From: Podarcis muralis | Lineage: Eukaryota | Direction: 5' to 3' | Assembly: GCF_964188315.1 (NCBI RefSeq) | Contig: NC_135664.1 | Span: forward strand, 77,624,001-77,688,000 | Length of the DNA stretch: 64,000 nucleotides | Part shown: positions 1 through 64,000 of the stretch, in pieces | Layout: every line of letters starts with the position of its first letter | How positions within the stretch are numbered: the first letter of the stretch is position 1 | Notes under the pieces: generated by a model | Databases searched by the model: none | What the model saw: the letters and a program-made list of their open reading frames with translations, nothing else | What the model was told of the DNA's origin: nothing | Translations under genes and position numbers: made by a program

Positions 1-279
1 CGCCAAGCCTGCCTCAAAAACCATTCAGCTTCCTGATCGTCCTGCTCCCCGCAAGACGGCAAGGCAGCGCCAGGCAAGCGGCACAGGAAGACTGACACCA
101 GCTCAGCCCCCAGCTGCTCTTGAGGCAGGTCTGCCCCCTCCAGCAGAGGAATGAGGGGCCCCCAGAGCAGCACCACTCCTGGGGCTGCAGGTCGACCAGG
201 AAGCACAAGAGAAAACAAGGTCCTGACAAGTTTAGGCTCCACAGACTGAAAGCAGCTTGGGGGGGGGGGTGCAGCAGAG

Positions 280-470
280 GGACTCCATAGGTAACCTAAG
301 CCCAGTGGCAGAGCAGAAGGTCCTGGTTCAATCCCTGACAGCAGCTCCAAGCAGGCTGGGAAAGAAAGAAAACCACGAGCCTGGAAGCCTGGAGAGCCAC
401 TGCTGCCAGTCAGTGCAGCAAATACTGAGCTGGATGGACCAGTGGTTTCGTATAAGGCTGCCTCCTAAGC
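280..470 (+). mobile_element. tRNA-derived SINE (degenerate); related copies at about 22930-23085 and 46893-47160
   Basis: Degenerate A/B boxes (cccagtggcagagc, ggttcaatccc) and shared core cctggagagc..tgctgccagtcagtg..a.tactga. Confidence 0.55.
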
Positions 471-879
471 TCAGCCCAAGACAGAGGCCTCCAGGAGGAA
501 GGAGCTGCCCACTGCTCATTGCTGGCTTTCTGCAGCAAATCACTGAGGAGGAGCTGGTGGTGGGGATGATGCAGGAGCAGTGTTGAAAATTCCCCAACTG
601 CGACCACAGGGAGATTGTGTTGCGACCACAAGGAGCAACCAGGTTGCTGATGCAGATGAGCCAGGATCAGGGCCAGAGGCAGCCAGGACTTCCGAGTTGT
701 CATCTACTTCATGACCCAATCCTGTTCTGTCTACACTTTTGTGTGTGTGTGTTACTCAGATGGCAAACCAACCATCAGAGCAAGAGTACAGCTATCACAA
801 AATAACACTGGACATAGTAGCCGCCTGCAATGTGAGCGGCTGCTTCTTTACACACTAGCAGAGGGCCTAGCATGAAAAG

Positions 880-1155
880 CAACCATTACACCAGTGGCTG
901 CAAAAATAGAAGGATCAAGATCAGAATTGCTGTGTTTGGATTATATATGAGATTATGCGCAGGATTTAGGAATAATTATCTCTGAACGATCAGAACATGG
1001 GAAGTCACCCAATTTGTTTAATTTGGGATGTATAATTGGCTTTATAAATTATACTATGATTTGGCATGATTTGATATTGTAATAATGTGGCCCATATGTG
1101 AGTGTTATTAATGAAAAAATAATAAAAATTATATTTAAAAAGAAAAAAAGAAAAG
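880..1155 (+). mobile_element. L1-like LINE 3' end
   Basis: AT-rich UTR with gggaagtca motif, aataaa and A-rich tail. Confidence 0.5.
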
Positions 1156-1384
1156 CAACCTTAACCCAGACAAGAGCATTCCAAAGAAGAGGCTCTGCCA
1201 GCTGTAAGCCTCAGGACTCAGAGGGAGACAGGCCACCTTCCCAATCCAAGATCACCTGCCCCCCCATCTCCAGCTAACCCCCCTAATTCCCCCCCTAATC
1301 TGGATTGGATTCCTGTTTCTCACCCATGCCCCACCTCCCACAGCTCCCAGATCATTCAGGGTTTCCACTACACCTCAGGAACAT

Positions 1385-1800
1385 ACAATACGATACGGTA
1401 TCTTTATTGTCATTGCCCCATACAGAACAATGAAATTGAAAAATCTACATAAGACATTCAAAAACCCCTAAAAACTCTGAAACCCCATTTTATAATACAG
1501 TACAATATGCTATAGAGACTCCTTATACTGTGTTTAGAACCAGAATTGCATTTGGGTAGAAACTGTTTCTCAGGCAGCTAGTCCTGGTCTTTATAACCCT
1601 ATACCTTCTTCCCGAAGGTAGAAGCTGAAAGAGATCGTTTCCGGGGTGCGCACTATCCTGCGCTATCTCTGCAGCTTTCTTATGGCACCTGACACCAATC
1701 AGCAAGTGCAGAACGAGGTGGAAATGTGCAGCATCCCATAAGCAAATGACCATCACCACCTTCTGGGATCTGCCCTCCAAGAACAGCTGAAGCCCCTCAA
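1385..1800 (-). mobile_element. Rex1/Babar LINE 3' fragment
   Basis: RCHKKAAEIAQDSAHPGNDLFQLLPSGRRYRVIKTRTSCLRNSFYPNAI is the Rex1 RT C-terminus; short-repeat tail. Confidence 0.8.
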
Positions 1801-2097
1801 CACAGCGCCTCCTGGACCCATCCTTGCAAGACATCCCAGCAAGGTATCTATGGTGAACAAGGCCATATACAAGCCAGACTAGCAGGAGCATCAGAGGAGC
1901 TGACTTGCACCTCTGAAGAGATGGAGCCAGAGGACTCTTGATGCCCAGGGAAAGGGGGCACAGAGGTCCAGGGTCAGGGAGGCTAACCTGGCCTCTCTTT
2001 ACCAAAGGGCCAACTGCACGAGCACTGAGAAGCAGCATAGTCCACTGGGAAAGTATTCCTGATAATACAACCCAAAATAACACTGGCCTTGTGTATT

Positions 2098-2200
2098 ATC
2101 ATAGAATAGTAGAGTTGGAAGGGAGCCTAAGGGTCATCTAGTCCAACCCCTGCAATGCAAGAATCTCAGCTAAAGCATCCATGACAGAAGGCCATCCATA
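2098..2200 (-). mobile_element. CR1 3' tail
   Basis: (ctatgatt)-type tail and ggttggactagatgacc motif; similar tails at about 14505-14582, 52960-53050 and 54715-54870. Confidence 0.75.
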
Positions 2201-3292
2201 GAATCGTAGAGTCAGCAGGACACACAAGAATTGGCAGAAATCAGGACACTAGGAGGAGGGAAGCCCAGGCCATCTCCTGACTGTGTGGCGCAGGAAGAAT
2301 TGCCCATAAAGGCTGCTTGTGATTCAGGCCATGGAGGCTGCAGCAGGCAGAGAGCACCAGCCTCAGCCCATCATACTTCACTGGCCTGTGGTCCACCGGC
2401 TTATGAAAGCCATTTTGGAATGTTTAAGTGCTTCCGCCAAGGGTCTGCTGGCAACCCCACACGGGATCCACATCATCCCGGAACTTGGGAAATGTCGCAC
2501 TTCATGGGAACCACTGATCAGCACCAGATCTCAGACTAACTCTCTGCGGAGCCCTCCAGACCCGTCTCTGCCTGCTGCAAGCCGATCCTTCTGCTCCGCT
2601 TTTCCAGAACACCCAGGCCAGGCACCTGGCCAGACGGCCACTCCCCTGCCCTTCCCCATGGACACACCCTGGGCTTATGAGCCATGGCCAGTCCCTCCGC
2701 TCTGAATGGCCAGCAAGCTCTTGCTGCGGAATGGGCAACTGGCTGCACATCTGGCGACCAAGCGGGTTCCAGAGAGCTGAGGCTCCCAGGCAGTCAGGCT
2801 ACCGTGGTCTCTAGCCCTGTAAGGAACACACAGGCAGGACATTTTTCTCCAAATGCTCATATTGAACACATTTGACTAAGAAACTCCCACACAGTGCAGG
2901 CCAAACCTCAACCACAAGGCAGCTCTTCCAAAGAGAGACGTGGCTGCTTTGGCACAGCTCCATTCAATGCACAAAAGCCCGCTCTGAGTCAGAGCAACAC
3001 TGAGGCCTCCCCCCACCCCACCCCTTGGAAGTCTCCTGCCCCCGGGGGAAGCTTCCCTGTGCCCCTTTGCCTGGTGCAGAACAGCCACACATCCAGGCAT
3101 CTGCACAAGAGGTGGCCTGGTGCCCAGTGCTCCGGCCCCTGGGGCAAGTGGGGGGCTGCCAATTCATTGGGGCGGGGAGCAAGCTCTGTCTGCCAGGGCC
3201 CCATCAAGAAGTTGCTTGATTAGCCAACAAGGAGGGGGGGGGGAACCTTGAAGTGTGCATCCTCTATCAACACCTTCAGCCTCGATCTAGTT

Positions 3293-3498
3293 CAGGGGTC
3301 AGCAAGATCCCTCCATGGGCAGGATCATAAGTGCATGCACTGCGACTTCCAGCACCACAGAAGCGAGTCCCCACACCACACTGTGCCAGTTTAGCGCAGT
3401 GCGTGAGCAGGCAACTCAGTTCGGGGGCAGCTTGTGGGCCGGTCAAACAACCTCTGCAGGCCGCTTCCGGCCCATGGGCCTTAGGTTGCTGACCCCTG
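3293..3498. mobile_element. hAT-type MITE, 206 bp
   Basis: TIRs CAGGGGTCAGCAA/TTGCTGACCCCTG; perfect 8-bp TSD atctagtt. Confidence 0.9.
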
Positions 3499-4324
3499 AT
3501 CTAGTTGCTATCAGAAACAGTTGCCATCTCAAAGGCTGCCCTGCCCCACGAAATAAAGCCCTCCTACGTACCAGGCTGTGGATTACAAGCATAATGTGAT
3601 GTGATGCGAAGTGTACTTGGAAAAAGCTGCAGGAGTCGAAACTGCCAGAGCTGGCAAGCTCCTGGATGCTACAGTAAAGGGCAGGGTGGGCAAGGAGGAA
3701 GAACCCAAGGGACAGGAGGCAGGTGGATTCCAGGAGCTACTCTTGTTCTTTTCCCTCAGACCAGGAAAGTGGGGGAGTTTGGAGAAATGCCGCGGGAACA
3801 TTATGGGCAGAGAACAGAACATGCTGCAGAAAGCAATGTGGTGGAAGAGGGGAGCAGAATTCAGGAATGAAGGGGTGGCTATGGGCAGGAATAATGCCAG
3901 CAAGCCCACCACCCCGCGAGGGAGACAGCCTGGGCGGAAGACTTGGCCTGGCGCTCCATAGGCTGGTTTCCCCAAAGCCTCTGGCTAAGGCAGCCTTTCC
4001 TGAATTATTCCACAGGTGAGGAGCCAAAGGGCTGCTAATTCCTTGAGGGAGGCTCACACCACCAAACACAGGCAAAGGGCATGAGGCCTCTACAGCAAAA
4101 GGCTCACTGATGTCAGACCTTCATAAAATGCCAACTACAAGAGTCATTTACATATTTTAAAAGGGTGGCATCAGGGCAGTTATGAATAAACAAGTACAGT
4201 TTTGTAAAAAAAAACAAAAACCCTAATAATTTTATTTAAATTATATACTTCCAATGATATTAAGCGTCTCTAAAAATAACTAGTTTTAAAATTAAATCTG
4301 AACACGAGCATGTACGGTAAATGT

Positions 4325-6080
4325 CTACAATCACAGAACTGTAGAGTTGGATGGGATCCCAAGGGTCATCTAGCCCAACCCCTTGCTGTGCAGGAATCTC
4401 AGCTAAAGCACCCATGACAGGTGGCCACCCAACTTCTGCTTAAAAACCTTCAAGGAAGAGGAGTCCCCCACCTCCCAAGGGAGACCATTCCACTGCCAAA
4501 CAGCTCCTACTGTCCCAGTTCTTTCTGGAGTTCACTTGAAATTGGCTTTCTTGTAACTTGAATCCATTGGTTTTGGTCCTCCCCTCCAGAACATTCAAAA
4601 ACAAGCTTGTTCCACCTTCCATATTTAGATATTTGAAAATGGCTATCGTATCTCCTCTCACGTCTCCCCTTTTCCAGGCTAAACATACCCAACTCCATCA
4701 ACTGTTCCTCCGAAGGCGGCTTCCAGACCCTCCACTGCACATTCCAGATTGTCAATATGCTTCTCAAATTGTGGTGCCCAGAACTGGACACAGTAGTACT
4801 CCAGGTGTGGTGTGACTAAGGCAGAATAGAGTGCTACTATTACTTCCCTTGATCTGGACACTAGACTTCTGTTGATGCAGCCTAGAATTGTTTTAGCTTT
4901 TTTTCGCTGCTGCATCACCCTGTTGACTCGTGTTAAGCTGGTGGTCCACTAAGATCCCTAGGTCCTTTTCACACATACTACTGGCAAGCCACGTGTCCCC
5001 CATGTTATATTTGTGCAGTTGGTTCTTCCTGTCTAAGTACAGCAGCCTACTGAAATTCAAGTTTTCCAATCTGTTACGGTCCTCGTGAATCCTGATTCTG
5101 TCTTCTGCCCCTCCCAGTTTGGTGTCATCTGCAAATATGAGCATCACCTCAATTCCTTCATCCAAAACCTTTACAATCACTGGGATAGAAAAGTTAGGAG
5201 GCAAATGGCTTCTGGGACCTGGTTTATGGGCACCAAAACAGAATCTGTGGGGGTCAGCAACACTTTTTATTTATTATTTTGATAAGCATGAATTAATATG
5301 CAATTCACATAAGTGACACATTGTTAATATCACATTTATAGCAGAAATTGTTAATACATGCTTAACGGTGTTGAAAAATATTGACACCATACTTCCCGTT
5401 TTCTAAACACTCTACTATTTATTTTAAAACTCCATAACATATAGTCTATCCTGAACATATACTTCGAGCCTTCAAAGCACATACATTTCAGTAATCCTTG
5501 AGTGTCAACCAGGTGCAAAAAATGGCGCCCGGACTTTTGGAGGTGCTCGCAAATGGAGAACCTTTAGATGCAAAATGCACCTGGAGCCCTGGTAATTTCG
5601 AACCCTGCTTAGCACAACAGGTCCAGGAAAGAAACCTTTGGCACCCAACTTTTTCCAGGATGATGAGGAATCATTAGTGACCACCCTTTGGCTTTGGGCA
5701 GGCAACCAGCTACAAACAGTTACTTCGTCCAGCCCAGATTTTACCAGCTTCGCCACAAGAATATCATGGGGGACTTTGTCAAAAGCCTTACTGAAATCGA
5801 GATACACTACACCCACAGCATTTCCCTGATCCACCAAGCTTGCAACTCCATCAAAAAATAATGAGACTGGTTTGGCATAACTGGTTTTTTGAGAACCCCA
5901 TGCTGAGGAATCACAGCATCCTTTTCTAGGTGCTCACAGACCATCTTTATAATAATCTGTTCCAGAAACTTTCCTAATATCATTGTCAAGCTCACCAGTC
6001 AGTAGTTACCTGGATCTTCTATTTTCCCCTTTTTGAAGATAAGGACAACATTTGCCTGCCTCCAGTCTAACATTTGCCTG
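4325..6080 (-). mobile_element. Degenerate CR1 LINE ORF2 (pieces 4325-5180 and about 5600-6080) interrupted by an AT-rich L1-like fragment
   Basis: [34 protein letters not shown] and [15 protein letters not shown] motifs. Confidence 0.85.
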
Positions 6081-6115
6081 CCTCCAGTTGCCAAGAATTC
6101 TCAAAGATTATAGAC

Positions 6116-6439
6116 CAGGGGTCAGCAACCTTTTTCAGCCGTGGGCCGGTCCACCATCCCTCAGACCATGTGGTGGGCCGGACTATATGGCGGGGGGGGG
6201 GGGGACGGACGAATTCCTATACCCCACAAATAACCCAGAAATGCATTTTAAATAAAAGCACACATTCTACTCATGTAAAAACACCAGGCAGGCCCCACAA
6301 ATAACCCAGAGGTGCATTTTAAATAAAAGGGCACATTCTACTCATGTAAAAACATGCTGATTCCCAGACTGTCCGCAGGCCAGATTGAGAAGGCAATTGG
6401 GCCACATCCGGCCCGCGGGCCTTAGGTTGCCTACCCCTG
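6116..6439. mobile_element. hAT-type MITE with internal ~70-bp tandem duplication
   Basis: TIRs cagggg(t)cagcaacc/ggttgcctacccctg; TSD ttatagac/ttacagac (7 of 8). Confidence 0.85.
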
Positions 6440-6834
6440 TTACAGACAGAGGCTCTAAGATTACATCCACAAGATCACATCTACTCTAGGGCTGGGCTAT
6501 ATCTGGTTTTCAATATCATGATATATTGCCAGCTAAACATTGTAATATCTCAATATATCATGATGTCTGAAATAAGGCTAGAGCTTATAATAATCTGGGG
6601 AAATATCAGGGGCGGATCTAAATTTGATGTGTATAATTAAATGAAAATTTACTCAGTGATAGCATGCTTAACTAAACCATTAAAGTTTTCTGGGGAATAT
6701 ATTGCTGTTCTGTTTAGGGCTTTATATACCCATAGCAACACCTTGAACGTGGCCCCGTAACTAATTGGGAACTGGTGTAGATCAGTGTTAGAAAGCCAGG
6801 TATACAATTTAGGTGCCACATGGCGCCTCAAAAC

Positions 6835-7130
6835 TGGGTTACTGGTGGCCATCCAACCTCTTCTTAAAAACCTCCAAGGAAGGAGAGTCCACCATCTACC
6901 AAGGGAATCCTTTCCACTGTCGAATAGCTCCTACTGTCAGAAAGTTCTTCCTGTTGTTTAGTCAGAATCTCCTTTTTTGTTACTTGAAGCCATTCACTTT
7001 GATCCTGCCACCTCCAGAGCAGGAGAAAATATGCTGCCTCCATCTTCCATGTGACGCCCCACCAGATACTGGAAGGTGGCTACCCTGTCTCCTCTCAGTC
7101 TCCTCTTTTCCATACCCAGCTCCCTCAGCC
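6835..7130 (-). mobile_element. CR1 fragment
   Basis: FLTVRAIRQW-type 3' CR1 sequence similar to 4440-4560. Confidence 0.6.
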
Positions 7131-8559
7131 ATTCCTCGTAAGGGAGGGATCGGCCATACTGTCAGGGTCAAGGAGCCCCATCATCAAGGTGCAGCCACTG
7201 AACAGTAGGCCCCCTTCCAGGTGGGACCCAGAGATGGGCTTCCTCCTGATCTCACAGAGAAGGCAGACCCCCAATTGTTCCCAAACCTCAGCCGCACAAT
7301 TCTATAAAAGTAACGGCCAATGTGTTGAATTGTGACTAAAAGCAGATCAGCAAACCCTTGAACTGTCCGTCTCTTACAAATGAATCCATTTCCATGGAAT
7401 CTGTTTATCTAAGTAAAAAAAAATGGAGGCAAAAAGAGGAAACTTTTTGAAGTCAAGCATCATAAACATGTCATGCCATGTGCAAACTGTGACTATTTGG
7501 ACACTGGCAGCCAAATAGCCCACACATCTACCACATCTCTCTCTTTCCTGCCAGTGAGTACCAGCTCTTATGTCTGGACAGCCTTCCAGTGAGTGATCTT
7601 GCACCAAGTCCTTGCGTGGGTATCAAGAGACAAACAGAAATCCTTGATTTCACAATTGCTCCCCTTTCTTAACACATATCTATAGAGCAAAACACATGTG
7701 GGCTGCATGAGTAATTTTTGTCCCATCTGCTGGATTGAGGCTGGAGTGGCTTATGTTATGGAGAATTTGAATGGGTTTTATTTATTTGGGTTCTTTTGTA
7801 TTACTGATTTCAAAATAAACAGCCAACTTTATACAAGTGACTCTGGATAAAACTCCTAGATGTTATAAAGGCGCCACAGAATTTGACTTGGAAGGGACCC
7901 CCAAGGATCACCTACAATCCCCTCCAAAGAATAATCACAGCTGAATAATGTACTTAATAACTACTATAAATAGTAGTCATAGCAACTGTTTAAGAAGCGT
8001 ATGAACTGCAATGTAAAAGACTGACTTAAATATTTCCTTGGAAGCTTCCAGAGGAAGCTGGGAGAAGACTGAAACATCAAGTTTTAGCTAGACGATAGCC
8101 TGCTGAGGAAATGTGCTGCAATGAATGGTCGCCCAAGGCCCTTCTCTCTGAAATTCCAGACTCTTTACCTGAAGCATCCCTGAAAGGTGTCGATTCAGTC
8201 TTTCCTTGAATACCTCCAAAAAGGAGCTGTCAAACATCATTGTGCCACAGAAAGACGGAAGAGGACAGAAACCCGTTTCCTTCCGTATGAAACAGGCGTG
8301 TGGGAGGAGACTGTTGCCCAAAATAACCCAACAAAAACCCCAGTTTCAGCAACAGAACCCTAAATGCGAAAAGTCCTCCTTTGCAGCTGCCACTCAGTGC
8401 ATTCTAGAGGCGGAAATAAGCCAAGAGACCCTGAAAGACGCAGCGAGAGGCCGCCAAGAGGCGGGGAGCCCGAGAGGGAAAAGCAGCAGGTTCACCTGCT
8501 CGACCTGCAGAGACCTGCCTTTCTCGGGCCAGGATCTACCTGATGACTCAGGTACCAGG

Positions 8560-9600
8560 AAGCAGAAGAAGAGATGCAGCGCCTAGCCGGGACCCCAAGC
8601 CCCCTTTGCCAGAAGGGCTCCACCATCCCTGCCCCGAGCATCTCCCCCTCGGCGCTCGGCCCCTTCCCATCCAAACATTCGCGCAGCGCAGCGGGAGCTG
8701 CTGGGGGGGGGGGGGGCTTCTCACGTGACCTGCATCCGGCGCAGCCTCCCACGTGGGCGCTGCACCTGCCAAGCTCGCATTCTCACGTGCACCTGCGTGC
8801 AGCTGCCGCCCCGGGGGGGCCCCGTCCGGCGGGCCGAGCACACCAACCCCCCGGCCCGAGGCGGCTGCTCCCGGGAGACGGGCAGCCGGCTTGCCTTCGT
8901 TGGCAGGAGAGGGCGGCGAGGAGGTGCCGGGCCTGCCGCTTCCGTCCCCCGGGTGCGCTGCGCAGGCCCTTCCGCCCCCGCCCGGCGGCCCCCGGGCAGC
9001 CTCTCCAGCTCCCGTCCCGGCGGGGGCTCCGACTGGGCCGAGGGAGCGCGGCGGCCTCCCCGGGAGCCTGGCGGGCCCGGTCTGCTCGGGGCTCCGCGGG
9101 GCCTCGGCTCCCCCCTCCTCCCGCCCCCCCCCCGCCCGACTCACCGCGCTTCCCGTGCGCGAAGGCCACCACCACGAAGTAGTCGGCCAGGCGGGCCATG
9201 GCCAGGCGCGCGAGGGCGGCGTGGGGGGGCGCGAGGGCGCCGGGGCTCATCCCCGCCCGGCCGCGCCGCCTCCCGCCGCTGCCGCCGCCGCCTCCTCAGA
9301 CGCCGCCGCCGCCATCTTGCCTGGGCGGCGGGATGCGACCCAGCCCGGGACGCCCCAGCCAATGCGCGGGGCCCGGCGGCCGGGGAGGCTGCCCATTGGC
9401 CCTCCGCGGGGCCAGAGCCCGCCCCTTCCTTCCTCCGGCCCTGAGGGGCGGGGCCTCGCCGCCCGCCCGCCCGCCCGCCCCGGGTCCCTCCGCCGCCGGC
9501 TCTCTGGAGACGCTGCCTCCGACGGAGAAGGCGGAGGGTCCGCGGGGTCTCTCTGCCCGCCCGCCTCCCTCCCGGAGCTTGCGCCCTCTCGGTCGAGCAG
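8560..9600 (-). promoter_or_regulatory. SBF1: SBF1 CpG-island promoter: YY1/TISU motif (9308-9319), two CCAAT boxes (9359-9363, 9395-9399), GC boxes
   Basis: Very high GC/CpG content; minus-strand CAAGATGGCGGC; CCAAT and ATTGG; ccgccc repeats. Confidence 0.85.
9145..9199 (-). CDS. SBF1: SBF1 (MTMR5, myotubularin-related pseudophosphatase) coding exon 1, 55 nt; remaining exons lie left of the window
   Basis: Translates MARLADYFVVVAFAHGKR+G, matching the SBF1/SBF2 N-terminus (MARLADYF.lVAF is SBF1-like). Followed by a GTGAGT donor (plus-strand actcac, 9139-9144). Divergent from ADM2, as recalled for human. Confidence 0.93.
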
Positions 9601-9946
9601 GGCCGGATTGAGGTTGGATGTGGCCCTCAGCTCCTGAAGGTAATGGGGCCCTTTCTATGTCCAGCTCTCCTTTGTCCACAACAAATAGTCGCTGTTTTAT
9701 GGGTTCAATATATGCTATATGGTCATTGATGGACCTCATAGGTATCTCAGGCCATTTGCACATTACAAAATATGTACCCATCACAGGAGCCTACAAAATA
9801 CTATTGCTGTATAGATGTTTTATTTTATTTTGTTTTTATCTTATATTTTGGAAATGTACGTCCAGTTTTTTCCATTTTTGGGGGGCCCCCAAGAGAGTGG
9901 GGCCCTAACCTAGAGCTTGATTAGCTTATACGTAAATCCAGCACTG
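9598..9946. mobile_element. hAT-type MITE (cagggccggatt family); second copy at 25664-~26482
   Basis: Imperfect TIRs cagggccggatt/aatccagcactg; clear similarity to the 25664 copy; no clean TSD. Confidence 0.7.
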
Positions 9947-10176
9947 GCTGTGCCCAAAGCAGATTACAACGAACAGCATTGGAAAATGCAAAATACAGAA
10001 CTTGCCAATAAATTAAAAAATGACAAAAGACTACAATTTGGCTATCAAAGAATTACGTATATAAACAACCTAGGCTTAAGTGCAGGAAAACTTTGCTTCA
10101 TGTACACAGCTGGGCACATTCCTAAGTCCTCCCCATGGCACTCTAAAATGGGCCTTTTCGCTAAGTTGTCAGGAAC

Positions 10177-10400
10177 ATGAGAAGAGCCTGGCTGCTGGAT
10201 CAGGCCCAACGGAGCCCATCTAGTCCAGCATCCCCTTCTCACAATGCCAACCAGACGCCCAATGGGGAACCCAGCAGCAGCAGCAGCAGCAGCAACTCTC
10301 CCCTCCTGTGGTTTCCAGCTCCTTGTGACCAGAAGCCCAGCTGCCTCTGACTGGGGAGGCAGAGTGTGGCCCTCGGGACCAGTAGCCATTTGAGAGCCAG
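10177..10400 (-). mobile_element. CR1 3' end (second subfamily); related copies at 27680-28010 (-) and 36480-36815 (+)
   Basis: aagagcctg..ctggatcaggcc..catctagtccagcatc motif; the plus copy encodes RKYFFT..WNS..GFKGG. Confidence 0.7.
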
Positions 10401-11714
10401 GATTAGGACAGATGTTTCAGACTTCCCAAGGACCCACCGATTTAGAGGCCCCCAACGGGGCTTGGCGGTTGGGCTTGACGTGACCTCCTCTTCAGCTGCA
10501 CAAGTTCTTTAGCCTCGCAGCCCCCCCCCCCAGCCCCCTGGCCTTTCTGCTGGTCTGTCTTCTGATGGGCGCCTGGATCCCCCAGGGCCCCCCTCCCCAG
10601 AAAGATAGCCTTTAGCCTTGTACATAATCGAATTAAATGAGATCAGAAGTGCCTGGGGAAGCCCAGTGTTGTCCTGGGCCAGGGGCATAAAGCTCAACTT
10701 ACCTTTTCCTTCCAAGTGTTGCCCTAGAACGCTTTGTCCTAAAATCCTCTCTGATTTGCAAAAGAGACTTAACCTTTGCATGCAGTAGGGCAAGAAGTCC
10801 AGGGTCAATACAAAGGACCACATGCAAAAGTGTTAGCAGAGGGTGAGGAATACTAAATGTGTGTTGACACTACGAGGCTTTCAGTGTGTCTCTTTTCCAT
10901 TGTGCAACATATGCAAGGTGGAAGGCTAAACCATGCGTCTCTACGGAACTTGGCCTTTGCTTCGACCTGAGGGTCTCCATTTTTGCCAGCCGCCTTCTGG
11001 AGCCTGGATCACTTTCAGATCCCTTCCTGGAGGGCGCCTTGCCAGATTTAGAAGAACAGAGGGCAGGCAAGATCGAGCTCCCAGCCTCTCCGCTTCTGCC
11101 AACACTGAGTCAGCCACTGTTCTTTGATGCCTCCCAGTGTTGTCGGCTGAAGGGTTAGGAGGCAGGTGAGCTGGCTGCAAATCCTTCTTGCGTTCTGCAC
11201 ACAATCCAACTGGAAGAGAACCAGCTGCCAGACAAAAGAAAGTCTTGAGAGATTGGTGACGCCTGCTCATTTCTACGAGATTCCCCTGGGAGACGGAGAG
11301 CCTTAGATTAGTCAGGGGGAGGGAAAGGCAGGTGCTGTGGGGGGCGGCTGCCGGTCTTGAGTCCTGGACGCATCTGTTTCGCAGCAAACCCCACTGCCTT
11401 CAGGATGCTGACTCCCAGGTGAGGCACCCTCAACTGTTGGACTCAGTGTCAGCCTAGGTTAGGAGAAGCTTACTAAAATGGGTCACTGCTTATATACTCA
11501 AACAAACAAACAAACAAACAAACCAACAAACCATAACAGCAGCAGGAAGTTTTGGCAGCACACCAACAGCAAAAAGATCATCATCAGCCTGGGGGGAAAT
11601 GTGAGTTTTTACCTGACACCAAAAAGATGTCAGTGTCGGTGCCAGGTGGCCCTCACTGAGGAGAGCATCAAACAGGCAGGAGGCGTGGCTGAGAAGGCCC
11701 TTTTCTTCTCCTTC

Positions 11715-12000
11715 AATAATAATAATAATAATTTGTTATTTATATCCCGCCCATCTGGCTAGGTTTCCCCAGCCACTCTGGGCGGCTTCCAACAAGATAT
11801 TAAAAACACAAGGAGTGGTGCCTCAGATGAAGATTTAGGCACCCAGATATGTATTTGGAGAGGCATTCCAGAAGGTATCGGGTCCTGAGCCATAAAGAGC
11901 ACTTTGGACTGGGCTTGGAAGGGTCCAGGCAGCCAGGGCAGCTGTAACCGAATGTGGGCACTAGCGGATCTGATCCAGTAAGGCAGTTCTAATGCAGCTT
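11715..12000 (-). mobile_element. L2 LINE 3' end
   Basis: (aat)n tail with ccagagtggctgggga..cca..gggcggg motif shared with 39230-39295. Confidence 0.7.
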
Positions 12001-12851
12001 GTCAGATGCTACAAATCCCAGAATCTGGGTGGTACAAATATGAGTCAGCCTCTTCCAAACACGAAAGCTGGCAACTGGGGTGCGCTGTCTGGTTTTAAGA
12101 GGAAGATTATCCTTTGGCAACAGCTGCAAGATGATTAAGACACAGAGTGAGTGCCAGGATAATTACATTTGGGGGTCGCGGTGTCAACAACAGTTAAGAA
12201 ACACAGTGAAACACAAGGTATACATGTTGCTTCCTCTCCACATCCTACGGACACGGCCACATCTAGTCCCACCAGATGCCAGGAAAACGCTCTCCTTCTG
12301 CAGACCACTTGCCAGAACAGGGCCTGGGCTGAGGGTGACCTTACTTGCATCTGGGCCTGGATGGAGCAGAGAAGCTGGACGGGAAAGCAAGCCCTACTTG
12401 GTTGACCAGATGAGGGCCAAAGGACAGGGACCTCCCAGTCCAGGCTAGGCTTCATGCTGCCTCCCAGACACGGGAGCCGGCGGTGGGGTTTCTGCAGGGA
12501 AAGGTCTCATAAGCTGGACTTGGCACCCCACAGCCCCAGAGAGCTCACACGCTTCTCTCCCAGCTCAAACTGGGAACTGCTGCTGGTGTGTAGCCAAAGA
12601 AGGTTCAAGCCCCTCTTGACTTGGAGAAACAAAGCCTCTCTCTGCTTTGGGTCAGAATTAGTGAGCGAGATGGCTAGGGAAAAGGCCTGAAGCATCACTC
12701 TCTGGTCATGGGCTGGCCCCGTCCTCCTGGCACCCCTGCATCCCCTTCTGCCCAAGGAGTTCTGCCTTCCCCCCCACCTGCCCCCTGGGACCCACAGCTG
12801 ACCTGTCCTGGCTGACCTTCCCACCCCATAAGCAGATGGATGTCTCCTGTT

Positions 12852-13105
12852 GAGAGCCAGTGGGGTGTAGTGGTTAAGAGCAGTAGTCTCGTAATCTGGG
12901 GAACCGGGTTCGCGTCTCCGCTCCTCCACATGCAGCTGCTGGGTGACCTTGGGCCGGTCACACTTCTCTGAAGTCTCTCAGCCCCACTCACCTCACAGAG
13001 TGTTTGTTGTGGGGAAGGAAGGGGAAGGAGAATGTTAGCCGCTTTGAGACTCCTGAAGGGGAGTAAAAGGCGGGATATCAAATCCAAACTCTTCTTCTTC
13101 TTCTT
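12852..13105 (+). mobile_element. Squam3-like tRNA-derived SINE; partial copy at 28463-28605 (-)
   Basis: A box gtgtagtggttaagagc, B box ggttcg, MIR-like core gctgggtgaccttgggc, (CTT)n tail. Confidence 0.8.
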
Positions 13106-14766
13106 CCTGCGTTGCATGAGGGAGATGGGCTGCACCTTCTGGTGGCTTCTCCCATCTGGAGTCTTGTGCAAGGGAAACTGGTTTCCATCTTCCTTGCAAA
13201 AGGACACCTATCACTCGGCCTTCATCCTCTTCCTCCTGCACCGCAAGCATCCACCTTCAAGGAACTGAAAGCCAAGGCGGGGGTGTGTTTGTTTGGCTGG
13301 CTTGTTGTCAGCAAACTTGCTTGCAGTCTGCTCCAGTGTGGCCCATGGTCTGTCTAGCCTGTGACCCCAGTTCAGCCACAAGCCTGGACCTCACAAGTCC
13401 ATTCATTTAGAAAAAGCAAACGCATTATTTGGCGATTCTGAAGAAGTGAAACTTGTGGAGAAGAGCCTGCCTTCCTGCAATTTTGCTGCTACCTGCTTGC
13501 GTGAAACAATACAGAAACTTTGGGGGGGGGGGTCCTTTTATTGGCCCCTCAGTCAGTGAGTCATGGAATTGACCCAGGTTTCCTATATCAGCAGGGGGAA
13601 ATTATGGGTTATTGTTTCTAAAGATATCCAGGCTTTGGGGCGGCACTGCTGTCTAAAAGGTTCAGGCTGCATTCCTCATCACACCTCTTGCTCCTGTTCT
13701 GGGTGAGGGCAGCTGCAATGCCCTCTCTTGACTGGAGAGAACTGTACGCTTGAACGGGGCAGATGCTGGGGGTGGGGCCCCTCTGCCAATGAGACGCTTC
13801 CTTGGCAAATCCTCCCTCCCTCAGGTATTCAATTCAGTCCCTTCAATCCAGAGCAGAGTCTGAGAAAGCAATTTGGCTGACCAGGACAGCTTTCAGGAGC
13901 CCCAAGTGGACTCCTGCCACCTGCTTCTTCAGAAGGCTCACAATGCCAGCCAGGCTCAGGACCCTGGTCTGTGGGTGACAGGCAGCCTCTGCCTCTAGAA
14001 ATGGGGCTCAGGGACAGAGACCTCCTGGGCTTTGCTTGCTGCCTGTCCGATGCTAGCATTACCTGCATGAACACCCCCCCCACACACACACACCGGAAGC
14101 CAGCTCTAGCAGCACCTTCAATTTGAGACACTGACACACACACCCCGCTTCACCAGTGGGGGCTCCGGGTGCCCAGGTGGTGGAAGAAGCGCCCACCCAC
14201 GGATGCCCACAGCACCAGCTCCCCCTTCTCTTGGAGACTGTGACTGCCCTTGCTCCCATGGGCACAGCCGGGGGGCAGGGAGGGGCAGCTGGCCCCCTAA
14301 ATCAAGTAAATAAAAATACTAACCGACCAATTATGTCACAGATGCCTCGGTTCTGCTCCCCCCCCCCCCAACATAAAGCCCGCCACCCCAACCTACATCC
14401 TGGCTCTGCCCACGCTTGGTGCTTCTGCTTTTGACTCTAAAGCACCAACCGTGTCCTATAGAAGGACAACACCAAGCGAGGTCCCTGCCCCAGGAGCCTT
14501 ACAGTTCAAAGACATGCTGCATTGCAGGGGATTGGACTGGATGACCCTTGAGGTCCCTTCCAACTCTGCAGTTCTATGATTCTACTATCCAGTCTTGCCC
14601 TGGGATCATCTCCTGCATCCCTGGGTGTCAAGAGCCCTCCCCAGCCCAAGGAATGCACACGGAAGACAGCTGACTATTGTCAAAGCGGACACAGCAGTTT
14701 CCACTGCCCTGAATCCCCAGGCAAACCAGCCTTGTGTCTAGGCAGCTGTACCTCACTCTGTGGAGC

Positions 14767-14802
14767 AGATGATGAGGATGATGATGATGATGATGATGAT
14801 GA
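14767..14802. repeat. (GAT)n microsatellite
   Basis: Read directly from the sequence. Confidence 0.9.
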
Positions 14803-15921
14803 TGCCAACCGTCTGACTGGGTTATCCCTGCCACTCTTGTTGGCTTCCAACAAATTATTTCCTTGACATCCTTCACTGGCAGCAGCAGGAAGCCATTCCC
14901 TCTCCTCCACCTCCTTATTTATCTTCCCCCACCTCTGCTTGCCTGGAAGCTGCCTCTGCTCTTCCCGCTGGTTCTGGGGGGCAGTGGGGCAGGAGAGGGC
15001 AGGGAAGCGCCTGGCCCCTCCTTTGCCTGCCCTGCCTCTTCCCTGAGTCAGACTCCGACTCCACTCCCCCCCCCCCCAGTACCTGACTCTGGGCAAGGGG
15101 GCACTGAGGCTCCTCGCAGGGTTTGTGGACGCCCCCCCCCCCAAGTGGGATCACCAGGCCTTCGGAGGCAAAGGGGGAAACTGTTTTTAAAAAACAGAAG
15201 CCACAAGGGGCCCCTCCACTAGCTTATCCCCACAAAGGCAGGATTATCACCTTCTTGACCACAGGGTCTCAAAATGTCCTCCTTTTGCCTCCTGTTGGTT
15301 TCTGGTTCTCCTTGATTTCTCTTTCCCACAGAAAGGAAGAGAGAAAAGAGTCTGAACCTGGACAAAAATGCAGAAGAAATGAGATGGTTTAGCCTAGTGG
15401 CTCCCAGAGTGGTTGGTACCACCCCCTAGGGTTCCCCAGGGGGGTGCCAGGGGGTGATGGGGGGCTGGAGGTATAAATGACCATCAGGCTTTGAGAAGCA
15501 TCTATCACTGGATCAAGTTCATCAGTTTTGTCACATTAATTAAACTACGTAACTTTAATTGGATTTTGAATAAATGTGCACTTAACTGCTACTGTTTTGA
15601 ATTCTGTTGTGTTGTTCTCTTCCTTAGTGGGTCATGCAAACCACTATTCTGGAATATTGCTTTTTGTAGGACAGGGTAGGGGCACCAGGAATACGTTTAT
15701 GGAACCAGGGGCCGGGGGGCTGAAAAATGTCTAGGAACTGCTGGTTCCAGCCTTCAAATAGTGAGACTGCTGGGCCTTGCGGACAGTCGCTTCCCTCCCG
15801 CCCCTCTGCCTCCTGGCTTCTCATCCTAATTCCTCTCCGTGGGGCAGTTTAACATCCTGGGACTCAGCAACCCCATCTCAGTCCTTGGGCCTGAGTGTGT
15901 CCAGACAGGGAGTGAGGGCAG

Positions 15922-15931
15922 TATTATTATT

Positions 15932-15988
<57 letters not shown>
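15922..15988. repeat. (TAT)n(TGT)n microsatellite
   Basis: Read directly from the sequence. Confidence 0.95.
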
Positions 15989-16329
15989 AATGCTGCCCCA
16001 TTCTGTGCATGGAGCCCGCCCACCTCTCCTGTGCCCCACGGAGCCTGTGTGTGTGGAGTTGGCCTCCTTGGCAGGGATCCTGCCCTGGCTCTGCCAGTCC
16101 CCAGGGGTCATTCTGTGCCCAAGCAGAGCTCCTGTTAACCTAATTTTGGAGATCCTCTTAAAGATAACTCTGGATCCCTGGATTGAGCTGCTGAGAGGAC
16201 ACTTAGCTGAGAAGCCTCCCGAGTGATATTAAAATGGAGAGGTCACGAATTGCAAAGACATCATTTTTTTTTTCCACGCTGATGTGACCAGAAGAGCCAA
16301 GCTAGTTTTCACTTGCGAAGTAGAAAATA

Positions 16330-17720
16330 CACAGAAGCAAGCCAGAGGGCGGGGCGGGGGCGGGAACTGGATCTGACCGGGGCTGGATCCTCAGCTCCCG
16401 CATCCTTGGCAGCCCCTCTGACAGGAGGGCCAGGACCCATTTCATCTTTGCCAGCTGCTTCCCGGTGACCGCGAGCCCTGCTTTGGGGGGGGGGGTCAGC
16501 TGCGCCCCCTTTCCCTTGCGCGATCTCCCCACCGGTCAGCTAATCCAAAGCGCCAGCAAGACTCCCACCCCGCCCCACCCCGCCATCCCTTGGAAACATG
16601 GCCTCAGGTGTGGGGCAGGCCGGCAGGTGTGCTTTGCGGAGACGGGGACCAGTCCAAAGGGCTCCTCGCTCCGGAAGGGGCAGGCCTGCCTGCGCAGAGG
16701 GGCTACCGGCGAGGATGGGGGGGGGGTCTCTTGGGGAAGAAATGAGCCGCGCAGACCCCCCGGCCAGGAGTCCCTCGTTTGCGGCTTGTCTCTTCGGACG
16801 GGGCGACCTAATCCCTGGCCAGCCCTGGAGTCCAGGCGCCCTCTAGTGGGCGGCGCGGGCCCTGCAGGCAGGAACCCCGAAGGCGCCCTCGACGGGGGAT
16901 TCTCCCCGGTTTCTCCGACTCCCCCCGTCCCCGCGGCGGGGAGGGGGTCGTCAGCGCAGAGAGACCCAGGGCGGCCCGTGGGAGCTTGGGGGAGGTGTGA
17001 CCCCGGACGGCCATCCCGTTCTCCCGGGCGGCCCCAGCCAGTCAGTGGCGGTCTTGGATGCCCCGCCCCGTCGCGGAAGGAGCCTCCAGAGGCTTGGCCA
17101 GCCCGGGCAGCGCCCAGGGGCCGGGAGGCTGGTATTTAAGCCGCGTCGGACGGCGCGGGGAGGCAGTTTGCTACTGCTGCTGCTGCGGGTCATATATCGT
17201 GGAGCCGTCCAGGAGAGCCAGCGCGCCGTCCAGCTCACCGTCGAGGATTCCTGGGAAACTCTCGCCGCTCCGAAGGACCGGGCAGCCCAGCTCCACCAGC
17301 CAGAATTGCACCCGACGGCGGCACTGGAGCCAAGCGGCTCCCGCGCGAGGTAGCGCCCCCCACCGGGTCCTCGCACCCTGGAGCCCTCGGCGCCGCCATG
17401 AAGCGCCCGCTGCGCCGGGAGCCCGCTTGCATCAGCCGCTGTCGCCTCCTCCTCCTCTTCCCGCTCCTCGCGCTGCTCCTTCACCTGCCGGGAGCCGAGT
17501 CCGCCTCGCCCGCCCCATCGGGGCGCATCTGGCCGCTGTCGCCCAGGTGAGTCCCCGTCGGAGAACTCTCCTCCTGCTCCGTCCCCTCCAGGGAGGGCGA
17601 AGGTCGGCAGCCGTGGGGTGGGGGTGGGGTGGGTGTTTTGGAGCCTGAAATGGGGCCGAGAGGTGACCGGAGCCCTTCCCCGACGGAGGCCGCCTCAAAG
17701 CGGAGCGGAGAGGCCCGCCT
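16330..17720 (+). promoter_or_regulatory. ADM2: ADM2 CpG-island promoter with Sp1/GC-box cluster (about 16346-16365) and TATA-like TATTTAA (17133-17139)
   Basis: CpG-rich; TATTTAAG about 260 nt upstream of the ATG; gggcggggcgggggcggg. Confidence 0.7.
17398..17546 (+). CDS. ADM2: ADM2 coding exon 1 (signal peptide)
   Basis: MKRPLRREPACISRCRLLLLFPLLALLLHLPGAESASPAPSGRIWPLSP+AG; GTGAGT donor. Confidence 0.9.
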
Positions 17721-18999
17721 GCTCACCCCCATTTCATGTCCCCTGGCAGAGAGAGTGGTGGGGCGTGTGGGGAGCCGCTGAGCTGTCAACTTTTCCCTTT
17801 TCTTGCGAGGAATCCTATTCGGAATAAGGGAATTTCCCTTAAGAAAAGGGAATGCCCCTCCCTCGCCCCTGCCAGCTGGAATCCCTCTTTGCCCTTCGGG
17901 AGGGGCGTGCAGTCCAGTGGAAGGGAGTTCCAGGGACCGGCCCGAGAACCGGCTTCTTTCTCTGGCAGAGGAGCGACCCCCGCCATGGCCGAACGTGTCC
18001 GGGAGCCGCCGCGGTGGGGCAGGGAGTTGGGGGGGGGGGGCTCCAGGAGTTACTCTTGGGAGAATTGGGTCGCGCCTGTTGGGATCAGCCTAAAGAAAGA
18101 CCCTTTGCTCGCCCCCAGCCCTTCCATTCCCCACAGCAGCCCGGAGCTCTCGCCTAAAATAGGGGTGGTGGTCGGGATACCCCCAAATATGCTCAGATGG
18201 GAAGGAAGGAATCCCCTTCCCCTGGATTTTGGGGGCTGCGCTTTTGGCCTGGGCTGGAATGGGGGTGCCAGCCTGCCACCCGCTTCAGCCCTGCGAGGAT
18301 CTCCTTTCAAGCTCTGCGACAGCAGACAGAGGCAAACCTCCGCTAGGCGGTTGTAACAGCCCTGAGACCTGCGGGTTTGGGGCGGCATACAAATTTAATA
18401 AATCATCATCTCCAGAAAACACGCAAGGCGCAGATGAGATAGAAGCCATGGTAAAGCAGCAGTAACCATCCTAGCACCCTGGAACTGTGGAGTTGGAAGG
18501 GTCCCGAGGGTCATCTAGTCCAACCCCTCGCAATGCAGGAATCCTGCCCACAGCCATCCCTAGGTGGGCTTGAACCACTAACCTCCTGGTTAACAGCCAG
18601 ACGCACTGGCCCATTGCGCCATGATGAAGACGTCCTCTCTGTCATCCCAGCAGGAGGATGTGTCCCCTTTAGCAAGGAATTGAACCAGTGTAGAGCTCCC
18701 ATTTGTGAAAATGTTTGGCACATACAAGCAGGCACATGCACACACTTGCCTAGGGGTTCCGTTGACAATGAAGCAGTATATAAATGTTGTTAAATAAATT
18801 CTATATACAGTTGAATATGTTGCCTGGGAAAATGCCTGCCTGCTAAGAGAGAGGGCAGCTTAAGGAAGCAAGCCAGGCTATACACTGATTGGGATACCTC
18901 TCTGTGAAAAGGGGGTGGGTGCGCAAACGAGACTTATGCAGGGAGGGGGCACATGGCAGAGAAAATGGGTTTGGGCGAGCTGGGCCTTAACGCAAGTAC

Positions 19000-19047
<48 letters not shown>

Positions 19048-20775
19048 GATCCCTGCTGTGAGTGTCTGGGTCCTCAGAAGTTGCTGACTGCCCAGCTGGC
19101 AACAGTGTGGGGCATGTGAGTGTGGCATGACTTGGCACCTTTGGGTGCTTCAACTCCAAGCACCTGGGCAGTCAGAGCGTTTCTGTCAGCCAGGCCGGGA
19201 GCAGCTGAGTGGGTGAGGGTTCAGGCACTCAGGGCTGGATGTCTGGCTCGTCACCTGACCATCGGATGGCTGGGGGGAAGTGAACCTGAACCGGAGTTGC
19301 CCCTGAGCCAAGGCAGCGGAAGGGCAGGCAGGGGTTCAGCGGGCATCGCTTGGAGCAGGAGGGTTGGGCACGCTGCTGGCTGCGCTGTGGACTAGAGCTG
19401 TTGGCTCTCCCGCTGGGCAGTGGGCAGGCTGCCAGTCCCTGCAGAGAAGGATGGAGGGTTTTCGGCCAAGGACTGGCGGGTCTCCCCAAGGCTCTTCTGC
19501 TGCTGTTGAAAATACAGCTCCAGGAAGTGTGTTGACACAGTGGGGGGTGGGGAGACCCTGCAGACCTTTGACCACTGCAGCCCACGAGTTCTGCTCAGAG
19601 GATGGGGGTAGGGGGCAAGGCATTGGGGGGGGCTGGCTTCTGTGTCTTGCTCCCTCCTCTGTCTGTGAGCCAGGGGATGGGGGCATCCAGCTGTTTGCTT
19701 GGGACCACAGCTGGGCAGTATGCCAGCATCTTCTCTGGTCCCTCTAGCCCCTGCTCCAGTGCTAAAGGGGGTGAGCAGCAGGTGGAAGCCCAGGGGATGA
19801 ATGGGAGCCCAGCTGAACCATCGCTCCCCTCAGCCATGCAGCACTTGGGAGCCTGGAGATGGACAAGCAAGCAAGGCTTCCATGAAGGCGGGTGGAACAG
19901 CTCCCTAAGCCAGAGAAGGCCGTGGTCCCCACAAGCGCCTCCTGCTGTGTTTACCCAGCATTCAGCTGTGATGCAACTGTTGTCTTTGGTTTCGGCCCTC
20001 AATGGCAGAGCAGAATGGGGAATGAATTACAGCCCCACCTGCCCTTCCTCCAGGGAGACCCACATCGTCCCAACAGTCCTGTGAAACAGAACAGCCTAAG
20101 GGAGAGAGACTGGTTCAGGGTCAGCACAGCCAAGCAGAGATTGGAACTGGAGTCTTCCCAGCTGAAAGACAAACTTTTATTGAGGCACCTACTGCGAAGT
20201 GCAAATTATGATTTTTGGCTTAGGTTTGTGGCTCCCCTACAGGCTTCCAGCTGTTGCATCAGCTCCTGAGGCATTTTTCCTATTCAAGCTAATGGCAAGA
20301 GATGCTGCTTTGCCCGCACCCCATCCAGGGATGGCAGGAAATGCTCATTTGTGGCAGATGGAATCTGCCCAGAGTACCAGGACAGTTTCCATCAAGGCTG
20401 ATTCAAGGCTAAGCAACAAGGAAGTACTGGGCAGAGGGCAGATGAGAGAGTGGGAACTGCAATGAGCAAAGCAGGGGGACATCTCAGGCAGCGGAGACAT
20501 TTCACACCTGGGAGGATGGTGTCAGGAGGGTTAACGCCCAGGATGAGTGGAAGGGCTGCAGAGGACGGGGAGCTGGCAGACAGGCTTGTTTGAGCAGAGT
20601 ATTTATATCACCCCACTTTGCCACACAGGATGGCTTACAATATAGGTGTTGTTTTTAAATCCAAAACAATTACCAAAGTCATGGTCAGCAGTTTAAAAAT
20701 CATATTTGGTTGTGACTAAAACAAGGAATGAATCACCTCTCTCTCTCTCCCTCCCTCCCTCCCTCCCTCCCTCCC

Positions 20776-20816
<41 letters not shown>

Positions 20817-21848
20817 GGAAGGTATGGGTGTTTATGTCTGGAGGTGGGCAAATGTCTGTCTGCAAAAGGGAAGAGGGGAGTGTCTCCAAAAAATACTGGT
20901 CAATACAAGATGAGTAAGAGGTCAGTCTGTGGCCATCTAGAAAATCTTTCTTCTTCGGCGATCCCTCGTAGCCGTGTAAGATGGTCTTCCATAAAAACAG
21001 TTTTAACAATGAGTCTGTAAGTGACTGTGGAGACTAATTCTGGATCCACGCTTCCTTCCACAGTGGGGACATTGGTTTCCGGGCGGGATGACTTGGAGCC
21101 AGAATGGGTTGATCAACTGTATGGCTTGCAAGACCAACCTTCTCTCCCGTCATTTTGTCTAGAGTGACTAGTCTGGTTGCTTTATCTTCAATGAACATAG
21201 TATATCTTGATTTCAGCAAAACATTTGACAAAGTGTCTCCCACGTTATCTTGTTGGCAAGTAGGTAAAATAGAGGCTGGACAAAGACTCCTTTGAGGTGG
21301 ATCTAAAACTGGCTGGGCAGCTGTGCCCACTGAGTGCCCACGATGAGTGGCTCTGTGTCGGCCGGCTGGGAGGTCTTGAGCTGTCCTGCTCAGCATTCCT
21401 TTCGATTACTTGGAGTCTGGAGGATGCTGATGCCAAGCTGGGAAGGGGATGAGGACCTCAGAAAACAAGAGTACAGGTTCAAAAGATCTTGACAGGCTGG
21501 AAAACTGGGCTGAAACCAACAGAATGAAAACCTACAGTGATAAATGTAGAGTCCTGCATGTAGGTGCAAAGTAGGGATGGCTCTTGGGCTCTCAAATTTC
21601 AGTGGTTCAACAATAAAATTTGGCGCCCCCTGTGGCGCCAACACCCAGTGGGGCAGAACCAGTTGCGCTACCCTAAAACCGCCTCTGTGCAAAGAATCAG
21701 AGTCACAAGTATAGGATGGGGAAACCAAGTGTGCAGAAACGATCTCGGGGTCTTAGTGGCTCCCAAACCAAAGAGAAGCCGGTTGTGTGATGTGCCCGCT
21801 CAAAAAGCTGATGCAATCCTAGGCTGCATTTGCAGAAGCAAACATCTC

Positions 21849-21932
<84 letters not shown>

Positions 21933-24900
21933 CACAGGCCAGAGGACCAAGGCCTCTGCAGAGCCAGGCAGTCATCACACCCAGCTGCAGCTGTGCCAGG
22001 CGCCCTCGCTTGTGGAGGGGAGAGGCAGCTCCTCTTGTCCTGTTACCTGAAACTGTGGTGACGGTTGGAGAGAGGCTTTTGAACCTGGCCTGTGTGTGGG
22101 CTACGGGCCTTTGATGCAGCTGGCCTCCGCTCCCTCCTTGCCGCCTGCCTGCCAAGCGTACGTGTCCTGTGGCAGGTACAGCTCCCTTGCCTTGCCTGCG
22201 CTCCTCCCCGCCTCCCGCCCTGCTCCTTCCCTCTGGCCATCTCCCAGTCTCTCCCGCCTCCTCCCCTCCTCCAGACCAGTTCCTCTTCCCTGGTGGAAGG
22301 AAGCTGACATCCTTCTCCATGCCCCAACCTGACACATGCTCTCTCCTCTCCTCATTCATTCTCCCCCCCCCCCCGCCGCCCCATCCCGCTTCTCAAATAG
22401 AAAAGGTGGATCAGCAGGTTGCGTCAGGGCTAGGCCACACATAGTTTCTCTTGTGGTCTGGAAGAGACGGTTGCCGCCACCCAGAGAGACGTGCTGGCCG
22501 TGATGCCTCTCCAGGCAGCCAAGGCCGAGGGGCCTGGCCTCACGGGGGACCAAACAGAGGCCGTCCAAGGTCCTCAAGGAGGGACTGCTGGGGTTAGAGG
22601 GAGCTTCTGGGCTCAGCTCACGAGTCTCTTCACGACTGGTGCAGAGCATGGCCCTCAAGAGATGACCCCCCCTTGCTGTGTCCTGCCACAGAGGTGGGGG
22701 GCTGCCCTTCCTGGAACCACCGTCTTCCTATGAGGATGGCCAGCCAGGCAGGTCTGCATCTGCTCAGTTACAAAGGCCAAGAGCTGAGCTTTTAACAAGC
22801 ATCTGTCAAAAGCAAAAGCCGAGGTTGAAGTCTACCAGTTTCAAGCAATGAAATGTTGCTTCATTTAAATGTGTCAAATATTCCTTCTGCCCCAGCCGAC
22901 TTTTTGCCTCATTGATCTGAGAAGGGCAATAGTTCAGGGACAGAGCACCCGCTCCACATGCAGGGCCCAGGTCCAATCCGCAATGGCTGCGCATGGACCT
23001 TGCCTGAAACCCTGGAGAGCTGCTGCCAGTCAGTGCGGACAGTACTGAACCAGATGGAGCAGGGCTCTGACTTGGAATTCGGTGGCTTCCAAGGTTCCCA
23101 GCAGGACGTGGGCAAGGGGACCTGTCCCTGGACTGGGTGGGAACTCATCTCCCCACCCAAAAGGGGGCTCTGCCCCTGCTTCTCCTCTGATCTCATTCAG
23201 GATCTGGGTCCCCCACAGAGAGGACTGGGGGGGGGGGAGCCCTTTAAAAAGCAGCTTCCTATTACAGTAATTAATTCTGAGAGAAAACCCAAATACAGAA
23301 CATTAAGTTTTTTAACGGGAGTGAGTGGAAGAGCCGCAGTTGTCTCTGAGAATGGCAGCCATCTCCAATGGCCTGGGAGGCTGGCATGTCTATTGGCCAT
23401 AAAAGGACACAGCAGGGAGAAGGGGACACAAGTCACAGCTATACAAGTGTACACATGTGCGCGCATGCACACACACACAGCAAGGGTGCCCATCGTCCCA
23501 CACTCTGCACAAGCTCCACACACAAAGACCAAGTCATATTTTCTGACTCCCAGTACCAGACCTCACACGATTTTCTCCAAGAAAGATACCCAAGACTGTT
23601 GTCCTATGCCTGGGTTCTTGAGAGCGAATCACACTGAGCAAAGTGGACTTTAGGAGGGAACAGTCTGGTTTTCTTGTCTATGACATTGGAGGCAAAAGGG
23701 TCTTTCTCAGGCAGCCCATTCTCAAAAAAGCGCATGTCCCAAACTGCCTTATTCCTGCTGCTGTTAGGATGGAGGGGGATCCCCAGGCAGAGCCCTGAAA
23801 CTCAGTGGGGTTGTGGAGATGGAGATTCCTTTGGGCTATAGGAAAATTCGCCTGGGGTGCGAGGCTTGCCCTTCTCTGACCCTGTCTCACGTGTCCAGTG
23901 CCAACCTGATGCACCTGGCGGGAGGCTCTGGCAGTGGGGTCTTCCTTGCTGACCTTCAGGGCTAGCCAGGTCCTGGAGACGCCCATGTGCACCTCCAGGT
24001 GAGCACCTGACAAGCTGTTTAGGGGTTGGAAGGCAACCATGAGTACTTTGAATTGGGCCTGGCACCACAGTGGCAACCCTCAGGTTTCTCTCCCCGAGAG
24101 GCTGCGCTGTACACCCACCCAAATATGCTGACCCAGATCTGCAGCCTCCCCCACAGAGCCCTCTTCTTGAGTCAGGCTGGGCCTTTGTCTGTGCTTTTTC
24201 TGCTCTGACAGGCCTCACTCTCACCCTGCCTGGACCATCCCATGGAGAGGCAGACTCACCTGTGACGAGCACTCCTCCTCCTCCATGAGAAAGAATTTTG
24301 TGCGCAGTTTCTGGGCAAGGGCAGCCAAGCCGTTTCAAGCAACATTCCATGAGCCAGCCCTGCGAGGGCACATGGCGGCTCTGGGCCTGGGCAGTGCAGA
24401 AGTAGGTGTGGCCCCTGCACCCCCAGGGACCACATAGGCGGGGGGGGGGAGGCGGCTCTGATCCCCCTATAAACAGGCTGTGGCTGCTCCTGCAAGTATT
24501 TGTGCTCCTGCTCCAACATGCCTCTTTCCCTCCTGCTGCCAGCGGAGGGCGAGGGCTCATGGCACCTCTTCCATCCTCTCGTTGCAGGAAGCCCTGGGCT
24601 AGAAGCCACCCACCAGCCTGGCTGCGGAAGAGGCTGACGACAGAAGAGCTTTTGGACAAGACGGCCAGAATGTGGCCGGCCTGGAAGCCTCCCGTGGCGA
24701 CGCCAGGAAGCTGGCTCCACCTCTCCGTCCTCCCCAGGCGCAGACTGGATCCCCAGCAGCCTGGCAGGCCCCCCCAGCACCGGCTCCCATGGACTCCAGC
24801 CCCCCGTCCAAAGCGCCAGGCAGCCCCCCGCCTGCACCGCGCGCAGCTGATGCGTGTCGGCTGTGCCCTGGGCACCTGCCAAGTGCAGAACCTGAGCCAT

Positions 24901-24981
24901 CGGCTCTGGCTTCTGAAGGGCCAGTTGGGACTTCAGGAATCCGCCCCCATGAACCCCAGCAGCCCCCACAGCTATGGGTGA
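17398..24981 (+). CDS. ADM2: Adrenomedullin-2/intermedin precursor, join(17398..17546,24588..24981), 180 aa
   Basis: Kozak gccgccATG and hydrophobic signal peptide; donor CAG|GTGAGT at 17546; acceptor ttgcag| at 24587 with matching phase 2. C-terminus RVGCALGTCQVQNLSHRLWLLKGQLGLQESAPMNPSSPHSYG* is the diagnostic AM2 mature peptide with amidation Gly. Confidence 0.96.
18480..18631 (-). mobile_element. tRNA-Asn-headed SINE with CR1-derived tail
   Basis: Minus strand tggcgcaat...ggctgttaacc..aggtt.gtggttcaagcccacc is a tRNA-Asn(GTT) head fused directly to a CR1 3' tail. Confidence 0.8.
19002..19044. repeat. (GA)n microsatellite
   Basis: Read directly from the sequence. Confidence 0.95.
20737..20813. 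repeat. (CT)n(CCCT)n(GT)n compound microsatellite
   Basis: Read directly from the sequence. Confidence 0.95.
21090..21840 (+). mobile_element. Degenerate CR1 ORF2 fragment in the ADM2 intron, ending at a (CT)n(CA)n microsatellite
   Basis: YLDFSKTFDKV, ENWAETNRMK, RNDLGVLV and KADAILGCI motifs. Confidence 0.75.
21845..21930. repeat. (CT)n(CA)n compound microsatellite
   Basis: Read directly from the sequence. Confidence 0.95.
23660..24075 (-). mobile_element. L2 fragment
   Basis: AQFKVLMVAFQPLN motif. Confidence 0.6.
24588..24981 (+). CDS. ADM2: ADM2 coding exon 2 (prosegment and mature peptide)
   Basis: Contains the CALGTC ring, C-terminal SPHSYG and a TGA stop at 24979-24981. Confidence 0.96.
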
Positions 24982-25305
24982 GGGAAGCAACGGACTCCAG
25001 GACTGGAGAGGGTCTCCTGCCTTCCCCTGGCACATCTCGGAGCAGCTGCCCTGGCCTCTCTGGCAGTCTGGATGGGGGTTTCTGCACTGAAGGGAATCCC
25101 CCGCTGGAGGGGGCCGTGAAGAAGCAACCAGGGCCCAAGCCCTGACTAGAGCCGGCTGAGGGGTGTCTTGGCCATCTGATGGAAAGGAGCAAAGCAGCCG
25201 CCCCAGACCCCCCTGCAGGAGAGGCGGGTGCATATGAGGGCTGGAAGGACTGTGCACAATGTTACACCAAACACAACTCCTACACTTGCACTTGTTATGG
25301 AAAAT

Positions 25306-25413
25306 AATAAACATCTAAGTGATGGTCTTTCTTTTGCCAGGAGTTTTCATATGCATTTGGGGGTGGGCCTGAGGCCATGCCCATTTCTATGAGGAAGTAC
25401 CCCTCACAATAAA
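25306..25413 (+). terminator. ADM2: Candidate ADM2 polyadenylation signals (AATAAA at 25306 and 25408)
   Basis: Two AATAAA hexamers 325 and 427 nt after the stop codon. Confidence 0.55.
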
Positions 25414-25872
25414 AAGAAATGCCAGACTCCCCTCCCCTCCGGGTGTCCCTTGAGACTCGAGAAAGGCAGTCAGCCCAAGAGCCAAACACCCATCGAAGCA
25501 AACTGAAGGATGTGAGAGCAAGACAGCCTAGACCACCTTCCTTTTTATTTATTTATGCAATGTATTTCTATGTTGCTCTGCCATAAAACAACAGGGTGAT
25601 GTGCAGCAAAAAATGCAAACCATTTAAAAATGTTGGAGTTCCCATGGGGGGGGGGAGCACAGCCAGGGCCGGATTGAGGTTTGATGCGGCCCTCAGCTCC
25701 TGAAGGTAATGGGGCCCTATGTCCAGCTGTCCTTTGTCAACAACAAATTGTCGCTGTTTTTTGTGTTGAATATATGCTATATGGTAATTTATGGACCTAA
25801 CAGGCATCTCAGACCATTTGCACATGTTGCCAGGCTACCAGTCCATGCAGAATGGAGGCACCCTATATATAG

Positions 25873-26229
25873 GTAAAGGTAAAGGGACCCCTGACCGTTA
25901 GGTCCAGTCGCGGATGACTCTGGGGTTGCAGCGCTCATCTCGCTTTACTGTCCGAGGGAGCCAGTGTTTGTCCCCAGCTTCCGGGTCACGTGGTCAGCAG
26001 CACTAAGCCGCTTCTGGCGAACCAGAGCAGCGCACGGAAATGCTGTTTACCTTCTTGCCACAGTGGTACCTATTTATCTACTTGCACTTTGTGCTTTCAA
26101 ACTGCTAGGTTCTCAGGAGGTGGGACAGGGCAATGCGAGCTCACTCCGTTGCGGGGATTTGAACCGCCGACCTGCTGATTGGCATGCCTTAGGCTCAGTT
26201 GTTTAGACCAAAGTGCCACCCACGTCCCT
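25873..26229 (-). mobile_element. Sauria SINE nested in a MITE
   Basis: Full head-to-(accttt)n structure; 13-bp TSD accctatatatag (25860-25872, 26230-26242). Confidence 0.92.
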
Positions 26230-26559
26230 ACCCTATATATAGAAAAGAGCAAAGCAGTGATATTTGAGGGAGCAGGCTAGCAGGCGGGGCCCAGGACTTG
26301 CATCATAGGAGCTGACAAAACACAAAACACTGTTGCTGTATGTAAGTTTGATTTCATTTGTTTTTTATCTTATATTTTGGAAATGTGCACCCGGTTTCTC
26401 CACCCCTTTTGGGGGGGGGGGGTCCCAGGAGAGGGGGGCCCTAAGCTAGAGCCTGTTGAGCTTAGACGTAACCCCCCCCCCGGGAGCAGGCTCTGGGCGG
26501 GGGGCAAGGGGGAGAACTTTCTCTGGAGATCCCCTCCCGGAAGGGCCCCCCATCTGCTC

Positions 26560-27170
26560 GCCCCCCTTCCCAGGCGGATGCCCCGAGCAGCGAGGGAGAA
26601 GCGCCGCCCCGAGGGGACCCCCAGGGGCCATCTAGTCCCGCCCCGGCGAGGCCAGAGCTCCCCGGGGCCGGCGGGCCACCAGCTGCAGCGCAGGGCCGCC
26701 CCCGGGGGAAGAGGACGACGCCCGGCCCCCTCCGCCCGGACCCCGGAGCGACTCCTCGGGCTCCGCCGGGGAGGACCGGAAGGAGCCCGTGGGGCGACGG
26801 GGCTTCGGGCGAGACTCCGGAAGTGCGTCATCCCCGCGCGCCCCGGCGGGAAATTCAAAGCGGCGGCGGCGAGAGCGACGCGCACGAGGCTGCCTTCCTT
26901 CCCCCGTCGTCCCGCCGCCCGCTCTTCCCCGGCTGCTCCCCCGGAGCCGGGCGCGGAGAGCCAGCGCTGCCTTCCCTGGAAGACCCGGCCTCCCTGGCCT
27001 CGGTCTCTCTCGCCCGGCTTCCCGCTCGGCCCGATGGCGCAGCGGCGAGGGGTCTCGGCCGAAGAAGCCCGCCGGCCGAGGAGGAGCGCGGCGTAAGTAG
27101 CCCCCGGAGGGCGAGGCCCGGTCAGGGGCCCCTTTCAAGCGGGGCGGGTTCCTCCGGGTAGACAGCGGGA
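26560..27170 (+). promoter_or_regulatory. GCNA: GCNA CpG-island promoter: ETS (CCGGAAGT, 26817-26824), CRE half-site (GCGTCA), E2F/CDE-N4-CHR (GGCGG GAAA TTCAAA, 26845-26859)
   Basis: Motifs read directly from the sequence; no ATG between them and the start codon at 27034. Confidence 0.8.
27034..27092 (+). CDS. GCNA: GCNA coding exon 1
   Basis: MAQRRGVSAEEARRPRRSA; GTAAGT donor; inside the CpG island. Confidence 0.75.
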
Positions 27171-30100
27171 GAGGTCGGCCCCTTCGGCAGAATAGAAATA
27201 TGGGGGGGGGGGGGGGAGACACGCCTCTTCGTGGCTCAGGAGAAATGCTAAACTAATCAAGAGAAGGCGTTAGAAGCAAGTAACCAACAGCATTGAAAGG
27301 ATTAAGCACATTCATAGCACAGATTAACTAAAAAAATATATATCACATTTATTATGTTATTTGAATGTTCTTTTGGAGATATGGCCCAAATTCCATTGTC
27401 TGCGTTAGGCTGGGGTGTCTTATTTTATGTGTGTATGGTATGTTGCAACAACCCAATAAAAAGTAGAAAAAGAAATTGAAATATAACGACATCTATGTGT
27501 TTTAACCCCTTTTTGACGCCTTTAAATCTTTTAAGTAAATAGTGCTCAGTGGCATGAAGACATATATAGATGCTCTTCTGAAGAGAACTGGAATTGTGAA
27601 TAAAACATGGTTGCCAACCCTGGAAACAACCCTGGAGTAATTTCACTCTTACTCTTGCCTTTCCGTGTTGAAGATGAACACCTGGAACACGAGAAGAGCT
27701 GCTACTCCAGGCCAAAGGGTCCACCTGGTTTAGCCCCCCTCTTCTGCCAGTGGCCCCCCAGATGCCCCAATGGTGGAAGCCCCTGGGCAGAACCCAAGAG
27801 CCCTCTCCCCATTGGTGATTCCCAGCAACTGGTATTCGGAAGCATCGCTGCTCCAACAATGGAGGCAGAGCATCATCATTGTGGCTCATAGCCATCGATA
27901 GCCCTCTCCTGCTCCATGAATTTGTCCAATCCTCTTTTAAAGCCATCTAGTCTGGTGGCCATCACTGCCTCCTGTGGCAGGGAGTTCCAGAGTTTAACAG
28001 TTTCCACGCTTAGTGTTTCCTTCACCTGGCTGTAAATTCAAACAGCCTTTTGACTTCCAACACAGACGGGCAGCGGCATTGAGTTCTGAGGCCGCACTGA
28101 ACCTGCAGGCTCTTGAGAGACTCGCTCCCAGTGCTGAGGAGAGAGTCATCCACCAGAGCACTTCATAGCGAACCCATTGAAAAGCAGCCAGTCTCCCATC
28201 CTAAATTGGAAATGTCAGAACATTGTGTGCTCCCTGCCATATGCCACTGCAGTGAAGACTTTTGATCAAAGCTTCTTTCTGTGCATTTAGAATATGGCTG
28301 TGCAATGGCTAGCCACTTTCCTTTTACTGTTGTCTGCTTTTCAGCTCCACGAGTTCAGGCAGCGATGACGAGTTTGAAAACTGTAAGTAAAAGCTAATTT
28401 CCTCAGTGGGTCTAAAGATAAGTTATAGCACAAAACCCCCCTCAGAAAAAGCTACTTGTGTAGAAGAAGAAGAAGAAGAGTTTGGATTTGATATCCCACT
28501 TTATCACTACCCGAAGGAAAGCGGCTCACAATCTCCTTTCCCTTCTTCCCCACAACAAACACTCTGTGAGGTGAGTGGGGCTGAGAGACTTCAGAGAAGT
28601 GAAGCCTGGGGAAGGAGTTACCCTCTTTCTCCGGGTTGCACCAACCCAGAAACCTTTTCCTATGTACTGATAGGTTCCCTTTCCATTACACTTTTGCTCT
28701 CAACTAAAATTGGTTCTTCTGTTGCCTTTGGGGTTAACCTGGTCCCCAGCTTTATTGGGGTGCAGGGAGGCTTGTGTTTTCTTCAGACTGCTGCACTGTC
28801 AGCATCTCTTCTCACCCACCGAAAAGCATTTCTTCCCTTGACAGTCGGTCCTCTTTCTGCCATGGACCTGAGTCTCTTGGCCAAAGGTTTCTTCTCTCCT
28901 GTTCTGCAGCTACTGGGGTGAAGCCCTTTGCCAGGCAGGCAGATTCCCTTTCCCTTGAGCTCCGTAACAGATGCCACCTGCATATAGATGCCACCTAACA
29001 TTGAAACGCAGCACAACCTCTGAGTAGGACTTGGTGGGATGCCACCCCAGCACCTCAGGAGGGCAGGCTCTGTGTGTAGCATCGGGGGGGGGGGGGGCTC
29101 AGCAGCAACCTGCCACCTGCTTCTGACTAATTTTGGGTCAGTGGATGGGAGGAGGAGGAGCCCGTCTGTAAAGGCGAGTGAGCCTGACAGTTTAACCTGT
29201 GACTCGTCTCTGGTGGGTCCTCCTGGGGGCCCCAGAGCCAGCGTCTCCTTTGAGGTCTTTCTGCTGGGATCAGCTTCATGCTGGCATCTGAGCCCCTTGA
29301 ATGTGGACCCTGTTCCTTCATCCCTCGTTTCATTTCAACGCTGGCTAGTTTTTGAAGCTGCCACCTTTGTGGGCTTTAGAAGAACAGATTTCAGGAAACA
29401 AAAAAGTGACATTTCTCCCCCTTTCATGGTTTTGACTTAGTTTTATCTAGAATGAAGACCCCCAGACCTGCAACATGCTGCGTTCCAAGGACACAGAGCA
29501 GGTGGGTTCTGCCCAAGGGGGGAGGGCTGGGGTGGGGTTTTTCAAACGGAGAATTGGAAATTGTTTCAGCTGCCTTAAAGTGAGTAGAGTTCTGACTTGG
29601 CATGTGAATTACATAATTGGAATTTGAATTACATAAGCCCACAACTTACACACCTTTAATTTGTGTGTGTTCAGATTCATGCCCTTGGCATGCATAAATA
29701 AATAAATAAGGTAGGTAGGTAGGTAGGTAAATAGAGAGGAGGTGGGCATCCGGGAAAAAAGACTTTGGCAACCCCACCCACCACTGAGCCCAGTATCTGT
29801 TTGGACTATACAAGATGTTGTCTTCAGGCATGATCCTGGAATGCAACCCTTGTGTAAGTTGTGGGCTTACTGTATATTTCACAAGCAAGACCAAAGACTT
29901 GTTCTGCACCCTTCTTTGCCTTCTGACGCTGCTCCCTTTGTCTCTTGTGTCCCAGACTGGATGATTCCAAGGATGATTTCTTCACGTACCTCACAAGCAA
30001 ATATGGATCTGGCAAAAAAGGCAAGTGATCATGGAAAGACCCAGCTGCCAGCCGGAGGAGGCCGGGTGAGCTGTCCTGGTCCAAGGCAGGCCATCCATGT

Positions 30101-33100
30101 GTTTGTCCAGGGAGCAGAGTAGCATCTGGGTGGGGTGGGGTGGGGGGGTTCCCACTTCAAAATGCCTGTTTTCTCCCCCCCCCCCCGGCTGCGTTTTGCC
30201 ATCTCAGCTGGGCTGATGCGGCCCACGCAAGAAACCTGCTCCCTCCCTGGGGACCCTGCGGAGCTCTGAACCTGGGGAGCAGTTGGTGGCCTCCTTTCAC
30301 CCCACAGGAGTGCAGGAATTTGGGCCCCATGTCGGGGCGATATGAGATGGTTGGGGGCACTCACCTTGCTGTGATTTTATTTGCATGCCACCCTTCCACA
30401 GTTCAAACCATGCTCAAGGCAGCTTACAACATAAAAAAGTATATGACTCCAACACAACAAAAGTAGCCATAAACGATACGTAGAACCTTACAAAATACAA
30501 AACCAAACTGAACAGTTTCCACATAAATCACAACCAAATCTAAAATAAGGATCCCCCCCCCCAAAAGCAGCCATAACCGCCTGCCCAAACTAAAAGGCCC
30601 AAGCAACACCCCAGCCCAAGAGCCTTCAGAGCTGAGTTGGTGCACTCTCATGGTCTCTAAATGCAGTGATTGATCTGCTCAGTTTGGCTCCCAAGAAGCG
30701 CCTGTGAAATGTTCTTTGCTGACTTGCAGGGCCGAGGTCTGCTCAGGCGCAAGAGGAGCCTGGGGCGCCTGGAAAGGAAGCTGCTCCCTCTGCCTCGTTT
30801 CTGCCTCGCCTTGTGTTCAGTGAGACTGACAGCGATGATGACGACGACGACTCCGTCTTTGCCAAAGGCACCCCAGGGAACCCCCAGCAGCCCAGACGAG
30901 CGTGTCAGGCCTCAAAGTGGACCTGGAGGAGCTTGCAACGCCCTGTCGCTCGCAGGGGCAGCCCCGACTCTCCCTTGCGCGAGGGGGAAAGGAGTTGCTG
31001 CACGGATCAGTCTGGAGGCACCGCCCAGAGCCAGGAGACAAGAGCAAGCGCTGCGCTGGGATCCGACACCTCCTCCGACGAGGAGGAGATGGACAGCCTC
31101 CTGGTGCGCCTGAAGCAGAAGATGGTCCTTTCTGCAAGGAAGGCGGCGGCGGCAGACCCCAAGGGAGCCACTGGTAAGAGGCAGCTCTGCTCCCCCCTCA
31201 GGAGGGGCCCGGGGGGTAGGAGGAGGGGGCTTCCAGGGTCCTCCCTCCCTCAAACCCCGTGGCCACCATTCAGAGATCGCTGTAGCTTTGGTCCTCAGTT
31301 TGGTTGGGGGAGGAATGCGGGTGGCTTTGTGGGTTAAACCACAGAGCCTAGGGCTTGCCGATCAGAAGGTCGGCGGTTCGAATCCCCATGACGGGGTGAG
31401 CTCCTGTTGCTCGGTCCCTGCTCCTGCCCACCTAGCAGTTCGAAAGCACGTCAGAGTGCAAGTAGATACATAGGTACCTCTCCGGCGGGAAGGTAAACGG
31501 TGTTTCTGTGCTCTGCTCTGGTTCTCCAGAAGCGGCTTAGTCATGCTGGCCACATGAGCCGGAAGCTGCACGCCGGCTCCCTTGGCCAGTAAAGCGAGAT
31601 GAGTGCCGCAACCCCAGAGTCGGTCACGATTGGGCCTAATAGTCAGGGGTCCCTTTACCTTCAGTTTTACCTTGGTTGGTGGAAAGAAAGTGGGGAAGTG
31701 TTTTGTGCAGACGTAATGTTATTTTTCAAAAGAGGAAAGGCTGGGGACCCTCATTCTTTCTCGGGAAGGAGAGTGAAGGCAGGCTGGGTCCTCAGCACCC
31801 ACTTAACACCTTTGGGGGGGTGCAGGGCAAAGGGGGAGATTTCCTGAAACTGCAGCTGTAGGACCTTATTTGCCTTGGGGAAAGTGGGAGCTTGAGGGGA
31901 AAGGGAGCTTTCTGTATGAGGGAGAAGAGCGAGAGCCAGCTAGACTGGACTCCCCCCCCCCCCCGCCAAGGTAACTGAGAAACCATCTCGGGCTGGATCC
32001 CCTGCTGCTTGGGGCAGGTGTCCACAGGTGGCGGGTTGCACATCTCTTTGCCTGCGAGGCTCTCCGTACAGGAGCCGTGAATAAGTGTCCTCCATGAGTA
32101 CATTCTCCCTGAGCTTGAAAACAATCTGCAGGACTATTCCCCTCACCCCCAGTCCTCTTCACACTGTCGTATCATTAGAAATATCCTCATTTTAGGTAAT
32201 GTTAGCCCAGTCCTGGTCCTGAGGACCATTGGCTTCAGAAGTGTGTGGAAACAGGGAACTGGCTGCTGTTCATTGGACTGGTGACGGGTCAGAAGAGGTT
32301 GGGGTTTGCCAGAGGGCCCTGATAAAGCGCCGTGTGGGGGATGTGGGAATGTTCAGAGAGACAGGAGAGGATATATTGTTTAATAATGTCCTTCCCAACT
32401 TGTGTTAACAAGTTCTATAATTTAGCAAAGTAACATTCCCCTTTTAAACTTTTACAGCGGATAGGTTTGCCAGGCTTGTATAAGTTTCCTGGTAAAGCCC
32501 CTTTTATTCCCTCTTAAAAGAGTAGACACAACATAGTCTTATATAAAAGTAAAAAATAGTTTACTCACACATCTTGTTCGCAAATGGATCCCAGAAGGCA
32601 GACTTAAGTTACAAAATATATACACCTGGAATCTATCCCATAAGGAGAAAGTTCCTTTGTACTCTCTTGGCTGGAAGCATCTCAGGCTAAGGAGATGTTG
32701 CTTCTTTGAGGAATGGAGTCAGAGAGAGAGATGGCTGCCTCCCCTGTGCTCTTTTGTAACCTGCACAGGTGAGGTCGCGCCCACCTCTGGTCACATGTAG
32801 AGGAAGTCGGTCCCAGCCCAGGAGGAAACAGGAAGTTCCGACTGGCTGGTTCAGAACCCCCTTTTTATTTCCACTCTAGGAATGTTGTATTTGACAGCTC
32901 TGTGTTTCACACCCCACGGGGGACGTGGCTGGGCTGAGTGTCCAGGAGAGTTGTCTTCCTCCGCCTCCCGTAAGGGTGCAAGTCCTCTGGGTCACCTGAA
33001 GGGTTCAGGGCAGGCAGAAGTGCTGCTTCTGCTTTGCACCAGGTGTTCGCTGACCCTCTTGCGGGATATGGGGGTGGCCATGGGCTCAGCTAGCGCTAGA

Positions 33101-36100
33101 GGGGGCTAAGCCAAGCTTAGGGAGCCCAGCCAGGCCTGTCGAGGCAGATCTTGCTCACGAGGGCTGAGCGGAACCTGCCAGAGGAGAAGCCGGCCTGCCT
33201 GGATCGCGGGTGTCAGAAGTGAGCAGCAAAGAAGGGCTCGGAATTGTTCTGCACGAGGAGCAGGCACTTGGGACGGGGTAGCTGGGCCAGGTGGGCCTTT
33301 GCTTGGGCCCTGCAGATGTTTTACGCTGCCAGACACTTGATTGGGGAGCAGAAAGGGCTTGTGAAGCTGTTTGGCCATGTGCTTTGCCCTGGCTTCCACT
33401 TGGGGCCTTGTCTGCCTGTGCTGAACCTTTGGCTTGTGATTGGTAGAGAGAAGAAACGTCCCGCCTCCCCTTGGAAGCGCCCGCCCGGCTGTGAAGAGCG
33501 AGAGCGCCCTTCCCACGCGGCCCAGATCGCCTCTTCCGGCCACGCCGATCTCTGTGCGAGCTCCGAAGAGCAAGGTGCTCGGTGACATCACCCCGTCCCA
33601 CCAGACGCAGATGAGGTGAGCTCCTCTTTTGCTCATGCCTCTGTTCCCAGCTTTGGACTCTGGCAAAGCAGCTGGCCCAGGCCTGAAGTGGCGAGCCTGG
33701 AAGAACCAGCAAGCCCAGCACCTCCTCCCTGAGGGCATGCCCTCTGCCTTCCATTCGCAGCCTGCAGACTGGGATGCACGTTCTGGATCCGGACCCCAGT
33801 GTCAGTGGCTTCCATACAGGAGCTGCAGAAAAATGTGGTTGCTCAAGGCAGCCCTGGACTCAGAAAGGTTGGCAACCTCTGGACTAGTCCCTGGCGAGTC
33901 TCATAGAGGGAGCCTGGGCTGCCCTTTCCTTCCCTCTCATGGGTCTTTGCCTCCTCAGGAGTTCCTGCCAGGTGCAGGGCTGCTTCTTGCAAGAGCTGTC
34001 CGACCCAGAATCCCAGCACTCTAAGCATTTCCGGAGAAGGAAGGGGGAGCTGGCCCAGAACCTCTATGATTTCTACAACCGTTCCGTGTTTGAGCAAAAG
34101 GTACAGAGCTGGAATGGGGTTGTTTCTGCTCCAAGCAGATGGGCTGCTGGGTCTGGGTTCTGCTCGTGGCTGCTGACCCCTTGTCTCTCCTCCTATGGAT
34201 CCTGTGGCCTCTTGAGAGGGTTTGGGAAAGGGGGCAGGAGGGCAGCAGCGAGAGGTTCCTTGCCTGCTATATGAGCTGCCTCTGGACTCTTGCCTGGATT
34301 CCTGCATCAGCAAAGCTGAAGTAAAGAGTCACGCGACTGAGTGGGGGCTGTGCAAAAGCAATGCTGGGCTCTACAGTCCAGTAATGCTGGGCTCTACAGG
34401 CTCCCTACTTTGAAACCAAAGAGAAGACCGAGAGGAAGATTGTCTGGTCTCTGCTCCTCCGCAGAGCCAAGCTGCACAAAGAGGGCTTAGCGCACGCCTG
34501 CCCTGGGGAGTCAGTGAAACGAAAGAGCACAGGGAGTGTTGTGAAAGGCCAGCCGGCCGGGCTCCCCTTGTCTCTGGCCAGCCTGGCCCTCAGCTCAGAA
34601 GTCAGGAGTGTGGCTCCAGGGCCGGGTAGGAGCTAAGCTGCTTCTCCCCCTTGTCCTTTCAGTTGCCAGAGAATATGGAGATTGTCTGGAACAAAAAGAT
34701 GCGGAAAACTGCCGGGTGCTGTGTGAGTGGCCAGCTGAAGGGCCCTGAGGGGCAGCGCTATGCCCGGATAATGCTGTCAGAGAAAGTCTGTGACTCTGCA
34801 GGCAAGTGGGGGGGGGAGGGGTCTTCCTGGGGTCCTGAGGCTAATGCTGCGTTTGGATGGCATCGCACAGATTCAGAAAGGAGCTTTGAGGTTGAAGAAG
34901 TAGAGGGGAGAGTAGTGGTATTCTTTTTATTTCCTTGCATCCAAATCCCACCTTTCTTCCACCCTGGAGCTCAAGGGGGGGGGGTCTATGTGGCTCCCAG
35001 GCTGTCACCCATCCAGGCACTGATCAGGCTCAGATTTGCTTGATCTCAGTAAGGGTGGGGCCTTATCCCAGGTCACATCCTGCTCCCCACCATAGTAGAA
35101 GACGTGTCTTGATTACTGGCTTGGGACATTATCCCAAGCATTCCTCTTTGTAAACTCTAGCGTGAATGCCATGCTGTCAATCAAGACCCCAGGGGTCACA
35201 ATGTATTGACAGGCCTTGACCAAGCGTGGCAGGTGCAGCCTGTCTTCCCTTGCCCTGCTGGTTCTCTGGTCTCCTGGATAGGCTTGTTCAAGGAAGTGCA
35301 AGGGAAAAAGGGTCACTCAAGGTGTGGGAAGCTGGTGAGTGGGGATAGGCGATATATTGATATATCATCCAAAACCGGTTTGAAGTCCATTTTGTGATAT
35401 TGGTTTCATAATTCTTGATCTGACTATATATCGCAAATCGTCTCTGTGTGTTATGCAAAAATGCGGGGGAAACTGTGAAGCCAGCCAATGCCTCTCCATA
35501 GCTCCATCCTTATTTCAGGCGCTGTGATATGTCACTATATTGCAGTTTAGCTGGGGATATCTTGTGATTTGGAAAGCCAGAGATGGCCCAGCCCTGGTGG
35601 TGAGCCTGGTGCATGTGCGCCTGCGCATCAACTGGAATCGTGTCTCCTCGCTCCATGCCTCTCCTGTCTTGCGCAGATCGACTCCGGGACACTCTGATCC
35701 ACGAACTGTGCCACGCAGCTGCCTGGCTGATCCACGGGGTCCGAGACGGCCACGGCCGGTTTTGGCGCTTATATGCAAAGAAGTCGGCTGTGGTCCACCC
35801 AGAGCTCCCAGTGGTGTCGCGATGCCACAACTATGAGATCAAGTACAAGTTCACCTACGAGTGCTGCCGGTGCAAAAACACGTGAGTGAGGATCAGGGCC
35901 TGTTCCTGGTGAGGCATTTGAGCCCCGGTGTGCGATCCCGGCTCAGCTATTGTAGCTAGTCCTGAGTGAGACCCATATCCTGTTCGAAGAGAGTCTCTGC
36001 ATCTGCTAGTGACTCTAAGAATCTCCAGCTTTCCAGGGCCCTGATCCTGTAAGCCCTCATGGTTTTGTGGGCTAACCCCACAGAAGGTGATCAGACCCCA

Positions 36101-37837
36101 CCCATCCTGCCCCCTTCAGCTTTTGGAATGAAGTTTGGAAGCTATCCAGATATATTGGATTTTGCAGTCAGTGCCCTGTGAGGGGAGTGTGGGGCTGCCT
36201 CCTGGCCCCCAGGAAGAGCCTTCTTCACTCTTGAGCTCTGCCCTGCTCAGCCCTTGAGCTCTTTATCAGCTTGGTCTCCGTGGTGAGGATCAAGGGGAGC
36301 GAGGGCTTGAGAGCTGAAGGAGAGCCCTGTGGCTGCTGGGTCAGGCCAAGGGGGCCCTTCTAGGCCACCCTCCTCATCCCACAGAAGCCAGCCCAGATGC
36401 CCCCCAGGGAAGCCCCCACGCAGCAGAAAGTGGAGAGGGGAAAGCTCTTCTCCCTCTCATAGCTCCAGAACCCGTGGACATCCAAGGACATGGGAAGATT
36501 CAGGACAGGCAAAAGAAAGTATTTCTTCACATGGCACATAGTTTGTGGAACTCATTCCCACAAGAAGTAATGGCAGCCACTACCTTGGGTGGCTTCAAAG
36601 GAGGATAAGTCGAATACATGGAGACTAAAAGCTGTGTTCTCCCTCCCCTGTCGGAGGCAGTAAATACTCTGTTGGGAATCACAAGTGGGGAGATTAGCTG
36701 CTGCTGCTGCTGTGCTCAGGTCCGGCTTCTGGGACCTGGGGGGCCCCTGGTTGGCCACTGAGGAGAACAGGATGCGCCCCTTTGGCCAGATCCCGCAGGC
36801 TCATCTGACGTTCAGTACAAGGTGAACCAAAGCCCATCCTCACCAGATGCCTAACTTAAAGACTCTGCCTTAAGTGCCAGGCTAAAGCGCCCAGTGAGGA
36901 GGGCATGGGCACCTCCCAGGGTGGGAGTCATTGTAGCGAAATAAAAGGGGGGCCAGAACCCCCAAAGTCCTCTTCCTCTCTTCCCGCTGCCTTCTCCATC
37001 GCTCATATAAACCCAGTGCCAGAGCTTGGCCCGGATGACGGTCTCCCTAACACTCTGCAGGAGGAGTAACATCATCAGGGGGTCCTGCAGGAGGACAGGA
37101 GAGAAGCCCATGTCATGGTGGCTGCAGAATTTGCCTTCCTGGGAATCACCGGGGAGATTCTCGGCCTCAAGGTTGAAAGCAGCCTGCTGAGTCCTGCTGT
37201 CTTGGACACAGCTGGGGGGCAACTGGTCCAGGGACCAGTTTGGAATTCGCTCCCTCTTTGGGGCCAGAGAAACTAGCCAGGCCTGCTCACAGCTCATGGC
37301 TCCAGGGGAATAGTTGGCGTTGCTCTTTCAAGAAGGGCTTCTGTTAACCAACCACTGAATGTGTCTAGATGGGCTTATTGTGTGCCTGCTTTGGGCTCTG
37401 ATCTGCAGGATCTTTTCATGTGTATGGGTGGGCTTCCGGTTGGGCATCAGGAGTGCTGGCCCTGTGGCCTCTTGCTGAATCCGGCTGCCAGTTAGTGGGT
37501 GTTGCTTACGGCTGCCTCCTGCGCCCGCCCGTCTGCTGCTCCCTCAGGCGCCTCCTGTGTTTTTGTTTCCAGGATCGGGCGCCACTCCAAGTCTCTGGAC
37601 ACCCAGCGCTTTGTCTGTGCCCTTTGCAAGGGGCAGTTTGTGCTGTGCCAGCCCACGCGCAAGGATGGCACACCAGCGAAAGCACCGCTCACGCCGTTTG
37701 CAAAGTTTGTGAAAGAAAACTACGGCTCTGCTAAGCACTCGCAGAAGGGGCTGAGCCACGGAGACATCATGAAGAAACTCAGTGCAGATTTTGCTGCCCA
37801 AGTTTCTCTCACCCCACAAGCGACTCTCCCACACTAG
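27034..37837 (+). CDS. GCNA: GCNA/ACRC SprT-family metalloprotease, join(27034..27092,28345..28382,29441..29501,29956..30020,30730..31173,32880..32969,33447..33615,33959..34100,34663..34801,35677..35881,37573..37837), 1677 nt, 558 aa
   Basis: All exon phases chain without stops. Domains: acidic IDR, CxxxGCFL..L motif, SprT (WNKKMRKTAG...DRLRDTLIHELCH), CxxC..CxxC Zn finger and HMG-like TPFAKFVKENY...HGDIMKKLSADF. C-terminal exons are high confidence; IDR exons are less certain. Confidence 0.9.
28345..28382 (+). CDS. GCNA: GCNA exon 2
   Basis: ttttcag| STSSGSDDEFEN |GTAAGT; phase 2 to 1. Confidence 0.8.
29441..29501 (+). CDS. GCNA: GCNA exon 3
   Basis: cttag| FLSRMKTPRPATCCVPRTQS |GTGGGT; completes the SDDEFENFLSRMKTP motif. 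Confidence 0.75.
29956..30020 (+). CDS. GCNA: GCNA exon 4 (GC donor)
   Basis: cccag| RLDDSKDDFFTYLTSKYGSGKK; AAG|GCAAGT; phase 1 matches the exon 5 acceptor at 30729. Confidence 0.7.
30355..30655 (-). mobile_element. L2 3' fragment in GCNA intron 4
   Basis: ctgtaagctgccttgagcatgg-type L2 terminus on the minus strand. Confidence 0.55.
30730..31173 (+). CDS. GCNA: GCNA exon 5 (acidic IDR)
   Basis: ttgcag| GPRSAQ...FSETDSDDDDDDSVF...SSDEEEMDSLLVRLKQK...KGAT |GTAAGA. Confidence 0.8.
31311..31671 (+). mobile_element. Sauria SINE
   Basis: Near-complete copy similar to those at 25873 and 53702. Confidence 0.9.
32401..32896 (-). mobile_element. LTR-like element in GCNA intron 5; same family as 39921-~40450 (+)
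   Basis: Reverse complement aligns with the 39921 copy (tcaa.tacaacattcc..tagagtgga...aacttcctgtt; ataagact..gttgtgtct...ttaccagga). Confidence 0.7.
32880..32969 (+). CDS. GCNA: GCNA exon 6 (symmetric, possibly cassette; alternative in-frame acceptor gives 32898..32969)
   Basis: Strong pyrimidine tract plus TAG; GTAAGG donor; open in phase 1 to 1; no conserved motif recognised. Confidence 0.45.
33447..33615 (+). CDS. GCNA: GCNA exon 7
   Basis: Open frame ..KVLGDITPSHQTQM; AG|GTGAGC; phase 1 to 2 matches exon 8; acceptor is weak. Confidence 0.6.
33959..34100 (+). CDS. GCNA: GCNA exon 8
   Basis: SSCQVQGCFLQELSDP...LAQNLYDFYNRSVFEQK, the conserved pre-SprT segment. Confidence 0.92.
34663..34801 (+). 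CDS. GCNA: GCNA exon 9 (GC donor)
   Basis: LPENMEIVWNKKMRKTAG...LSEKVCDSA; CAG|GCAAGT is required to join to DRLRDTLIHE. Confidence 0.92.
34985..35050 (-). mobile_element. 5S rRNA-derived SINE fragment
   Basis: Minus strand gagatcaagca..tctgagcctg.tcagtgcctggatgggtgacagcctggga resembles the 5S internal control region. Confidence 0.5.
35340..35596. mobile_element. MITE of the tagggctgggcgata TIR family
   Basis: Degenerate TIRs; TSD ctggtgag/gtggtgag (7 of 8); relatives at 6487-6600 and 53074-54689. Confidence 0.75.
35677..35881 (+). CDS. GCNA: GCNA exon 10 (HELCH active site)
   Basis: DRLRDTLIHELCHAAAWLIHGVRDGHGRFW...YECCRCKN; GTGAGT donor. Confidence 0.95.
37573..37837 (+). CDS. GCNA: GCNA exon 11 (Zn finger second half and HMG-like box, stop)
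   Basis: IGRHSKSLDTQRFVCALCKGQF...TPFAKFVKENY...; TAG stop. Confidence 0.93.
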
Positions 37838-38049
37838 CAAAGGCTTGGGCAGCAGCTCCAGATCCCTTGCTGTACGTCTGTGATTCTTTGCTCCCAAGAA
37901 GCAACCAGGTGGTGCTGGGGCCACCTCCCCAGGAACTGCAGAGTCTTTTCTTCCCTTCTCCCCCCACTCCAAATGTTTTTTACAATCCTTGCGTGTCTGG
38001 TCTCATTTGCCCAGGCGATTAAATCAGTTTGGTAACACATTGAGTTATG

Positions 38050-38055
38050 AATAAA
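38050..38055 (+). terminator. GCNA: GCNA polyadenylation signal
   Basis: AATAAA 213 nt after the stop, followed by a GT-rich downstream element (tatttgtgtgt). Confidence 0.7.
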
Positions 38056-38374
38056 GCAAACTATTTGTGTGTCCTGAGTATTGTTTTCTTCCTAATTGCG
38101 CTTTTGAGCGCAGATGAATCGCTAGAAGTCTATGGATGATCTCACACCTGCTACAGCTGGCCTTCTGCCACCGGTTGCATCTCGCGGGGTGGGGGCGTGT
38201 CTGGAGGACCTGACCACTCCTGTGATAGGTGCCAGGGGCACACCTGTGGTGCAAAAGCCATTTCATGACCAGGGAGGCAAGCTCTAGCCAGTAGGTCATC
38301 ATACGCCCCTCCCCACATGAGCACAATGTCCCTGTCACCCACCCCATCTGAGAAATACTTTCTTACTTGGTCAT

Positions 38375-39300
38375 GCTTCTTTGAGAACAGAAGCCTGGAG
38401 CAGGCCAGTGCTACCTAAATCAGCCAAGAAACAAACGCTGCCACCTGAGATTGGGCTGGGAAGTGGGGCTCTGTGCTTTGTGATATGGTGGCTTTGAGAC
38501 TGAATCCTGACAAGACAGAAGTACCGTTTTGGGGGGACAGGAGGCGGGCGGCTGTGGAGGACTCCCTGGTCCTGAATGGGGTAACTGCCCCTGAAGGACC
38601 AGGTGCGCAGCCTAGGAGTCATTTTGGACTCACAGCTGTCCAAATTCTGTGCCCAGGTCAGCTGTTTACCAGCTCCATCTGGGACGCAGGCTGAGACCCT
38701 CCCTGCCCGCAGACTGCCTTGCCAGAGTAGTGCATGCTCTAGTTATCTCCTGCTTGGGCCACTGCAATGTGCTCTACGTGGGGCTACCTTTGAAGGTGAC
38801 CCGGAAACTACAAGTAATCCAGAATGCGGCAGCTAGACTGGTGATGGAGCGGCCGCCGAGACCACATAACACTGGTCTTGAAAGACCTACATTGGCTTGT
38901 AGTATGTTTCCAAGCACAATTCAAAGTGTTGGTGCTGACCTTTAAAGCCCAGTATACCTGAAGGAGCGTCTCCACCCCCATCATTCTGCCTGGACACTGA
39001 GATCCAGCGCCGAGGGCCTTCTGGTGGTTCCCTCACTGCAAGAAGCCAAATTACAGGGAACCAGGCAGAAGGCCTTCTTGGTAGTGGCACCCATCCTGTG
39101 GAACGCTCTCCCACCAGATGTCAAAGAGAACAATAACTACCAAACTTTTAGAAGACATCTGAAGGCAGCCCTGTTTAGGGAAGCTTTTAATGTTTGATGT
39201 ATTACGGTATTTTAATATTTGGTTAGAAGCTGCCCAGAGTGGCAGGGGAAGCCCAGCCAGATGGGCAGGGTATAAATAATAAATTATTATTATTATTATT
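38375..39300 (+). mobile_element. L2 LINE ORF2 3' portion
   Basis: RSLGVILDSQLS, VHALVIS.L.HCNVLYVGLPLKVTRKLQVIQNAAARLV; (aat/tat)n tail. Confidence 0.88.
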
Positions 39301-39920
39301 GTGGCTTCAGGGTGGGATGTGGAATGTGGGGATCCTGGCTCCCAATGCAGTGGAGATGCAGTGCCAGAATCTCACCCCTCGGCTTGTAGCTCCTTGTTTG
39401 GGGCAATCTATGTAGGAAGATAATCGCATACTTGCAGCTAAGGTGTCTTTGCTTCAGAAAGAAAACAAGCAGCTGAGGGGAAGGCCTTTCCGACTGGGAA
39501 CCGGGTGTGGGATGGGCCAAGAGCTCTGCTGTGCCCAACAGTAGCCTCAGGAGGGAACTTTTCTTCAGGACAGCAGCAGAGGGAGGAAGGATTTCAATGC
39601 GAATGGACAGCTGCACAAACGGGCTTCCCAGAATGCTTACCCTGCCTTGTTTAACCAGCAGCTTCTCTGAAACTGATTTTGCTGGATGAGTTGGCCAAAT
39701 TGTCTGGCGCCAAGGAGAACAATGGCACGGATCCTGGCCCTTCATGCCTGGTGTGAGTGGTGCCCACTGGTGTGTGTTCTGGGTGACAACTTCCTTCTGG
39801 AGTCCCTTTGGCTGCTGCTTCCCAGTGAACCGTCTTTGGAGCCCACAAACCAGGGGAAGCGGAGCTGTGGCTCCAGGTGATGTCAGATCCACCAGCCTAT
39901 GGGATGTAAACACTGGGAGC

Positions 39921-40450
39921 AGTCAAGTACAACATTCCTTGTTTTGCTAGAGTGGACATGCAAGGGGATATTTGGTCCAGTTAGTCGAAACTTCCTGTTC
40001 CTCCTTGCCTGGAGCATCCTTCCTTGCATGTGACTAGTGGGTGGGCGTGACCTTCCCAGACCTGGGAAAAGGCCAGCTGCCACTCACTCTCTTTTCCATC
40101 TTCCTTTCGTCCTGCGAACTTCCTGATTCACCTGAACTGGACTTGCCAGCCAGAAGTCTCCCAGGTCATCTCCCATATGGGGTAAAACTCTACATGTTTT
40201 TAACTTTAAGCCTAAAGCCTGCCTTCAGGGGTCACACTCTGCTCTGCCTGATCATGCGTAAAACTGCTTTATGTTACTTATGAATAAGACTGTTGTGTCT
40301 TTATTCTTTTAGGAGGGATCAAAGGGATCTTACCAGGAGTAATAGAACATATCTCAATCTGGGCAAGCCAGATTGAATTGTTTATTGTCTTAAGAGGCTC
40401 ACACGAGTCTGCAACCACTTTCTGCTGTATAAAGAAACTTGCTAGTGTGA
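39921..40450 (+). mobile_element. LTR-like solo element
   Basis: Homologous to 32401-32896. Confidence 0.65.
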
Positions 40451-41021
40451 GCCAATGCTTGGGGTGATGGGGCCAACAATACCTGCAGTGTCACAGGTTC
40501 CCCACCCCTTCCACTAATGTAAGTTTGTGCTACTAACGCACTTCACCACAAAGACTCCCTGGCCATTGCCCAGAGAAGGCAGCAGCCTGTGTTGCCCAAT
40601 GTTTTGCAGTTTCTGCCTCCTGAGGTGGGCAAGGGCTATTGCCCAAGGGCTGGTGGGCGGCAGCAGGCTGCCACGAGAGCCTATGAGAGGGTGCAGGTGT
40701 TGTTGCTGGCTGTGAGGCCGATGGGCTTGCCTGGGAGTAAGCAGAGGCGCAGCAGCCTCTTCCTCCCGCTTGACCAGAGACCCCATAAGAGGACAGGAAG
40801 CTGTCCAGCACTGACGCGCATCCACACACATCCTTTTAATTGGGGGGGGGGGGTTGGTCCATGTTTCCTGCCGCTTCTGAAGCGAAGAGCAGAGCGCATG
40901 AGCTGCTGCAGTCTCCAATCCCCAAACAGCTTGTTTCTGTCTCTGAGTCAGGATTTCTGCCTCCGCATTTAGAAGTCTACTCTCAGGCCTTTGCTCACGC
41001 GCCTGGAAACCGCTCACTCTC

Positions 41022-42035
41022 TCAAGGCTGCTGGCTGCTTGTGGGCATCGCTTGCTGCTTGCTGCTGCCCTTGGGGCTCCAGAGTGGTGGCAAACCTTTG
41101 GCGGCGGCTGCTTGAGCATCCCTCTTTGCGGACCCTTGAGTGCTCGCGCCCCAAGAGGATTTTTGTTCACCCTTGGGAGGCTGGCTACTGGGAGTGGGGC
41201 CAGTCTTCTGAGCCGCCTGTTGCTGGAGCCAGCGGCGCATGTGTGCCAGGCCCCGCCCATACTGGAGCTCCCACAGGAGCTGCTCCTTCTGCTCCCTCAG
41301 CTGCTGCCGGAAGGCTTTCAGGCCTTTAGCTCGCTGGATGAGGCCGAGGAGCTCGTTGCGCAGCCGCCTGTTCTCCTCCTTCACTCGGTTGGTGTGCTGG
41401 ATGAGGCTGCGCACGGCTTCCTTCTCGGCCTTCTTGGCCAGGGCCTGGACCTTCTGCTCCGCCTGCACCTCGTACTCCGCCTTCTGGTGCAGGTACTTGC
41501 TCTTGAGCAAGCGCATTTCCTCCGAGTGCTGGATCTTCATGGCCAGCAGCTCCTTCTCCAGCTCCCGGATGCGGAGGAGCTGCTCGGACTGCAGCTCCTT
41601 GAAGGGCTTGAGCTCCTCAACCTCCTTGGTCATGAGGGAGAACTTGGTCTCCATCTCAATCAGCTGGCTCCTCATCTCCGTCTCCTTGTCCGTGTACTGG
41701 GAGGTCAGCTCCTCCTTCTGCTTCAGGACGCTGGTGAGGTCAAAGAGGTTCTGCTCGTTGAGGGTGGTGATGGCGTCCTGGCACCGGGCAGCGCGCCTGT
41801 TCAGGTAGCTCAGGTAGGCCTTGCTGTTCTGCCGGATCTCCTGCGCTTCCTTGTCCAGGAACTCGTTCCTGCTCTGGAACTGGTCCACCCATTGCGTGTA
41901 GGTGTGGATGTGCTCCGCCAGAATGAGGGACTCCTTCTTCAGGGACTGCTCTTGCTCCGTCAAGAGCGGCCCAGTCGTGCTCTGGCTCTTGGCGATGCTC
42001 TTCCGAGCCTTGGACCTGGTCTTCTTTGTCGCCAT
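41022..42035 (-). CDS. CCDC166: CCDC166-like coiled-coil protein (DUF4515 family), 337 aa, uninterrupted CDS
   Basis: Aligns by recall with CCDC166 (LNEQN..DL...EL...Y..RE..MR.QL.EME...; ELKPFKELQ.EQL.RIRELEKELL.M; AEKEA.R.LI.HT). Kozak cacagcATGG; in-frame upstream TGA; splice acceptor at 42064-42065. Orthologue versus paralogue is not resolved. Confidence 0.82.
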   Translation of the reverse strand: MATKKTRSKARKSIAKSQSTTGPLLTEQEQSLKKESLILAEHIHTYTQWVDQFQSRNEFLDKEAQEIRQNSKAYLSYLNRRAARCQDAITTLNEQNLFDLTSVLKQKEELTSQYTDKETEMRSQLIEMETKFSLMTKEVEELKPFKELQSEQLLRIRELEKELLAMKIQHSEEMRLLKSKYLHQKAEYEVQAEQKVQALAKKAEKEAVRSLIQHTNRVKEENRRLRNELLGLIQRAKGLKAFRQQLREQKEQLLWELQYGRGLAHMRRWLQQQAAQKTGPTPSSQPPKGEQKSSWGASTQGSAKRDAQAAAAKGLPPLWSPKGSSKQQAMPTSSQQP

Positions 42036-42261
42036 GCTGTGGCAGGGGCTGCCCTCTCAGGCACTGACAAAAGAGAAATGCAGTGGGATTTTATTTTAAA
42101 TGTTTTGGTACCACGTTCTGAGGTCCTGAAGTCCTCAGTCAATTTTCTAAAAGCAGCAACATACAAACAGTCAGTTTCAATATAAATGGAACTTTTATGA
42201 GCCATCATTTGAACTCTTGATGACATTTTGGATCTGCACTGAACCAGCACCATTATCCATG

Positions 42262-42899
42262 TGTCATGGACTGGTTGGACACAAAGGAATAGTGGGAGGA
42301 ACCAGTTGGGGAACCACCAAGGGAGGAAGGCTCAGAGTCTGCGGCTTGGTGGTGAGATGACAATGAGTGGTGGGAGGGTGAAGAGGGAGCAGACCGGGAG
42401 GAGGAGGAGGAGGTGGCAGAAGCAGAAGAGGTGCCGGGGTTTAGTGAGCGGGGGGGGGGGAGGGGTCTGTGGCAGAGGGAAGTCTAGAATCAGAATCAGA
42501 AGCGTAAGCAGGAGAGTGGGCTGAGGGAGGCCAAGAGGCAGAGATGAGTCAGGCTGGTGAAGAAACACAAGTGTCTTCCACGCACACACACCCTGCTGTG
42601 ACAAGCTTTCCACCTCCCTAGTCTCCCAGGATCAGGAGAGGCATGAAGCAAGAGGGGTATAGGCAGAAACACAGGTGCCGTCTCAGATTGCTTGGGAAGG
42701 ACCTGGCAGAGGAAGGCCCTTAGCTGTGGGAAGGTGGGGACTTTCAGGCTCCACAACTGCCTCATAAGGATCAGACCTACCAAGGAAGACTTGCTGTGCT
42801 CCTTAGGCTTGGTCCTCCTGTCCAGATCCTTTTTTTTCTAATCAAGAGTTAAGTTCACCTGCTCCGTGTGAGTTACTGCTTGCTGGCTCCCTCCTGACA
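42262..42899 (+). mobile_element. Solo LTR (TGTCA...TGACA), Gypsy/DIRS-like
   Basis: 5-bp terminal inverted repeats, purine-rich U3, degenerate polyA signal aatcaagagttaa near the 3' end; no clean TSD. Confidence 0.6.
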
Positions 42900-44471
42900 T
42901 GGGAACGGACAGAAGCATTTGAGGCATGTATAAAAAGAGTTGGAGAGAGAGGGAACTGGGTCTCCCCCCCCCCCCCGGAGCTCTCCATGAGCAAGGGGCT
43001 GTTGGCCAGATACGGGGCTGGAGGGGGAGCTGCTCCATTGCACCCAGTCCATAAGGATGTAGTCAACATATCTCTTTCTTGAGCACTTGAAAAATGCAGC
43101 TCTGCCAGAACGCATGATCTGAGAGATTTTGTTCTGGGCATCTCAGAAGCAAGCTCAGAACCTGATGAGTGCTTTGTGCTGAAGCTTCTTCGATTAATTG
43201 GGTTTTCACTGTGCATTATGTTAATTTTAAATTTATTAAAATACAATGAAGAAGGGATGGGGCAAAAGGTACATGCCGTCTATTGAGTTTTTTGGACAGA
43301 GAAGCTAAGGGATTTCCCTGTTGTTTCTCAGGCTGCGACATCCTTAATTATATCAAAAGACACTTTCACCAGTGGCCATTGTGAGGATGTTGGTTCTTGG
43401 CTTTTGTGAGTATAAGAAACTGCTAATCCACCTAAGACAATTTCCTAGATGTTTCCTTTCAACACACAAACACCCGAAGACTCCCTTTTATGCTGGACTC
43501 CCTTTTCAGACAGAAATCTTTCAAAGTTATTAGAGATAAATTCACCTCCTCTTTTTGATTGCACTCCAGTTATCTTTGCATCATATTTTGCTTCCACCCA
43601 GTTTACAAAATTCTCAAACCTCTATTTAGCTTCTCCTTCTGTGGCATCTGAATATAGACTGCATTTTTAATCAAGACTTATATTGGCTTATATTTTGATC
43701 AGGTTCCTAAAATTCTAAAAATAATGTTTCTTCCAAGGTAGAAAACCAGCAAGCGGCTCCAGCAAGCAGCTGGCAAGCAAAGGGCCCCCTGGTTTATTGC
43801 GGTCATAAAAAGGCTGAGAAGCAGGTCATTGACCTTGCATGCTGTAGAGTACAACTAAGTTGTAAAAGTGGTAGGTAAATAGTAAAATGATACCATGGGC
43901 CTCTCTTAAACCTTGAGCTGTATTTTCTAAGGCCAGAGGCAAATGGGAAAAAAAACATCTAGCTGACAGAAAAAGAGGGCATTTTTAGGAAATCTTCTAA
44001 AAGCAGTTTCTTTCTTAAACTGAGAGAGTTAAAAAGAGCAATAAATGTTGGGAAAGGCAACTGGCTTGGCTGGGGAAGAAGAAGCTTCTTCCTATTTTAT
44101 TTTGAGGCTGGAAAGGAGGGTGAAAGGGGGAGGTGTGAACTGAAGAGGTTTCTTTTAAAAGCTGTTTTTTACTGAGTTCCTTCCTTTCTACTTTGAGAAG
44201 CTTTATTCTTTTAAAAGGTTACCTATGATAATGTATGAAATATATTAGCTTAAATATATTGGCTTAAATGTAATTATGCAAAGGATTTAAGAAATGCTAG
44301 ATTCTTATTTCATATAGTTGTAAGAGTTGTATTTATCCTGAAATTAAGTCAGCCACCAGCCTAGCCCCCCTGCCAGACAAGAAGACGCCATCCAAGCAGC
44401 CATCCAAGCAGTCCTGATATATAGTTGTCAGACATTTGTTTAGAAACTTTCAAATGAAGGAGATCTTTCAA

Positions 44472-44957
44472 TGTTGATGTGAAACTCAAGATCCTTGACA
44501 TATGTTTAAGATAAAAATTTAAGATTAACCATTTGTTTTAGAAGGCAATAGGGCAAAGAGGGCAAGAGGTGAGCTGGTAATTAAGATTCCATGTAAGATA
44601 TATTATTACTTATTTGTCATTTATAGATGTAACAATATATAGCTCTTTGTCTCCCTTATAAGGATAGAAGGAAATGGGTGTATCTTTTGTGATTGGATAT
44701 AGCAGGCAGCCAATAGGAATTTCAACCAGGCTGATTGGACAGATGCAGCCACAGGAGGAGCAAAGGGGGCTGGATTAAGGGAATATAAGTGCTGGCCATA
44801 ATGGCAGGAGGCCAGGCCAGAGCTTGGTAACCATATACCACTGTGCCTCTCATTTATTTGTCTGACAAATAAATTATTATTTTAATTTCTCTATTGCTGC
44901 GTTGAATATTTCATTCCAGCTAAGCGTTAACCACAAGCAGGGTGCTACACTTCAACA
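44472..44957 (+). mobile_element. LTR inserted in the Copia integrase
   Basis: TGTTGA...TCAACA ends, three CCAAT/ATTGG motifs, aatataa, AATAAA. Confidence 0.65.
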
Positions 44958-45559
44958 AATAAATGAACCCAAAATGCAAGAAATTGTCAACAACTGTAAG
45001 ATTAAATTTAGCTCCTCACAGAGTTTCCTGGAATGGATCTGCTCAATCTATATGCAGAAGTTCTAGAACTCACTTAGGATTTCTTTCACATTTTGTGTTA
45101 ATTGGAGCTGCTGTTGATTTACACTCCCTCAGCAATTACAGAGTCTACCTTTACAATGTCGGCAGAGAAACACCATTTTTTCCTCTGTCATTTTCTTTCT
45201 CTATCTGTAGATTTGTAATCCAAATGTTTCCTGAGGCAATTTATTTTAAGGTGATTTTCTGATCCACAGTTGTAGCACCTACAAATTCCATAAACTTTCA
45301 ACATGTTGTCACTCTTTCTTTCTTCTACATTCACTTCTTTATCTTGGCTTCTTGAAACAGCTCTCTGCCATCTTCCCTTGCTCCTGTCTTCTTTCCCATT
45401 CATATAGTTATATGCTGCTTTTCTCACAAGCAAATTCTTTAAAGTAGCCCAAACTTCTTTTGCAGTTAACAGCCCTCTAAGTCAGTAATTGGCTGTCTTC
45501 CAGATCAGTAATTATTGTGACTCTTGCTCTCTCCTCTCTGTGAAGCCATTCAGGAGAAG

Positions 45560-45957
45560 GTAAAGGTAAAATGGTGAACGACCCCCAGATGGTTAAATCC
45601 AGTCAAGGACGATTATGGGGTTGCGGCGCTCATCTCGCTTTCAAGCTGAGGAAGCTGGCGTTTGTCCACAGACAGCTTTCCAGGTCATGTGGCCAGCAGG
45701 ACTAAACTGCTTCTGGCGCAACGGGACACCGTGACAGAAACCAGAGCGCATGGAAACACTGTTTACCTTCCTGCTGGAGTGGTACCTATTTATCTACTTG
45801 CACTTTTTTGGGGGTGTGCTTTTGAACTGCTAGGTTGGCAGAAGCTAGGACAGAGCAACAGGAGCTCACCCCGTTAAGTGAATTTGAACCGCCGACCTTC
45901 TGATCAGCAAGCCCAAGAGGCTCAGTGGTTTAGACCACAGCGCCACCCACTCCCTTC
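45560..45957 (-). mobile_element. Sauria SINE (variant subfamily) inserted in Copia gag
   Basis: 10-bp TSD tcaggagaag (45550-45559, 45958-45967). Confidence 0.88.
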
Positions 45958-46951
45958 TCAGGAGAAGAAGGGTCTGAAGGTGGGTCATTAATACAGGGTC
46001 CCATAAATCTTCTCTCCAGAGCAGCACCTCCATCTTGACACACCAACTGGCATAATTCTTTTCTGTTAGTTTCTCCATACTCAGAGACACAGACATTGTG
46101 AAACTTGCTTGCTCCCTTCCTGCAGTTAAACTTTCTGCAGCTTCCACAACCACTTAGCCACATAGGATTCACAGACCCCCATTTGCCCCCTGAGTTACCG
46201 TATCTGCAAAATCTTCCTTGACTGTGATGAGTTCAGATTGCTGGTTTCCAAAGTGTGGGATGGACTTCAAGAATTCGCTTGTTGCTCTCTAGCACCACCT
46301 GCTGGCCACAACGGGCCCATAACCTTTGTTGGTTGTGCTGAAGTAACTGCTTCTCACAGAGGCTGAGGAAGATGGGTTCTTAATTCAGAGGTAGCATTTA
46401 GATGAGCAAACAGGCAACCAGTCTAATGTAAGGATTCAATACAAAGTCTCTCTCTCTCTCACACACACACACAAGAGGGTGCAGTCTTTTAAGTACAAGA
46501 AAATGGTGCAGTTGTTGCAGGAGTCCAAGGTTGCTTTTCCGTCACTTTGTTCTCCTGGTAGCAGAGGATGCTTCCTAGCAGAAAGTTCTCCAGCTGTAAT
46601 CCCCCTGCTGCAGGTCCTTGACAAAATGCTTGACATTCACACTATCTCCTCAACCTCCGACAAACTCTGCATTCTCCTCTCAGACCCAACTCTACACCTC
46701 TGCTAGCTTGCACACACAGTTCCCTTCTAAGGAGACTGTTCACGAGACTCACAAGACACAAGACAGTGACTCAGAAGCTGGACTTTGGTTCTGGTCACCT
46801 GTTTCACAGCTGTCGCAGTTAACTCCTTCATGTAATTTATCCTTTGTAAAATACACAATTGCAACACATATATCAACAATGACTTTTTGAGCAACCTTTT
46901 TGGAGACGCACCATAGCTCAGTGGTAGACTGCCTGCTTTGCATGTGGAAAG

Positions 46952-47006
<55 letters not shown>

Positions 47007-47007
47007 A
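46952..47007. repeat. (GAAA)n expanded inside a SINE head
   Basis: Read directly from the sequence. Confidence 0.95.
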
Positions 47008-48439
47008 GAGACCCAGGTCTCATCCCTGACATCTCACCTAGCAGGTGGTGAGAAAGACCCTTCTCTGCCTGAGGTTTGGGAGAGCTGGTGCTAGGCTCAA
47101 AAACAAGCTATTCTGGGCTGGATGAACCTGACCTGGTCCAAAGCCCTGGACAAGCCACCAAACAGGTGCCAAACAATGATGGCACTTGTCACACAAATCC
47201 AAGCAGACTTTAGGCTTGTTCTGAGGCAGCAGGTCGCCCCCCCCCCCCCCGCAGGCTGAGAAATACAGGTTGCAATTTGACAGAGTCACCCGAATCCCTC
47301 GCATCTTTAGTGCCTGGCCACTATGTCTTGTCTTAACACTGCAAGGACTAACAATGAGATTGTGGTCTGAAGATAAGTAAGAATATACCTGTCCTGCCCT
47401 GCCCTGTGCTGAGGTGCAAAGGAGCTCTGCTTCAGTGCATTTCTGTTTGTACCATTTCTGAAGTTGGGACAGGGGTGGGCAGCCACCAAGCAGCTGTGAG
47501 AGAAGCTGAGGCTGAGAGGGTGGCAGGGGCTGAAGGGTCTTTCCTCACCTTTCCTCCAAGCAATGGGTGCTGGTGGTGCTGGCAGTGGGGACACGTACGG
47601 AGAACGGAGGTTTCTGTCAATATGGGCCCTGCTAGCCCTGAGGAACCATCGTCATCAGCAATCCTCAGCAAAGAGCAGAGCAGCCGCCATGAATGGCAAG
47701 CTCAATTCTGGGCCACTTTGTAGAAATGTCTTGGACATTTTTGCCCCATCAGAGTGTCAGTCATGCGAGACATTGGTCTCTCGGATGATGAACCCTCCTG
47801 AAAAGCTTCAAGGCAAAAAAGACACTAAAGAGAAGAACTCTGGTATCACAATGGAGGTAGAATCACCACATTGTTGAAAATGGAAGGTGTCCAAAGAACA
47901 GAAGACCATCAGAATCATGTGCTCAAGAGAAGAGCAACTGCGTCACAATGGAGGTGGAATCACCACAGTGTTGAAAACAGAAGGTGTCCAAGGAGGAATA
48001 GAGGAGCCCTGCTGTTCTAGGCCAAAGCGGCCCCCCCCCCCAGCCCTGACCACTTTGTCCACACAGGCATAATTTGGAACGCTTCTACAAAGCTGCATAA
48101 TTCTTCAAGATGGGAGACCATCTTCCTGCGAGTCCCAGACGATCTGCTCCATGCCCAGGGGTGTCCTTAAGGCTTTGCTAATTTGGCCCCCACCAAGGGT
48201 GCTGGCCTGGGGGAAGCAAAAATCACATTGCTGCTTGCCCCCCCCCCTGGGTTGCTGGTGGGCCGAGGGCAGTGGGAGAGCAGAGGTGATCTTACTGGAA
48301 CTTGAAGACTGGGCAGGTGAGGGGCTTACTTCTGAGTAAATGGGCCCAGGAGTAGGTGTGCAAGAGGAGCTGCAGGAGATAGTGGTGGAGGAGAGGAAAA
48401 CTGAGACAGACAAAGAAAGCTGTTTTGTTGATGAAAGAA

Positions 48440-48830
48440 ATAAATGCTTTATGGTTGGAGAAGATGGGGCACGATCATAAATGGTGGGCTTCAAAGGGAG
48501 AGAAATGAATGCATAGCAAGAAACTTCAGGGTCACTAACAACTGATGTGAGGAAGAATTGGAAAAAGTCCAGAACTGAGGGCTATAATATTAAGATCTGA
48601 TAGAATCCTGGGAAAGAATTGAACTTGACGAGAAATGGACAGTTCTGGACTTCTAAGGAGAATAAAAAATTAAGAACTACTTTTGGACTTTTTGACAGAA
48701 AAAGATGAATCTGTGGTGTCTGAGAAGAATTGTGTTTGGCAGACTGCTTAGCAACTCTTTAATGTAATATAGCTAGGTGTTTTCCTGCAGTGTATGCTTC
48801 AAATAATTTGAATCATTATAATATATATAA
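48440..48830 (+). mobile_element. L1-like 3' fragment
   Basis: AT-rich degenerate ORF2/UTR-like sequence. Confidence 0.4.
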
Positions 48831-49677
48831 TTGGCAGATGGAGAATTAGAAGCCCCTCTTTCTTCTTCTTCTTGGGGGGCCCAAGTGGGAGGTAGAGATA
48901 GAAAGGATCTTGGGGGTTGGGAGAAGAAACAGCAGCTTCCAGGTGAAAGCAGGGAGGGTCTACCTTTCTGGGTATGGATAAAGACAGGATGTAATTGTGA
49001 CAGATGGCTTTTGTATTCCCTTTCTTGCCTTTCTATCTCTTGATTTTTTTCCTCTTATCATTTTAGTTCTTTTCATTTCTTTTCTTCAGATTAGTTTGAC
49101 TTTTATTGTATTGTTCCAAAAGTCCAGTGCCTGCCCCTCTCCCTGCCAAGTGGTGGCAAGAACCCATGGGCGTCTCAGGCACCCACACAGGATCTGTGCC
49201 CCTTTGGAGAATAGAAGATACGGTGGAGACTGTCGTGCTTGAAGAAATATGGTTTATTCACCTATTTACACCTTCAGTCTGCATGGAGGGAGTCCAGAAC
49301 TTACAGCATGGCCCACAGCATGGCAGCAGGCAACCTTTCATCTCCCCTGCCAAGATGGATCTCAGCCCCTCTTCCTCCTCCTCCTCCTTCCAAGGAGTCC
49401 CTGCTTCAAAGATCACTTTTCCTGTCCCCTCAAACACACCATTACCCCTTTGTGACATCAGACTCCCCAGGCCAAAGAATCCTTTTTTGACGGCTCATTC
49501 ACACCTTTTTGGCATGCTAACTGGTTTGCCCACTAAACAGCAACAACAACAAACAGGTTTGCTCTTCCCACAGCCAGCCAGGCTGGTTTGCATACCCAGC
49601 CCAGGAATTCCTTCGCAGCCTGCATTCTCCCTTCATACCACAAATAATCAAAATCCTGCCATTTATTAATATCTTGG

Positions 49678-50150
49678 GTTTGTTGTTGTTGTTGCTGTTG
49701 TTTAGTCATTTATTCGTGTCTGCCTCTTCGTGACCCCCTGGACCAGAGCACGCCAGGCACTCCCGTCTTCCACTGCCTCCGCAGTTTGGTCAAACTCATG
49801 CTGGTAGCTTTGAGAACACTGTCCAACCATCTTGTCCTCTGTCGTCCCCTTCTCCTTGTGCCCTCCATCTTTCCCCACATCAGGGTCTTTTCCAGGGAGT
49901 CTTCTCTTCTCATGAGGTGGCCAAAGTCTTGGAGCCTCAGCTTCAGGATCTGTCCTTCCAGTGAGCACTCAGGGCTGATTTCCTTCAGAATGGAGAGGTT
50001 TGATCTTCTTGCAGTCCATGGGACTCTCCAGAGTCTTCTCCAGCACCATAATTCAAAAGCATCAATTCTTCGGCGATCAGCCTTCTTTATGGTCCAGCTC
50101 TCATTCCATACATCACTACTGGGAAAACCAGGGCTTTAACTATACAGCAC
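49678..50150 (-). mobile_element. Bov-B (RTE) LINE 3' end
   Basis: MRREDSLEKTLM.GKMEG.RRRGRQR; (CAA)n tail. Confidence 0.92.
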
Positions 50151-50802
50151 TTTTTTGGCAAGGTGATGTCTCTATGTATGTCTCTATGTCTCTGATGTAT
50201 CTTGGGTTTACCCACGTTTATAATGGTATTCTCTGTCAAAAAAACCCTCTCTCTCTTTCTCTAACAAATGAGTACAGCTGCAAAGCAGCAGAGCTTTAGG
50301 TTGAGAGTTCTCCTTTATGGGCTCCCTTTCCAGGCTGACAAGCTCGACAGCAAAGGCAGAAGCCGCCTTCTTGATTGTGGGACTCGCTATTGGCAGAGAT
50401 GGAGAATGTGGGGGCTGGGGGGCTGCGGTCCCGGGTCCATTTTTTGAGGGACCCCACAACAGGCAGCTCGCTCTTGCCCGGCCCGGCGCGACCCAGGGCG
50501 CAGCGGGCTCCCCCCCCCCGTGCCCCTCTCCCCAGGGGCAGCAGGGGCTCCGCCGCTGCCTGTCGGTCTCGCCTGCTCCAGCCCCAGAGCCCGTCCGGGC
50601 ATGCAGGGAAGAGATAGACAGACAAGTCCCCGAGGATTGCAAGCCCTGCTTTAGCCCAGCCGTCCAAGTGGCTCCCCGGATTGGGGTGGCCGGCGGGAGT
50701 GCAGGGCGCGCCTCCCCAGAGACTCCGTCCAGCCCTTCTTCCCCGGCAGTTTCCCGCTTCTGGCAGAGCCTTTTCCTCTGGCCAAGGGAGGGAAGAGCTC
50801 GG

Positions 50803-51200
50803 AACCCAGTTATTGGTTCTTGTTCTTGTTCTTTTATTTAACAGTGCTTTATTGAAATTAACACAAAAAGCATACAGAAGAATTGTCCAAAAAGGCAAAA
50901 AAGAGAGAGAAGATAAAACTTATTACATTACATCACGATATGTTCTTCTTTAATTTCTATTGACTTCCCGTCACCCCACCATGAATCCACCACTTGTTCT
51001 ATCTAGCGCACTGTATCTTTCTGTTTTATTTGGTTAAAGTTAAATTTCATCAAAATTATGAAATCTTCTAATTATCCATCATTCAAAGGCTGCCGCAGAC
51101 ATCACATTATGACAATAATCCTTTAAATATTTTTTTATATTTTTAATATTTTTTTATATTATCTTTACATATCCCATTTCCTGATGAACGTTGGATCGGA
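50803..51200 (-). mobile_element. L1-like 3' end
   Basis: Minus-strand aataaa, A-rich tail and gggaagtca motif. Confidence 0.55.
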
Positions 51201-51399
51201 GTGACCCCTCATTTTTTGTGTGGTTCTTGTTAAGTCGGCTGTGTTATTTTGCGTTTCTTTCATTTTTCAATTCACCTTTATTGGTTTTTAAAAATAGAAA
51301 TAACTTTCTTAACATAAAATCAAAGTTTCCCTTTCTTGTTGCTGTGCCTGCGTTTCTAGATCATCAGAAAGGAAAACCAAGATCGCTTCTTGATCCTTC

Positions 51400-51750
51400 G
51401 ACTCGTTCACCTTCGACTTCCCTCGGCCGCCCGGCTTGGCAAGGGTTACAGTGAACGGGGCGGGATTCCTAGAGAGGACGGGAAAGGCAGGCGGAGCCGG
51501 AAGCCCCGCCCTCCGCGTCTCTTCCGGCCTGGCCGGCGACCGTCCGGTGAGTCTCTCTCTTTGCTCCCGGGAAGGAGGCGGCGGGGGGGGGGGCCGGGGG
51601 GGGGGAGCCTGGCCGCAGGGAGGCGCCTGCCGAGGAAAAGGAGCCGGACGAGGAAGAGCTTCCCTCGGCAGGGCTGCCCTCAGGTGTCTTCTGGAAGTCA
51701 GAGAGGGGTTTCTTTCCTTGGCCTCTGGCGGGAGGGCGGGTGGGCAACAA
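51400..51750 (+). promoter_or_regulatory. CpG-island promoter and probable non-coding exon 1 (ending 51546) of the zinc-finger gene
   Basis: CCGGAAG and TTCCGG ETS motifs, GCCCCGCCC box, CCG|GTGAGT donor. Confidence 0.65.
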
Positions 51751-53073
51751 AAGCTGCCCTTCTTCCTTGATGGGGACCCGAGAGCCCATCGAGAGTCCTT
51801 AAGTGGGTTCCCTATTGGCAGGAGAGAAGAACAGAGGCCAAGCAGAGAGAGAATATGGAGGCGCAAAGCCGGATCTTGATTGATCTGTTGCAACCGGGTC
51901 CTCGCTGCCACACAAAGGAAAGGAGAAGGAACCCAGGACAATGGCGCCCAAGCCCTTATCTAGACTTTTGAAATTGCCACCCTGTAGATCAAGACCACCC
52001 CCAGAAACATCATACCTACATCACAGGAAAAAAACAGAAATTTGAATGTTCTTTTTCCTGCTTGCCAGGTTATCTGATTGCCTTTCCTGATTTGTCTTTC
52101 CTGATAGTCTGTCACCCATTAAAATGCTGATTACTCAACTCCTGAGACAATGGGAAGCCTCCCTGATCCCCCCCCCCTCCTTGCAGGGAAAACATTTGGT
52201 CAGTTTGGGAATCAAAATGCTTCCAGGTTGGTCTTCCTGCGCTGATCTATGTAGGTGCTTGGTTGGTACACTTAGGAACATTACCATATATCTAAGACCT
52301 CAAAATTCCTATCACAGGCGTTCCCACTGAGAAGTCCAGCCACTGCCTTAGCAGCCCTGTTTCCTCCGGAGCCTTTTCTTCTGACAAGATCCTGCAGGGC
52401 AGTGGAGGTGTAGAAGGAGAGTTCTCCTCCTGGACGGGCTCCCTTTCCTCCACAGCACTTGCAGAAACCACCTTCTGGGCCGTCGGACCCCCTGTTGGTC
52501 TTGTCTGCTGAATCTGCTGGAGCCTCTCTTCGTCCACTCATTGGGAAGTCCCAAACTCACGGAGGGTTCAAGACCCACTGGTTTCCCTCACCTGCCTTAG
52601 CTGGCCAGGTGAAGCCATTCCCGGGATTGCGGCCCCTCTCGCATGCTGGCAGCTCCTAGAAGGCATGGGCGAGAGTTGGGTGCAGGGTAGGGACCAAAGG
52701 TGGACCAGGTACCCCAGAAGGAGCATGACGGGTCCCCTGCCAGAGGTTCTGCCCCTCCCCTAATACCCCACACACCCTAGAACAAGGATCATAGGAATAA
52801 CCGAGGATACAAAGAAGTCTTTGAGCCTCCTGAGTCTTCATGTTATTTGTATATAACAAAAATAGCACAATAAATGTGCAAGAATATCTTCAGCATGTGG
52901 TTTATTACTAGTGGTCAATATATGAGTTCTTGGTTCGTGAATTGGTTTAAACAGAAACAAAACGGCATGTTGTGGAGGCTTTAGGTGAGATTCCTGCATT
53001 GCACGGGGTTGGACTAAATGACCACCGGGGTCCCTTGCAACTCTGATTCTATCAGAGTTAACAGATAATGTTC

Positions 53074-54689
53074 TAGGGCTGGGTGATGTCTAGTTTTCAA
53101 CATTGTAATATATCATACCGATATATCACAGTGTCTGAAATAAGCCTGAAACTGTGGAGAAGCAAATGAAAACTAGCAACTGCTACTACTTAGGGGTCTA
53201 AAACGGATACATTTTTAATTACCTTTAGCATATTGTTGCAGCAGTTATTTAATAGGACATATAATTTTAAAATTAGCACATTTTATGTAAAGCTGTAGAA
53301 GTAATAAGTAGCATAGATATCAAAGGTAAGGTAAGAGAATGTTCCCCCCCAAATTAATGACATTACTAAACAAGAAAAAAACAAATTCTCTGTCACACTT
53401 TTAGATGTTAAAATATTATTCACTATTGAGTCTTAATTGAATTTGTATATACATCCCACAACACCAGTTATTTGATTGTTTGCTAATTTTCTTTTATAAA
53501 CCAGTTCAAACTAGAAAGAATGGACAAAATTTCACCAAACCAAAAATGTATTAAATAAAATGCATATATTTTGCCAGGAAAATGTGCATTTTGGTGTTCT
53601 CTGGCAACTGAGAGACACACAGAAGGGGAGAGGGGAGGAAAGAGGCTTGAACAACAGGACAAAGTTTATTTTATTTTATTAACATAAGTAATAGCCTGAG
53701 AGGAGGGATGTGGGTGGCGCTGTGGGTCAAACCACAGAGCCTAGGAGTTGCCTATCAGAAGGTTGGCGGTTCGAATCCCCGCGACGGGGTGAGTTCCTTT
53801 TGCTTGGTCCCTGCTCCTGCCAACCTAGCAGTTTGAAAGCATGTCAAAGTGCAAGTAGATAAATAGGTACCACTCCAGCAGGAAGGTAAACGGCGTTTCC
53901 GTGCGCTGCTCTGGTTCGCCAGAAGCGGCTTAGTCCTGCTGGCCACATGACCCGGAAGCTGTACGCCGGCTCCCTCGGCCAGTGAAGCGAGATGAGCGCC
54001 GCAACCCCAGAGTTGGTCACAACTGGACCTAATGGTCAGGGGTACCTTTACCTTTAATAGCCTGAGAAGTAATAACCCCACTTTCTTTTTCCATTGGACT
54101 GGCTGCTGCTTCCAAGAGAGCTCCGACTGAGGGCAGCAGCCGTTCAAAGGACAGGGCTGGGCAGCAACCAGGAAAGGGCTTGGGGGGGCAAGGAGGAAAG
54201 GGCTTCTTTCTCTGGCGAGGCCTCGGGCGAAAGTCGGGGATCAGGAGACGCCTGCAGGCAGAGAGCCTAGAGAAGGAGCAAGGAAGGGAGCAAGGGGCTC
54301 CCAGCAAGAAGCCCAGAGCCGCCTCGGACCGGCATCTCCCTCCGCCACTTACCAGCCTGGCACATGCATTGAAAACAAGAAGCTCGTGGTGTCTCTGTTC
54401 CTGAGGAAAGTTCCTGGACGGCTGCTTTCTTCAGCACCTGCTCTTCTGGTTTGCTCCCCCTTGCAGGAGGCAGGGAAGCGCTGAGGTGGCAGAGCAACAG
54501 GGGCGGCAGGAATCACGAAAAGCAATGACCAACTTCACAGTTTTCCCCACTGGTTACTTTTTACATAGGGCCAGCTCGCATTGTGATTCATGATATATTG
54601 CCACGTTGAATGGTATGAAACTATGATGTTACCATGATGTGGACTTCAGGCTGGTTTTGGATGATGTGCCGATATATCACCCAGCCCTA
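53074..54689. mobile_element. Longer member of the tagggctggg TIR family containing a Sauria SINE
   Basis: Perfect 14-bp inverted termini tagggctgggtgat/atcacccagcccta; both ends align to the 35340 MITE; no TSD seen. Confidence 0.55.
53702..54055 (+). mobile_element. Sauria SINE
   Basis: TSD aatagcctgaga (53690-53701, 54056-54067). Confidence 0.92.
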
Positions 54690-55269
54690 GTCTGGAGCCC
54701 TTGTGGTTGTGCTTAGATTAAGTAAGAGTAATGGTGGAACGGATTCCCTCAAGAGGTGCTGGGCCCCTTCCTGGGAAGCTTTGAAGCAGAGGCTGGAGTG
54801 CCATGGATGCTTTAATTGAGATTCCTGCATTGCAGAGGGTTGGACAATAATCCTCAGGGTCTCTTCCGTGATTGTATGTCACTAGTATTATTTATCAGTT
54901 GTAGTTTTATTTCAGTATTGATTGTTGAATGCTAAATTGGCTTCTAAGCAGTTGACAAACAATAGTAAACATTGGCCAGGGCGCACCTGATCAGCTCCAT
55001 CAATTGCAGAGTGAGGGTTCCCCCCTAAAACAGCGCACAGGGAGAAAAGAACGCAACGTGGAGCTCTAGCCAGTTACACAAAGATTTCCATCATTAAAAT
55101 ACACAATAAAATTATTCCATTAAAATGCTAAATAAGCATTTTAAATAATTAAAATGTGCAGCAAAACAATCCCATTAAAACAACGCAGCAAAGAACAGGC
55201 AGAAAACAACAGAGCAAAGTATAGTAGATAATTTTTATGCTATCTAAGACTAAGACCTTTTTCTTTTAG

Positions 55270-55396
55270 GGTGCAGTGTGTTTGGAAGATGTAGCTACAT
55301 GTTTCACAGATGAGGAGTGAGCGTTGCTGGATCCTGACCAGAGAGCTCTGCCTAAGGAAGTCATGGAGGAGAATCAGGGCATCATGGACTCTCTTG
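55270..55396 (+). pseudogene. Disabled KRAB-A exon (127 nt) with in-frame TGA at 55318-55320
   Basis: GAVCLEDVATCFTDEE*ALLDPDQRALPKEVMEENQGIMDSL; canonical KRAB-A exon size and intact splice sites; the conserved Trp codon is a stop. Confidence 0.88.
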
Positions 55397-55827
55397 GTAA
55401 GGCTCCGTTGGATCATAATATCTGTTTTTAAATTCAAGACATATATCTATGTGATGAACTTCCCACCTACAGAATCTGGGATTCTAACACCCCACCAGCT
55501 TACCTTGAATGGAAGGCTACCTACCGCTTTTCTGTGAATATTCTTCCTCTGGTTATGCCTTTTTAATCATGATCAGGCTGAACTTCCTAGGCCTTTTAAA
55601 ATATAGACGGCAGAGTTGATGGGGAAGTGGAAGTAGCTTTTGTCAGGTTTTTTCTTTTTGCTTCCATCAGTTTTTGGTTGACCAAAGAGACAATTGACAT
55701 TGGAGATGGAGTGGATTTCATGAGCCAAACAAAATCCATCCCAGGAACGAGCCAGACTTTTCAAATCTCAGGTTCCTATAAATAGGTCAGTGAATGCCAG
55801 TCAAAAAAGGCGGTGAACCCTGGAGTA

Positions 55828-56275
55828 CAGAGCTTTCCAAACTTTTCATGTTGGTGACACATTTTTTAGACATGCATCATTTTGCAACACAGTACATTGG
55901 TACATCAGGTTAAGTACTTAATTCGTTCCGGAGGTCCGTTCTTAACCTGAAACTGTACTTAACCTGAAGCACCAATTTAGCTAATGGGGCCTCCTGCTGC
56001 TGCCGCGCTGCCAGAGCACGATTTCTGTTATCCTGAAGCAAAGTACTTACCTGAAGCATTATTTCTGGGTTAGCAGAGTCTGTAACCTGAAGTGTATGTA
56101 ACCTGAGGTACCACTGTAATTCAGTTTTGCATCATTTCATGACACAGTAATTCAGTTTTACAAGCAACTAACCCTTTTCCAGCCCCAGGAGGAGTGTGGG
56201 GTGAGTTTGTGCGAAAGAGCTACACACTGTAGTTGACACGCTAATGTGTCGCAAAACACAGTTTGGAAAGCTCTG
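55828..56275. mobile_element. hAT-like MITE with a nested Tc1/mariner MITE (55895-56116)
   Basis: Outer 15-bp TIR cagagctttccaaac/gtttggaaagctctg; inner ca.tggtac.tcaggtta/taacctgaggtaccactg flanked by TA. Confidence 0.85.
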
Positions 56276-56398
56276 TAGTAAGACCTCACGACTAATGCCC
56301 TCAGTTCTTCCTCTATCACATGTGTTCATTAGCATTGTTCAATAATTTGGGGCTCCATTTCTTCCTGAGGCTCTAATCGGTTTCTCTCCTCGTTGCAG

Positions 56399-58044
56399 AA
56401 GGTGATGAATTGGAAATAAAGAAGGGAGGCCACCACAAAATCTGCACAGTGGAGAGGCCGTGTGGAGCGAACTTCAGCCAGAGCTCCCATATCACTTCCC
56501 ATCGAATAAATCCTACTGGGGAGAAGCCCTATCAGTGCTTGGAATGTGGAAAGAGCTTAAGTAGTAAAGCAAGGCTCTTTTCCCATCAAAGAATTCATAC
56601 AGGGGAGAAGCCCTATCAGTGCCTGGAGTGTGGAAAGAGCTTTCGTGTGAGGACCCATCTCATGACCCATCAAAGAATTCATACAGGGGAGGAACCATAC
56701 CAGTGCTTGGAATGTGGAAAGAGCTTTAAAATTAGCGGAAACCTCCGCGAACACCAGAAAGTTCACACTGGGGAAAAACCATATCAGTGCTTGGAATGTG
56801 GAAAGAGCTTTCGTGTGAGGACCCATCTCATGACCCATCAAAGAATTCATACAGGGGAGAAGCCCTATCAGTGCTTAGAATGTGGAAAGAGCTTAAGTAG
56901 TAAAGAAAGGCTCTTTTCCCATCAAAGAATTCATACAGGGGAGAAGCCCTATCAGTGCTTGGAGTGTGGAAAGAGCTTTCGTGAGATTACCAATCTCATG
57001 ACCCATCAAAGAATTCATACAGGGGAGGAACCATACCAGTGCTTGGAATGTGGAAAGAGCTTTAAAATTAGCGGAAACCTCCGTGAACACCAGAAAGTTC
57101 ACACTGGGGAAAAACCATATCAGTGCTTGGAATGTGGAAAGAGCTTCAGTAACAGCAGCTACTTCACTTCCCACCTAAGAATTCATACTGGGGAGAAACC
57201 ACATCAGTGCTCAGAATGTGGAAAGAGCTTCCGACAGCGGTCCAATCTTACAGCCCACCAGATAATTCACACAGGGGGGAAACCATATCGTTGCTTGGAA
57301 TGTGGGAGGGGCTTCCGTGTGAGGTCCTCTCTCAAGGCCCATCAAGTAATTCATACAGGGGAGAAACCATATCAGTGCTCAGAATGTGGGAAGAGCTTTA
57401 GCAATAGCGCAAACTTATATCGGCATCAGAAAATTCACCGTGGGGAGAAACCACATCAGTGCTTGGAATGTGGGAAGGGCTTCTGTGAGAGGTCCTCTCT
57501 CAAGGCCCATCAAGTAATTCATACAGGGGAGAAACCATATCAGTGCTTGGAGTGTGGAAAGAGCTTCAGTGTGAAGGCCAATCTCTCAGCCCATCAAAGA
57601 ATTCATACTGGAGATAAACCATATCAGTGCTTTGAATGCGGAAAGAGCTTTAATACAAGCACAAACCTCCATAGTCATCAAAGTATTCACCGTGGGGAGA
57701 AACCATTTCAGTGCCTAGAGTGTGGAAAGAGCTTTCTGCGGAAGCACGGTTTCACTTCTCATCAAACAGTTCATACAGGGGAGAGACCATTTCAGTGTTT
57801 GGAATGTGGGAAGAGCTTTAAGACGAACGCAAACCTCCATAGTCATCAAAGTCTTCACCGTGGGGAGAAACCATTTCAGTGCCAAGAGTGTGGAAAGAGC
57901 TTTCTGTGGAAGCAGAATTTCACTTCTCATCAAAGAATTCATACAGGGGAGAAACCATTTCAGTGTTTGGAATGTGGAAAGAGTTTCATTCGGAAGGACA
58001 ATCTCTTGACCCATCAAAGAATTCATAAAGGGGGAAAACTATAG
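56399..58044 (+). CDS. C2H2 zinc-finger array exon: 18 intact fingers plus one degenerate finger (KRAB-ZNF family)
   Basis: Open frame with 18 x 28-aa CxxC...HxxxH repeats and TGEKP linkers; acceptor ttgcag at 56398, with a NAGNAG alternative 3 nt downstream; phase matches the KRAB exon. Confidence 0.93.
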
Positions 58045-58051
58045 GTTAAGG

Positions 58052-59080
58052 GTTGTTGTTTTGCATCTTTATTGGTTTTTCTGTTGATTTACAACCACCC
58101 TTTTCATACACGTCAACATTCACTATAAATAATTGAAATCTCTCAACATTCTACCATTGTACATGTATGCATAAACAAAAAATAAAATAAATATGTTACT
58201 TATCTACTGAACGTTGTTACTTTGTTTGCATTGGACTTCCACATCTTACTAGGGTCCATAGAATTCTTTGTTGTATGCCTTTCCAGTTGTATCTAATCTT
58301 CTATTTACCGTTTCTACTGGTTATCTTTACAAGAGTCAATCTAGCCCAGCCAAAAAATTCAAATCGCCGCAGTAATCTTTCAGATATTTTTTAAAAATTA
58401 CTCTAATTGCTGTTAACTTTTTGGTACTCTTGGTCTCTTAACTGCCCTGTCAGCTTATCCATCTCCACATATTCCATCAGTTTTGCTTGCCAGTCCCTCT
58501 TCGTTGGTATTATTATTATTATTATTATTATTATTTGGTCTTCTTTCCAGTTTTGTGCTGTCAATACTCTTGCTGCCGTGATGGCGTACATAAATAACTT
58601 CTTCAGCTCTTTGGGGATCTCATCCCCAATGATTCCTAGAAGGAAAGCTTCTGGCTTTTTTGGAAATGATAATTTAAACATCTTTTTTTAACTCATTGTA
58701 TGTATCTCAGAATTCTCCTATTTTTTTACATCACCATACATGATCCATTGCTCCTACTGCTTCGTTACATTTCCAACATAACTACTTCATAATGTGATTA
58801 TGGAACATTCAGAAAGTATAGAACACCTAAGGTCAATAGATTCATCTACTTAAAAGGCTAATATAGAATTCTTCATACTATCAGAAAGACGCTTCCTGAA
58901 GATTAGCTGACATATCAGCTTCTGTGAATTGTGTTATCAGACAAGCATTTCCATCATTACCCAACAATTTTTTCACAAACCGCAGGCAGGCTTAATAATC
59001 CCCCCCCACCTATTGTACGTGGTCTTGTTTGTTAAGCAATGAGTTCAGTCACTTTGTAAGATAGAATCTGCATCTTATCT
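58052..59080 (-). mobile_element. L1 ORF2 3' end, antisense, immediately after the ZNF stop
   Basis: KKPEAFLLGII..LFMYAITAARVLTAQNWK..WQAKLMEYVEMDKLT motif. Confidence 0.8.
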
Positions 59081-59326
59081 GAGACTTTTATTTGTTTATT
59101 GAAATATGATTGTTGGTATTCCTGCTTTTCCAAAAGCCTTTCAAAATTTTGAACATATTTGTTTGCCAGATTTTCATGTTTTGACAGCAGATGTCTTTAT
59201 ATTGCTCGGGGTTGTCATGAAGGTGCAGTATGAATGTTAGGCCCAAAAGAAAATGGAGAATTCGCAAAGCATGATATGCTGGCAAGTGAAGCGAGAAATT
59301 AGTTTGATCAAAGAGGAATGTATGAC

Positions 59327-59843
59327 TGTGGTGTTGTTTACTGAAAGCAAAAAGCCCCAGACAAAAAGAGGGAGGAACTGGCAATGGGCCACGGACATGA
59401 GATAAAGGCCTAGGACACACGGTATGTTCTGAGGTGCAGCTGCAGAGGCAACTTGGTGGTGGTCCAGGAGGAGAGCAGAAGAGAGTGGGGAGATTCAATC
59501 CTTCTCCAAGCCAGCCCACAGACGGCAATGGGGGAAGAAGGCTATAAAAAGGACTCTCTGCATGCCCTCAGTGTGCCGGGACTAGCGCCACAGCTCGACA
59601 CCCACAGCTCTTGCGTGAGGCATGATCAACCCACGTGAAGGGCCTTGTGAGTATGGGTGAATGAACTGTGAGTGTCTGAGCCTCTTGGTACCAATGTATT
59701 AAAGTATACCTGACTATGTGAAATAAATGTTGCATGAAAGGTGTGTAAACCCAGATCTGGTCTCCGACATGTCTTATTGAAAGTCCTATAGCATACGGAA
59801 TATCACTTGTCTCTCCGGATTTCAAAAGAACCAAGTTACCACA
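59327..59843 (+). mobile_element. Solo LTR
   Basis: TGTGGT...ACCACA termini, CTATAAAAAG, AATAAA. Confidence 0.7.
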
Positions 59844-59949
59844 GTTTGGTGACAGGGCCATATTGGAAAGCTCATGATGTCTCGAACGCATAGACTGAGG
59901 AGCGCTTTCATCTCCAGTTCCTCATAAGGCTTAGCTTCCAGACCCTTGA

Positions 59950-61050
59950 TCATCTTGGTTGCCCTCCTGTGCAGCTACAAATGGTGGAAAATAATTTAGA
60001 GGAAAAAGAAGAGATGCACTCAAAGGGCGATTGCAGGAAAAATATTAGGGTCTGTAGAATACTGGAGAGCGAGGGTGAGGGAGGACTCACCCAATTTATC
60101 ATCAGTTTCATTCTGTGGATTTTGATTTCTTCCCTGAAGTGTTCAGTACTGAGAACACTATCAGATTTTTAAAATACAGAATTAAGGATCTACCTAACCA
60201 TGCATGAAGTTTGATTCGAGTGTGATTGAAATTTACCAGGGTACTTGTATGGAAACTGGAGAAAGTGCAGATATTCTTAGGCATTTACTCTGGCCTCAAA
60301 TGAAGTCAGCTATGTGTACAGATGGGCCTTCCCTTCCAAGTCACTCTTCCCATACAAAGGGCATCTAATGGCAGCAAGCAATGAGATCCATGCATTAGCC
60401 ATGCTTAGAATTGAACCCCTCCCCTCAAGATCTGGCATGTGATGGCAAGAAAGAAGGAGAAGACTGGTCAAAGCACCTTCCTAAAATTGGCAGAAAGAAC
60501 AATCCCTAAAATGCCACTGCACAAATTTGAGGGGGCCCAGCCCCCTCATTGATTATTATTTTTTTTGGGGGGGAGGGGCACTTCCCCCCCTCTATTTGGT
60601 TCTCCTGACAGGAGAAGAGGGTCTGAGGCACAGCTATAGTCCCTGCCTGCCACATGCTGTTCAGTGACGTGGAGTGCAGCCTCCAACTGCTCCAGGCTGC
60701 CTCTGGCTTCTCAGGTCACCCTCACTTTACAGTTTATAAGGTTTGTTGGGTTTTTTTATTTAGGCTGTTTGCCTGCGTTAATCCCATTCCTCACTGTTGT
60801 GTCCATTGGATTGCTTCTTGTTGAGAGCTGTCTTACGGCTCCGAGAAAAAAATTAAAACGCCTTCCACAATAAACTTTGATTCTATGACTTTAAAGCTAA
60901 TCTCCCTTAATGTGAACGGACTATGCTTGAATGATCTGTCACTACTGGAGAGGGAGAACCTCAATATAATGGTTTTGCAAGAAATTAAAATTAAATAAAT
61001 GCAAAAGCAATGACAAGCTTTTAAAAGTCGCCTGACTGGGTCATCAGTGC
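59950..61050 (+). mobile_element. Degenerate L1 ORF1 and start of ORF2
   Basis: RKNIRV..I.ESE, YRWAFP, MTLKLISLNVNGL..VLQE. Confidence 0.65.
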
Positions 61051-61084
61051 TCTGCCCTGGGAAACTGATAGGCAGCCACTGCAG

Positions 61085-61230
61085 TCAGGCCAGGATCCAT
61101 GTCATAGGCTCAGACCATCTTGTTGCAGTGAGCAACCTGGCTGCTGAATTCTGCACCAGCTGAAGTTTCCGAACCATCTTCAGATGCAGCCCCAAGTATA
61201 ACATGTTCCAGTAATCTAAGCTAGGGGTTG
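61085..61230 (-). mobile_element. L2 fragment; a further plus-strand L2 piece at 62110-62480
   Basis: LDYWNMLYLGL.LKMVRKLQLVQNSAARLL; AQFKVLILAYQAL. Confidence 0.7.
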
Positions 61231-62845
61231 GGGGTTGGGGTTTGGGGTTCTCTAGCTGGGCACACACCTGGGGCTGCACTGAACCCCCTGAAACCTTCAA
61301 TCCAGAGCCATTGCAGTGGAAATGCTTGGCTCCAAGGCCAGTGTCGGGCGCTCCTTGCAGTCTCCTCTGGGCTCCCCATCTGGCTGTGGCAGCGAGGGCA
61401 GGGCCAGGGGCCAAGGGCTGTGACCGGCCTTCTGAAGGTTGAGCCCAGCAGGGCTGGGCCTTGAGGGCCAGACCTTTGCTTGAATCCCACAGGGCTGAAG
61501 TGCCTTCCTCATCTCACTGAGTTGCAGGCCAGCTGGGTCTCTGGTCCCACCTAGCCAGGGATCCCCAAACCCACTTGTTCCCTAGACCTTGGAGGTCCCA
61601 GTTTCTGCCTCTAGCTAGGAGTGTGTCACAAGACTCTTTGACTGTTCTTACTGCAAGAGACCTGTGGTGATTTGGTCTCTCTGAATTGCTATATTGTGCC
61701 CCTGCACTTACAAAGTTCATTTCTCAACTGCCCACATTTAAATTTTCATCAGTTTTATCATCTGCATCCCAGCAGAGAGATTCAATCCAAACTGGATCTC
61801 TCTCAGTTCCTCTTGGCTTTCTCCCCCTTGATCAGTTTAAAAGCTGCTCTGCCACCTTTTTTATTTTTGGTGCCAGCAGTAGTCTGGTTCTATCCCTGGT
61901 TGAAGGGGAGCCTGCCGCTTTTCTACAGGCCTGGCTTGCCCCAGATAGTTTCTCAGTGCCTAACAAATCCAAACTCCTTCTCCTGATCCCATCGTCTCGT
62001 CCACACATTGAGACCACAGAGTCTGTCTGGCTTTGTGCGTGGAACTGGCAGCATTTCAGAGAAAGCAACCTTGGAGGTCCTGGCTTCCAGTATCCTCCAG
62101 TATCTCACACTGAGCATCTCACACTGATCCTGGCCTGACTGCACTAGCTGCCATTTAGTTTCCAGGCCCAATTCAAAGTGCTGATTTTAGCCTATCAAGC
62201 CTTAAATGGCTGAGGACCACAATAGCTCAAGGACTGCCTCTCTCAATATGAACCGACCTGGATGCTGCCATCATCTGAGGCCCTTCTTCATGTGCCTCCT
62301 CTGGCAACACAAGAAGAGGCCTTTTCTGCGGTGGCTCCCTGCTTGCGGGCTGCTTTCCCTTGGGAAGCTCACCTGACACTATCATTTATATCCTTAGGCA
62401 TCAGGCAAGACTTTCCTCTAGAACCAGGCATTTGGCCTTTAGCCTCAAACTATCTGTGGCCTTTTAGAAGTAAGTGAGATTTTCTCTCTCTTTCCCCTCT
62501 TGTTTTAATGTATCTAGGTGTGGGGTTTTGGGTTTTTTTTTGTGACTTTGGGTTGCCTTGGAAAAGATAAAGTGACCAACATGATGATGATGATGTTAGG
62601 TTCCAAATGCAGTGGTTTGTTTCATTTACATCAGTGGAGAACTTAGCATGTGGCCATTGACATCAAGCTGAAGAGCCAAAGGATATGCAGAAAACTGCAG
62701 TTAGTGAATGGCAAATGTACAGCTAAGGGGCAACACTGTGTTGTTGGTTTTTAAGTGTTTTACTGGAATTTTACTTAAGCTCTGGTGAAAAAAAGAGAGA
62801 AGAAATGTTCTGTATATTTCCTGGCCACCAGCAATGGGGAACTGA

Positions 62846-63225
62846 TGTTGTTGTTGTTTAGTCGTTTAGTTGTGTCCAACTCTTCGTGACCCCCTGGACC
62901 AGAGCACGCCAGGCACTCCTGTCTTCCACTGCCTCCCGCAGTTTGGTCAAACTCATGCTGGTAGCTTCGAAAACACTATCCAACCATCTCGTCCTCTGTC
63001 ATCCCCTTCTCCTTGTGCCCTCCATCTTTCCCAACATCAGGGTCTTTTCCAGGGAGTCTTCTCTTCTCATGAGGTGGCCAAAGTCTTGGAGCCTCAGCTT
63101 CAGGATCTGTCCTTCCAGTGAGCACTCAGGGCTGATTTCCTTAGGAATGGAGAGGTTTGATCTTCTTGCAGTCCATGGGACTCTCAAGAATCTCCTCCAG
63201 CACCAGAAATCGAAAGCATCAATTT
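62846..63225 (-). mobile_element. Bov-B (RTE) LINE 3' end
   Basis: Closely similar to the 49678 copy; GHLMRREDSLEKTLMLGKMEG. Confidence 0.92.
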
Positions 63226-64000
63226 TTGAACTGATAGGGATTGCTTAAACAAAGAGATGTGCACCACCCCAACCGAATAAATCTATACCACCAGAACAAG
63301 GTTTGATTAAGTTGAACAGTTGGGAAATAAGGAATATTTCCAATAACTGTGAAGCTGGAATTTCCCCATTTTTAAAGCTCAAGCACAAAGACATGGGATC
63401 AGAAGGGCCCTGGGCTCCTACTTACGTCCTGTTTTAGGTTCCACGTCTGATGTGTCATTCTCTGTCCAAGCACAGCAATTCTGTTCCTAGCCGACTACTA
63501 TTTTGCTGTAGTACGTGGGCATTTATGACTGCAGTGGGAAATTTATGGCCTCATCCATCATGCCCCTGATCCCCATTGCCCAACCCTGCTTAAACCCAGC
63601 AGTTCCCTTGGACTTAAGAGGAGAGACGTGTGTTGGTTGATATAGCTATCTTGCGGTGCCACACCTGACGTTTGAGTTTCCCCCTCAGCTGACATCTTCA
63701 GGAAGGCGGTTGCATCTGATGTGTGGAGAAAGGGTTAGGCCTCTTCCTCAGCACTGCAGACCCCGTCCAAATCAAGGCAGGCCTGGTCATTTGACGGGAT
63801 AATAGAATGTCTGGAAAACTTCATAATAGGATGTACCAGAAGTAATAAGCAGGAGAAAGTCAGTCAGGAAATAATGGGAATATTATAGGATGTGTTCCAA
63901 TTTTAAATTGACTGCAAACTTGGGGCCCATTTTCCAATCTGACATTTGTAAGTCACCCCAGAAATCTGTCACTAGTTATCTGTATAAGGTCATGAGTTTA

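Follow-up and report, generated by a model that had tools for sequence, protein, structure and literature searches.

The window analysed here is a 64,000-nucleotide stretch of the Podarcis muralis genome (contig NC_135664.1, 77,624,001 to 77,688,000 of the forward strand; positions below are counted from its first base), and the gene that carries the candidate site is ADM2, on the + strand. The main features of the gene are as follows.

17133..17139, + strand: TATTTAA, a TATA-like box about 260 nt 5' of the ATG
17398..17546, + strand: first coding exon of ADM2 (49 codons plus 2 nt, ATG at 17398-17400), ending at the donor CAG/GTGAGT
17426..17434, + strand CTTGCATCA, - strand TGATGCAAG: CARE-type (C/EBP-ATF composite) site, by direct reading
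17427-17434: 8-mer core TTGCATCA, by a scan of the window for the 8-mer
24588..24981, + strand: last coding exon of ADM2, with pro-region and mature intermedin/ADM2 (...RVGCALGTCQVQNLSHRLW...SPHSYG) and the stop codon TGA

The first coding exon holds the signal peptide and the beginning of the pro-region. Its translation matches the 50 N-terminal residues of the NCBI entry 'protein ADM2 [Podarcis muralis]' (P0001, 180 aa), and the translation of the last exon (24589-24978) is 100% identical to the same protein. The splice from 17546 to 24588, across an intron of 7 kb, was based on the NCBI protein model and on the phase match: the 17546 donor and the last-exon acceptor have compatible phases, and 49 + 1 + 130 residues give the annotated 180 aa. 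One RNA contig stops at 17547, which is only suggestive of the first-exon donor. When the last exon was searched for homologues, 550 were obtained at E<=0.001, with ADM2 of about 120 vertebrates among the matches listed. The product has a signal peptide and a C-terminal ring peptide with the hallmark ...RVGC.LGTCQVQNL...SPHSYG, which places it in the ADM2/intermedin family (calcitonin/CGRP/adrenomedullin, PF00214). The last ADM2 exon also overlaps with a 357-aa open frame of the - strand (23802-24875), rich in Arg, Gly and Pro, that most likely arises from the G+C-rich sequence as such.

Stranded RNA-seq covered 17106-17462 at low depth on the strand of the gene, corresponding to low basal ADM2 expression in the lizard. 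Since the RNA coverage begins in the 17106-17207 bins, the CARE-type site lies roughly 260-320 nt 3' of the transcription start, which is itself an approximate position given the low RNA depth. The site is located inside an island of 70-75% G+C. In the 5'UTR, four differences from the assembly (17252 T>C, 17257 A>C, 17264 G>T and 17278 C>A) were present in all reads of two RNA-seq runs and are presumably population polymorphisms. Within intron 1, a stretch of about 70 nt (17781-17852) showed very high RNA depth on both strands in all runs; its reads had many loose ends running into unrelated sequence and an opposite-strand joint 17801/17840. This stretch looks like a short interspersed or inverted repeat common to many transcripts and not like ADM2 expression. 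The same intron also contains (GA)n/(CA)n microsatellites at 18990-19040, 20740-20800 and 21850-21930, which appear in open reading frame translations as SLSLSL and THTHTH.

The first-pass annotation had placed CTTGCATCA at 17426-17434, within signal-peptide codons 10-13 of ADM2, and the sequence reads exactly so. Codons 10-13 are GCT, TGC, ATC and AGC (A-C-I-S), lying inside the translated codons of the 180-aa product, and the site takes bases 2-3 of codon 10 (Ala), all of codons 11-12 (Cys, Ile) and base 1 of codon 13 (Ser). The consensus of the CARE has been given as 5'-TGATGxAAx-3' (PMC5175342), and the minus strand of the lizard site, TGATGCAAG, fits it. The number of copies of the 8-mer TTGCATCA in the window is only mildly high and unremarkable alone (7 against 3.0 expected, and 7 was reached in 5 of 100 shuffles). 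A chance origin of the site was rejected on orthology, since 10 of 11 species share the core at orthologous codons, and not on this count.

It has been reported that human ADM2 carries an ATF4 site, GTTGCATCA, in its coding region 30 bp downstream of the ATG; a review that describes the work of Kovaleva 2016 presents the site as ATF4-binding and the gene as tightly regulated by ATF4 (PMC6145237). The human ATF4-responsive site about 30 bp after the start codon, as cited in the first-pass annotation, was thus verified in print. Overexpression of ATF4 raised ADM2 mRNA 11-fold (PMC5805170), and ADM2 is among the ATF4-regulated genes in three human data sets (supplement, PMC10637723). The functional CARE of human CARS is GTTGCATCA, a 9-mer identical to the human ADM2 site, and CAREs at or downstream of the start site act via ATF4 recruitment and elongation (PMC5175342). 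Primate ADM2 proteins start MARIPTAALGCIS (P0106), with C-I-S as residues 11-13; this agrees with the claim that the tripeptide has the same residue numbers in human and lizard. A mutagenesis result on the human site is reportedly contained in Kovaleva et al. 2016 (Gene 590:177).

To follow the site across vertebrates, ADM2 genomic DNA from 10 additional species was compared with that of Podarcis. The core TTGCATCA is identical, and in the same orientation, at the orthologous codons of 10 of the 11 species, the exception being the alligator, which is treated separately below. For the ten species, the codon before Cys (codon -1), the Cys codon, the Ile codon and the next codon are given here in that order.

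Podarcis: GCT, TGC, ATC, AGC
Zootoca: GCT, TGC, ATC, AGC
Rhineura: AGT, TGC, ATC, AGC
Pituophis (snake): AGT, TGC, ATC, AGC
Platysternon (turtle): GGT, TGC, ATC, AGC
Lagopus (grouse): GGT, TGC, ATC, ACC
Platypus: GGT, TGC, ATC, AGC
Pig: GGT, TGC, ATC, AGC
Gar: TGT, TGC, ATC, AGC
Coregonus (whitefish): TAT, TGC, ATC, AGC

There is zero synonymous variation in NNT TGC ATC A among these 6 sauropsids, 2 mammals and 2 ray-finned fishes. The codon alignment that had been proposed as a check for suppressed synonymous change at TGC ATC A was therefore run with the result of no change in 10 species. In an alignment reaching 150 nt upstream and 120 nt downstream, TTGCATCA was the sole invariant block. 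Although the amino acid preceding Cys is not fixed (A/S/G/C/Y), its codon ends in T in 10 of 10 species, and this invariant T runs against the local composition: elsewhere in exon 1, T has a frequency of 0-0.21 among third positions (Podarcis 0.04, pig 0.03, platypus 0.00). The codon directly after the motif is freely variable (CGC/CGT/CTG/CTC/CTA).

The flanking N-termini of lizard and human ADM2 had been taken as unrelated. This view was not upheld, because turtle MKSLPPVALGCIS and snake MKRQSPAGQSCIS bridge the two, and the core begins at a distance of 29 nt from the A of the ATG in 8 of 10 species (deviating distances are 32 in Zootoca, 26 in Rhineura and 17 in grouse). The shared codon position is thus a matter of plain orthology and not of coincidence. 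The same annotation had dated the site to at least the amniote ancestor. The site is indeed at least that old, but this age was understated, for gar and whitefish also carry it, which takes it back to at least the bony-vertebrate ancestor. A profile search of representatives found no cartilaginous-fish ADM2 among the clusters looked up, so the bony-vertebrate ancestor is the limit of dating. A forward primer used for chicken ADM2 cloning, ATGAGAGCGGCGCTGGGGTTGCATCA, contains GTTGCATCA in the segment ...CTGGGGTTGCATCA (PMC12434238). Read literally, this primer has one G more than grouse CTGGGTTGC and would lead to a frameshift; the extra G may be genuine or an error of typing, and chicken was left out of the species count for this reason.

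As a control, 56 C-terminal hormone codons of the same ten species were used, among which 27 columns have an invariant amino acid with a degenerate code. None of these 27 keeps one codon throughout the ten species. Counted by parsimony on the species tree, each control third position needs at least 2.37 changes on average, and a single one of the 27 shows no change, whereas all 3 synonymous positions within the motif have stayed the same (Fisher p about 0.001; Poisson 8e-4), a comparison made on small samples from ten species' DNA. The longest invariant nucleotide run is 4 nt in the hormone codons and 8 nt in the signal-peptide codons. Synonymous-site constraint at the motif thus exceeds the background of the gene itself, as expected of a duon, and the earlier proposal that C-I-S is kept for its DNA and not for the protein was backed by this invariance set against the 27 varying hormone codons.

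The shape of the constraint is also informative. The 8 core bases are fixed in 10 species, as a CARE would have them, and the terminal x of TGATGxAAx, which is the second base of codon -1, is free (C/G/A on the + strand); no other base bordering the core varies in the sampled DNA. The internal x falls on base 2 of the Cys codon. Taken together, the constraint appears to follow the CARE consensus with its degenerate positions included, the freedom of the internal x being seen from protein variants only.

These variants were collected from 127 ADM2 proteins (120 homologues and 7 cluster members), 93 of which have a recognisable motif at this position. The tripeptide is C-I-S in 78, C-I-T in 5, C-V-S in 6, Y-I-S in 2, C-L-S in 1 and R-V-S in 1, and it is preceded by G, Y, C, A, S, R or N, each of which has a codon with T in third position. 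In an alignment of 12 species, only M1, C11, I12, L14 and L24 are invariant outside the hormone region. The change from S to T in galliforms (ACC in grouse) retains the final A of the motif. Among frogs and newts, Y-I-S was seen in newts (P0028/P0033) and Bombina (P0212), and F-I-S in Hyla (P0194); the change of C to Y or F would need just one substitution, in the degenerate internal x, and the predicted frog and newt codons are T-TAC/TTC-ATC-A. The change from I to V occurs in rabbit, hare, a jay, some fishes and a caecilian, and the predicted site is then TTGCGTCA, which we take to be a CRE/C-EBP hybrid also bound by C/EBP-ATF4 dimers.

The coding constraint is strong in most lineages but not universal. 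In Alligator mississippiensis, exon 1 (L010:2001-2045) has the codons CCC, CGC, GTC and AGC, giving CCGCGTCA; three A/T-to-G/C changes, in an exon very rich in G+C, have removed the site. No replacement TTGCATCA was found anywhere in the 7.6 kb of the alligator ADM2 locus. This loss, together with the CVS, CLS, YIS, FIS or RVS found in about 10% of the N-termini examined, indicates that the element is dispensable in some lineages. In fishes, C-L-S or C-V-S was seen in a salmonid ADM2 copy (P0144) and in some others. The ADM2-like proteins P0156, P0158, P0159, P0166, P0168, P0174 and P0175 have the N-terminus M.A..P.W.CLLLG... without the C-I-S tripeptide. This group is probably the teleost b-paralogue, in which case the element would have been retained in one duplicate and lost from the other.

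Further perfect copies of TTGCATCA are present in and just downstream of the lizard gene.

19969-19976: perfect TTGCATCA
20254..20261, + strand: second perfect TTGCATCA of the gene, in intron 1 (L001:5510, L002:6567)
21809-21816: perfect TTGCATCA
26298-26305: perfect TTGCATCA

The copy at 20254 has alignable flanks in Zootoca and Rhineura, that is, it is kept across lacertoid squamates, and it may serve as an auxiliary CARE. The copies at 19969, 21809 and 26298 are not conserved even in Zootoca, where mismatches or gaps fall at the motif. An intronic 'cluster' of sites was therefore rejected, as 3 of the 4 extra copies are unconserved in Zootoca and the copies are mostly lineage-specific. In the turtle, grouse, platypus, pig and gar loci, no TTGCATCA was found beyond the exonic copy.

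What keeps these codons could in principle be the protein, if Cys-Ile-Ser served the signal peptide in targeting, cleavage or membrane insertion and the match to a CARE had arisen incidentally. Most ADM2 N-termini indeed show little or no variation in C-I-S(L) (78 CIS and 5 CIT of 93), and in non-squamates (turtle, grouse, platypus, pig, gar and whitefish) it lies inside the hydrophobic core, within the most hydrophobic 9-mer of the signal peptide (hydropathy about +2). However, in six squamates (Podarcis, Zootoca, Rhineura, Pituophis, Pogona and Salvator) the hydrophobic core is a new poly-Leu within residues 17-32, and C-I-S is retained outside it, in an Arg-rich, net hydrophilic stretch with a mean hydropathy of -0.4 to -1.4. 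The protein context has thus changed in squamates and the nucleotides have not, which, together with the synonymous data, disfavours a protein-level reason for the tripeptide. Such a reason also leaves unexplained why the synonymous positions are invariant (TGC and not TGT, ATC and not ATT or ATA) and why the third-base T stays fixed where the preceding amino acid changes, and the hormone, the most protein-constrained part, shows free synonymous change. We therefore regard retention for the protein as highly improbable.

Constraint at the nucleotide level alone cannot separate DNA from RNA, and the 8 conserved nucleotides could act in the transcript, as an RNA-binding-protein site or as a translation-initiation or localisation signal about 30 nt past the AUG. 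The prevailing 29-nt distance to the ATG would also suit a translation-linked signal, but it is equally explained by the absence of indels in a short N-terminus, and it differs in Zootoca, Rhineura and grouse. We know of no RNA-binding-protein motif in UUGCAUCA, which counts against a role in RNA. The constraint pattern moreover tracks the CARE consensus with its degenerate positions, and an ATF4-dependent function has been reported for the human site (PMC6145237), so that an RNA signal is, in our estimate, very unlikely. A different possibility is that the element is a real bZIP site which in the lizard serves mostly other dimers (C/EBP-beta homodimers, CHOP-C/EBP, ATF3, ATF5 or PAR-bZIP factors) and drives expression that is tissue-specific or hormonal, and not the integrated stress response. 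CHOP and other partners also bind CAREs (PMC5175342). Against this, the half-sites TTGC and ATCA form the signature of a C/EBP-ATF heterodimer, the orthologous human site is described as ATF4-binding in a gene under tight ATF4 control (PMC6145237), and several human data sets name ADM2 as a target of ATF4. The use of other dimers was thus considered unlikely.

Compared with these alternatives, the reading as an ATF4 site accounts for the codons, the orientation and the ATG distance, all of which are as in the experimentally studied human site, with intermediate taxa connecting the two. We therefore consider it quite probable that the site is the lizard orthologue of the human ATF4-responsive CARE/AARE of ADM2, held by selection at the nucleotide level since at least the bony-vertebrate ancestor. 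Apparently, it is the gene switch and not the protein that has fixed these codons for more than 400 million years. In the proposed mechanism, stress kinases would phosphorylate eIF2-alpha, upon which ATF4 would be translated; ATF4 with a C/EBP-family partner would then bind TGATGCAAG, which lies some 30 nt past the ATG and a few hundred nt downstream of the promoter, and its binding would increase ADM2 transcription under the integrated stress response, in a way comparable to the promoter-proximal or downstream CAREs of other targets. Since the bases of the site are also translated, selection for the DNA motif would fix NNT-TGC-ATC-A and hence Cys-Ile-(Ser/Thr) in a signal peptide that otherwise evolves freely. 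ATF4 binding and stress induction in the lizard and in other non-mammals are inferred; for ADM2, a response to amino-acid limitation, ER stress or mitochondrial stress has been reported in human only. No literature linking non-mammalian adm2 (including fish adm2a) to ATF4 or stress was found, nor any on exonic ATF4 'duon' sites.

The human site has been published already, and the lizard site adds to it a putative orthologue and what appears to be a clean 'duon' example. The depth of conservation to the ancestor of ray-finned fish and tetrapods, the synonymous constraint and the squamate shift were not found in the literature searched, a search that did not include the text of Kovaleva 2016. 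Beyond the orthology itself, a broader reading seems to us somewhat favoured, namely that the exonic CARE is among the oldest and cleanest dual-use codon blocks, that it has dictated three residues of the signal peptide since before the split of ray-finned fish and tetrapods, that it survived the relocation of the squamate hydrophobic core, and that the protein changes which occurred (C to Y/F, S to T) are only those that keep TGATGxAAx.

ADM2/intermedin has been studied in mammals as a stress-induced 'mitokine'. If the present reading is true, the link of ADM2 to the integrated stress response would be ancestral to bony vertebrates and not a mammalian feature, and the lineages in which the motif is broken (alligator, the probable teleost b-paralogue, some caecilians) would be natural knock-outs of the stress control of ADM2. 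Natural experiments are at hand in the remodelling of the squamate signal peptide, the alligator loss and the variants at degenerate positions. 'Synonymous' variants in ADM2 codons 10-13 would not necessarily be neutral. The evolutionary constraint on duons has been disputed, and the ADM2 site would offer one named case, accessible to experiment, for the idea that exonic transcription-factor sites shape both codons and protein.

Among known systems, the closest is the human ADM2 site, which shares with the lizard site the gene, the core TTGCATCA, the orientation, the codons Cys11-Ile12-Ser13 and the distance of about 30 nt from the ATG. The two differ in the base 5' of the core, which is G in the human site (GTTGCATCA as quoted) and C in lacertids (Ala GCT). 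Function has been tested in human cells only, and the signal peptide around the site has been remodelled in squamates. The lizard site also fits the same TGATGxAAx as the canonical CARE/AARE of ASNS, DDIT3/CHOP, ATF3, TRIB3, CARS and SARS, and by lying near and 3' of the transcription start it resembles the class described as 'CARE downstream of the TSS' (PMC5175342). Whereas canonical CAREs are located in promoters, 5'UTRs or introns, the ADM2 site is in translated codons and so also dictates amino acids. In this it is like the duons or exonic enhancers, in which a transcription-factor site in coding sequence constrains codons and residues (PMC4745165; PMC13216554). Unlike genome-wide duons, the ADM2 case, known here from sequence, is a single site with a named factor and an explicit synonymous constraint that would span more than 400 million years. 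The duons of Stergachis et al. 2013 are said to have been defined genome-wide from footprints.

What the first reader, a model, noticed from the sequence alone, without database searches (positions are those of the whole stretch)
27034..37837. Intact, intron-containing GCNA where MIOX is expected: synteny break and possible move off the sex-linked block
Seen: SBF1(-) and ADM2(+) are followed 2 kb later by GCNA, then CCDC166-like and a KRAB-ZNF gene, with no MIOX-like exon recognised in the 39 kb after ADM2. Known (recalled): the human order is SBF1-ADM2-MIOX-LMF2 on 22q13, and GCNA lies beside OGT on Xq13 in the block homologous to chicken 4p, which is reported to form part of the lacertid Z. 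Inference: a DNA-level (not retro) relocation or duplication of a germline genome-stability protease onto another linkage group, possibly an out-of-Z move or an autosomal backup, forming a small germline-gene island with CCDC166.
Basis: partly seen in the sequence, partly recalled or inferred. Interest (0 to 1): 0.75.

Follow-up and report, generated by a model that had tools for sequence, protein, structure and literature searches.

The report
Old squamate relocation of GCNA gene
The wall lizard's germ-cell DNA-repair protease gene GCNA really does sit next to ADM2 instead of next to OGT, but snakes, monitors, dragons, anoles and worm lizards share this arrangement, so it is an old gene relocation and not a recent escape from the lacertid Z chromosome.

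Summary
Window 27034-37837 (+) holds an intact 10-exon GCNA gene of 528 codons. It has an SprT-like HExxH protease domain, a Zn ribbon and an acidic disordered N-terminus. It is identical to the NCBI-annotated Podarcis muralis LOC114605338. It lies 2.05 kb downstream of ADM2 and 3.2 kb tail-to-tail from a DUF4515 (CCDC166-like) gene. No MIOX or LMF2 exon is found anywhere in the 64 kb.

- Birds and platypus keep SBF1-ADM2-MIOX, and a bird keeps OGT-GCNA-BRCC3. The lizard order is therefore derived.
- The gene kept its introns, so the move was at DNA level. Only GCNA moved; no OGT or BRCC3 fragments came with it.
- ADM2-GCNA adjacency is also seen directly in a garter snake.
- GCNA shares a chromosome or scaffold with ADM2 and/or the CCDC166-like gene in lacertids, an amphisbaenian, anguimorphs, agamids, Anolis and snakes. 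In a skink it does not.
- The move therefore dates to stem Episquamata, more than 150 Myr ago. That is before the lacertid Z arose (85-150 Myr), so "out of Z" fails on timing.
- Only one GCNA lineage per species was seen, so there is no sign of a backup copy.

Still open: the state in geckos and tuatara, and where squamate MIOX lies. Interest is modest.

The parts
9100..9199 (-). SBF1 (MTMR5) first coding exon; bounds approximate (peptide MARLADYF...)
   Evidence: ORF 8783-9250 (-). A weak tblastn match to the 5' exon of bird SBF1 in L003. SBF1 is the head-to-head neighbour of ADM2 in bird and platypus.
24517..24981 (+). ADM2 (intermedin) last coding exon and stop; the 5' bound is approximate
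   Evidence: Pfam Calc_CGRP_IAPP. The best word-search hit is ADM2 of Podarcis muralis, 94% identity, on a 78,068,875-bp record. Sense RNA reads cover 24.6-25.4 kb.
25600..26400 (.). High-copy SINE-type repeat block in the ADM2-GCNA spacer
   Evidence: Summed word depth of 1e5-1e6 in three DNA runs. All short-read contigs break here.
26400..27200 (+). GC-rich, CpG-island-like region around GCNA exon 1; presumed promoter
   Evidence: Sequence read. GC is 0.575 in the 26001-28000 bin; one search shows the densest GC/CpG stretch at about 26.4-27.1 kb. The promoter role is inferred.
27034..27092 (+). GCNA coding exon 1 (ATG at 27034; GT donor)
28345..28382 (+). GCNA exon 2 (acidic SSGSDDEFEN motif)
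   Evidence: Conserved by blastn in the Thamnophis locus L001 at 21783-21839.
29441..29501 (+). GCNA exon 3
   Evidence: Conserved in the skink locus L008.
29956..30020 (+). GCNA exon 4, with a GC donor (GCAAGT)
30730..31173 (+). GCNA exon 5, the acidic intrinsically disordered region (D-run)
33447..33615 (+). GCNA exon 6
33959..34100 (+). GCNA exon 7 (start of the SprT-like domain)
   Evidence: Matches as a separate piece in skink L008 and bird L010.
34663..34801 (+). GCNA exon 8 (SprT-like), with a GC donor (GCAAGT)
   Evidence: Pfam match.
35677..35881 (+). GCNA exon 9: catalytic HELCH (HExxH) motif of the SprT-like protease
   Evidence: Pfam SprT-like, E=9e-11. Query of the representative-protein search..
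37573..37837 (+). GCNA exon 10: Zn ribbon, C-terminal tail and stop codon (37835-37837)
   Evidence: Pfam Zn_ribbon_SprT.
41022..42035 (-). CCDC166-like (DUF4515) single-exon gene, 337 aa, tail-to-tail with GCNA
   Evidence: Pfam DUF4515, E=6e-15. A 100% database match, plus orthologues named CCDC166-like in many squamates. Falls in the paralogue clade of the tree.
56410..58044 (+). C2H2 zinc-finger array exon of a ZNF gene (a neighbour, not part of the relocation claim)
   Evidence: Pfam zf-C2H2 and zf-H2C2_2.

Best explanation
The stretch is the single, functional GCNA (ACRC) orthologue of Podarcis muralis. GCNA is an SprT-type zinc metalloprotease with an acidic disordered N-terminus. In other animals it removes DNA-protein crosslinks in germ cells and early embryos. 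In the ancestor of Episquamata (lacertids and amphisbaenians plus snakes, anguimorphs and iguanians), this one gene left its ancestral vertebrate position just downstream of OGT. It took its introns with it and presumably its own CpG-island promoter. It came to lie 2 kb downstream of ADM2, where birds, monotremes and humans have MIOX. Shown here: the intact gene; the derived adjacency; its sharing by snake and, at chromosome level, by all sampled episquamate lineages; and the ancestral orders in bird and platypus. Inferred: the mechanism (a small DNA-level duplicative transposition followed by loss of the source copy, or two nearby rearrangement breakpoints); the promoter; and the germline function in lizards. 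Because the move is older than the lacertid Z chromosome, it was not driven by sex linkage in lacertids.
For: Gene integrity and identity: and (equals XP_028602322.2 / LOC114605338 on the 78,068,875-bp record). Snake adjacency: Thamnophis ADM2 followed by a 423-aa SprT-like/Zn_ribbon_SprT gene; a GCNA exon-2 homologue 3.7 kb after the ADM2 exon. Same chromosome or scaffold length for GCNA and ADM2 and/or the CCDC166-like gene: Rhineura 136,227,758; Zootoca 72,123,690; P. lilfordi 71,836,976; Lacerta agilis 70,688,303; P. raffonei 79,254,795; Elgaria 101,845,647; Varanus 138,280,312; Candoia 84,500,290; Phrynocephalus 111,457,702 (locus tags 015589 and 015590); Anolis 207,039,880; Thamnophis 263,166. 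Ancestral state: bird and platypus SBF1-ADM2-MIOX; bird OGT-GCNA-BRCC3-CMC4; Lagopus GCNA on a 19.0-Mb chromosome but ADM2 on a 194.9-Mb one; alligator 83.6 versus 255.1 Mb; Carmell 2016 Fig. 3. Skink Tiliqua: GCNA on a 48.7-Mb chromosome with no ADM2 within 10 kb upstream, and the CCDC166-like gene on an 80.2-Mb chromosome with no ADM2 or GCNA in 53 kb. Single orthologous lineage: all squamate GCNAs form one clade with 100/100 support, one gene per species. DNA-level move of GCNA alone: exons 7-10 of the window match as separate pieces, in the same order, in skink and bird, and no OGT, BRCC3 or CMC4 fragments are in the window. Timing of the lacertid Z: PMC6534595.
Against: The states in geckos and tuatara were not determined; the gecko CCDC166 gene turned out to be the other paralogue, so it does not mark the ADM2 locus. 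I could not show that the skink GCNA lies beside OGT, because no gene lies within 10 kb of it. For most species the evidence is same-chromosome, not proven adjacency. In Anolis no GCNA exon lies within 10 kb of the CCDC166-like gene. A degraded source copy beside OGT in Podarcis cannot be excluded without a genome-wide search. No read or contig spans the SINE at 25.6-26.4 kb. Expression evidence is only a trickle of sense-strand RNA reads in the bins that hold exons 1-4.
Confidence: 0.8

Rival explanations
1. A lacertid-lineage move, or an autosomal backup copy of GCNA, off the Z-linked GGA4p block.
For: GCNA is ancestrally beside OGT on the GGA4p/4A-type chromosome. Part of that block forms the lacertid Z. 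The window's chromosome carries GGA1/22q13-type genes.
Against: The same arrangement occurs in a snake. The same chromosome is shared in the amphisbaenian Rhineura, in anguimorphs, agamids and Anolis, none of which has the lacertid Z. Lacertid Z genes are autosomal in amphisbaenians and teiids, and the Z is 85-150 Myr old. Only one GCNA lineage was seen in lacertids.
Confidence: 0.03
2. The ADM2-GCNA adjacency is older than Episquamata (stem Squamata or Lepidosauria), and the skink arrangement is a secondary rearrangement.
For: The gecko and tuatara states were not determined. I could not place the skink GCNA beside OGT. Squamate genomes show many rearrangements (PMC13005343, abstract listed).
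Against: Tiliqua has GCNA, the CCDC166-like gene and (within 10 kb) ADM2 all apart. This reading needs an extra event. Bird, platypus and alligator show the unmoved state.
Confidence: 0.13
3. Assembly artefact: ADM2 and GCNA were joined wrongly across the repeat at 25.6-26.4 kb.
For: No short-read contig from three independent DNA studies spans the SINE block.
Against: There is no N in the window. The same order and spacing occur in an independent Thamnophis assembly. Chromosome-level co-location holds in about ten other independently assembled species, with consecutive gene identifiers in P. lilfordi, L. agilis and Phrynocephalus. The unique flanks on both sides are present at normal depth in all three DNA runs laid, which come from three independent studies.
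Confidence: 0.02

Closest known systems
GCNA/ACRC of birds, turtles, crocodilians, amphibians and mammals (beside OGT; X-linked in therians)
   Same: It has the same domain set: an acidic IDR, an SprT-like HExxH protease and a Zn ribbon. It shows 66-75% identity over the structured 230 residues. Exons 7-10 match as the same separate pieces, in order, in the bird and skink genes. It is one orthologous lineage.
   Different: The genomic position differs. Here it lies downstream of ADM2 in a 22q13/GGA1-type block, and OGT, BRCC3 and CXCR3 are not its neighbours. Unlike mouse Gcna, it keeps the protease and Zn-ribbon exons.
GCNA of snakes, anguimorphs, iguanians and amphisbaenians
   Same: It occupies the same derived locus: directly ADM2 then GCNA in Thamnophis, and the same chromosome as ADM2 and/or the CCDC166-like gene in the others. 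Identity is 80-86% over the structured part.
   Different: Nothing of note. The Podarcis gene is one ordinary member of this group. NCBI often labels these genes '-like'.
Out-of-X / out-of-Z gene traffic (retrogene export from sex chromosomes)
   Same: A germline gene now lies off a block that is sex-linked in therians and lacertids.
   Different: It is not a retrocopy (10 exons). No parental copy was seen. The move predates the origin of the lacertid Z.
SPRTN (DVC1), the somatic SprT-type DNA-protein-crosslink protease
   Same: It shares the SprT-like HExxH metalloprotease fold family (Pfam PF10263).
   Different: All the nearest database relatives are GCNA/ACRC and not SPRTN. It has the GCNA-type acidic IDR and C-terminus.

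Membership tests
GCNA/ACRC (germ cell nuclear acidic peptidase) | SprT-like metalloprotease domain with an HExxH motif | tested here: met
   HELCH lies in exon 9. Pfam PF10263 scores 80 bits against a cut-off of 25.6 on the annotated protein, whose exons match the window exactly.
GCNA/ACRC (germ cell nuclear acidic peptidase) | Zinc ribbon/finger after the protease domain | tested here: met
   PF17283 scores 31.7 bits against a cut-off of 28.1.
GCNA/ACRC (germ cell nuclear acidic peptidase) | Acidic, intrinsically disordered N-terminal region | tested here: met
   Exons 2 and 5 carry SSGSDDEFEN and SETDSDDDDDDS runs. The region diverges fast and has no Pfam domain. No disorder predictor was run.
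GCNA/ACRC (germ cell nuclear acidic peptidase) | C-terminal HMG-box-like DNA-binding region | tested here: inconclusive
   No Pfam HMG hit at E<=0.01. The tail is conserved with other GCNAs.
GCNA/ACRC (germ cell nuclear acidic peptidase) | Orthology: groups with vertebrate GCNA as a single lineage | tested here: met
   All 120 best hits listed that carry a name, apart from generic or evidently mislabelled ones, are GCNA/ACRC. The squamate clade has 100/100 support, with lacertids inside it. The tree used P. lilfordi and Zootoca proteins, not a joined window model.
GCNA/ACRC (germ cell nuclear acidic peptidase) | Conserved synteny beside OGT (used by Carmell 2016 to define orthologues) | tested here: not met
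   The window has ADM2 upstream and a CCDC166-like gene downstream, with no OGT, BRCC3 or CMC4 fragments. This is the finding itself. It does not undo orthology, which rests on sequence.
GCNA/ACRC (germ cell nuclear acidic peptidase) | Germline / early-embryo expression and DNA-protein-crosslink repair activity | not testable with these tools
   There are only sparse sense-strand reads, in the bins holding exons 1-4, from one RNA run of unknown tissue.
Retrocopy / retrogene | Intronless copy of a spliced parent | tested here: not met
   The window gene has 10 coding exons. Its four 3' exons (7-10) match as separate pieces, in the same order, in skink and bird.
Out-of-sex-chromosome relocation | The source region was a sex chromosome when the gene left | tested here: not met
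   The arrangement is shared with snake, amphisbaenian, anguimorph and iguanian lineages. The lacertid Z is younger than the lacertid-amphisbaenian split.

The most novel reading that the evidence does not exclude
The one-gene, intron-retaining transfer of GCNA from the OGT side to the ADM2 side is a clean rare genomic change that marks Episquamata (absent in skinks; geckos to be checked). It took a germline genome-integrity protease off the GGA4p/X-type block before that block became sex-linked in lacertids and, by its title, in Furcifer chameleons. In those lineages GCNA therefore escaped hemizygosity and sex-chromosome silencing, in contrast to therians, where GCNA is X-linked and rodents lost its protease domain.
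Probability: 0.12. Interest if true: 0.5.

Novelty: new member of a known kind. Interest (0 to 1): 0.3.

Why it matters
The gene itself is ordinary and already annotated. The new element is its position. A single intron-bearing gene changed linkage group once, deep in squamate history, at the place where other amniotes have MIOX. This gives three things. First, a simple presence/absence marker for the Episquamata node. Second, a caution for orthology pipelines that rely on synteny; NCBI names several of these genes "-like". Third, a correction to any reading that links GCNA's autosomal position in lacertids to their Z chromosome. I found no description of the relocation in the paper library.

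Tried and rejected
(1) ADM2 look-ups in alligator and Pelodiscus showed no neighbour within 10 kb, so they were uninformative.

(2) Look-ups of the Eublepharis and Lagopus GCNA isoforms failed because only the longest product of a gene is on record. Two look-ups were lost.

(3) I used the gecko CCDC166 gene as a marker of the ADM2 locus and then rejected it. The tree shows the gecko genes are the other paralogue, the true CCDC166 next to a kinase. The gecko state is therefore undetermined.

(4) The Anolis and Tiliqua CCDC166-like loci showed no GCNA, ADM2 or MIOX within their flanks. For Anolis, co-location rests on chromosome length only.

(5) Short-read contigs could not bridge the SINE at 25.6-26.4 kb, so the junction was not confirmed from reads.

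(6) A search for noncoding conservation, or for carried-along neighbour fragments that might define the moved segment, found exons only.

(7) Papers on squamate gene loss and rearrangement do not mention MIOX, ADM2 or GCNA.

(8) Earlier scan notes hold nothing on OGT, MIOX, LMF2 or other 22q13 genes in this genome.

Exons were searched by reference, and full-length searches used database proteins by id.
Full report
WHAT IS THERE

The window belongs to a 78,068,875-bp record of Podarcis muralis. The ADM2 exon and the DUF4515 gene match proteins on that record.

On the + strand, from the ATG at 27034 to the stop at 37835-37837, lies a 10-exon gene:
- exon 1, 27034-27092
- exon 2, 28345-28382
- exon 3, 29441-29501
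- exon 4, 29956-30020
- exon 5, 30730-31173
- exon 6, 33447-33615
- exon 7, 33959-34100
- exon 8, 34663-34801
- exon 9, 35677-35881
- exon 10, 37573-37837

The exons total 1587 nt, or 528 codons plus the stop, with no internal stop. Every acceptor is AG. Seven donors are GT and two are GC (GCAAGT, after exons 4 and 8).

The inner peptide of each exon is an exact substring of NCBI's P. muralis GCNA proteins for LOC114605338 (XP_028602321.2 and XP_028602322.2). Those proteins pass Pfam's curated cut-offs for SprT-like (80 bits) and Zn_ribbon_SprT (31.7 bits). Exon 9 carries the catalytic HELCH motif. Exons 2 and 5 carry the acidic runs typical of the GCNA disordered region.

NEIGHBOURS
- SBF1 exon 1 lies at about 9.2 kb on the minus strand.
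- The ADM2 last exon ends at 24981, 2,052 bp before the GCNA ATG.
- A 337-aa DUF4515 gene, named "CCDC166-like" in other squamates, lies at 41022-42035 on the minus strand. It is 3.2 kb tail-to-tail from GCNA.
- A C2H2 zinc-finger array lies at 56.4-58.0 kb.
- MIOX and LMF2 exon ORFs from a bird and from platypus find nothing in the 64 kb. The same queries detect each other across bird and platypus down to E=1e-21.

IS THE ORDER DERIVED?

Yes. In Lagopus the order is SBF1(-), ADM2(+), MIOX(+), then a 716-aa gene on the minus strand, with no Pfam family on record, where human has LMF2. In platypus it is SBF1(-), ADM2(+), MIOX(+).

In the bird Cinclus, GCNA follows a 1045-aa TPR protein (OGT). 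It is followed by BRCC3 and CMC4, on a 21-Mb chromosome. Lagopus GCNA is on a 19.0-Mb chromosome while its ADM2 is on a 194.9-Mb one. In alligator the lengths are 83.6 and 255.1 Mb. Carmell et al. 2016 identified GCNA by conserved synteny in chicken, zebrafish and elephant shark.

So OGT-GCNA and ADM2-MIOX are the ancestral states.

HOW OLD IS THE CHANGE?

In the Thamnophis scaffold, ADM2 is followed on the same strand by the 423-aa SprT-like/Zn-ribbon gene. A GCNA exon-2 homologue lies 3.7 kb after the ADM2 exon.

The word search with a full-length squamate GCNA, together, shows that GCNA sits on the same chromosome or scaffold as ADM2 and/or the CCDC166-like gene in these species:
- Rhineura
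- Zootoca
- P. lilfordi
- P. raffonei
- Lacerta agilis
- Elgaria
- Varanus
- Candoia
- Phrynocephalus (consecutive locus tags 015589 and 015590)
- Anolis carolinensis

In the skink Tiliqua the picture differs. GCNA is on a 48.7-Mb chromosome with no ADM2 within 10 kb upstream. The CCDC166-like gene is on an 80.2-Mb chromosome, with neither ADM2 nor GCNA in 53 kb.

The simplest reading is one event in stem Episquamata. I could not determine the state in geckos or tuatara. The gecko "CCDC166" genes belong to the other paralogue, so they do not mark this locus.

RELOCATION OR DUPLICATION?

Each species shows one GCNA gene, and all squamate GCNAs form one clade with 100/100 support. The only extra copies are near-identical Anolis entries on unplaced scaffolds.

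Exons 7-10 of the window match as separate pieces, in the same order, in skink and bird. The move was therefore at DNA level. No OGT, BRCC3 or CMC4 fragment accompanies the gene, so only GCNA moved.

A decayed source copy beside OGT cannot be excluded without the whole genome.

THE SEX-CHROMOSOME IDEA

Rovatsos et al. 2019 state three things:
- The lacertid Z is homologous to parts of GGA4p and GGA17.
- It arose between about 150 and 85 Myr ago.
- Its genes are autosomal in amphisbaenians and teiids.

GCNA is already on the ADM2 chromosome in an amphisbaenian and is adjacent to ADM2 in a snake. It therefore left the GGA4p-type block before any lacertid Z existed. "Out of Z" fails on timing.

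An earlier unchecked note of this scan puts the Z marker MARS2 on another sequence record. That agrees with the window being autosomal, but I did not test it.

ASSEMBLY

The window has no N. Three DNA runs from independent studies carry the unique sequence on both sides at normal depth. None bridges the high-copy SINE at 25.6-26.4 kb. The independent snake assembly, and about ten chromosome-level assemblies, argue strongly against a misjoin.

EXPRESSION

One RNA run of unknown tissue, about 12% of which was read, gives sparse reads in the bins that hold exons 1-4. All have the orientation seen for the ADM2 reads. This is weak evidence of sense transcription.

THE CCDC166-LIKE NEIGHBOUR

The tree shows a well-supported clade (100/97) of "CCDC166-like" genes in skinks, cordylids and episquamates. 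It is separate from the true CCDC166 of the same species, with which the gecko genes group weakly. Its adjacency to GCNA is an episquamate feature. A germline role is untested, so the "germline island" remains speculation.

VERDICT

It is a real, derived, DNA-level relocation of a single, already annotated gene. It is shared across Episquamata and is older than the lacertid Z.

I found no paper describing it. Interest is modest. It is useful as a rare-genomic-change marker and as a caution for synteny-based orthology.

Exons were searched by reference, and full-length work used database proteins by id.

Noticed in passing
window 30021-30022 and 34802-34803: Two of the nine GCNA introns use GC donors (both GCAAGT), after exons 4 and 8. 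The annotated proteins use both.
   Followed up: partly
window 26578-27108: NCBI isoform X1 of LOC114605338 (680 aa, P0463) starts 152 codons upstream of the conserved ATG. It reads through the GC-rich CpG-island sequence. P. lilfordi, Zootoca and the older P. muralis models start at 27034.
   Followed up: partly
window 25600-26400, 27800-28000, 28400-28600; similar ORFs at 31362-31571(-) and 53755-54147(-): These are very high-copy SINE-like repeats, tRNA-related by their ORF signature '...GFEPPT'. Summed contig depth reaches 1e5-1e6, and RNA reads run on into unlike sequence.
   Followed up: no
Anolis carolinensis GCNA cluster: Besides the copy on the 207-Mb chromosome, identical or near-identical GCNA proteins are annotated on two 1.23-Mb unplaced scaffolds. 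These could be haplotigs or recent duplicates.
   Followed up: no
L009 (Tiliqua, 80.2-Mb chromosome): Skinks (Tiliqua, Lerista) carry two CCDC166-like paralogues plus the true CCDC166. The Tiliqua gene model P0143 spans 33 kb although the DUF4515 coding hit is a single 0.8-kb piece.
   Followed up: partly
same genome, other records (earlier notes s1-189836, s1-189890): Wall lizards are noted to have a second, intron-containing TAF1 paralogue next to HTATSF1. TAF1 lies in the same human Xq13 neighbourhood as OGT and GCNA. This could be a second DNA-level copy from that region, or a coincidence.
   Followed up: no
loci L002-L007: The ADM2 / CCDC166-like region lies within about 1-2 Mb of a chromosome end in Lagopus, alligator, Pelodiscus and Anolis. 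The Podarcis window starts more than 52.6 Mb into a 78-Mb record (note s1-152903), so its position along the chromosome may also have changed.
   Followed up: no
window 38400-39000: Reverse-transcriptase-like ORFs (a LINE fragment) lie in the GCNA to CCDC166-like spacer.
   Followed up: no

What the first reader, a model, noticed from the sequence alone, without database searches (positions are those of the whole stretch)
30011..30071. GC donor versus downstream GT donor: a built-in poison splice switch in GCNA exon 4
Seen: the productive frame needs AAG|GCAAGT at 30020/30021. A stronger canonical donor, CGG|GTGAGC, lies 45 nt downstream (30065/30066) in the same phase, but the extension contains an in-frame TGA (30026-30028). 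Known: GC-AG introns are rare (about 1%) and often take part in alternative 5' splice-site choice; early stops trigger NMD. Inference: default splicing yields an NMD or truncated product, and full-length GCNA may need a germline splicing factor, a second lock on somatic expression.
Basis: partly seen in the sequence, partly recalled or inferred. Interest (0 to 1): 0.7.

Follow-up and report, generated by a model that had tools for sequence, protein, structure and literature searches.

The report
Ordinary old GC-AG intron in GCNA
The unusual GC splice signal after exon 4 of this wall-lizard GCNA gene is real, very old and is the one used in assembled transcripts, while the nearby GT site is a young, poorly conserved decoy, so there is no good evidence for a built-in poison switch.

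Summary
Exon 4 (29956-30020) ends in AAG|GCAAGT. An in-frame TGA lies at 30026-28. CGG|GTGAGC lies 45 nt downstream, in phase.

The window encodes Podarcis muralis GCNA; all nine exon translations match a RefSeq model exactly.

Evidence that the GC donor is the working site:
- Transcript contigs from three independent studies all carry the junction 30020>30730 (GC..AG). None carries 30065>30730.
- The GC donor is conserved in gecko, three lacertids, an agamid, a snake and a quail. A tortoise has GT there.
- Its flanks are a perfect consensus.

Evidence that the downstream GT is a decoy:
- It occurs only in Podarcis. Zootoca has CT at that position, and no other species has an equivalent.
- Introns 3 and 9 of the same gene have equal or better decoys within 100 nt. 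Intron 9 repeats the "poison" geometry, with an in-phase GT at +27 and an in-frame TGA.

One older RefSeq isoform (X3) does include the 45-nt extension, so minor unproductive use is possible.

Untested: tissue-specific usage. The only raw-read run had almost no GCNA coverage.

Verdict: an ordinary, ancient, constitutive GC-AG intron with a cryptic neighbour. "Default = NMD, germline factor needed" is not supported. The scan had not noted this before on other DNA.

The parts
29441..29501 (+). GCNA exon 3 (61 nt)
   Evidence: Joints 28382>29441 and 29501>29956 in transcript contigs. The frame is kept.
29956..30020 (+). GCNA exon 4 (65 nt, LDDSKDDFFTYLTSKYGSGKK)
   Evidence: Joints. The translation is an exact substring of RefSeq P. 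muralis models P0265 and P0263.
30018..30026 (+). GC donor AAG|GCAAGT of intron 4
   Evidence: The junction is present in X1, X3 and X6 contigs (listed as 30018>30728 with 3 ambiguous letters, which gives 30020>30730). It is one of only two GC sites in the 64-kb window, on either strand, with flank score >= 8.6 bits. It is conserved in 7 of 8 sauropsids.
30026..30028 (+). In-frame TGA directly behind the donor consensus (third codon of any read-through)
   Evidence: A stop sits at this codon in 7 of 8 species, as TGA, TAG or TAA.
30021..30065 (+). 45-nt potential exon extension
   Evidence: It is encoded in the older RefSeq isoform X3 (P0267), there with a 1-nt indel relative to the window.
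30063..30071 (+). Downstream in-phase GT site CGG|GTGAGC (cryptic or minor donor)
   Evidence: No joint from it appears in any contig. It is TGG|GTGAGC in P. lilfordi and TGG|CTGAGC in Zootoca.
30021..30729 (+). Intron 4, GC-AG, 709 nt
   Evidence: 'skips 709'.
30730..31173 (+). GCNA exon 5 (acidic, disordered region)
34799..34807 (+). Second GC donor, CAG|GCAAGT of intron 8 (needed for ...KVCDSA|DRLRDTLIHELCH)
   Evidence: It is GC in the three lacertids and GT in five other species.
35882..35914 (+). Control: the intron 9 GT donor is followed by an in-frame TGA (35883-85) and an in-phase decoy CTG|GTGAGG at +27

Best explanation
Intron 4 of Podarcis muralis GCNA is an ordinary U2-type GC-AG intron that has carried its GC donor since early sauropsid evolution.

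How it works:
- The C at +2 costs one U1 base pair. This is offset by a perfect match at all other donor positions (AAG|GCAAGT).
- The site is spliced constitutively to the acceptor at 30729/30730, giving the productive ...SGKK|GPRSAQ... protein.
- The GT 45 nt downstream is an evolutionarily young cryptic donor seen only in the Podarcis lineage. At most it is used as a minor by-product.
- When it is used, or when the intron is retained, the TGA at 30026-28 ends translation after 76 codons. NMD is then expected; this step is inferred from the 50-55-nt rule.

Shown: the junction, its conservation and the non-conservation of the decoy. Inferred: that splicing is constitutive in all tissues, and the NMD fate of the variant.
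For: -: single contigs in X1, X3 and X6 (three studies) run exon 3>4>5>6>7 with the GC..AG joint. No 30065>30730 joint appears.
- the orthologous donor is G|GCAAGT in Sphaerodactylus, Zootoca, P. lilfordi, Pogona, Pantherophis and Coturnix, and G|GTAAGT in Chelonoidis.
- the donor flanks score 8.63 bits. Only the two predicted GCNA GC donors reach this score in 64 kb on both strands.
- (PMC3167603): GC donors are weaker at +2 but have a stronger consensus elsewhere, which compensates.
- the +45 GT is present only in the window and P. lilfordi. Zootoca has CT.
- decoys of equal or better score lie at +78 (intron 3) and +27 (intron 9, in phase, behind an in-frame TGA).
- the current RefSeq models P0265 and P0263 contain all nine exon translations exactly, so they use the same junctions.
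- the GKK|G(P/L)R junction peptide recurs in other lizards and an axolotl model.
Against: - The older RefSeq isoform X3 of P. muralis (P0267) reads through the 45-nt extension into exon 5. Some transcript evidence for the GT donor may therefore exist.
- Logan contigs drop minor paths, and NMD would deplete the variant, so its absence from contigs is weak evidence.
- The tissues of X1, X3 and X6 are unknown. If all are gonadal, somatic splicing is untested.
- By U1 duplex energy the GT site is stronger (-10.4 vs -6.7 kcal/mol).
- X6 has unexplained extra depth in 30000-30199.
Confidence: 0.75

Rival explanations
1. The GC donor and the downstream GT donor compete. Outside the germline the GT donor wins and the transcript is destroyed by NMD. 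A germline factor promotes the GC donor, adding a splicing lock on somatic GCNA expression.
For: - The geometry is real.
- The GT site pairs better with U1.
- RefSeq isoform X3 includes the extension.
- GC-AG introns are enriched in alternative 5' splice-site events (PMC7242645, PMC2490688).
- The one bulk raw-read RNA run had almost no GCNA reads, which would fit either silencing or decay.
Against: - The only junction in three transcript assemblies is GC-AG.
- The decoy is missing in Zootoca and in every non-Podarcis species, while the GC donor is about as old as sauropsids. Any such lock would therefore be confined to one genus.
- The same geometry occurs at intron 9 by chance.
- The 45-nt stretch is no better conserved than the rest of the intron.
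- No significant RNA structure was found around the sites (z = -1.25).
Confidence: 0.1
2. The downstream GT is never used in vivo. RefSeq isoform X3 is an annotation artefact of the older assembly, and the site is pure intronic noise.
For: - No joint from 30065 appears.
- X3 and X4 exist only as '.1' records, and only X1 and X2 have '.2' versions in the cluster.
- X4 needs a junction shifted by 1 nt with no canonical sites, which shows that release held doubtful models.
- X3 needs a 1-nt indel relative to the window.
Against: RefSeq alternative isoforms are normally built from transcript alignments (own knowledge; I could not inspect the evidence). The site is a decent donor.
Confidence: 0.3
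3. The extended isoform is productive. Translation starts at the ATG inside exon 4 (30005) and yields an N-terminally shortened GCNA, as in the RefSeq X3 coding sequence.
For: The P0267 sequence begins MDLAKKASD... and continues into exon 5.
Against: In the window's haplotype that ATG frame (frame 2) reaches the GT donor out of phase with exon 5. It works only with the 1-nt insertion of the older assembly. The upstream ATG and its ORF would be translated first.
Confidence: 0.03

Closest known systems
Constitutive U2-type GC-AG introns (about 0.8% of protein-coding introns; PMC7242645, PMC3167603)
   Same: It has GC at +1/+2 and AG at the 3' end. All other donor positions match the consensus, which compensates for the +2 mismatch. 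The junction is seen in RNA, and the donor is conserved over long evolutionary time.
   Different: Nothing essential differs. One notable point is that the same gene in lacertids carries a second, younger GC donor at intron 8.
GC/GT alternative 5' splice-site pairs, such as ING4 and C. elegans let-2 intron 10 (as described in PMC7242645)
   Same: A weak GC donor has a canonical GT close by, and choice between them would change the product.
   Different: Here only the GC junction is seen in transcript contigs. The GT partner is not conserved, and no regulation has been shown.
Regulated unproductive splicing (AS-NMD, 'poison' exons or extensions)
   Same: The extension would introduce a stop codon well upstream of later exon junctions.
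   Different: Poison elements of known regulators are typically highly conserved (own knowledge). This one is absent in a species of the same family, and neither the NMD isoform nor its regulation was observed.

Membership tests
U2-type GC-AG intron | GC at intron +1/+2 and AG at the 3' end | tested here: met
   GC at 30021-22 and AG at 30728-29.
U2-type GC-AG intron | Strong consensus at the remaining donor positions (MAG|GCAAGT) | tested here: met
   8.63 bits over 7 flanking positions, the second highest of the ten sites scored (intron 8's GC donor scores 8.79); only two such GC sites in 64 kb.
U2-type GC-AG intron | The exact junction is present in transcripts | tested here: met
   X1, X3 and X6 contigs from three studies carry it. 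The joint is ambiguous over 3 letters, and only the +2 register gives GC..AG.
U2-type GC-AG intron | Not a U12-type intron (no /RTATCCTT donor) | tested here: met
   the donor is GCAAGTGA.
AS-NMD / poison splice switch | Both competing junctions are observed in RNA | tested here: inconclusive
   Only GC-AG appears in contigs. The extension is seen only in RefSeq model X3. The raw-read run had no coverage.
AS-NMD / poison splice switch | The alternative form carries a stop more than 50-55 nt upstream of a later exon junction | tested here: met
   The TGA is at 30026-28. Junctions after exons 5-9 lie far downstream.
AS-NMD / poison splice switch | The alternative site and its surroundings are conserved | tested here: not met
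   Zootoca has CT. No equivalent exists in Pogona, snake, gecko, quail or tortoise.
AS-NMD / poison splice switch | The isoform ratio depends on tissue or a factor, and the poison isoform rises when NMD is blocked | not testable with these tools
GCNA/ACRC (SprT-type protease with acidic disordered N-terminus) | SprT-like domain with an HExxH motif | tested here: met
   PF10263 at E = 1.2e-09 (exon 9) and 2.4e-05 (exon 8). HELCH is visible.
GCNA/ACRC (SprT-type protease with acidic disordered N-terminus) | C-terminal SprT zinc ribbon | tested here: inconclusive
   PF17283 at 20.2 bits, below the 28.1 cut-off, on the last-exon piece alone.
GCNA/ACRC (SprT-type protease with acidic disordered N-terminus) | Orthology to annotated GCNA | tested here: met
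   there is an exact match to P. muralis RefSeq models, and relatives are named germ cell nuclear acidic protein across vertebrates.

The most novel reading that the evidence does not exclude
In Podarcis only, a recently arisen GT donor 45 nt behind the ancient weak GC donor is used at a meaningful, tissue-dependent rate. GCNA output would then be trimmed by unproductive splicing, as a lineage-specific AS-NMD throttle. A broader variant is that the two GC donors of lacertid GCNA (2 of about 10 introns, against 0.8% background) make the gene's expression unusually dependent on U1 or splicing-factor levels.
Probability: 0.1. Interest if true: 0.45.

Novelty: already known. Interest (0 to 1): 0.18.

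Why it matters
It matters little beyond annotation. The work confirms that the GC-AG junction in lizard GCNA is real and ancient, so gene finders should not replace it with the nearby GT. It also shows that 'GC donor plus nearby GT plus stop' is a chance-level pattern that should not be read as a switch without junction counts. If the minor variant proved to be regulated, it would be a small, genus-specific example of AS-NMD in a DNA-protein-crosslink repair gene.

Tried and rejected
- Word search with exon 5 alone found nothing. Its length window excludes full-length GCNA.
- Word search with residues 1-45 of isoform X3, to find the extension peptide in other annotations, found nothing. It searches only cluster representatives, so the blank says little.
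- Look-ups for Rhineura, Paroedura and Hemicordylus isoforms were not on record.
- The raw-read RNA run X22 gave essentially no GCNA exon coverage, so there are no quantitative junction counts.
- RNA folding around both donors was not significant (z = -1.25), so there is no case for the GT being hidden in a structure.
- I considered selection for the stop codon behind the donor, which is present in 7 of 8 species as TGA, TAG or TAA. I rejected it as unproven. Seven of eight species have two purines at +7/+8, and three of the four purine pairs after T give a stop (0.75^7 = 0.13). Intron 2 shows a similarly conserved GTAAGTAA.
One local script joined exons only to check the frame.

Full report
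**Observation.**
- Exon 4 runs from 29956 to 30020 and ends in AAG. It is followed by GCAAGT, with GC at 30021-22.
- In the coding frame a read-through gives G|GC AAG TGA, with the stop at 30026-28.
- CGG|GTGAGC has its GT at 30066-67, 45 nt downstream and in the same phase.
- The acceptor AG is at 30728-29 and exon 5 begins at 30730.
- A phase-by-phase check of nine exons (27034-35881) keeps one open frame. The HELCH metalloprotease motif lies in exon 9. Exons 8 and 9 hit Pfam SprT-like PF10263.

**Identity.**
- A search of 1.84 billion representatives with exon 9 returned GCNA relatives. A word search named them germ cell nuclear acidic protein (ACRC) across reptiles, birds and amphibians.
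- The 90% cluster of the Podarcis lilfordi protein contains Podarcis muralis RefSeq models.
- All nine exon translations of the window are exact substrings of XP_028602321.2 (P0265).

**RNA evidence.**
- I used the one reads call on 28200-34199 with three contig runs from three studies (X1, X3, X6) and one raw-read RNA run (X22).
- In each contig run a single contig joins exon 3>4>5>6>7.
- The exon 4/5 joint is listed as 30018>30728, 'skips 709', with three letters (AGG) that fit either side. Only the +2 register, 30020>30730, gives recognised ends (GC..AG).
- No contig shows 30065>30730.
- The runs are labelled 'RNA?', but five consecutive intron-less joints in contigs of about 85-145 Mb assemblies indicate cDNA. 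A retrocopy in DNA cannot be formally excluded, because table 5b was not given.
- Contigs drop minor paths, and NMD would deplete a poison isoform. This shows that the GC junction dominates at steady state. It does not show that the other junction is absent.
- X22 had almost no reads on GCNA exons, so no quantitative or tissue comparison was possible.

**Strength and chance.**
- The U1 duplex energy favours the GT site (-10.4 vs -6.7 kcal/mol).
- The seven positions other than +1/+2 score 8.63 bits for the GC site and 4.51 for the GT site. The PWM was recalled from memory and is only a rough ruler.
- In the whole 64-kb window, on both strands, only two GC sites reach 8.6 bits. Both sit exactly at predicted GCNA exon ends: intron 4 and intron 8, CAG|GCAAGT at 34801/34802.
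- This fits the published rule that GC donors compensate for the +2 mismatch with a stronger consensus elsewhere (PMC3167603).
- GT sites as good as the decoy occur at 0.58 per kb in the window and 1.3 per kb in the gene.
- Three of nine real donors have such a decoy within 100 nt downstream: intron 3 at +78, intron 4 at +45 and intron 9 at +27.
- The intron 9 case is in phase and lies behind an in-frame TGA (AC|G TGA). The supposed switch geometry therefore recurs at an ordinary GT intron of the same gene.

**Conservation.** I fetched the genomic loci of seven orthologues and mapped their annotated proteins.
- The orthologous donor is G|GCAAGT in Sphaerodactylus, Zootoca, P. lilfordi, Pogona, Pantherophis and Coturnix. 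It is G|GTAAGT in Chelonoidis.
- On the usual tree (own knowledge) the simplest reading is a GC donor in the sauropsid ancestor with one reversion in the turtle lineage.
- An in-phase GT at +45 exists only in the window (CGG|GTGAGC) and in P. lilfordi (TGG|GTGAGC).
- Zootoca, in the same family, has TGG|CTGAGC in an otherwise well-aligned intron (93% mean column identity).
- None of the other species has a comparable in-phase site within 200 nt. The snake has only an out-of-phase GT at +4, inside the GCAAGT consensus.
- The 45-nt stretch is no better conserved than the neighbouring intron.
- A stop at the third read-through codon is present in 7 of 8 species (TGA, TAG or TAA). This is explained well enough by a purine preference at +7/+8 after the consensus T, so I do not claim selection for it.

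- The cluster also holds an older RefSeq isoform of P. muralis, X3 (XP_028602323.1, P0267). Its N-terminus is MDLAKKASDQWKDPAASRRRLGPRSAQ....
- This is exon 4 read from its internal ATG, then the 45-nt extension, then exon 5. The model therefore uses the downstream GT donor.
- It needs a 1-nt insertion relative to the window and has CTG where the window has CCG. It comes from another haplotype or assembly.
- In the window's haplotype that internal-ATG frame would not join exon 5 in frame.
- The real consequence of this splice would be termination at the TGA after 76 codons of the main ORF. The CDS assigned to X3 probably just reflects choice of the longest ORF (inference).
- I could not inspect the evidence behind X3.
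- X3 and its companion X4 appear only as '.1' records. X4 requires a junction shifted by one base with no canonical sites.

**Conclusion.**
- The most likely reading (about 0.75) is an ancient, constitutive GC-AG intron.
- Beside it lies a lineage-young cryptic GT donor that is used, if at all, as a minor unproductive by-product.
This claim is contradicted by the dominant junction in three transcriptomes and by the non-conservation of the decoy.
- It is not formally excluded for somatic tissues of Podarcis (about 0.1).
- GC-AG introns are indeed over-represented in alternative 5' splice-site events (PMC7242645; PMC2490688). Most, however, are simply spliced.

- Searches were done exon by exon, by reference.
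- The joined spliced protein was not sent to any search tool. One local script joined exons only to check the frame.

Noticed in passing
window 34799-34807: There is a second GC-AG intron in the same gene: the intron 8 donor is CAG|GCAAGT. It is GC in the window, P. lilfordi and Zootoca, and GT in Pogona, Pantherophis, Sphaerodactylus, Chelonoidis and Coturnix. This looks like a lacertid-specific GT>GC change. Two GC donors in about 10 introns is unusual against a 0.8% background.
   Followed up: partly
window 35882-35914: The intron 9 GT donor is followed by an in-frame TGA (35883-85) and an in-phase decoy CTG|GTGAGG at +27. This is the same 'poison' geometry as at intron 4.
   Followed up: partly
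L002 4079-5612 (Zootoca): The RefSeq Zootoca model P0153 has a 15-aa insert (GKYKKRLGNVFCCLA) between exons 4 and 5. It maps to GC AAG TA after exon 4 plus 36 nt upstream of the exon 5 acceptor. I could find no canonical acceptor, and a CCCTAA telomere-like repeat abuts it. In the window the same 36 nt hold two TGA codons.
   Followed up: partly
P0268 (P. muralis isoform X4, older release) versus window 29973-30732: The model reads exon 4 in another frame (MISSRTSQANMDLAKK) and then exon 5 in the main frame. This needs a junction shifted by 1 nt with no canonical ends, so it is probably an artefact.
   Followed up: no
window 30000-30199, run X6: The mean contig depth is 6.74, where the spliced contig alone accounts for about 1.3. 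Some other contig lies on the start of intron 4. It could be unspliced RNA, a G/C-run repeat or an extension path, and remains unresolved.
   Followed up: no
P0265 versus window about 26590-27033: The current RefSeq X1 (680 aa) extends the ORF about 150 residues upstream of the ATG at 27034, through the CpG island. It is Arg/Pro/Gly-rich and probably over-extended.
   Followed up: no
window 30021-30071 versus older P. muralis models: There are haplotype differences within the species. The decoy's -3 base is C in the window and T in the older model (RRRP vs RRRL). The extension has a 1-nt indel, and exon 5 differs (AQAQEE vs AQVQEV).
   Followed up: partly
window 41022-42035 (- strand): There is an uninterrupted 337-aa ORF with coiled-coil-like sequence (MATKKTRSKARK...) downstream of GCNA on the opposite strand. 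It may be a single-exon gene or a retrocopy.
   Followed up: no
window 28450-28600 and 31330-31640: These stretches show very high RNA contig depth. The sequences look like lizard SINEs (own recognition), one in intron 2 and one in intron 5.
   Followed up: no
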